Numbered from the stretch's first letter, positions 1 to 37,848 are shown. The stretch is 37,848 nt of DNA from Intoshia linei (GCA_001642005.1 LWCA01000233.1:1-37848), one strand, 5' to 3'. Numbers and translations: made by a program. Notes: a model not told the origin generated them from the sequence alone.

Positions 1-281
1 AAGTCAATAAAATTAGCATTATCATCGAATTTTTAGTGCTATAAAATGTCGATTCTATTGACAACCTGTCAGTGGTTATTTGATAATGCCTTTAAATTTT
101 AACAGTTTAAAAAATTAATTTTCATTATTAAAAATTAATTTAAAAAAGTTTAACCTTCAAGTTGTTTACAAATCCACATAATCCAATAATTATACAATGC
201 TAGAGTGACCATAATAAAGTTACTATAAACTTTAAAAGTTGTAATTATTTTATCGCTCTACGTGTGAATTCTATCTTTCTA

Positions 282-1767
282 ATGGTAATTCACTGTTTTT
301 GGTTTATGCCCTATTTTATTAGTATTTTTCCTTTATTTAGTTTTTATTTTATTGGTTAAGTTTCTGAAAAACATTGAGAATACAAAAAAATTTAAATTTA
401 AACATTTAATTTTAGTCTCAAATAGTGAAACGTTTCTTACCAATGTTTGATCGAATTTTGGTCAAAAAATTTACACCTTCTTCCAAAACATCTGGAGGTA
501 TAATTATACCTGAAGCAGCACAAGAAAGAGTTCTAAATGCTGTAGTCGTTGAAACCGGTGAAGGCATAAGGAATGAGGTTATCACAATTCATAAATTTTA
601 ATTAAACATTTTAGTAATGTTTCTAAATTATAATTATGTTTTTAGCAAGGAAAATTAATTGATATGACCACAAAAGTAGGCGATGAAGTACTTTTGCCTG
701 AATATGGTGGTACCAAAGTTATATTACAAGATGTAGTAAATCTATTACCTCATTATTATAGTTATGCATCTTATTTTTTAACGAAAGTTGATTTTTTATT
801 TTTTTGAAATGCTTAATAATATTCGTTATAAAATTTTTTAACCTGTACTATATATACTGTATAGTGTAATTTTATGTACTATCACCACACGTCTTAAATT
901 TTTCTGATTCATAAAAATAAAGATTACTTGGAATCGTCGCATCAGTATTTAATACCATTATCCTTAATTAAGTAAAAATTAAAAATTTTAACATATATAT
1001 TATAGATGATGGGCCGGCAACCAATGGCCCACAGAATAATTTTGGTGGATCTTTGAGTAAATACGTAAATTATTTATTTTTTAACTTTTAAACAACATTT
1101 TAAAGTTTTAAAAGTAGTAATTTCTAAAATTGACTCATAATCATTTTAATACTGAATTGTCAAATCGCCCTGGATTTTATTTTGTTGAATATACTAGAAC
1201 CGTTTCTCTTTAATTAAAATTGAAATGTATCTGGTGTAAATTTTCAAAAACGGGGCCCGTGCAATTTTGTGATATAAAAAAGTGGGCCACGAGATTCAAA
1301 AGGTTGCCGAGCCCTGGTATACATTGTATACTATCAAATATAAATGTTGACATTATTATTTACAAAGTTAATGATCTTATTCAACCAGAAAACAATTGTA
1401 GCAGATTTGATTTTAATCATTTAATGAACTCAAACAAAGCTTTCTACAATGTTTTTATTTTTTGTTATGTCCATTACACACATTAGATAGTATGATAAAA
1501 TGTATAAGTTAACACTTAACTTGTTTTTAAGTTTTTTTACATATCTTATATATGAAATTTCTAATGCTACCGTAGTTTGAACCAATTCCGTAATGTCCAA
1601 TAAAATCATCACGGAATTGGTTAAATAATGGCCAAGGTAGCCGAAGATATTATAATTGGCTCATTTTGTTAGTGTTTGGAAGGATTGGCAATCAATGTAT
1701 ATTTTATATTTAGGATCATTACATTTTCAGAGAATCTGATATATTGGGACGATTTGTGTCTAAATAA
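282..1767 (+). CDS. HSPE1: 10 kDa mitochondrial co-chaperonin (HSP10/GroES family), 4 exons
   Basis: Exons 282-284 (ATG only), 416-577, 646-735 and 1714-1767, all GT-AG. They give MSQIVKRFLPMFDRILVKK...SGGIIIPEAAQERVLNAVVVETGEG...KVGDEVLLPEYGGTKVILQDVDHYIFRESDILGRFVSK*, which matches Cpn10 motifs (PLxDR, GGI, LPEYGG, DILG). An ATG-only first exon is also seen in vertebrate HSPE1. Confidence 0.95.
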
Positions 1768-1868
1768 TGTAACAATAAATATTTATCAACGATCTACATA
1801 TGATTTGTCCTAATTTATAGTTCCAGATGTTTTATTATTTGGTCATTTATTTTAATAATATTCTTGAA

Positions 1869-4800
1869 ATGATTATTTTTGTCTTTATATTACTTCAAAC
1901 CTATGGATTTTGTGATTTTAAACGTTTCAAGTCTAATTTTTTGATAGATTGTAAATTTCAGTCGACTGAACATGAATTAATCGAAAATATATTAAATAAT
2001 TACGAGTCTAGTATGCGACCGGTACTGGACCATAGAAAGATACTAAAAGTAAACATTGGTTTTTCGCTTACTCAGTTACTTCAACTGGTATATTGGTAAT
2101 TTGACATTTATTATTTTCCAGAATGAAAAACGCCAATATTTACAAATAAACTCGTGGATTCATTTGGTAAGCAATTTTATTTTTAATTGCATCTCAATAG
2201 AAATGGTTTGATGATTTTCTTAATTGGAATCTTAGTGAATACAATATTTCGTCAATAAATGTGCCCATCAACAATGTTTGGCATCCTGATATAATTTTAT
2301 ATAATAAGTAATTTGCATAATATTGATCATTTTTAATTCAAGTGTCGATGAAACTAAAAATGGCGTTAACATTTTTCCTCTTACAAATGTTATTGTCAAA
2401 TATACAGGTCAAGTAGATTGGTATATTTTTATTTTCGTTTCTATAAAATTTAGGGTGCCATCGGCAATGCTCAAGTCATCATGTATTATTATTATTTCAC
2501 TACATTTTTTGTTTTTTTAAAACAAACAAATGTATTACAGCAGTGTTTCATAACTCTGGTAAATTTCACGAATTTATTGGAATTATCAAAATTTTAGATT
2601 AATGTTAATTTTTTAAAATACTAGCTTGACTGTTATGTATTTCTTTTTAATTGTGATTAATGATAATGCTCATGATTTAAAAAAATATTCAGAATTTTAT
2701 TTTTTATAAAATTTGGTAATTTTTTCCATTTTTCAAATACGGGTCATTTGGTGGTTTGACCCTGAAGACGTAAGTTTCTGATGTTGAGATTTACGACAAT
2801 AGTAATGATGTTAAATTTTCCCAGGATTTATGTTATTTAAATTTCGTTTATTATTCTATTTTTACTATCAATAAACTCGAGATAAGATTTAAGCCTTTGA
2901 TCCAGTTCTGGATATTTTAAAACTTGAACAGATTTCAATTGAACATTAGTTATAGTAGCTTGACTTTTAATTTTCACGGAATTTTTTAAAATATTATTTA
3001 AAGTTCGACTACTTATATTTCTTTTAAATTTTCTAGAGAAAATAGACGCTAAAGAAACACTGCTTATCCTTTAAATTTAATCTTGTGTACTTTTCTTTTT
3101 TTCTTTCCATTTACTGGGATAAAAAATAAAGTTAAATACTTTTCAAAAAATAATTAAAATTAAAAAACTTATTTTTTTCGTTTGCCACCTACAGTAAAAT
3201 TTAAAGGCGAAATTCAGAAATCAGCGAATTTGAGAATACGCGAAAGTGAGAATATTCACTGTATATAGAAAATTTTAAATAGTCAAACTATCTTTAATAT
3301 TAGTTAAAATGCATTAATATTTTGGAAATATCATTTTTTTATACTTGATCACTATTATACCGAAAGATGTTCAAAAAAATAATTTTTCATTTTTTTGAGA
3401 CACCTCAATGTGCATATCTAATAAATTTGTATTAAGAAAATCTATAAGAATGGTCAGACTAAAGGTGTTCCAAAATTTTATAAATTAGGTCTAAATACTG
3501 ATAAAGTTGCGTGTGATAGTTTTATGATAATCGTGAAAAGAAGAAAAAATTTCATACAAAAATGTTCTACAAAAACTAAAATATAACTTTATTTACTGGA
3601 ATGTTACGATTAGATCCTGTAGTTATGTTTTGAGTGGTCCTGTGTTGGTCGTCATGTTTGGTTGTTCATTTTGCACCTTTAAATTTAATTCTATCTCGCT
3701 TACTTATTATTTTATAGATGTTTAAATTTCTTATAATTTTATAAAAATTTTCACTAGAAACAAAAATAAATAAGGTAGAATTGAATTTTCAGATTCTGAC
3801 TCAAACTCAGTATTCTAGCTCTGTCAAGGGCGGACATTTTTATTTTATATAAAAATAAACTCATTTTGTTAACATTTGTGTAAAGAATTTAAAAAAAATT
3901 GTTATCCCATTTTTTTAATTTATTTGTGTATAATATTAAAAATAAAGTAAAAAGAGTCCAATCCTAAAAATTGTAATAAATAGCATAAATTCCAGAAAAA
4001 AAAAATTATAAAAATCTATTGATCATTTTCAATGTGATAATATATATTCAGTACCAATTTAATAAATACTTAAAAATACCAATTATGTATCAATAATTAA
4101 TAGAATCTTTACTTTATAAACATATTTCAGACGAATTTTACCAATATTAGGAAGGATTGTAATAAATATAAAAAAATAATGTACAGTTATTATGAAATTG
4201 TAGGATCAATATTTACATTTTCAATTATTTTATTCGAAATATTTGAAAAATATTAGTTGATAATATATTAAAACTTATTTGTCACCGGGAATGCGTAGAT
4301 TTCTGGGGTTGAAATTTTGTATTTATATCAACTGGAATAAGCTATCAGAATAATTTCCTTTTTTTAATTTTCGGACTGTCAATTATTATTTCACATTTTT
4401 TGTTTTAATAAAATATTTCGGAAAAAAAATAAATAAATACTAAAATGCTTTTTTGACCGTGAAGGCGTCACTGAATCATCAACGTCATTGAAATTTTTTG
4501 TGTGTGTTAACAGGATACAACTGTACTGCCTGTAAATTTTGTTAAATTCTAGGGCTGTTTTCATTAAAAAAAAATGGTAATTTGTAGTTTTGGCCCTGAA
4601 GATATATTTTTTTATATTTTCGAACTCGTTTGATTTTCAAAAAAATGACAATTGGGATTTTTGACCAGTAAGATATGAGTTTGGGAGGTTTAAATTTATT
4701 TTGCTAACGCCACGGAAAAAACTGTAATTGAAATGTAAACTTTATAAAATTCTAAGACTGATAGTTATAGAAATAAACGGTAACACACAAACCAATATTG

Positions 4801-7800
4801 CATAGCATATTATATAAGTAAGGATATAAAATAAATATTATAATTCCTTGAATTTCGACAATAAAAGCTTTGATTTTTAATTTATTAGAAACTTGTAGTT
4901 TTTAGTAAAAAATTTGTAATTAATTAATAATAATTTTTTTTGATTGAACTGTTATATCAATCCCAAAAAAATGCGATTTTTTGAGAATGAAAGTGGGCCT
5001 AGTACAAAAAATGTTGGGAAACATTGTATTAGTGTTTCACTAATTAAAATATCAAGAATGATGACTCAGTATGGGTACAGTTGGTGAATGTCTAAAATGA
5101 TATAGTACTTTTGCAATTGTTGTGGGCAGGCAAGAATTACACTTTTGAATTAAATTTATTTAGCTTTAGTTCATTTTTCGAAAATGACGTGATTTTGTAA
5201 TACTAAAATTGTTCCTTTTTTAATTTTAATATAAATGTAAATTAAGTGTACTGATCATCCATGATATACGTTTTTCAACAAATGTTAAAAACAAGTACAG
5301 ATTAAAAATTGTATGGGGTGTATTATTTTCTCATTTTGATAGCAATTAATATTAGAATAGTATGTTATATCAAATATTTTAGGTCAAATAAACGTTAAAG
5401 ATTTGTAACTTTTTTTATTTTCATTTAATAATTGGCCTAATATTTTAGTCCATTTGATTCACAGGAATGCCATTTAAAATTTGGTTCCTGGTCATATAAC
5501 TCAGATCAAATTGATTTAATTCCAATGGAAACTGATAGTAGTCTAAATAAATATATTAAAAATGGACAATGGGACATTACAGGTAATATTTAGATTAATT
5601 TCAAAATAAAACTTTAAATTATCAAAATGTCGCATTTATTTTTGCAACTGAAATAACTTAATTAATAATCATTTAATTTTTATTTCTGATTTAATTGATA
5701 ACGGGTCGTTAATGTAGGGTCCCTGAATAGCATCCGGATCTATATCAAATTTCATCCGATTCATCTTTTTTATAGTACTAAAAAAATTTTTTTTTATTAT
5801 ATAATTTAACTCAGCTTATGCAACAAAAATTTTATTATAAATTCAATCATTTTATCATAACAAAAATTTTAGGAGTGTCTGCCAAGCGATCAGAAGAACT
5901 CTACAGTTTTATTGAATAAAAGTTTGTTTTATTAATTTTAGTATGCTGTGATACACCGTTCGTTGATGTTACTTATAGGTTATTCAAAGCTTAGTTTTCA
6001 TAACTATAATATATATATATATATAGAATAAAACTAGATCGCAAATCCATGTTTTATATGTTTAATCTTGTTTTTCCGTGTGTTTTATTAATGGTTGTAA
6101 GCGCATGCGGATTTATGTTACCCACTGAATCTGGCGAAAAAATTTCTCTCTGTATAACACTTTTATTGGCTATTACTGTCTATCAATTGCTAATAGCAGA
6201 AGAAATTCCAGCTACATCAGAATATATACCTTTAGTCGGTATTATAAATTATTACATATTAATATGTATGTATCGAATTTTAATGGTAATATTTATATAG
6301 GAAAATTTTTTGGGTTTTCCATTTTGATTTTATCAATTTCCACCATGTGTAATATTGCAACGGTGAAAGTGCATTTTAATGGAACATATGGATATGAAGT
6401 GCCAAATTGGTGTCGAAGTGTCTTGTTTTATAAATTTTCAAAGTATTTGTTCCTCACCAATGCTATTAAAAAATTGGAAAAAGTAATTTAAAGTTGTATT
6501 ATAATATAACTTTATAATTATAAGATTTGCAAGCAATATAAATGACATGTTATAAACCAGAGATGGCAACGAAATTACATGTGGTGTGTTAATATTGAGA
6601 TTTTATTCGAAAATTATTTTCTGGTGTGTATTATAAAAGAAAATGTTACTCAGCCCTCCAATTGAAACAAAATCATACGTATATGTGACAAAATGAGTAA
6701 CATTTTCAGCAAATTTTCAATGGAATGGAAAATGTCTATTTTTTAATTTTTTATAATTTTTAATGGTTTACTCATGGAATCTATTTCTTGATGAGTTTAT
6801 TATTTGTAAATGAATTTTTAAGACGCAGATTTTGTGAATTATGTTAAAAATACGTCAAGTGTGTATTTTTAACACGAAAACACACCTTTTGATATCATTG
6901 TTATAAATCATACATTCTAAGTTAGGATTCCTAACCTAATAAAATTATTTGTTTATCTGCCTGGTTGATATATTTTATTTGAATAACTAAGAGTACTAGA
7001 ATTTGACAAACACATATTTAAATCAGTTTTTTTCCGTGGAGAATGTAAGCAAAATTTCAATCTCAGAAAGTTACACCTTTCTGGTCAAAAACTCCAATTA
7101 TTTTTTTTTTATTTCAATAGACTTAAACAAATATACTCTCTAATACAGAATTTAAAATCAATAATAATAATAGTAAAAAATGTCAATTTCCAAAAGGTTT
7201 ATCTTCACGGTGAAACCACAAATTACCCTTTTTGTAAAAATAAAAATATTCTTAGAATTAAAAAATAATACAGTTAATACACTTATCTCCAAAAATTAAC
7301 ACACAAAAAAATTTTGATATCACAAAGTAACGTCTTAATAATCAAAAATTCACTTTTATAAAACGAGATCAATTTGTACTAATTTAGTTAAATTAATAAA
7401 TAATTATTTTATATAATCATTTCATTAGGGGTACACATTTAAAAACATACTTTTAATAGATGCCTCGTCATATTTTAAGTTCATCTACATATTTAAATTA
7501 TAAAATAAAATATTAAAATAATACAAATAATCAAATTTAATATTTTTAAAAACAATATTGTTGCGTAATTATTTTGGTAACTACGTGAAAGGTGTTTATG
7601 TAATATTTAAATTATTAATTCCTTCAACTTTCATAAAAAAATTTGTGAGAAAGTCGTTAAAAAGTTGGAAAATGTTCAGTGTAATAGCATCCGCCTAATT
7701 AATATATATGTTACAGGCAATTTTCAAGTTTTGACAAGCAACGTGAATAACAATTCAAATTTGAAAATTTGACCTAATTAATTAATGTAATAATACTTTT

Positions 7801-8899
7801 TCAAAATTTTCCAATTATTTTTTATATTTTGAGTTTATTATTTTGTAATTTTATCAGTCTTTCATAATATTCCCAATATTTATCAACACTTAATTTTTTA
7901 ATATACTTGCTTTTATTGCATTCATTTATAAAATCTTCCATTATGATAAAAATGTGATTTAAAAATTTTTTAATATTATGTCGTTATGAGTCCAAGCTTC
8001 AGTTACTAAAGAAAATTAATACATAAATTGAAATTGAATACAACGTTTATAATTTGAATTTTGCCTTTAACATATATATTACAATATTAAATAATTTAAT
8101 GATTTCTAAAAAGAACACTATTGAAGTTGATATTATTTATGTAAAGCTTTATGAAATAATAATTTTATTTTAATGCTTACTTTATTAAGTAAAATTTGCA
8201 AAAAATAAATTTCTTTCTATCTGTAACTATTAAGGTAGAAAAATTGAAATTTTAGTTTTAGAATTTTTTAAAATCTGTATCAGAATCTATATTTTTTTAA
8301 AGTCTTGAAAATAAAAATAATAATATATATTATACTACAATGTATATCAATAATGCACAAGGTGCATTGAACCCATTATAATAAGGATTATGTATTTAAT
8401 TTTAAATTAGAAACGATTACTTTATGAAAAGCACAGTGTTATTGCCGACGTTGATGTACCGCATGTAATATTAATTATATTATATTAACTTTAGCCAGAA
8501 TGTTTTTTGATGAAAATAAAAAGAAAAACTACAATTATTAAAAAAAGTATTCCACATATTGAAATTGATCACCAATATTTTCTTGAAAATTCGCCTACCA
8601 ACGCTGAAACCCTATCAGTATACAAACCACTTAATCGTCGAATCTCCGATGTTAGACATTTGAAAAGAACAAATTCACATTTAATAAACAACAACAATAA
8701 AAAAGTTTCTAATTCAAATGAAAAAAAAATACCAGAAGATTACTTAACTCTTGCACAGATAGAAAATGAAATAATCAACTATGAATGGCGTGTGGTTTCA
8801 ATAATAATGGATAGAATTTTCTTTTTTTTGTTTACATTTGTCAATTTAGTTTTTTCTATAGTTATATTCCGTGTCCAAATTTTTAATCTGTATACTTAA
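1869..8899 (+). CDS. Nicotinic acetylcholine receptor alpha-type subunit (alpha9/alpha10-like, cation-selective Cys-loop channel), ~13 exons
   Basis: Exons ~1869-2087, 2122-2166, 2201-2307, 2343-2420, 2454-2482, 5383-5404, 5449-5582, 5873-5905, 5942-5978, 6027-6238, 6301-6482, 8411-8464 and 8495-8899 splice in frame. Motifs: loop A WHPDIILYN, Cys-loop CQINVKDFPFDSQEC, loop B FGSWSY, loop C YICC, TM1 FNLVFPC, ESGEKISL-TM2 (TVYQLLIAE), TM4 EWRVVSIIMDRIFF. The start (1827 or 1869) and the last few codons are uncertain. Confidence 0.92.
4115..4820 (+). repeat. Dispersed repeat family, copy 1 (unclassified)
   Basis: Colinear similarity with ~11235-12065, e.g. ATGCGTAGATTTCTGGGGTT, TATATCAACTGGAATAAG, CTTTATAAAATTCTAAGAC. 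Boundaries approximate. Confidence 0.8.
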
Positions 8900-9560
8900 T
8901 AAAGATTAAAGTTGATTTGTTTTAGGAGGCAAGTAATAGTATCATTTTACATTTGTTTTCAGATATTTCAAATATCGGTATTAATTTCACTCTCAAAGTC
9001 TACTTTAATCTAAATTTATTTCATTCGATTCAATATCCATTCAATCACATTATATTTTACATTTGGTTTAGAAATTATGACAATTTATATATTTTTTTAT
9101 ATTTAATATTATATAAAATATTATTTATGTCAGTTTTTTTCAACCTTTTTTATGCTAGGCCCCACTTTCACTCTAAAAAAAATTTTTCCCAAAAAAAATT
9201 GATACAAAATAATAGTAAAAAGATATTCAAATCAAAGTAAATTATCCGAAAAAAATTGCATTATTAATTAACTAGCAACAGGAAAGTCGTACCAAATTCA
9301 CGGATATTTGGAAAGATGTAAATCATATGATGTAAATTTTAATGATGATAAATTAGTCGAATGCAAAATGTAGTATAAGTACAATGTCAATTTGACATTC
9401 CTTAATACGACAATGATAAGTACAAATGTAATCATTAGATTCTTATCAATGATAAGTTATCGAAAAATAAATTGTCATGTTTACAAACAAAAATAGTTTA
9501 ATTTGAAATAAAGTAATAATTTAATTAAAAAAGTTAGTTTCATCACGTGCACAATTTATA

Positions 9561-10623
9561 ATGGCTGTTGGAAAAAATAAACGACTTAGTAAAGGTGGAA
9601 AAAAAGGCCAAAAGAAAAAAATGTAATTAATAGCAACAATACCGACATGATATTAACATTTAGTATCGATCCATTTACAAAAAAAGAATGGTACAATGTT
9701 ATGGCACCGGCATATTATACCAACCGAAAAGTAGGTGAAACAATAGTCACTAAGACATGGGGAACAAGTATTATTTTTTATCGTATCATTTTTACATTAT
9801 TTCATCTCAGAAATTGCCTCAAATTCATTAAAAGGACGAGTTTTCGAGATAAATTATGAAGATTTGGTACCAGATCATGCCCTAACATATATCAAGATCA
9901 AACTAGTGGCTGAACACGTTGAGGGGAGAAATGTTTTAACCAATTTTCATGGCATGACACTGACAACTGATAAATACAAATCCATCCCTAAAAAGAGACA
10001 AGTTTTTATTCAGAATTTTAATTCTCGGTAATTTGTATTCATTTAGACATTAGTTGAAGTTTTTGTTAATGTAAAAACAGCTGATGGATACTTGTTGCGT
10101 GTTTTCTGTATTGGTTTAACCAAAAAGCATACAAATGATACCAGCAAAAAGGCATATGCTAAATCTAGTCAGGTAATTTACTAGTTAATTTTTTATAATT
10201 GTTCTATAGGTGAAACGACTGAGAGTGGTAATGAGAGAACATTTATGTAAAGATTTTGCTAAGGCCAGTCTGAGGGGATTAGTCAACTTGATGTATTTAT
10301 TTTTTTACTGTTTTATAGGCAATTGTTTAGTTCACCCGGAAAAACCGAAAGGACTATTCGAAATGCTGCGGCTCAGATATACCCAATGGAGGAAATTTAT
10401 ATTCGCAAAATTAAGGTGTTGAAAAAACCCAAATTTAGCTGTAAGTTTTTTTATTCAATTATGTATATGAAATATAGTGGCTACTTTAATGGATATTCAT
10501 TCTGATAAATATAATCCCGTTGAAACTGCTGATGACGAAATGGGAAGAAAAGTTGACCTTGGTTATGAAAATTTACAAATTGACGGTGATCGATATGAAC
10601 CGCCAATTCAAAGTTATGTATAA
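9561..10623 (+). CDS. RPS3A: 40S ribosomal protein S3a (eS1), 7 exons
   Basis: Exons 9561-9622, 9664-9767, 9811-10001, 10047-10172, 10210-10292, 10331-10440 and 10478-10623. They give [16 protein letters not shown]...DPFTKKEWY...LKGRVFE...LTNFHGM...[15 protein letters not shown]...IYP...[12 protein letters not shown]...YEPPIQSYV*. Confidence 0.97.
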
Positions 10624-11234
10624 ATAAATTTTTCAATTTACAAAAGTTAAGCCGGAACTGAATGTTTAATATCGCTCAATTTTATAAATATTTGGTGTAT
10701 AGAAATACCTACATTAGAAATTGTACAAGTAAAATTCGATAACTCATCTACATGATAAGCTATTTTATATCTTCTTAAATTGTGATTTGCAATAAATAAT
10801 GAGATATTATTTTTGTTGATGTGACATCTAAGTTTATTTTCTTTATCAATTTAAAAATTTTTTTTTATTTGCTGTTCCTATAAAATGTTATTTTCTTATA
10901 CTATGAAGGTATTACTTTTTGATCGAATTTTAGAAATTAAAAGAATACAGGGCCGTAGAGTATGAGAAATGCAATGAAAATAGGGCTTTTGCAGAATAAG
11001 CCCACTAGAATACATTTGAACTTTATTTAAATGTATCATTATTAGGGTGATCGATCACCATATTCAAAGATCAAAAAGTATATTTCACCATTAGGATAAT
11101 TGGTGATGGTGATCACTTTCCATGAAAATTGGTTGAGTATGGACCCGGCCACTCGACATCGGAATTTTTCCTTAAAAAGTTTAAATTAAACTTTATTTTC
11201 ACTAACTATGAAATTAACTTCACTATTATAACAT

Positions 11235-12065
11235 TTATAAACATATTTTAGTCGAATTTTACCAAATCTGCAAAGGATTGTAATAAATATAAAAATGATA
11301 TTAACGAAGTTGTTTTAGTTTCTATGTAAATTTTATTCAAAATTTTTTGAAAATGATAATTTAAAAATTGCGTAGCAATGAAAAAAATTCCGAAGGAATG
11401 AATTATATAGATTTTCACACATATGTCTTTATTGAAAATGTGTAGAGGTTCACTGCACATTTTTTTTTAAATTGTATGACAATATTTTTATTTTAATCGA
11501 AATATTTGAAAAATATTGGTTCATAAAATATTAAAAATTATTTTTTCATCTGGTATGCGTAGATTTCTGGGGTTTAAAGTTTGTATTTATATCAACTGGA
11601 ATAAGTTCTATCAGAATAATATAGTCTATTAATTTTTGGACTGTTAATTATTTCACAATTATTGTTTTAATAAAATATTTCGAAAATAAAAATATGAATA
11701 TTAAAATGATTTTTTGACCGTGAAATCGTCACTTATTCGGATTGAAATTTTTAATGTGTGCTAACAAGATACAAATGTACCACCTGTAAATTTTTTGAAA
11801 TTATAGGGCTGTTTTCATTAAAAAAAGAAGGGTAATTTGAGGTTTTGGCCCTAAAGATATAATTTTTTTAAATTCTCAACTCGTTTGATTTTCAAAAAGA
11901 GGGAGAATTGGTGTTTTTGACCCGTAAGATGTAAAATTTATCTTATTTACGTCCCGTAAAAAACTGTAATTGAAATGTGGACTTTATAAAATTCTAAGAC
12001 AAGTAGTTATTTAAATAAAGCTGAATACACACACAAACAAAAATTGCGTAGCATATTATATAAGT
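11235..12065 (+). repeat. Dispersed repeat family, copy 2 (unclassified)
   Basis: See copy 1. Partial or inverted copies at ~2690-2780, 7020-7330, 14880-15330, 17560-17770 and 29700-30150. Confidence 0.8.
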
Positions 12066-13326
12066 GTAAATGTGTACATATGTAATACTGAAAGTTTAAA
12101 TATTTAATTGAATACCGACAATAATACATACAGATGAATATATGTATATATGAAACAACAGATAGAGAAAAATGCATCCTTTCAACCAAATCTCATCCGG
12201 AACAACCTGTACTTCATATTATTAATGAGATTCCGATCCACGTCTAAAAACGCCATCAAAATGATTGAACTTTTATACAATACCTCTAACAGTTTCTTCC
12301 GGATACAGTTCACAATTAATAGTCACGATTAAAATTAAAATAAATATAAAAGAATGTATGAATTTCATATTTATTGCAGTATTTTTATATGAATGAATTA
12401 AAATGACTAAAATTATTGGATTAATTTTCTTTATATTATGTTAAATTATAATCTTTATATTGTGATTAATTTGAGTAATATTTGAAAAACCAATAATTTC
12501 TTTATAAGTAATTTTCAAACACTATTTTATAATTTTATATATGAAACTATAAATTAACACTAAAATATAGCTTTTAAATTCTCGTACAATTTCCTTCTTT
12601 TACTCTTGATGGTACTCGATCGCTTATTTTCTTAATTAACAGTCAAATTTACAATAATTTCAACTTTTAATAATTGCACATTAATAGTAATTACTCGTAC
12701 TATTACTTTTAATTGCATACAGATAAGAGTAATGATATAAAATTTATCTTTAGAATAAATGGATATATAATTATCATCAAAGTTTTCATTTCTTGTTACA
12801 TTTAAGATAAATTTGTTTATCAGGATAAAATTGAATTTAACTACAATACATTATGTATATTAAAATAATGTATATAGTCTTTCATTACTTTACTTGTTAA
12901 TTAAATTAAATATGAACTAACAAGAGTATCAATGAGGATAATGTCACTATGAAATCAAATGTTAATTCATGTAATATATAAAAAGTACATTATTGTAGTT
13001 TCATTTCAATGCTTGACGCTTAAATAATTAACGGTATTTTCAATTCTCTAGATATTTCATATAAATCGATATTGACACTGCATAAATAACACCTTAGAGA
13101 AACTTAGGAATTATCTAATAAAAAATATTATTAAATGAAAAACAATACATTAGTCATTAAAACTTAATAAATGTCAAATGTATTTTTATATATCCAGTAC
13201 AATCATAAATGGTTGATGATAGATAATCGTATAGACATGGCCTACTAAAAACAGAATGATTCACAATTTTAATCTTGATACTGTTGACGAATTTAATGAT
13301 GATATAACACATGTAACATACAGTAA

Positions 13327-16300
13327 TCAATTAAGTTTAAAATTGGCATTTCCAATTGTTTGAGTTTTCATTTTATTATATTTCCATTTTACAACAATAT
13401 TGTAACAAATAAAGTCTACGATTTCCATTACAGTAATAGCACTTCCTCCTAATAATAATCCCATGTAACCTCCAATGTCACCTAAGTTGTAAGAATTAAT
13501 AAAACTATAAATTAACTCGCGGTCTGGCAACTTCGACAACTGGTAGACCTCGATAAATAGTTTTACTGTTTGTACCACGTACAAAATAGACAATCTGAAA
13601 AAAATTACTCCAAAAAGTAATCGTATCATAAGCCGGCATTTGTTCAACATATTGATACTTTAGTTCACCAAAGAAAATGTTCAAAATAACAAAATTATCA
13701 GAAATAAATGTAGCATCAATTTTATTGCTATCATGAAATTCTCCCAATATACTAGTCAATTTAATAGTCTTCCGATTAAGTAAAGCTATACTGCTTTTAA
13801 CATTATCTTCAATTTCATCCAAAAGTTGATATAAACTTTTTGAAAAATTGTCCAAATAATAATTGATGATTAATTTAGCCCTCGTTTCATAAAATTTTTT
13901 TATTCCAATATAATTTGGCCAGGAATTGATGGCACTGTTATTATTCAAATCGTATTGAACGTCATTATTGTAAAAAATTGCAACAGGTTTACGCCATAAA
14001 TTCATTAGTCTTGCATCATTATTAAATTTTTTATGCTCAAAATATTTTGACAATGTCATAACATTTTCAAATCCTTCAATATAAGATTTTTTTATTAAAC
14101 GAACTGAATTATATACGTCTCTACGTATTTTCGCGGTAACAAAATTGATAAAATTTCTTTCCAAATAACTTAAATGTGCTGAGAGAGATTCTATTTTCAC
14201 AGTGTTCATTTCCATGTGCAAACTTTTCATTGTATGGTTTAATACGGCGTAATCTAATTTTAATTTCTGGAACCACATGTTGTCTTGTTTTATCTAAAAT
14301 CATATTTTATAAATAAAAAATTAAAAAAAAAAAAAGTGGGATGTTCTGGGTAATACTTAATTACCCAGAACCAGTGGCGGCTCGTAGATAAAATAATTGG
14401 TGGAGCTGCAAAAAAAATAGATATTATTTTAAAAAATTTATTTATGCAATAGTATATAAATTTCATTCGATGGTTTTTTGATGTCACAATCTCTTCAGTG
14501 ACAGTGTCGTTAAAATTGTCCGCCACTGCCCAGAGCCTAACTTTCCCAGTTTGAAGACATAAAATTATAATTAATAAAATAATAATAAAAAATACAATTT
14601 AATGAAGTTTTAAAATCATCAAAATTATGATAAATTTCAATTTCAAAGTCTTATGCCTTGATGATCAAAATTTAGATTACCATTTTTCTAAAAAAAGAAG
14701 TCCTATAATTTAAAAAAACATAACATTTTATACAGTTATCTCCAGTTAACAAAAAAAATTTTTAATCTCTTAAAGTCATGCCTTCATGGTCAAAAAAATA
14801 ATTTGGTATTTGGTAGCTATTTTATTAAAACAAAAAATTTGAAATAATTAATGGTCCTAGAATTTAAAAAAAATATTATTCTTATACAGCTTATTCAGTT
14901 TAATATAGATCCAAAATTTCAACCTCAAAAATTTACAATTTCTGGGTCAGAAATAACTTTTAATAGATTATAATCTATTATTGGTTGATAATTATCAACC
15001 AATATTTTTCAAACGTTTGAAAATGTACAATTAAAAATTTAAATATTCATCCTACAAATTGCTAAAAAAATGAGCATTTAACGTCTACACATTTCCCATA
15101 AAAAAATGTGGGTGTAAATCGCATAAATTGATTCTTTCGGTTTTTTATCATTGCTACGCAATTTTGCATTTTCAGAAAGTTTAGAATCACTTAAATTTGT
15201 TAGTATTATCTTTGTATATTTAAAATTTGGTAAAATTGACCGAAATATGTTTTTAAAGTGCTGAGTCCGTTAATTATTATTGATAAAAAATATTTTTTAC
15301 TTATAGAAAGCAGATACTGAATATATACCATCACATTAAAAAAAAAAATATCGGTTTACTTACAATTCAGGATTGTACTGTTTTTACTATTATAGACTCA
15401 TTCTCTGCAATAAACTTAAAAAATGGCATCACGAAATTGTTGATAAAATTCTTTACGCAAAAAATTGACAAAATAAAATTAAAATGGATCATACACTTGA
15501 AATTAAAATGTAATGTGAAATGATCGGTCCATGGTGAAACACGTTTAAGAACCACTTCTTGAAATGGTTTATAATAATAAATAGTATCAATTTTATGTAA
15601 GATTTTATTTTTTGATAGAATTAAAAAAGTTCCTTGGCAGAGCTAGGTACAGTTGGTCCAAAGTACATAACGGTCAAGCTAGTATATTGTATATTATATA
15701 ATTAATTTAAAAATTTTTACACTTTCAATTTCAACTTCATATAGAAAATCATTCAAGACGTAAACATAATCGAGATCAATCGACTCATATTTGGTTTTAA
15801 AAGATTTTTTCCAAGTATAAATAGCATTAATAACTTTATAAAAATGATGCAAACATTGTCGAAATTGAGGAATATTTTGTTTGAAAATATTTTGTTTGTC
15901 AATCATTTCAAGATTAACAGTATTATTGTAAAGATTATTCTGATCAAAAAATACTAAAAACTCTCTAAGGATGTCAAAAACCACCAAATTAACACTTTGG
16001 CAGGTATTAAAAATGTCTTTGTTGGGATAAGTCCACTTTGGTAAGTATTGAAAAAAATTTGTATCATTATAAAATTCTCTAACATTATATTGCATCAATG
16101 TAATAGTTTCCATAAAATTAAAAGTGGATAATGTTAAATCATGTACATTTTTAACTAGAAAAACAACTTGAACATCATTAATACTCGTTAAATTTTTAGA
16201 GGCATTCAAAATAAAGGACATGAAACTAGTTAATCGACTAATAGTCAAATTAAAGGAAACTTCAAATGATGTTATCGTATAGCCAACAGTTTCACTATAA

Positions 16301-19300
16301 ATTTTATAAATGTCATCAAATTGTTTCATCATTTTAGCAAAAATATCTATTTTACAGTTGTTAACCAATTTTGACAAAACGACCAGTATTGATTTTATTT
16401 TTGATCCTTGAGAATCTTTCCATGTGTGTAGTTTCACATATTTTATTATAAAATTGTAACTTTCAGATATATTGTTGAAAATATGCATTATATGGTTTAA
16501 TGTATTGTATTCTATGCGATGTCGTATTTCTGATGCTTCAATTTGTTTGTTGTAAAGGTTTTTTTTACGTTTGTTTATGAATGCTTCAATGCTTAATTTT
16601 GAAAATTTTGAGTAGGATAAATCTACTTCATATGTTTCTCGGTTACATTCATTTTTACATGTACAGTTTAATGCCTTTTTTACTAAATTTTTTATAAAAT
16701 AATATTCAAATTTTATTATAATTCTCATTTTTATATAATAATATTATTAATAACTAATAAAAATTTCTAATACTTTTTAAATATTACTTTTTTTGTTGCA
16801 AATTATATATTCATCCACATTGCACAATCGAAATTTTCCTAAATTTTATAATTTCATTTTTTATTATATAGGATTTGCAGCGTCAAAATTCTATTCTAGA
16901 GACTCAATTAAATTTCATATTAGAATATTCAATAGTGGATCTTAAGTGTTAACTACGTGGTACATGCAATTATTTTTAAGCATTTTAAATTAGATAATAA
17001 CAATAAGATTTATAAACAAAGATAATTAAAAAGTACATACCAGGCATATAGACAAATGTACAATTACAAATACTGTAAACATAGTCAGTAGTGCATTCCA
17101 TAACACATTTAGAGTAAGAATAAGATGTATTTGGATACATGGATAAATTTTGTTCACCGCAACATCCATATGGTGGTCCCAAACTAGTCGACTAATAATA
17201 TGTTTTAAATTATATATTTAATGCAGTAGTTTCTGTCCAACATGAAAGTAAAGTAATCGGATATTTAGTGAATTCATAATAAAACGAACATTGCATGAAT
17301 TTAGACTGGATATATGAATATTATATATATATTCTTGAATATTAGACTCAATATTCACATTAAACAGCAACGACAAATTAAATCCTTACTTTTAAAGTAA
17401 TGTAAGATAAAATAATGAAAAAAAAATATTAAATTACAGTTAATTCCTCGTTAACGAAATGAGATTTTTTTTGGACAAATTATTCCGTTAACGAGGAATT
17501 TTTTTAGAAAAACATTCTCGTTAACGTTGTGTGTGTTAACTGGAGATAACTGTATGAACCGTAAATTCTTTTAAAATTCTAGGACTATTTTCATTTTTTA
17601 AAAAAAGGTAATTTGTGGTTTTGGTTCTGAAGATATATATTTTTGAAATTTCAATAATTTAAACTTATGAGAATGTTCATGATTTTAAAATCTGTATCAG
17701 ATTATACTTTTTTAAATTTTTCGACTCATTTGAAGATCAAAAAAAGGATAATTGGGGTTTTTGACTGACTTAAATTACTTAAATAAATTAAATTTTGCAG
17801 CACTAGCTGCTGTTTGTGCGAAGTAAATAACAGTCAAGCTAATTACTTTATATAAGTACATACAGATATACTTGTATAAATAATTATCAATTAAATATAC
17901 ATTATAATGTACATTGTATAAATCAGGGGTTTCCAAACTCATGTTGTCTACCGCCCTTTCAAAATGTTTCCACTACGTCGTATATATATTTAAAAATTTA
18001 TTCAATAAATTAACAATTTTTTTTAACTGATTATGTCAGAAGTCGATAAATAATATATTTATTACTGTTACTATTTATATCAGTGGATCCCAAACTTGCT
18101 ATAAAAATATAAAATATAAAATATAAAAATCAAAAAAATTTATTAACAACCAAAAAATTCATCAACGCTCCACTCTATCCATCTAAAATCGTTTTTCGAA
18201 TACACAGTGTAATTAATAATTAAAATATTATAATAAAACAATCAATGAACATTGACATGGAATTATATTTTAAATTTAATACCATATCAATTTTACTATA
18301 CTGAAATTTCTATTTATCTTTTTACAATTTTTTAAAATCGCCCCTAACTGAAATTTAATCGCACCCCTGAGGGCAATATCGCCCACTTTGGAAACCCCTG
18401 TTATAAATGGTCAATAATAATGTAATGTGCTTACATTGCTATATCTTATCGAAACCATTGAATGCTGTCCTGGAGAGACAGAAAAACCAAGTTGTTTTAC
18501 GTTAGGTAATCCTTTGCTATCATGCAAATGCAACTAAAAAAATATATAACGGATTTTGTTTGGATCATGTTGCAGACACAACAAGCCACTAAATGACTAC
18601 CAGCTAGTTAAAACTAATATAATATCTATCTAAAACGCCTCAAAGCAAATTTGTCGCCAATTACATTACCTTAAATCCAGCATCTGAATTAATTCCCCTG
18701 AAATGATCATATTGTTCAACATTCAGAATTAAATACAATCCATTTTCTGAACCTATTTATATATAGTTAATATACATAATATGTATTATATATAGGTGTA
18801 ATTTGCTAGATTTTAGTGGTATTGTCAAACTTGTTATATATTGGTGTGTCAAACATTTAAAATTTAAACCACAACTTTGTATGTGTATAATTAATAATTA
18901 TAAAATGTATTATATATATATAAACATATAATTGTGTTCAATAAAATTAGTGGGTGTAACTCTTTACACATCGAAACAAAGTTAAAATTAAATATTTATT
19001 TCGTATAACATTTAAACAATCAATGATGAAAAAATTAATAATTTTTAAATTATTTCTACATGATGTAAAAATTCAAAAATATTTCCATTCATTACCAAAA
19101 TATTTTTTCTTTCATAATTCTCAGTTACGGATGGAATGAGGTTGAATCTGACAACTTCACCAATAAGATTATTAATAATTATATTCGACGTCTTCATATT
19201 TTCGACCAATGTATTTTTTATTTTCACATATATAGTTATTGTAAATATTTGCCTTGCAAAATGTAGTATATTCATAGTACCATATTTATATAAATAAGAT

Positions 19301-21959
19301 ACAAACATCAATATGACTACTATGCTAAAATAAACGTCCATAAGATTTGTAATTATCATTATCATCATTGTATCATCATAGTATTTGTATTTCAAAAAGT
19401 ACGTCAACAATGATACAACCATTTGAAAATATTCATCAACTGTGACTTCAATAATATGTAATGTTCGGATTTCGTACAAATCTTCGTTAAACATTTTTAC
19501 ATATTCAGCCAAATTGATATTAAGAATTTTAAAATTATATAAACTCATATTTTACTACTTTGGTTATGATTAAGAATATTATAATAAGCATAATACTTGA
19601 TTGGTATTATAAATATATCCATTGTATTACAGGTTTTATATTAAATTTCGTTTTTGTTTAAAAATATATATTTGATTTGTATATATATGTACATTATACA
19701 ATGTACATAGTGTTTTCCCAACAACTAACTAAAATAAAATAAAATTTCACTGACTACTATTTCATGTCAAATTTCCAGAAATTTTATTATTTTATTTTTA
19801 TATTAATTCAAAATCATAATTTTAATAATCATCATAATAAACTTTCACATTTAAGATCATTTTTATTTTACGTATAAATTTCGAGTATACTAAATCCTAT
19901 TAGTATTAAAGATGATATCTCGTATGATTTTTTAATTGGAAAAAAACACAATTAATATCTTTATATATTCTACCATGATGAAACCACTGCAACGAATTGC
20001 AAGAAATAATTAGTTTTTTTTTACTTATTAGTCGTCTATTCCTTGCTTCGCTCATAGTTCGTCTGCATACCATATAAACCATTTTTTTAAATTTATCATA
20101 TTATTAAATATATATTATTTATACAGTCCGACCTTGCTTTGGGGCAAATCTCGGTGTGGGGCATACTCGTGTTTTGGGGTACTTTTTCAGTATTATGTTA
20201 ATTTTATAGTATTTATATCGAGGGCATAGCAATATATGTGAAATTAACCCCGCTTTTGGGGCAAAAATGTTTTAAATATAAAATATATAAATATAATTCA
20301 TATAGTGATGACATTAAATTAAAATTATATTTATTCAAATATTTTACATACATTTTCATATGTATTTATCATAATTTATTAATTTTTTATTCATGCCTAT
20401 ATTTTAATATCTGATAAACTATTAATTACTATTCTAGATTAGAAACAAACTATAATTCTAAAAATTATTACAAAAACATTTATAACTTTAATTTAAGATT
20501 TTTATTAGATTTTGATTATCAGGTATTACCTGAAAATATACCCTAAACAGTGTTTGAGTTTTAAAATAATATTATTATTACTTAAATACATACTTATAAC
20601 ACTTATTTATTATCAGTATTATAATATTCTTATCTACATAATATATTATTTATAGAACATAAAAATATGTTATATACTACAACAGAGGTTCCCAAACAAA
20701 GATAATCCCAACCCGTCGATCGCGATCTACCAGTCGATGTTCAAGTGCCCGAAAGTCCATCGTGGGATGATTTTTAGATAACTTTTCTCTAACATTGTGT
20801 AGTTTTTTTTCTAGTAATTCTCTCCCGCCGTATGAATCTAGTAATAGTTGCCAATTGTGATTTATGATTATGATCAAGTTAAGTTGTATGTGAAACTGAA
20901 TAATGAAGATATTCGCACAACCATAGTTTTTATTTTATCGGTGTTTTTGCGTTCTCGGTCTTCCCCGGCTAGTAGATCTTCAAAAATCAGAAAATGTCAA
21001 AGAAAATCTTAAATGAATAAAGGTTGGGTACCCCTGTACTACACCATCATATGCAGATCCATCTTAAGAAAAATGCCGGAGGCCCTTTAACATTTTGAGC
21101 GAAGCAATAAAAAAATTTTAGGGTCCCTTTTTAGAAGTCAGGGCATAATATTGGTTGGAGACTTAGACTCTTATTTCATTGAGTATTAATAAAATAAAAC
21201 CATTAAAATATATTATGTAGGTTTCTAGTAACTTTTATTTCTTTTACAAAAACTTAATTAATGAACAAAGTTTACTTTTAATAAATTAGGAGCCTCTTTT
21301 AAGATATAAATGTACAGTACTTTTATTAATTTAGAGGTATTTTTTAATAAGTGGCCCTGGGCTACATCCCATATTGCCCATGCCTTAAAACGGCTCTGAT
21401 CATACGTATTATCACATAATACTTAAAATCATATGTATTAATATAAAACATAATCAATACATAATAGTCACATATTGAATGTTTTATTTACTAATTTTGA
21501 TATTAATTGTAGCATAAATTTATCGGTTATGAAACACCTGACCCTGTGAAAATAAGTTTATTATTTTTTTAATTTTCTAAATCGTATTAACAGTGTATTT
21601 ACCAGTTTTATTTGTAATCAATACGTTGGTTTCATTTCCGTTAAAAGTATAACATAATCCCATATCAGTAATAGTTTTTTGAAACATTTTATCCGTGCAT
21701 GACAGTCCCTCCCATTCACATCTAATAAATTATAAACTATGCAACTGTATAACTACGTTTCATAAATGAAACTGTAAAATATCCAAAAAAGATCTATTAA
21801 AGTCTGTATTTTTCTACGAATTGGACTTTCTACGTATCAAATGTTGATAATCTCGCATCACATGAACAATATTTGTATATTACTATAAAGCTTACTTATA
21901 TATCATATCTTCATACTGATGAGAAGCCTGATGCACCAATTTAAAAAATGATTCATTTA
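13327..21959 (-). CDS. DEG/ENaC C-terminal portion: finger end, palm/beta-ball, thumb, expanded knuckle, TM2
   Basis: SHQYEDMIYKCEWEGLSC...GLCYTFN; GLYLILNVEQ; GFSVSPG; thumb C..EC...CNC..MPG..C..C..CTC..EC; TM2 DIGGYMGLLLGGSAITVMEIVDF. Confidence 0.93.
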
Positions 21960-24900
21960 CTAAATTGTAAATTCTAAAAATAATATTAATTAAATTTAAC
22001 CTGTTTTATCATAATAATATTGATTTGTTAATTTATCCAAAAATTTTTTTTCTCCCACATTAAATTTTGATTTTTTATCATACTTGTCTATCAAAAGTTC
22101 AATTTCATCACCTGTATTTATATTTGCAGTCTCCTTTCTTATAAATTGAACTTTATATTGAGGTACAGTTAGAAATTTATACAATTTTTTATCTTCTTTA
22201 ATGCTTTTGCCAACGAAAACTTTACCTGTAATTAATCTTACTATATTTCAATTAATAATAAAAATTGTAAAATTCACATTATACAAGATAAATTTTAATT
22301 AGAGTACTGAATGGTTGCATATTTCTAGGTTAGTGTCAAACTTCAACTATAATTACCATATACGGGTTCGCAAACGTTTTTGACCACGAATCGGTAATGT
22401 AAAATAAAATTTTCCCAAATGAATATACAAACCCTTAATATATAATTCCAAGAAATTACAAAAACAAAAAAATTATTTTTTCTTTTGTAAAATACATCAT
22501 TACAGAGTTGTCAGGGTTGTGGTTTTATCCCAAAGCCTAGGCGATCGCTAGATTATTATTTTAAAAATTAATAATAAGTAAATAAAATTCAATAATATTT
22601 AATAAAAAATACCATTTCAGCCCTTTAAGTATAAATCCCCTTCTTACGATTTTACCCCTGTTGCCCACCCCTGTTCTAAACATAAAAACTTTGTGAAACT
22701 CACAAGCGTCGTTGTATTCAGTTTACATTTTACAAATTAGTCATTAATATATTTTGAAAAAAATTTGTTGATGCCAGCAAAGTTACCAGCAATCTTTTTG
22801 TTGGTACCAGCAAAAACACCACCCTTTGATATTCCATAAGAACCAAGCTTTAAAGAAATAATAGAGCAGTAAATAAATTAAAAATAGGGTTTGCAGGAGT
22901 TACTGTAATGATGCAACATATATCTTATCGGACACGCTACATGACAATATTGAGTTTCAAGAAAAATTACCAATACAAGGATGATGTAAAGTTTCAATTG
23001 AATAAATTTGAAAAAATTCATTAAGATTATAATGAGTAACATTGATTCGTAATCTATAATATCCAATTGGCAAGTTCGTAGCAAAAATTAATTTATTTTG
23101 TGTTTTTGTGGATTCCAACAAAAATTTTTCAATTATAGACTCGCCTGTATCAATCAAAAACAAAATTCCGTCAATTGTTGCCGTATAGGTTAATTGAAGG
23201 CACTTTTTTAGTAATATGTTTACTAGTGGCGACGATATTGAGACAGTGTTAATAGATTTTTCGAAATTTTTTGTTATTAAGCATATACCTTTAAAATTTA
23301 AAATTATCTTTAATAAAATAATCTATAATAGATTCCCAAATTTTTCGTAATTATATCAAATTTTATATTTAATTCAAACTTAAAACTAGCTTGACTGGTT
23401 TTTACTCCGTACAAAGAGTAGCTAGCTCTGCCGAGGGCCAACTTTTTTAACTTTTCAGGTTGACTTTAGGAAGGTGATTAATATACAGTGATTCATATTA
23501 TTACCATCTAAATTTCTATTTGAATAACATTGATTTCTAAACCAATGCATTGGACCCATCCCATAATTCATGTAATCACATATATCAACATTATTGAAAT
23601 GACAATCAAAATTAGTCGACTGAGCTTCTAAAATAAAATGATACAATGCTAAAAATACATTTCATAGTAATTAAATGCATGCTTAATTATAATTCTAAAA
23701 TTGGGTAGACGACATACGAATTTATTACAGCTGTTAGTCCTATTCTTATATTAAATGGCTAAGTCGATACTCTAAAGCAGTTTACAATATATCATGAATT
23801 TTTTGGATATTAGTATTAAATTGAAAAATTGTAAGTCCATTTATATTTTATTTAAAATTGTCATCATTATCTACAAATATGTAACGGCACCAAGTTCTAT
23901 GAATTATCACGCCATCTATAGAACCGCAAACTGGTTACACTGTATCATTAAATATTACGTAAATCTTGACAATAACCATACGTAGCACTAGTTTCAGAAA
24001 TGGCAACCAATATTGAATTAAATCTATCCACCCTTGATGAAAAAATTACATTATATGCATTTCCATATATTTGAAAATAAAATTTATTCCAAATGAATAT
24101 ATCAATATTCATTAACATTAACACATTTAATGTGTTAATATATTCAACAATAAATCGAAATTGAACATTTTTTGATTGAATTAATATAAAAGAAAAGCAA
24201 ATTGGTGATTTTTTTTCAAAATATGGAGAAATTAAATAAGTTGTTTCAGGGTAGTTGATTATATCGATCAATTCCGATATCATTATTAAATCTAAATTTT
24301 AAAATTAATCAACTTTTATCAAAAAAAAAATATTGGATCTGTACCTGTATTTTTAGGATAAATAACATGATAGTAAATTAAAAATCCTGAACGAGTCACA
24401 TTGAAATCGGATGTAAATTTTAAGAGTACATTATGCTGTTTAGGTCGAACAATTATCGGGACATCTTTACCACATAAATAGTACAAAATTTGGGAATTGT
24501 TATTTGGTCCATCATAAATCTACTTATAAAAGATTTATATATATTTTTATCACTTTTAATGAATCATAGCAAAATTGTTTCTCATCTTTTATTCCTTCTT
24601 CAAGGTCAAATTCAAGGAATTTCAGTTCGATTATTGAACCGGAAACTTGTAGTATACGTAAATTACAATCCAAAAAATTTGTATAGTTATTTGGGAATCC
24701 ATACGACTAAATGTATTTTATTGTATAGTAGTACAATTATAATATTACATTAACTTGTTTTTTATGTAATCTATACATATTACGTCGTTATAGTTAAAAG
24801 TCAATTTATTACGTTTTTTATCAATTTTTTTTAATATTGCTTAATAAAATTGGTATTTTCACTTTAATGGTCCGCGATAAATTTTATAATATATTACCCG

Positions 24901-27900
24901 CAGCGCTGAAAAAAGTGAGGGAATCCCTGAATTATAGATACCTTAATTTTTCCTTCAGATTTAGTAAAAATTTCATCACAGTTTGCTTTCTGAACATTGT
25001 CTATTTTTTTGATATTATTATTTAGTTGATATTTTTGTTTTTTAAAAGTATCAAAATTAGATTGAAACATTGTTTTTGGTATAGTAACCCATTTCAAATG
25101 GATATTTGATGATCTTTGCGTATACCCACACATGCTTCCATCAAAGTTGCATGTTATTGAATCCTTGTCATTAGAATCTAAATGTTTCAAATTATTTAAA
25201 AATTGGTCCAATCAAGAGTCCAAAAATCTAGGAATTTTTTTTGAAACCGTTAAATCCTCTTCTTATATAAAATTAAATGTCTGTGTGCTACCGTTTATTT
25301 AAAACATTGACACTCGTAGAATTTTAACATCAATTTCTAATAGAGTTTTTCCCAGAGCATGTTTATATATATTTTTGAGTTTCTACATTTGAGTCCTTCA
25401 GATTCAAAAACCAAACTTTCCCTTTTGTTTAAAAAAAATTAGCCCAAAAATTTGATAAAACATACATTGTGTGATGCTTTTTAAAATTATTGACATTGTC
25501 GTAAATCTCAGCCTCAGAAACGCATACATTCATGATCAAAACCCTTTTTTTTAAATGAAACATGTTCTAAAATTTTATAAAACATAATTGTTGAATAGTT
25601 TTTAAAATCATAAGCATTATAATAAATAGTCATCTCAAAAAAGTGAAGTTTCATGACCAAAACCACAGATTTCCTTTTTTTAAAAAAAATGAAAATAATA
25701 TTAGAATTTAAAAAAATTACAGCTGATACAGTTATATTTAATGAACACACACAAAAAATTTATTTTCAAATTTAACCGTTGCATTATCAATTTGATAAAA
25801 CAACAGGTTAATAGGATTACAGATAAATTACAATGAATACATTCGTACAAGTTTATTTATTAATATTATTATGTAGAAACGTTTTAACAGAATCGAACCT
25901 ATTCTATCCGAAACCTATTTTATTGGCATTTGAGTAATGTCTACAATTGACTAAATATGTTTAAATATCTCGTATTCTACATTGAAATACGTATTGATTT
26001 TATTGACTAAAACTTGCCTTAAATATAATATAATATACACAATATGAGGCACTTTTTCTGAACCTTTTTTACTTAAGGGCGCATAACATAAAATTTAATA
26101 TAGTATTAAAATTTAGGCGACCTTATATTTTGATAAGAAAAAAACTCATATTCGAAAATGTTCAAAGATCAAAAATGATCAAAATATAAAATCGTAATAA
26201 ATTATTATACAAAATTACTTTTAATATAACTAAGTTAGTTAAACTAACTTAAATTTAGTAAGGAACATTTGATGTATTATGAAATGTTGATATTTTCGAT
26301 ATTCACCATATTATTTATATAAATATATTATATTAACATAAATTAATAGTAAATCCCAAATTTTGAACTAATAATCGTCAATGTAAAAGTTTGACACTAA
26401 TTTTTAAAATGGCGGTAGAATTTTTTATGACGCTGAGCACACGTTGTGGTAAAAAATTAGGAATCACTGCTGTCCTACAACCGTATTATAATTATAATAC
26501 AACTCTTGAATTGCAAATATTCAAATAATGTATACTCATCATTGCGTAACAAACACAAGTATCGATAATGCAGTCAACTTTAGCGCATTGAGAAATATAC
26601 TTCTCGCAAGTATCTAAAATAAGTACATGTAATTAAATAATTATTTACGGTGTTGTGCACTGAGATACGAGCTATTGTGCAACTAGATATGAACTAGTCT
26701 GCATTCACATACGGACAATTATTTTAAAAACAGTTTCGAGATAATTTAATTGTTAATGAAATGTTTTCAAAGTTTTCATTACATTGTGTATATTTTAATT
26801 TAGATGTTAATTATTTTAACCAACAAGAAGAACTATTGGAATACATTAGAAAATTAACAACAACAATCAAAAATTACGATGTATCAATGAACACGCACAT
26901 TCTTTCATTCCCAAGACCAAGGCAAGACAATCTTCTATCCAGAAAAATTAATTTTTTGTATATTTTTAATCGTTTTGGTCTTATTTATTTTTTAACGGCG
27001 TTGAAAGAAATTTATTTTTAATGAAATTAAAAATATACACAATGTAATAAAAACTTTAAAAACAAGTCATTACCAATTAAATTTAAGCAAAATTTTTTAA
27101 ATTAAGTTAACTAGAAAATGTATGTAAGAGAACTAGTCCGTATATAGTTGCACAATAGCTCATATCTCAGTGCACAAATCTGTACATAATAAATATGTAG
27201 TACACATACATATAATACATAATACAATACACGTAATATTATTAATATTAATAATATTTGTTTTCATTCATTTTGAACAGGTATTTTAATAAATTATGAT
27301 TTTAATATTGTCATGAAATTGTTGAAATTGTGCAATTAGTTGATTTTTGATTTTTAGGTACAATGATTTTATCATGACTATTTGTACTTAGTACACACTT
27401 TATAACTCATACAGTATAAGTACACAGAGCACTGTAACTATAACTTAAAATATAATATACATTTATTATGAAGGTCAATAGTATTAACACTGGGATAGGC
27501 TAACATACCTTTATCACATTGATTCATGTAATTACAAATTCCTGATTCCATTTCAACGGAATCAAAAGAAATATCACTGTGGTCCGGATTTTCAGTTGTT
27601 CCTTCATAAACAACGTGATATTCTCCCATTGGAAGGTCTATACACTTTAAGTTCCATGAATTTATGGTGGAATGGAAAATTTTGAAAAGAGATCGAGTAT
27701 AAATTCCAAAAATATTGCGTTGTGTATATAATGTTAATGATGATATTTTGTCATTTTTCAACAAATTAATGTACAATTGAAATCTTAACGTAGTCTTATC
27801 GGTGATATTGATCTTTGGGCTCATTATTATTGTACTATATCCAGATGTACAATATTTTGAGTTGACCATAAGAAACTTTCCTAGTATATTAATTAATTTA

Positions 27901-30900
27901 CTTTTTATTTAATTATAATTTTCAATTTTTACAAAAAACTCTCCAGGGTTCAGGAATTTAATTTTGAAATTTAGGAAAATGAAAAAACTAAATAATTTGA
28001 CAAAAAATATAATGATAATCCTTATAATACACTATCTGAACACATTAAGTGACCCCCGTTAATCCATAGATTTAGTTTAGATACATAGATTAGACAATAG
28101 TTTAAAGTTTAGACTCTATGCTACCATGCCCGATGACCCTAAAATAATTTCGCAAAATATTTAGAAATGCCATATATCCTTAGCCACCTCTCAACGGATT
28201 TGGAATTGACTGTTAAAAGTTTAAACAGTTTAAATTTGATACATAAAATACTCATGAGTCATGAATCGTGACTCATGATATTCAAAAATATTTTTTTCAA
28301 CCTCAGTTTGGCTCTATTTTATAATAATCGTTTAATTTTAAAAGTATACCCAGTATTTTGTGTTTGTGATCAAAATATGGTCCAAGTAAGGTCTTGGCTT
28401 CAAATGCGTTAGTATTTATCCACATGTTCAATTCATTAATTTTATAAGGATTTCCAATAGATCCTCTTATATACCCACAAATGTAATTATCTGAAAATTC
28501 ACATTTAACTGAAGAATCTAAAATATATATTAAAATTTACAATCGTGCTACACCAAAGACTACTGTATACTTAAATATATGTTTATATATTATATTATGT
28601 ATATATATTATTATATGTTTAAGCTGTCCTTGGCTACACAAACATACAAAATTTTGGAAATTGAATGTGTAGTGCAGTAGTTCCCAAACTTTTTCCACCA
28701 TGGACCACTTGTCACAAAAAAAATGTATGTAGACCATATAATTTTTTTTAAAAAATCCCCCTAATCCTGAACACGTCACTTATGTAATATTTATAATTTT
28801 TTATTATATATTCCTCCATAAATCGAAAATTTTACATTAATTTTGACATGGTAGCTTCAATGGCATCATTAAAAAAATTATTAATTTGAAACATAATTAT
28901 GGCGAACTACCAGTGTTGAACCTACCGTACCGAGATCCTTCTACCGATGGATCTCAGTGAAATTTTTTTTAAATGGGGTTTTAATTTACCAAATTGAGCA
29001 TTAAAAAATTCTTGAATATTAACTAGTTTGTGTGTTAAATTTAAAATGTCAACTCATTAGTTTTAGAGAGGGGGTAGGGTTATATGACATTATAATTCGT
29101 TTTATAACAAATTTTTTTATAGGCCACGAGAATGCTAGGTTCGGTTCTAGGAACTACTCTATAACTAAGTTAAATCGTTCATAGATTAAATTTAACGCAC
29201 GTCAAAATTATTCATGTTATGCAGTAAATTTTCACATACATACAACATTTATACGTTCACTAATAATAATAATAAATGATCGATAATAAATAATATTATA
29301 ATCTCTTATTACTGTTAAAAAAAGGTTATGTTCATTTTATTTAAAATTTTTCTTGTCAACCACTTTGAGAACCACTGGCCTAGTGTGTGCTACCGTTTAA
29401 TTAAAGATTAAGAGTCCTATGATTTAAAACACCAACGTTTTAATACAGTTATTAAAGAGTGATACAGCATCGCAAATTTAATTCTCAGAAATTGAGTTCA
29501 ATTCTTCAGAGACAAAACCACCATTTTTTGAAAAATAAAAAATCTAGGGGTCGTATATATTATTGAATTATCATAACTAATATATAATTTGCAGTTAATA
29601 TATCGGACAAACTCCAATATAAAAACGTAACACCTTCACTAATAAAAAATCACTTTAAAATTCGATTTCCTTTATTTGGTAACTATTTTATTCCAAAAAA
29701 ATATTATTCTTATACAGTTTATTGCAGTTCTATCTATTACATCTAGAAAAAAAATGTGAACCCCAGAATTCTTCATATTCTATGTCAAAAATTACTTTTA
29801 TTATTTTATCAGCCTATATTTTTAAAATTTTATGTAACAAAAATATATATGAAAATAACCAACATTTATCTTTTTTTAGTTTTTAAAAAATGAGAATTGA
29901 ACGTGTATCATTTTAGTTGGGTTTCAGTTTCATAATTTTTTCAGTTTTTATATTATTCCTTTGCAATGTATGAGATTCAAAAAGTTTCAAAGTTTATTAT
30001 TATAATAATTAATAATTTTTAAATTTATTTTTATTATGGTAAGATTTTTTCACTCAATTTTTTTCAAATTGACTAAATCCTTTAATTATTGATATAAAAT
30101 ATTTTTTACTTATAAACAGAAAATATAATATAATAATTTGATACTGAATATTTTTTATCACATGCTAATCGGGAAGCCAGAATATGTACGACGGTACCTA
30201 CATTCAATAAGGTATTTACAATTTAATTTTTTTGTCAATCGGTTTAAAAATTACCAAAATTAGACCTTGAAAGTCATGTAAAATACATCATACAATATAT
30301 GCTCCAAAATTAATGCATATTAAATGTTAAAATGTTAAAATTTGATCAATTACTACAATTTAGTTCATCAAACTGGTCTCCACAATCATCATATCCATTG
30401 CAAATTAAATTTTTTGAAATGCACTTTCCCGATTTGCACTTATACTCGTTATTTGTACAGGCTAAAATAATTTTAGAATAAATTAAAATTTCTTTTTTGT
30501 GTACATGAATATGAAATCATCAGAAAGTTACAAATATTTTACAGTTATGTATTATCTTCATAGTTTAAAACCCTAAGCAGTGTTCCTAACTAAGATTTCT
30601 GCAAGAAATAAAAAAAATCACGAAAATCTCCATGAGATCTGTATATTTAATTTTAAAAATTATACTTAGATGTTCATAGTGGGTGACGTACCTACTAGGT
30701 ACTAAGTTAGTACTACTAACTAGTATTTTCAACGTTTTATTCCAACTCACAACTCATTTATCTCAACATATAATATTTTTTCATGAACCCAAAATATACA
30801 TGAAACCTTATGGCTCGATATGGAACATTTCGTGGCCTCAACTTGGTTTTTTCTTACTTGGTTGAATAGGTTATTTCAATAAAACTGAGAAAAATTCACT

Positions 30901-33900
30901 CATTAAGAGGTAATTAGTGAATAAACAAGATAGAAATATGTATTAATTAAATATCTATGAAAATAACCAATTTATTTTATAATTTTAAAAAATGAGAATT
31001 AAACGTGTACATTATTATTATATATATTAAATTGTATGCACTTTTAAAAATATTATTTATTTAGAATCTACGAAGGACGGTTTAACCGTATTAAAACTAA
31101 CTTACAAAAAAATGAATTACATAATATGTATTATTAATATACTTAATATAATAATATACATAGAATATGTATTATGTATTCATATTATTAAAAATTGCGC
31201 ATCATTTATAACTTATTTTTTAATATCCTAACAGTCAAATCCAACTCCATGTAGAGGTAGTTTAGCGGTCAAGAGGAACCTACCCAGCTCGAGACACAGA
31301 AAATTAAAAATAAGCTATAAAAAATTAACCAACGATTGTAAAAAAAACCAAAAAAATAGTTTTGATTTTCAAAAGTATAATTTTTTTTAAATACTCAATT
31401 TGTCAAAGTGGAAACCCGTTTTACAAAAATTTCGTCGAGTTGCCGAAGGGTACGTTATGTCGACTAAGGTATGCAAGGCACTGTTTATAACGTATCGTTA
31501 GTTAAAATTTTACTATAGGCCAATTTTAGATTTTAGGCAGGCATCAATCATTCAGTAAATAGGTTCGGCTATAGATACACATTTTGCTGTTATGAATCAA
31601 TTCATGAATTTCACATTACAATATAAGTTAAATTACCACAATAAGGAATATCACATTTTTCTGTATGGAGATGACCATGAATTTCTACAAAACAAAATGG
31701 ATTTTTATAAAATTCAATTATTCTTTTTTCGTTTCTGCAAAAATTTTGATGCTTAGAAAAATCCAAATGACGCAAGTGTTTAAAATTTTGAAATTTTCGG
31801 ATAACAGAATCCCAATATAAACAGTTATTGTTGTTTTGAGACACATTTACTTTACCGGCAAAATGATTTCCTCCATGTGTAGTTTTGCAGTTTCTGTCTA
31901 ATAATAATTATAAGTTTATAAGGTACTCTTAATAATTATCAGTCTATATAATTAGTAGCTTCTCTGTTGTGTACTATGTATAAATAATTAAATTTAACGA
32001 AAGCGGCATCTTTATGGTATCTTTTTTTAAATTAAATTGAAGCTCCATCTTTTGAATATAAAAAGTAGTGGAATGCATATTACTGTGTTCTGCAACACGA
32101 TCCATAGGACGAACTTTAAATTTTTACCAGTAAATACCTTTTTTGAATGTGAAGAACTTTGTATTATTGAAATTTTTTAAGTATCCAAAAATTATTTTTT
32201 TTTATATTATTTCTGAAAAAGGCTGTGACTATTATATGGGACTGTTAGTTTTTCGATTTTTAAAAATAATGGATAAATTGAGTTTTTTTGCTTTTGGTCA
32301 TTATGGTGAATGTTATTAAGATTAAAAGTTATGATTATGTTCATGATTTTAAAATCTGTATCAGAATTTATATTTTTTTAAATTCCAGAACTCTTTGTTT
32401 TTTTAAAAAAATAATAACTTTTAGTTTTAAATTTGGTCTTAGAACGATTGTAGTGCTGATATATTTTTAGCTAAATAGTTCTAGGCTTAATAAACTTCTA
32501 TAAATGTAGAAATAATAAAATTACAAAAATTTTCACACTTATTCACCTTGATATCATCAATGATTACTGCTGATGTAACATTGTTGGGTCTAATTGATTC
32601 TATAATAAGAGTATAATATCCATATTTCAACTTTATCATGACATGTTTCCATTTATAATAAAAAAAGTGTTCATTTTTTTCAATAAAAACTTGGTGAATA
32701 ATTTCTTCAGACATGTCTTCCTTCTTAAAAATTATATTTAAGCGAGTTGTTATATTTTCTATATTTTTAACAAACATTTCAAAACAAGTATTGTTGAAAA
32801 ACATGAAATCAGAGTATATTCTTGCTTTATATGACGAATCTCCATTCAACATTGGCAGTAGAATATAATGCCCTTCGTTTGACTCAAAGGTATGATCGGT
32901 TGATTTGATCATATAATTAATGGAAGATTTACTACCGGCTTTAACAATATAAAAGGTATCCTTAAATTTTATATTGGTGCTAATTTTAAATAGGCACGCT
33001 TTACCACCTGATTCAAAATCACAATATACGTTAGCTTCATTCCCAACCCTGCGACGGCGAAAATAATAAATAGAACTACAATTTCTATTAAATGTTGCAG
33101 AATTCACACTCCGAGATACGTAAACGTCGCTGAATTTGGTACTTTTAACCGTTATTGAACTTAATAGACAACTTTTTTCCTTTTCGTCATAAAAAAATGA
33201 TGAGCACTTGTATTTATGTTCCATTGAACATAATATTTTACACATTAGTACTGGAACTATTTTGTACTTTACGTTCCAATTTATTGATATGTATTCATTA
33301 TAATTTTCTGGGCAAACGTTTTTAAATCGGAAATAGTCCATTACACAGTCTTTTCCTAGAAAATTAAATTTTATTTTTTAATTTTTATTTAAATCTGAAA
33401 TCCAATGTTAGATTAAATTACCCAGTTTTTCAATGTCAGTGTCGTTTATGTAATATTTATGTAATGAATCATATAAATTCATTTCAAACAATTTTGTAAG
33501 TCTGAAATTTAATTTTAATTTAATTTAATGTTAATTAAACTTATTATAATGGATAAAATTATTCAAATTATAATCTGCGTTACAGGGTGGATGGGCGGTT
33601 CTAAAACCTGCACTAAGTACAAAGTTGTTTTTCTGAGACAAATCCGAACTTACTATGCTCGACGCCAGAAAATAAAAAATAGACCTTAAAAAAGTGAAAA
33701 AAAGTTTTAACTTTAAAAAAAATCTGAAAAATTAACCATAATAGAAACGTACATGATCGATGTAAACACGATCACCAAATTATAAAAATAATATAACTTT
33801 TTATATCAAAAATTTTTTTGTTTTTATAATGTGGCTAGAGCCGTCTTAAGCCACTTCGTGGTTACTTCGTGGCTAGGCTAAGCAAAGGACCGGAGGCCCT

Positions 33901-34576
33901 TTAAAGTTTTGAGCAAAGCGATAAAAAAAATTTAGGGCCTTTTTTCAAAATTAATAAAAAAAATCAAAGATTTCCTACTTTCTGTTTTGAATATTCAGTT
34001 AATAGAAAGGTTTTAATATTTAATATTATATTTTAAAACAGTTTTTATGGCAAAATTATATTATGAACATTGTAGAATATATTTTAAATTGAATATTTAC
34101 CAGAACTTTGATTCTTTAAACTATTTTCTTTCTAGCTATTTGAGTTCCCAAACTTCAAAACTTATAAATTGTTTCTTAAGATATCAATATGAAGTATTTT
34201 TAATAAATTGGGGCCTCTTTTTAAGATATAAGTGTAAAGTACTTTTATTAATTTAGGAGCCTTTTTTAATGAGTGGCCCTGGGCTACAGCCCATATTGCC
34301 CATGCCTTAAAACGGCTCTGAATGTGGCCCACAATTTTTATCTGTATCAGGTCATAATAATATAAACAATTCTAACCTGTACATGTTGTGATTGCATATT
34401 GTGATTGACGGAAATTTTAGTTTGCTGGCATATGTCACTTCGACGTTAACTATTTTCGTATTTTCAAATAATTGTATTATTTTTGAAAACAACAAATATC
34501 CGAAAGTTAAAACAGCAAATATATTTACTAGACACCACAAACTCCTATAAATTAAATTACAAACATATATATACAT
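13327..34576 (-). CDS. Giant DEG/ENaC (ASIC-like) channel subunit with PAN-MAM-Kringle-LDLa-MAM-MAM/CUB-MAM modules inserted in the finger region and an expanded knuckle; ~2,010 aa
   Basis: Exons 5'->3': 34544-34377, 33501-33422, 33355-32525, 31897-31637, 30461-30354, 28517-28350, 27880-27509, 26613-26536, 25177-24942, 24706-24554, 24519-24345, 24291-23959, 23627-23505, 23288-22971, 22936-22904, 22225-22001, 21959-21896, 21721-21603, 18752-18670, 18533-18435, 17191-17041, 16838-16788, 16682-15721, 14293-13609, 13481-13327. All are GT-AG and phase-compatible with no stop. Channel motifs: TM1 + FPSITICNHN, CEWEG..C, TDMGLCYTFN, GSENGLYLILNVEQ, AGFK.HLH, PPYG.C Cys-rich thumb, NFVILNIFFGEL, SDIGGYMGLLLGGS. 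Channel identity is secure. A single transcript including the insert is inferred from splicing. Confidence 0.8.
17437..17552. mobile_element. Small pogo/Tc1-type MITE
   Basis: TA|CAGTTAATTCCTCGTTAAC ... GTTAACTGGAGATAACTG|TA, with an internal inverted repeat. The same terminus is inverted at 14731-14750. Confidence 0.7.
17924..18400. mobile_element. hAT (Charlie/Buster-like) MITE
   Basis: Perfect TIRs CAGGGGTTTCCAAA ... TTTGGAAACCCCTG. TSD GTATAAAT/TTATAAAT (7/8). Confidence 0.88.
19045..19548 (-). CDS. Hypothetical 167-aa intronless ORF with a hydrophobic segment, nested in a DEG/ENaC intron
   Basis: Stop-free 167 codons in very AT-rich DNA. An in-frame TAA lies two codons before the ATG. 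No family recognised. Confidence 0.45.
   Translation of the reverse strand: MSLYNFKILNINLAEYVKMFNEDLYEIRTLHIIEVTVDEYFQMVVSLLTYFLKYKYYDDTMMIMIITNLMDVYFSIVVILMFVSYLYKYGTMNILHFARQIFTITIYVKIKNTLVENMKTSNIIINNLIGEVVRFNLIPSVTENYERKNILVMNGNIFEFLHHVEII
20683..21036. mobile_element. hAT-type MITE
   Basis: TIRs CAGAGGTTCCCAA ... TTGGGTACCCCTG. TSD TACTACAA/TACTACAC (7/8). Confidence 0.75.
21054..21398. mobile_element. Second copy of the 33836-34320 hAT-type MITE
   Basis: Shares CCGGAGGCCCTTTAA and GTGGCCCTGGGCTACA..CCCATGCCTTAAAACGGCTCTG. TSD ATCATATG/ATCATACG (7/8). Confidence 0.85.
22971..23627 (-). CDS. Insert exons: fourth, divergent MAM domain
   Basis: CHFNNVDICDY...W (23627-23505) and SISSPLV...CLQLTY...LPIGYYRLRI...HPC (23288-22971). 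Confidence 0.7.
23959..25177 (-). CDS. Insert exons: MAM domain interrupted by a complete CUB domain
   Basis: MAM start CNFDGSMCGY..W, then CUB CDEIFTKSEGKIK|SYGFPNNYTNFLDC...FLEFDLE...CYDSLK|IYDG...LCG...FTSDFNVTRSGF, then MAM remainder YLISPYF...CFSF...W...VAISE...GYC. Confidence 0.8.
26648..27182. mobile_element. Tc1/mariner-type MITE with ~50-bp TIRs
   Basis: TGTGCACTGAGATACGAGCTATTGTGCAACTA...ACTAGT is inverted at ~27132-27176. TA lies on both flanks. Confidence 0.85.
27509..28517 (-). CDS. Insert exons: second MAM domain (two exons)
   Basis: 28517-28350: CEFSDNYICGY...W...GPYFDH. 27880-27509: GKFLMVNS...IMSP...LRFQLY...W..KCIDLPMGEYHVVYEG...DISFDSV...GIC. Confidence 0.85.
28675..29377. 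mobile_element. hAT-type MITE (older)
   Basis: TIRs CAGTAGTTCCCAAA ... TTTGAGAACCACTG. TSD GTGTAGTG/GCCTAGTG (6/8). Confidence 0.65.
30354..30461 (-). CDS. Insert exon: LDL-receptor class A repeat
   Basis: CTNNEYKCKSGKCISKNLICNGYDDCGDQFDELNC, with six Cys and an acidic DCxDxxDE tail; phase 1-1. Absent from the ORF track. Confidence 0.9.
31637..31897 (-). CDS. Insert exon: Kringle domain
   Basis: CKTTHGGNHFAGKVNVSQNNNNCLYW...NFCRN...PFCFV...CDIPYC, with six Cys in kringle spacing; phase 1-1. Confidence 0.88.
32525..33355 (-). CDS. Insert exon: PAN/Apple domain + MAM domain
   Basis: PAN: CKILCSMEHKYKCSSFFYDEKEKSCLLS...YYFRR. MAM: CDFESGGKAC...DHTFESNEGHYIL...ARIYS...CFEMF...WKHVMI...IIDDIKVNKC. 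Confidence 0.85.
33836..34320. mobile_element. hAT-type MITE with perfect 8-bp TSD
   Basis: TIRs (t)AGAGCCGTCTTAAG ... CTTAAAACGGCTCTG. AATGTGGC lies on both sides (33828-33835, 34321-34328). Confidence 0.9.
34377..34544 (-). CDS. DEG/ENaC exon: TM1 and FPxxTxCN palm motif
   Basis: SLWCLVNIFAVLTFGYLLFSKIIQLFENTKIVNVEVTYASKLKFPSITICNHNMYR, followed by a GT donor in phase 2. Confidence 0.9.
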
Positions 34577-35164
34577 TAGGGCTGTTCAAAAAAAAATCCA
34601 TGGTCACATCATATACTTCAAAGTGTGTAATAACGTATGTGCCTATTAAAAATGGTCAATTTTTTAAAAATGTGTGCCCTAAATCAATTTATATCTTCAA
34701 AAGTATATATAAAATGTAAAGTTTATTTTTAAATATTTCATCGATAACTAGCGTAACAATTCTATTTACATTTATTTATTTTATTTATTCGTTTATAAAA
34801 GTTTTATAATAATGAATAAGTTAAGTGATTTATCTCGATTGGCAACTGAAATTAATATATTAGAAAGATATGCATTTCTATTTCATACTACCAAGTCCAT
34901 TGATATTTTTATGGAAAAAATGTCGAATTAAAACAATTACAAAGAATTAAATAAAGCGTAGATTATTACAATTAATAACAAGAAAAAATCAAAACATAAG
35001 GCATGGCATACATAACAAATTTATAAAATTATTTGACATTTCTTGTGAACCTAAAATTTTTGAATTAATTTTGGACCAGCAATTTTACAATATATACGAA
35101 TATATATAATAATAACAATATATATATACGAACCTGTAACTAGTACTAACGATTTTACGAAATC

Positions 35165-35359
35165 ATGTATAAAAAAAAAAATGAAAAAGTGTACTGTTAC
35201 TGTAGAAATCCAGAAGGATATGACGATTTTATGGTCAAATATTATCAGTTCTTAGAGTGGTTCCACGGAAAATGTATTAATATGCCACAATCAAGAGTAA
35301 AATCTATGGATAGATTTTACTGTCTATATTGTAAAATAATCGCCCATAAGAATGATTAA
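35165..35359 (+). pseudogene. Degenerate PHD-finger ORF
   Basis: VYCYCRNP..DDFMV-(YYQFL)-EWFHGKCI...FYCLYC. This is the PHD pattern with the second CxxC pair lost. Confidence 0.65.
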
Positions 35360-35720
35360 ACCGATATGACTAATAAATGAATTACGTAATACGACAAGGA
35401 GTCTTGCAAGTGTAGCTATGGCTTCGCACACGATACATGAAAGAAACGAGAGAGAAAATAAAAGTATTAGAGAAAAAAGACCCCAGATAGATACAAAGAT
35501 TTTATTAGATATTGACAAGTCAAATGTATATTTGACTTGTGAAATTACGATCTATCTAAATTGTGTGTTATGTTTAGTTATCCGTGATAATATTTTGTTC
35601 GAATATTATTCAATAGCCATATTGGATTTTGTTGTTACGACAGTAAAATATTTAATGTGCAATAAACTTACGTTGAAAAAAAAAATTTTCTCGCGAAATA
35701 TTTTATATACATTATCATAA

Positions 35721-36367
35721 ATGTTTAGCCTGTTTAAAAATGATACAACAAGTGGTGGATCTATGGATCAATTAATGTTTCTGCAGAGCCAGTATAAAGA
35801 AGATGGTCTACGTCAGATTATAGAATCAGCCGAAATCTGGGCAGATATTGGTGCATTAGACGAAGAGGTATTAATTAAGTTATTATATTTGGTTCTGAAC
35901 GGTTACGACCTAAAAAAGTTCAAGACGGGTATAATTTCCAAAAATGTAACAACATTACGCGAAGCGAAAGACTTTATGTTAAATGAAGGAGAATTGATAT
36001 GTTAAAACCTTGTTACGACAGGTATAAGTCGCAAGTAATAAACGCCAAAAACGTACGACAGTCTTACGAGACAATGGTAGACAACCTTATGAAGCTAGAC
36101 GACAAAGTTAGCAGAGACTCGGCCGAAATTATTGCATATCAAGAACTATTAAGGCGACTCCCCCTAGAAGTTTGAGACAAAATACGTTTTGAAAAAGATA
36201 ATATCGACATAGCTACGGCTATGATGCGCTCACATGTCACGACACAGAATGATAGACCGGACATCTAAAAGAACGAATTACAACGCTGTTTCAAGTGTGG
36301 GCTACCGGGACACTGCGCGTCAACCTGCCGACGATCTGGAGGGGAAAGTGTAGCGCATAGGCGCTAA
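35721..36367 (+). mobile_element. Decayed retroelement gag-like gene with CCHC zinc knuckle
   Basis: ORF 35721-36005 continues after a frameshift and through two in-frame stops to CFKCGLPGHCASTC (36287-36328, CX2CX4HX4C). GC content is locally higher. Confidence 0.7.
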
Positions 36368-36620
36368 GAGATGGAGGAAAAGAGAAGATATATTTATTGT
36401 CAAACTTGTTTTTATCATTTTTGTTAATTAAATATTCAAAAGACGTTTTTACATTACAATATTTAACGTTTAATTTTAGTTTAACATCAAAAATATTATA
36501 TACAAAACCGATGACTAAAAATAATAACTTAAATATTTTACACTGAATGTTGATAAGAATTATAACTATAAAAATGTTGACAGTAAGATTAACATTTAAT
36601 TTTTATTAATTAATTTGCAT

Positions 36621-37240
36621 TTAAGACCATAAGTTATTATAATCTGATTTCATTTCGTGTTTTTGGGTATATGCGATTAGTTTATCTACAGAACTTAGTA
36701 TATCTTGCCTCTCATCCTCGGATATGAATGGTTCAGCATCGTCCGTATATAAAATTTGAGAATCATTCATAAGTTCAGAATCATCAACGTCCATAGACCG
36801 TTCTTCCCAACTAATAATAATGATTTTTAATAAACGATCTTTTGAGCTTTTATATCTGGGTATAGATTTTTCTGATGCATGAGCCAACGTAAATTTCGGA
36901 GATTTTTTGTAAAATACTGCTGACTCGTTTGCATTTTAAATTTGTTCCATAGAATAATTTTTTTCTGCGATTATATTATTAAACTTTTCAATGAAGCCAG
37001 CAACACATTCACTATCAGCGGACAAACGTTCACCTGTCATTTTATAGGTCGAAATTGAAAATCTTTTCTTAAATTTTGACAACCAACGGTATGATTTACC
37101 ATCTCCAATTTCGGATATAATTTTTATTTTAGTAAATAAATTTATAACAATTCTTCGTTTGATGCACATAATGAAAATGAAAATAAGCAGACTTTGAGTG
37201 ATAATTTAATTTATTTTAATTTGGCGCAATTATTTCACTC
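36621..37240 (-). mobile_element. Tigger/pogo (CENP-B/jerky-type) transposase remnant, internally deleted
   Basis: WLSKFKKRF..GERLSAD..F..F..II...YSMEQI*NANESAVFYK..P..TLA...EK...YKSSKDRL matches the pogo/Tigger N.DETGLF..K.SKDR region, with a stop and NANE in place of NADE. A TA-flanked CAGTAG end lies near 37236. Confidence 0.85.
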
Positions 37241-37488
37241 AGCAATAATTTCAAAATTGATGTTTTATTACTGTATTTAATAACGAGAAACTACTGTAAT
37301 AAGTAAGAGGATTTTAAATTTATAAAATTATATTTACAGTTTTCGAGAGTGTTGTTTTATCGTAAATTTAATTTTCAAAAATTGACTTCTTTAAGGTAAA
37401 AAACATAATTGTCCTTTTTTTTAAATTCAATCCGTTTTAGAATTATAAAAAATTTCAAAGTCAAACAAAACTTACAACATTATCAACT

Positions 37489-37848
37489 ATGACCTCGGAT
37501 AAACCTACCGCAATGGTACTTCAACCAATAAAAAATAGAGGAGATGTGTCTGACCAGTCCAGTAATGGTGGTAATATTGATAACCAACAAAGTAATCCAA
37601 GCCACGGAAAACTTGAACGCCAAATTACTCTCTTTTCTGGGACAACCGTTATTGTTGGAGTCATTATAGGTTCCGGTATTTTCATTAGTCCCGTTGACAT
37701 GCTTATTGGAACAAAGAGTGTTGGTGTTTCACTTTTAATGTGGGTGATATGTGGAATTATTTCGCTATTTGGTGCGCTCTGTTTCTCAGAATTGGGTTGT
37801 CATATTCGAGATTCTGGAGCATTATACATATATATTCAAAAAGGAATG
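37489..37848 (+). CDS. SLC7 L-type amino-acid transporter (LAT/y+LAT/b0,+AT-like), 5' part, runs off the window
   Basis: MTSDKP...LERQITLFSGTTVIVGVIIGSGIFISP...SVGVSLLMWVICGIISLFGALCFSELGCHIRDSGALYIYI, with the GSGIF and C.AELG..SG.Y-type motifs. Confidence 0.92.
   Translation, partial: MTSDKPTAMVLQPIKNRGDVSDQSSNGGNIDNQQSNPSHGKLERQITLFSGTTVIVGVIIGSGIFISPVDMLIGTKSVGVSLLMWVICGIISLFGALCFSELGCHIRDSGALYIYIQKGM

What the first reader, a model, noticed from the sequence alone, without database searches (positions are those of the whole stretch)
21896..34544. Receptor-channel chimera: ~1,138 aa of PAN-MAM-Kringle-LDLa-MAM-MAM/CUB-MAM modules spliced into the finger of a DEG/ENaC channel
Seen in sequence: after TM1 and FPSITICNHNMYR, a finger exon (33501-33422, LTKLFEMNLYDSLHKYY..EKL) is joined by only a 66-nt GT-AG intron, in frame, to the PAN-MAM exon. 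Fourteen module exons (3,414 nt) then run without a stop. A 41-nt intron returns in frame to VNESFFKLVHQASHQYEDMIYKCEW, the finger/palm of the same channel. I found no separate start, signal peptide or TM segment for the module block. Established: DEG/ENaC subunits are usually ~500-800 aa, and the finger is the variable regulatory surface (the ENaC protease-sensitive GRIP domain; peptide sites in FaNaC-type channels). MAM, CUB, LDLa, Kringle and PAN domains bind proteins or matrix. Inference: a trimeric channel with a large adhesion/receptor ectodomain, possibly gated by a protein ligand, a tether or a protease. I do not know a characterised DEG/ENaC with this architecture.
Basis: partly seen in the sequence, partly recalled or inferred. 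Interest (0 to 1): 0.93.

Follow-up and report, generated by a model that had tools for sequence, protein, structure and literature searches.

The report
Giant sodium channel with built-in adhesion modules
This gene of the parasitic worm Intoshia linei encodes a sodium channel of the DEG/ENaC family, about four times the usual size, with a chain of about 1,100 residues of protein-binding modules built into its outer "finger"; a second gene in the same genome and three genes in the annelid Capitella have the same design, and I found no paper that describes or tests it.

Summary
On the minus strand, a DEG/ENaC (PF00858) TM1 exon and a finger exon are followed in frame by module exons: PAN, MAM, Kringle, LDLa, MAM, a MAM with a CUB nested in it, and a fourth MAM. 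The frame then returns to the finger/palm, and the gene runs on to TM2 at 13.4 kb.

Four results support one chimeric gene rather than a nested gene:
- A transcript contig carries the TM1 exon, 81 further letters (the length of the finger exon plus one base) and the PAN-MAM exon.
- A diverged paralog on contig C1079 has the same order. There, half a MAM domain, an LDLa and the channel palm lie in one uninterrupted 982-codon frame.
- Three Capitella teleta proteins have the same architecture (1,980, 1,933 and a partial 1,109 aa). The 1,980-aa one aligns collinearly with the window from TM1 to TM2.
- The module exons contain no signal peptide or membrane segment.

GenBank splits the locus (OAF69766.1, modules only). 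The window's own 3' junction (the 41-nt intron) was not seen in RNA. Function is untested. No paper on this architecture was found. The scan had already noted the paralog (s1-783159). I rate it a new variant of a known kind.

The parts
34377..34576 (-). First coding exon found: short N-terminus, TM1 and the post-TM1 motif FPSITICN. It ends in phase 2 at a GT donor.
   Evidence: PF00858 positions 19-81, 39 bits. Hydropathy 1.95. The RNA contig edge lies exactly at 34377 (X2 record 12 and X1 record 8).
33422..33501 (-). Finger helix alpha-1 exon (80 nt).
   Evidence: Aligns to Capitella LT(K/Q)LQE.GLYDLF directly after FPAVTICNSNKYR. Its length matches the 81 unlisted letters of X2 record 12, and the bin depth fits coverage of the exon but not of the intron.
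33356..33421 (-). 66-nt GT-AG intron joining the finger exon to the PAN-MAM exon (phase 1).
   Evidence: Sequence. Removed in X2 record 12, judged by length arithmetic.
32525..33355 (-). Module exon E1: PAN/apple, a YYFRRRR motif, and MAM 1.
   Evidence: MAM 45.4 bits. PAN 19.1 bits, below the 21.4 cut-off. Local MAM HMM E 1e-20. RNA joint 32525|31897.
31637..31897 (-). E2: Kringle.
   Evidence: PF00051 42.4 bits. RNA joints on both sides.
30354..30461 (-). E3: LDL-receptor class A.
   Evidence: PF00057 45.6 bits. RNA contigs X1 record 1 and X2 record 10.
28350..28517 (-). E4: N-terminal part of MAM 2.
   Evidence: Exon of GenBank model P0001. In P0001, MAM spans residues 426-593.
27509..27880 (-). 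E5: C-terminal part of MAM 2.
   Evidence: PF00629 39.6 bits.
26536..26613 (-). E6: 26-codon cysteine-rich mini-exon with no family match.
   Evidence: Present only in GenBank model P0001. No Pfam hit. Not checked against RNA.
24942..25177 (-). E7: N-terminal strands of MAM 3, then the start of CUB.
   Evidence: Local MAM HMM positions 1-26, E 1.5e-5. CUB spans residues 693-806 of P0001.
24554..24706 (-). E8: middle of CUB.
   Evidence: PF00431 26.8 bits.
24345..24519 (-). E9: end of CUB, preceded by a 34-nt intron.
   Evidence: PF00431 29.2 bits. Intron length.
23959..24291 (-). E10: C-terminal part of MAM 3, so CUB is nested inside this MAM.
   Evidence: Local MAM HMM positions 59-157, E 8e-5. 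Capitella shows the same order.
23505..23627 (-). E11: N-terminal part of MAM 4.
   Evidence: Local MAM HMM positions 1-26, E 1.2e-4.
22971..23288 (-). E12: C-terminal part of MAM 4 (weak match).
   Evidence: Local MAM HMM E 0.057 only. Borders and frame.
22001..22225 (-). E13: 75-codon linker with no family match. It ends in phase 1.
21960..22000 (-). 41-nt GT-AG intron at the return to the channel. If retained, a TAA stop follows at once.
   Evidence: Sequence.
21896..21959 (-). Finger return exon (helix alpha-3, motif SHQYEDMIYK).
   Evidence: Homologous to SHQLKDMVFGC in the C1079 open frame and to AHKLDDMLYSC in Capitella. The latter aligns to ASIC residues 152-175.
21602..21721 (-). First palm/beta-ball exon (begins CEWEG); the low end is approximate.
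   Evidence: PF00858 positions 153-195, 34 bits. Capitella residues 1235-1274, 47% identity.
16988..18756 (-). Three palm/thumb exons, at about 18664-18756, 18414-18539 and 17030-17203.
   Evidence: PF00858 positions 200-323. Collinear tblastn hits with Capitella.
13508..16743 (-). End of the palm, a second large insertion in the knuckle, then strands beta-11 and beta-12.
   Evidence: PF00858 positions 351-416 and 393-434. Capitella residues 1390-1958 align here. The insertion lies between about ASIC2 residue 350 and residue 387.
13330..13491 (-). TM2 exon with the pore motif GDIGGYMGLLLGGS, then a short C-terminus and the stop.
   Evidence: Aligns to TM2 of ASIC1. PF00858 positions 431-455.

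Best explanation
This is one gene for one very large DEG/ENaC subunit of about 2,000 residues. It belongs to an annelid-wide subfamily that no one has characterised. The pore-forming parts (TM1, palm, thumb, TM2 with a GGS filter) resemble acid-sensing ion channels. Between finger helices alpha-1 and alpha-3 the protein carries about 1,130 residues of extracellular binding modules: PAN, MAM, Kringle, LDLa, MAM, a MAM with a nested CUB, a fourth MAM and a linker. A second insertion sits in the knuckle. A trimer would therefore display three such arrays on top of the channel. This is the same place where ENaC carries its protease-sensitive GRIP domain (from general knowledge) and where FaNaC binds its peptide (reported in the 2023 preprint 10.1101/2023.02.01.526556, listed). 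Shown here: the architecture, its transcription across the 5' junction, and its conservation in a paralog and in Capitella. Inferred, not shown: the modules bind matrix or cell-surface partners, and binding, pulling or cleavage at the finger changes gating, so that the channel acts as a contact, tether or ligand sensor. I give the architecture about 0.9 and this mode of action about 0.35.
For: The domain order and the resumption of the ASC profile were found exon by exon. All 16 exon borders from TM1 to the return exon are GT-AG, frame-consistent and free of stops. For RNA, runs X1-X3 cover exons and not unique intron sequence. X2 record 12 (959 nt) lies on 34546-34377, then has 81 letters not listed, then lies on 33354-32647. 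The finger exon plus one base is 81 nt. Joints 32525|31897 and 31637|30461 match the model. X1 record 1 extends 2,447 nt beyond the LDLa exon, while only 2,181 nt of module exons remain. The paralog on C1079 has TM1, FPRVTICNQNTFR, PAN, MAM, Kringle, LDLa and several MAMs. Its single 982-codon open frame then holds MAM profile positions 42-157 (residues 36-196), an LDLa (residues 200-238) and ASC matching ASIC1 from residue 153 (residues 275 onward). Capitella proteins P0028, P0049 and P0043 each carry ASC together with MAM, Kringle, LDLa and CUB. P0028 aligns collinearly with the window from 34558 to 13354. P0049 shows FPAVTICNSNKYR, then finger helix alpha-1, then PAN in one chain. The insertion site was mapped on ASIC2. 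The pore motif is intact. Introns of 34-66 nt are normal in this species, whose median intron is 57 bp (PMC6543705).
Against: The window's own 3' junction (22001|21959) was not seen in RNA, and retaining that intron gives an immediate stop. The finger-exon part of X2 record 12 is inferred from length and depth, not from printed bases. The contigs cannot exclude minor isoforms. No N-terminal HG-motif exon was found within 3.3 kb upstream, and channels of this family normally need that motif; Capitella has it. PAN in the window and MAM 4 score below curated or strict thresholds. The Capitella proteins are gene predictions, not cDNAs. Nothing here bears on ion conduction, binding partners or gating.
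Confidence: 0.85

Rival explanations
1. Two genes: the modules form a separate same-strand gene nested in a large intron of an ordinary channel gene. GenBank's annotation implies this, since OAF69766.1 is 953 aa, contains modules only, and starts at a Met inside the finger exon.
For: In-frame ATGs lie at 33482 and 33341, and a TAA follows directly if the 41-nt intron is not spliced. Joining 33422 directly to 21959 would also keep the frame.
Against: One transcript contig holds the TM1 exon and the PAN-MAM exon. The modules are extracellular domains, yet the block has no signal peptide or membrane segment of its own. In the paralog, half a MAM, an LDLa and the palm share one open frame. Capitella models are continuous. 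GenBank's start codon lies inside a conserved channel helix.
Confidence: 0.04
2. An optional cassette: besides the giant form, a normal-sized channel is made by splicing 33422 directly to 21959 and skipping all 13 module exons.
For: X1 record 8 carries 100 letters beyond 34377 that the output does not show, so its downstream partner is unknown.
Against: No skipping joint or loose end at 33422 appears in the listed tables, although many rows were not shown. In the paralog a clean skip is impossible, because module and palm share an exon.
Confidence: 0.2
3. A truncated product: retention of the 41-nt intron ends translation after the modules. This would give a TM1-anchored type II adhesion protein without a pore, either alone or alongside the full channel.
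For: A stop follows directly after the donor. The 3' junction was not observed in RNA.
Against: The downstream channel exons remain open and conserved, with TM2 nearly identical in motif to ASIC1. The paralog and Capitella read straight through the same point. X1 record 1 continues at least about 266 nt past the last module exon.
Confidence: 0.1
4. An assembly misjoin or a decaying pseudogene.
For: The assembly is fragmented (3,520 contigs), and no HG-motif exon was found.
Against: The same order occurs at two independent loci and in another species. Transcript contigs match at 99-100% with the predicted joints. There are 1,127 open codons in a genome that expects a stop every 11-12 codons.
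Confidence: 0.01

Closest known systems
Capitella teleta hypothetical proteins CAPTEDRAFT_202568 (ELU13130.1, 1,980 aa), CAPTEDRAFT_202570 (ELU13132.1, 1,933 aa) and CAPTEDRAFT_202545 (ELU13901.1, 1,109 aa, partial)
   Same: They have the same order: TM1, finger alpha-1, PAN, MAM, Kringle, LDLa, MAM, MAM/CUB, MAM, linker, finger return, palm, knuckle insertion, TM2. They are collinear with the window.
   Different: Identity is only about 20-50% per exon. Capitella keeps the N-terminal HG motif and has a Ser/Thr/Pro-rich linker where Intoshia has exon E13. They are unnamed predictions, and I found no paper that mentions their accession numbers.
Paralog in the same genome, contig C1079 at about 18.9-6.4 kb (earlier scan note s1-783159)
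   Same: It has the same architecture and the same two insertion sites.
   Different: It is deeply diverged (18-57% identity per piece). No CUB was seen there, although C1079 was not scanned for CUB. It has an extra LDLa just before the channel return and a Ser/Thr-rich stalk. Its last module-to-channel junction has no intron.
Acid-sensing ion channels ASIC1 and ASIC2 (solved structures such as 6l6p, 7rnn, 2qts)
   Same: These are the best solved matches for the palm, thumb and TM2 (E 6.5e-38 for the Capitella homolog, 8e-32 for the paralog). The pore motif GDIGG.MGL..G.S is shared.
   Different: ASIC subunits are about 500 aa. Here about 65 finger residues are replaced by about 1,100, and about 40 knuckle residues by several hundred. 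The filter reads GGS rather than GAS.
ENaC alpha and gamma subunits with the GRIP domain in the finger
   Same: A large extra element is inserted in the finger, and it controls gating from outside (PMC13488063, listed, for GRIP; its exact position is from general knowledge). A polybasic motif (RRRR or RRKK) is conserved after PAN in 4 of 5 members.
   Different: GRIP is a single small domain with inhibitory tracts, not a chain of adhesion modules. No sequence relation was tested. The basic motif may simply be the normal end of a PAN domain; plasminogen has FEKK there (from memory).
C. elegans MEC-4/MEC-10 touch channel with matrix proteins MEC-1, MEC-5 and MEC-9 (from general knowledge)
   Same: A DEG/ENaC channel thought to need extracellular matrix attachment. 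This is the nearest functional analogy for a tethered channel.
   Different: In that system the matrix-binding parts are separate proteins. Here the binding modules are part of the channel chain. No mechanosensitivity has been shown for the present family.
MAM and LDL-receptor class A domain-containing proteins (for example Saccoglossus XP_077865040.1)
   Same: They are the nearest non-channel matches to the PAN-MAM exon (22-28% identity) and have the same module types.
   Different: They have no ASC domain and no pore.

Membership tests
DEG/ENaC (Pfam ASC, PF00858) | Match to the family profile above the curated cut-off, with profile positions in order along the gene | tested here: met
   The TM1 exon scores 39 bits and palm exon 1 scores 34 bits (cut-off 23.6). 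Positions run 19-81, 153-195, 200-232, 233-267, 274-323, 351-416, 393-434 and 431-455 in genomic order.
DEG/ENaC (Pfam ASC, PF00858) | Two transmembrane helices flanking the ectodomain | tested here: met
   TM1 has hydropathy 1.95 over 19 residues. TM2 aligns to TM2 of ASIC1.
DEG/ENaC (Pfam ASC, PF00858) | Post-TM1 motif FP.(V/I)T.CN | tested here: met
   FPSITICN is in the window, FPRVTICN in the paralog and FPAVTICN in Capitella P0049.
DEG/ENaC (Pfam ASC, PF00858) | G/S-x-S selectivity filter in TM2 | tested here: met
   GGS lies within GDIGGYMGLLLGGS and aligns to GAS of ASIC1.
DEG/ENaC (Pfam ASC, PF00858) | N-terminal HG motif before TM1 | tested here: not met
   No HG-containing open stretch lies between 34580 and the window end. 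The first Met found leaves about 12 residues before TM1. Capitella P0028 has TLHGL. An unrecognised upstream exon beyond the window is not excluded.
DEG/ENaC (Pfam ASC, PF00858) | Trimeric, amiloride-sensitive cation current | not testable with these tools
   Needs expression and recording.
MAM domain (PF00629) | Profile match above the cut-off | tested here: met
   E1 scores 45.4 bits and E5 scores 39.6 bits (cut-off 26.4). MAM 3 and MAM 4 are supported only by a local HMM (E 1e-5 to 0.06 in a 19-sequence set) and by position in Capitella.
Kringle (PF00051), LDLa (PF00057) and CUB (PF00431) | Profile match above the cut-off | tested here: met
   Kringle scores 42.4 bits (cut-off 34.3) and LDLa 45.6 bits (cut-off 24.1). 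CUB scores 74.2 bits on GenBank model P0001 (cut-off 21.4).
PAN/apple (PF00024) | Profile match above the cut-off | tested here: inconclusive
   The window scores 19.1 bits, below the 21.4 cut-off. The paralog scores 23.7 bits, above it. The cysteine pattern aligns with Capitella.
ENaC GRIP domain | A finger insertion homologous to GRIP, with excisable inhibitory tracts | not tested
   Only the topological position is shared (plus general knowledge). I do not file the insert as a GRIP domain.

The most novel reading that the evidence does not exclude
The family is a self-tethered sensor. The MAM, CUB, LDLa, Kringle and PAN array in the finger anchors the channel to matrix or to another cell. 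The long, possibly helical knuckle insertion (low-confidence prediction only) might form a central three-stranded stalk. Pulling, partner binding or cleavage at the conserved basic site after PAN would then open or close the pore. That would be a DEG/ENaC channel carrying its gating tether or receptor in the same polypeptide, kept in duplicate even in one of the most reduced animal genomes.
Probability: 0.3. Interest if true: 0.9.

Novelty: new variant of a known kind. Interest (0 to 1): 0.72.

Why it matters
How outside events reach the gate of DEG/ENaC channels is still debated, whether the event is force through a tether, a bound ligand or a protease cut. It is usually studied in channels whose partners are separate proteins. 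Here nature has fused a large set of binding modules to the finger, the known regulatory surface, and has kept that design between Capitella and an orthonectid that has lost most of its genes. If the protein conducts, it offers a single-gene system in which the insert can be deleted, swapped or cleaved while currents are recorded. The result also corrects the public annotation of I. linei, which splits this gene, and it adds a gene-architecture character linking orthonectids with annelids.

Tried and rejected
- A word-index search with the PAN-MAM exon found nothing. Its length window excludes long proteins.
- Two further word-index searches, with the Capitella palm and with P0043, found no member outside Capitella. 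This says little, because fast-evolving or fragmentary models would be missed.
- The ESM Atlas gave no usable hit.
- AlphaFold2 on the paralog's 982-residue frame with a four-row alignment gave mean pLDDT 30.8. I draw no structural conclusion from it, and no fold search was run. The helical look of the knuckle insertion in that model is only a hint.
All window searches were exon by exon by reference. Frame continuity was checked by exon lengths and phases. Full-length comparisons used database proteins P0001, P0028, P0049 and P0043.
- I considered reading the conserved RRRR as a proven furin site and rejected that. It may be the ordinary basic end of a PAN domain.
- I looked for an HG-motif exon upstream and found none.
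- X2 record 14 at 34570-34700 was not used to define the 5' end, because it carries variants and lies in a high-depth, repeat-like stretch.

Full report
**What is in the sequence**

The window is AT-rich (25.7% GC) and has introns. It is contig C1252 of a 41.6-Mb assembly. An exact protein match identifies the organism as the orthonectid Intoshia linei.

I scanned the minus strand against Pfam exon by exon, by reference:
- The ASC (DEG/ENaC) profile matches at positions 19-81 in the exon at 34576-34377, which holds TM1 and FPSITICN.
- Next come PAN and MAM (33355-32525), Kringle (31897-31637), LDLa (30461-30354), MAM (28517-27509) and CUB (25177-24345).
- The ASC profile resumes at positions 153-195 (from 21721) and continues in order to TM2 at about 13.4 kb.

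A MAM profile that I built from unrelated MAM proteins also recognises two more parts. One is a MAM N-terminus in E7 with its C-terminal part in E10, which means the CUB is nested inside that MAM. The other is a fourth, weaker MAM in E11 and E12.

**The exon model**

I used the exons of GenBank's own model (P0001), the RNA joints and the sequence.
- The model has a TM1 exon, an 80-nt finger exon, 13 module exons (3,381 nt, 1,127 codons) and a 64-nt return exon.
- Every border is GT-AG, no exon has a stop, and the block is entered and left in phase 1.
- Introns of 34-66 nt are ordinary in this species, whose median intron is 57 bp (PMC6543705).
I could not find the extra 33 nt.
- I did not build or search a joined protein. 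Continuity was checked from exon lengths and phases.

**One gene or two**

The sequence alone does not decide this. In-frame ATGs exist at 33482 and 33341, and a TAA follows immediately if the 41-nt intron is kept. GenBank annotates the modules as a separate 953-aa hypothetical protein (OAF69766.1) that starts at the Met inside the finger exon. Four results argue for one gene.

1. RNA evidence.
   - The three public runs that hold the locus behave as transcriptomes: their contigs lie on exons and drop to zero in unique intron sequence.
   - X2 record 12 (959 nt, minus strand) lies on 34546-34377, then has 81 letters that the table does not place, then lies on 33354-32647.
   - The finger exon (80 nt) plus base 33355 is exactly 81 nt. 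The depth in bin 33320-33519 fits coverage of about 111 nt, which is the exon parts and not the intron.
   - The tool masked low-complexity stretches on both sides of that exon, so this step rests on arithmetic, not on printed bases.
   - Joints 32525|31897 and 31637|30461 match the model.
   - X1 record 1 extends 2,447 nt beyond the LDLa exon, while only 2,181 nt of module exons remain. That transcript therefore continues past the last module exon.
2. A paralog in the same genome.
   - Searches of the genome for MAM and Kringle hit contig C1079 next to its strongest ASC match.
   - That locus has, on one strand: TM1, FPRVTICNQNTFR, PAN, MAM, Kringle, LDLa, several MAMs and TM2.
   - One uninterrupted 982-codon frame there holds MAM profile positions 42-157 (residues 36-196). 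It also holds an LDLa-like module (residues 200-238; 18.5 bits, below the cut-off) and channel sequence that aligns to ASIC1 from residue 153 (residues 275 onward, E 8e-32).
   - In that gene the module-to-channel junction has no intron, so a nested gene is impossible there.
   - The two paralogs share only 18-57% identity per piece. The design has therefore been kept over a long time.
3. Homologs in Capitella teleta.
   - A full HMMER search of 1.84 billion representatives with the PAN-MAM exon found 44 proteins.
   - A local phmmer scan of all of them with the Capitella channel parts found a channel domain in only two, both from the annelid Capitella teleta. Pfam scans confirmed ASC in both, and a later search added a third Capitella protein.
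   - CAPTEDRAFT_202568 (1,980 aa) and 202570 (1,933 aa) have the full order. 202545 is a partial model that begins in the finger helix, as the Intoshia annotation does.
   - P0028 aligns collinearly with the window from 34558 to 13354.
   - P0049 shows FPAVTICNSNKYR, then the finger helix, then PAN in one chain, and the alignment runs straight across the position of the Intoshia 66-nt intron.
4. No targeting signal of their own. The modules are all extracellular domain types, yet the block has no signal peptide or hydrophobic segment. TM1 of the channel would provide the membrane insertion they need.

Minor isoforms (block skipped, or the 41-nt intron retained) also remain possible.

**Where the insert sits**

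Against solved structures, Capitella residues 54-121 align to ASIC2 residues 20-87 (HG motif, TM1 and the first strand). Residues 1214-1384 align to ASIC2 152-331, and residues 1890-1958 to ASIC2 387-456.
- The first insertion (about 1,090 residues in Capitella, about 1,130 in the window) replaces about 65 residues between finger helices alpha-1 and alpha-3.
- A second insertion of several hundred residues lies in the knuckle, before strands beta-11 and beta-12.
- The nearest solved relatives are ASICs, ahead of ENaC and FaNaC.
- TM2 of the window gene keeps GDIGGYMGLLLGGS, aligned to ASIC1.
- No HG-motif exon was found upstream. This is one family feature that is not met.

**How it probably works**

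The shown part is a channel subunit with a large modular ectodomain. The rest is inference.
- MAM, CUB, LDLa, Kringle and PAN domains bind proteins or matrix in other proteins. The finger is the surface through which ENaC (via protease) and FaNaC (via peptide) are controlled.
- The most likely mode is therefore that partner binding, tension or cleavage at the finger modulates gating. I give this about 0.35.
- A basic motif after PAN (RRRR, RRKK, RRRR, RRRR) is conserved in four of five members and could be a convertase site. It may equally be the normal end of a PAN domain.
- An AlphaFold2 attempt was too poor to use (pLDDT 30.8).

**Comparison and novelty**

- By profile, motifs and pore, this is a DEG/ENaC member, apart from the missing HG motif.
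- It is not a GRIP-domain ENaC. It resembles the MEC-4 matrix-tether idea only by analogy.
- Full-text searches for MAM or Kringle together with ENaC or degenerin, for Intoshia or Capitella with ENaC, and for the accession numbers found no description. The library lacks most subscription journals.
- The architecture is visible in public databases only as unnamed predictions.
- This scan had already noted the paralog on another piece (s1-783159). I reached the paralog and the Capitella genes independently and checked both.
- I class it as a new variant of a known kind.

**Tools and limits**

- No step needed referral.

Noticed in passing
window 13508-16743 (-): There is a second large insertion of several hundred residues in the knuckle of the same channel. 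It is conserved in position in the C1079 paralog and in Capitella (residues about 1390-1890 of P0028). A very low-confidence model shows it as mostly helical.
   Followed up: partly
window 34120-34320 and 21261-21422 (-): A repeated element lies in two introns of the gene. Both copies have an open stretch reading RFKAWAIW.VAQGH. At the first copy, many slightly different transcript contigs pile up to summed depths above 1,000.
   Followed up: no
window 33482-23545 (-): GenBank protein OAF69766.1 (A3Q56_02497, 953 aa) covers only part of the module block. It starts at a Met inside the conserved finger helix, so the public annotation splits this gene.
   Followed up: yes
window 24942-25177, 24345-24706 and 23959-24291 (-): A CUB domain is nested inside a MAM domain: the MAM N-terminal strands, then the CUB, then the rest of the MAM. 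Capitella has the same arrangement.
   Followed up: partly
window about 33050-33070 (-); C1079 about 17390-17400: A basic motif directly follows the PAN domain: YYFRRRR here, YYRRKK in the paralog and FFRRRR in two Capitella genes. It is absent in the third Capitella gene. It is either a possible convertase site or the ordinary end of a PAN domain.
   Followed up: partly
window 34580-37848: No exon with the N-terminal HG motif of the family was found. A plus-strand PHD-finger-like gene starts at 35165 (22.9 bits, just under the cut-off), which leaves under 600 bp for the channel gene's 5' end.
   Followed up: partly
window 1827-2099 (+), perhaps up to 8899: There is the start of a Cys-loop receptor-like gene (Neur_chan_LBD, 22.1 bits, under the cut-off of 26).
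   Followed up: no
window 24520-24553 (-): A 34-nt GT-AG intron lies inside the CUB domain. It is the shortest intron in the gene, and it is taken from GenBank's model, not checked against RNA.
   Followed up: no
window 19048-19551 (-): A 168-codon open stretch with no family match lies inside the 2.8-kb intron between palm exons. Its nature is unknown.
   Followed up: no
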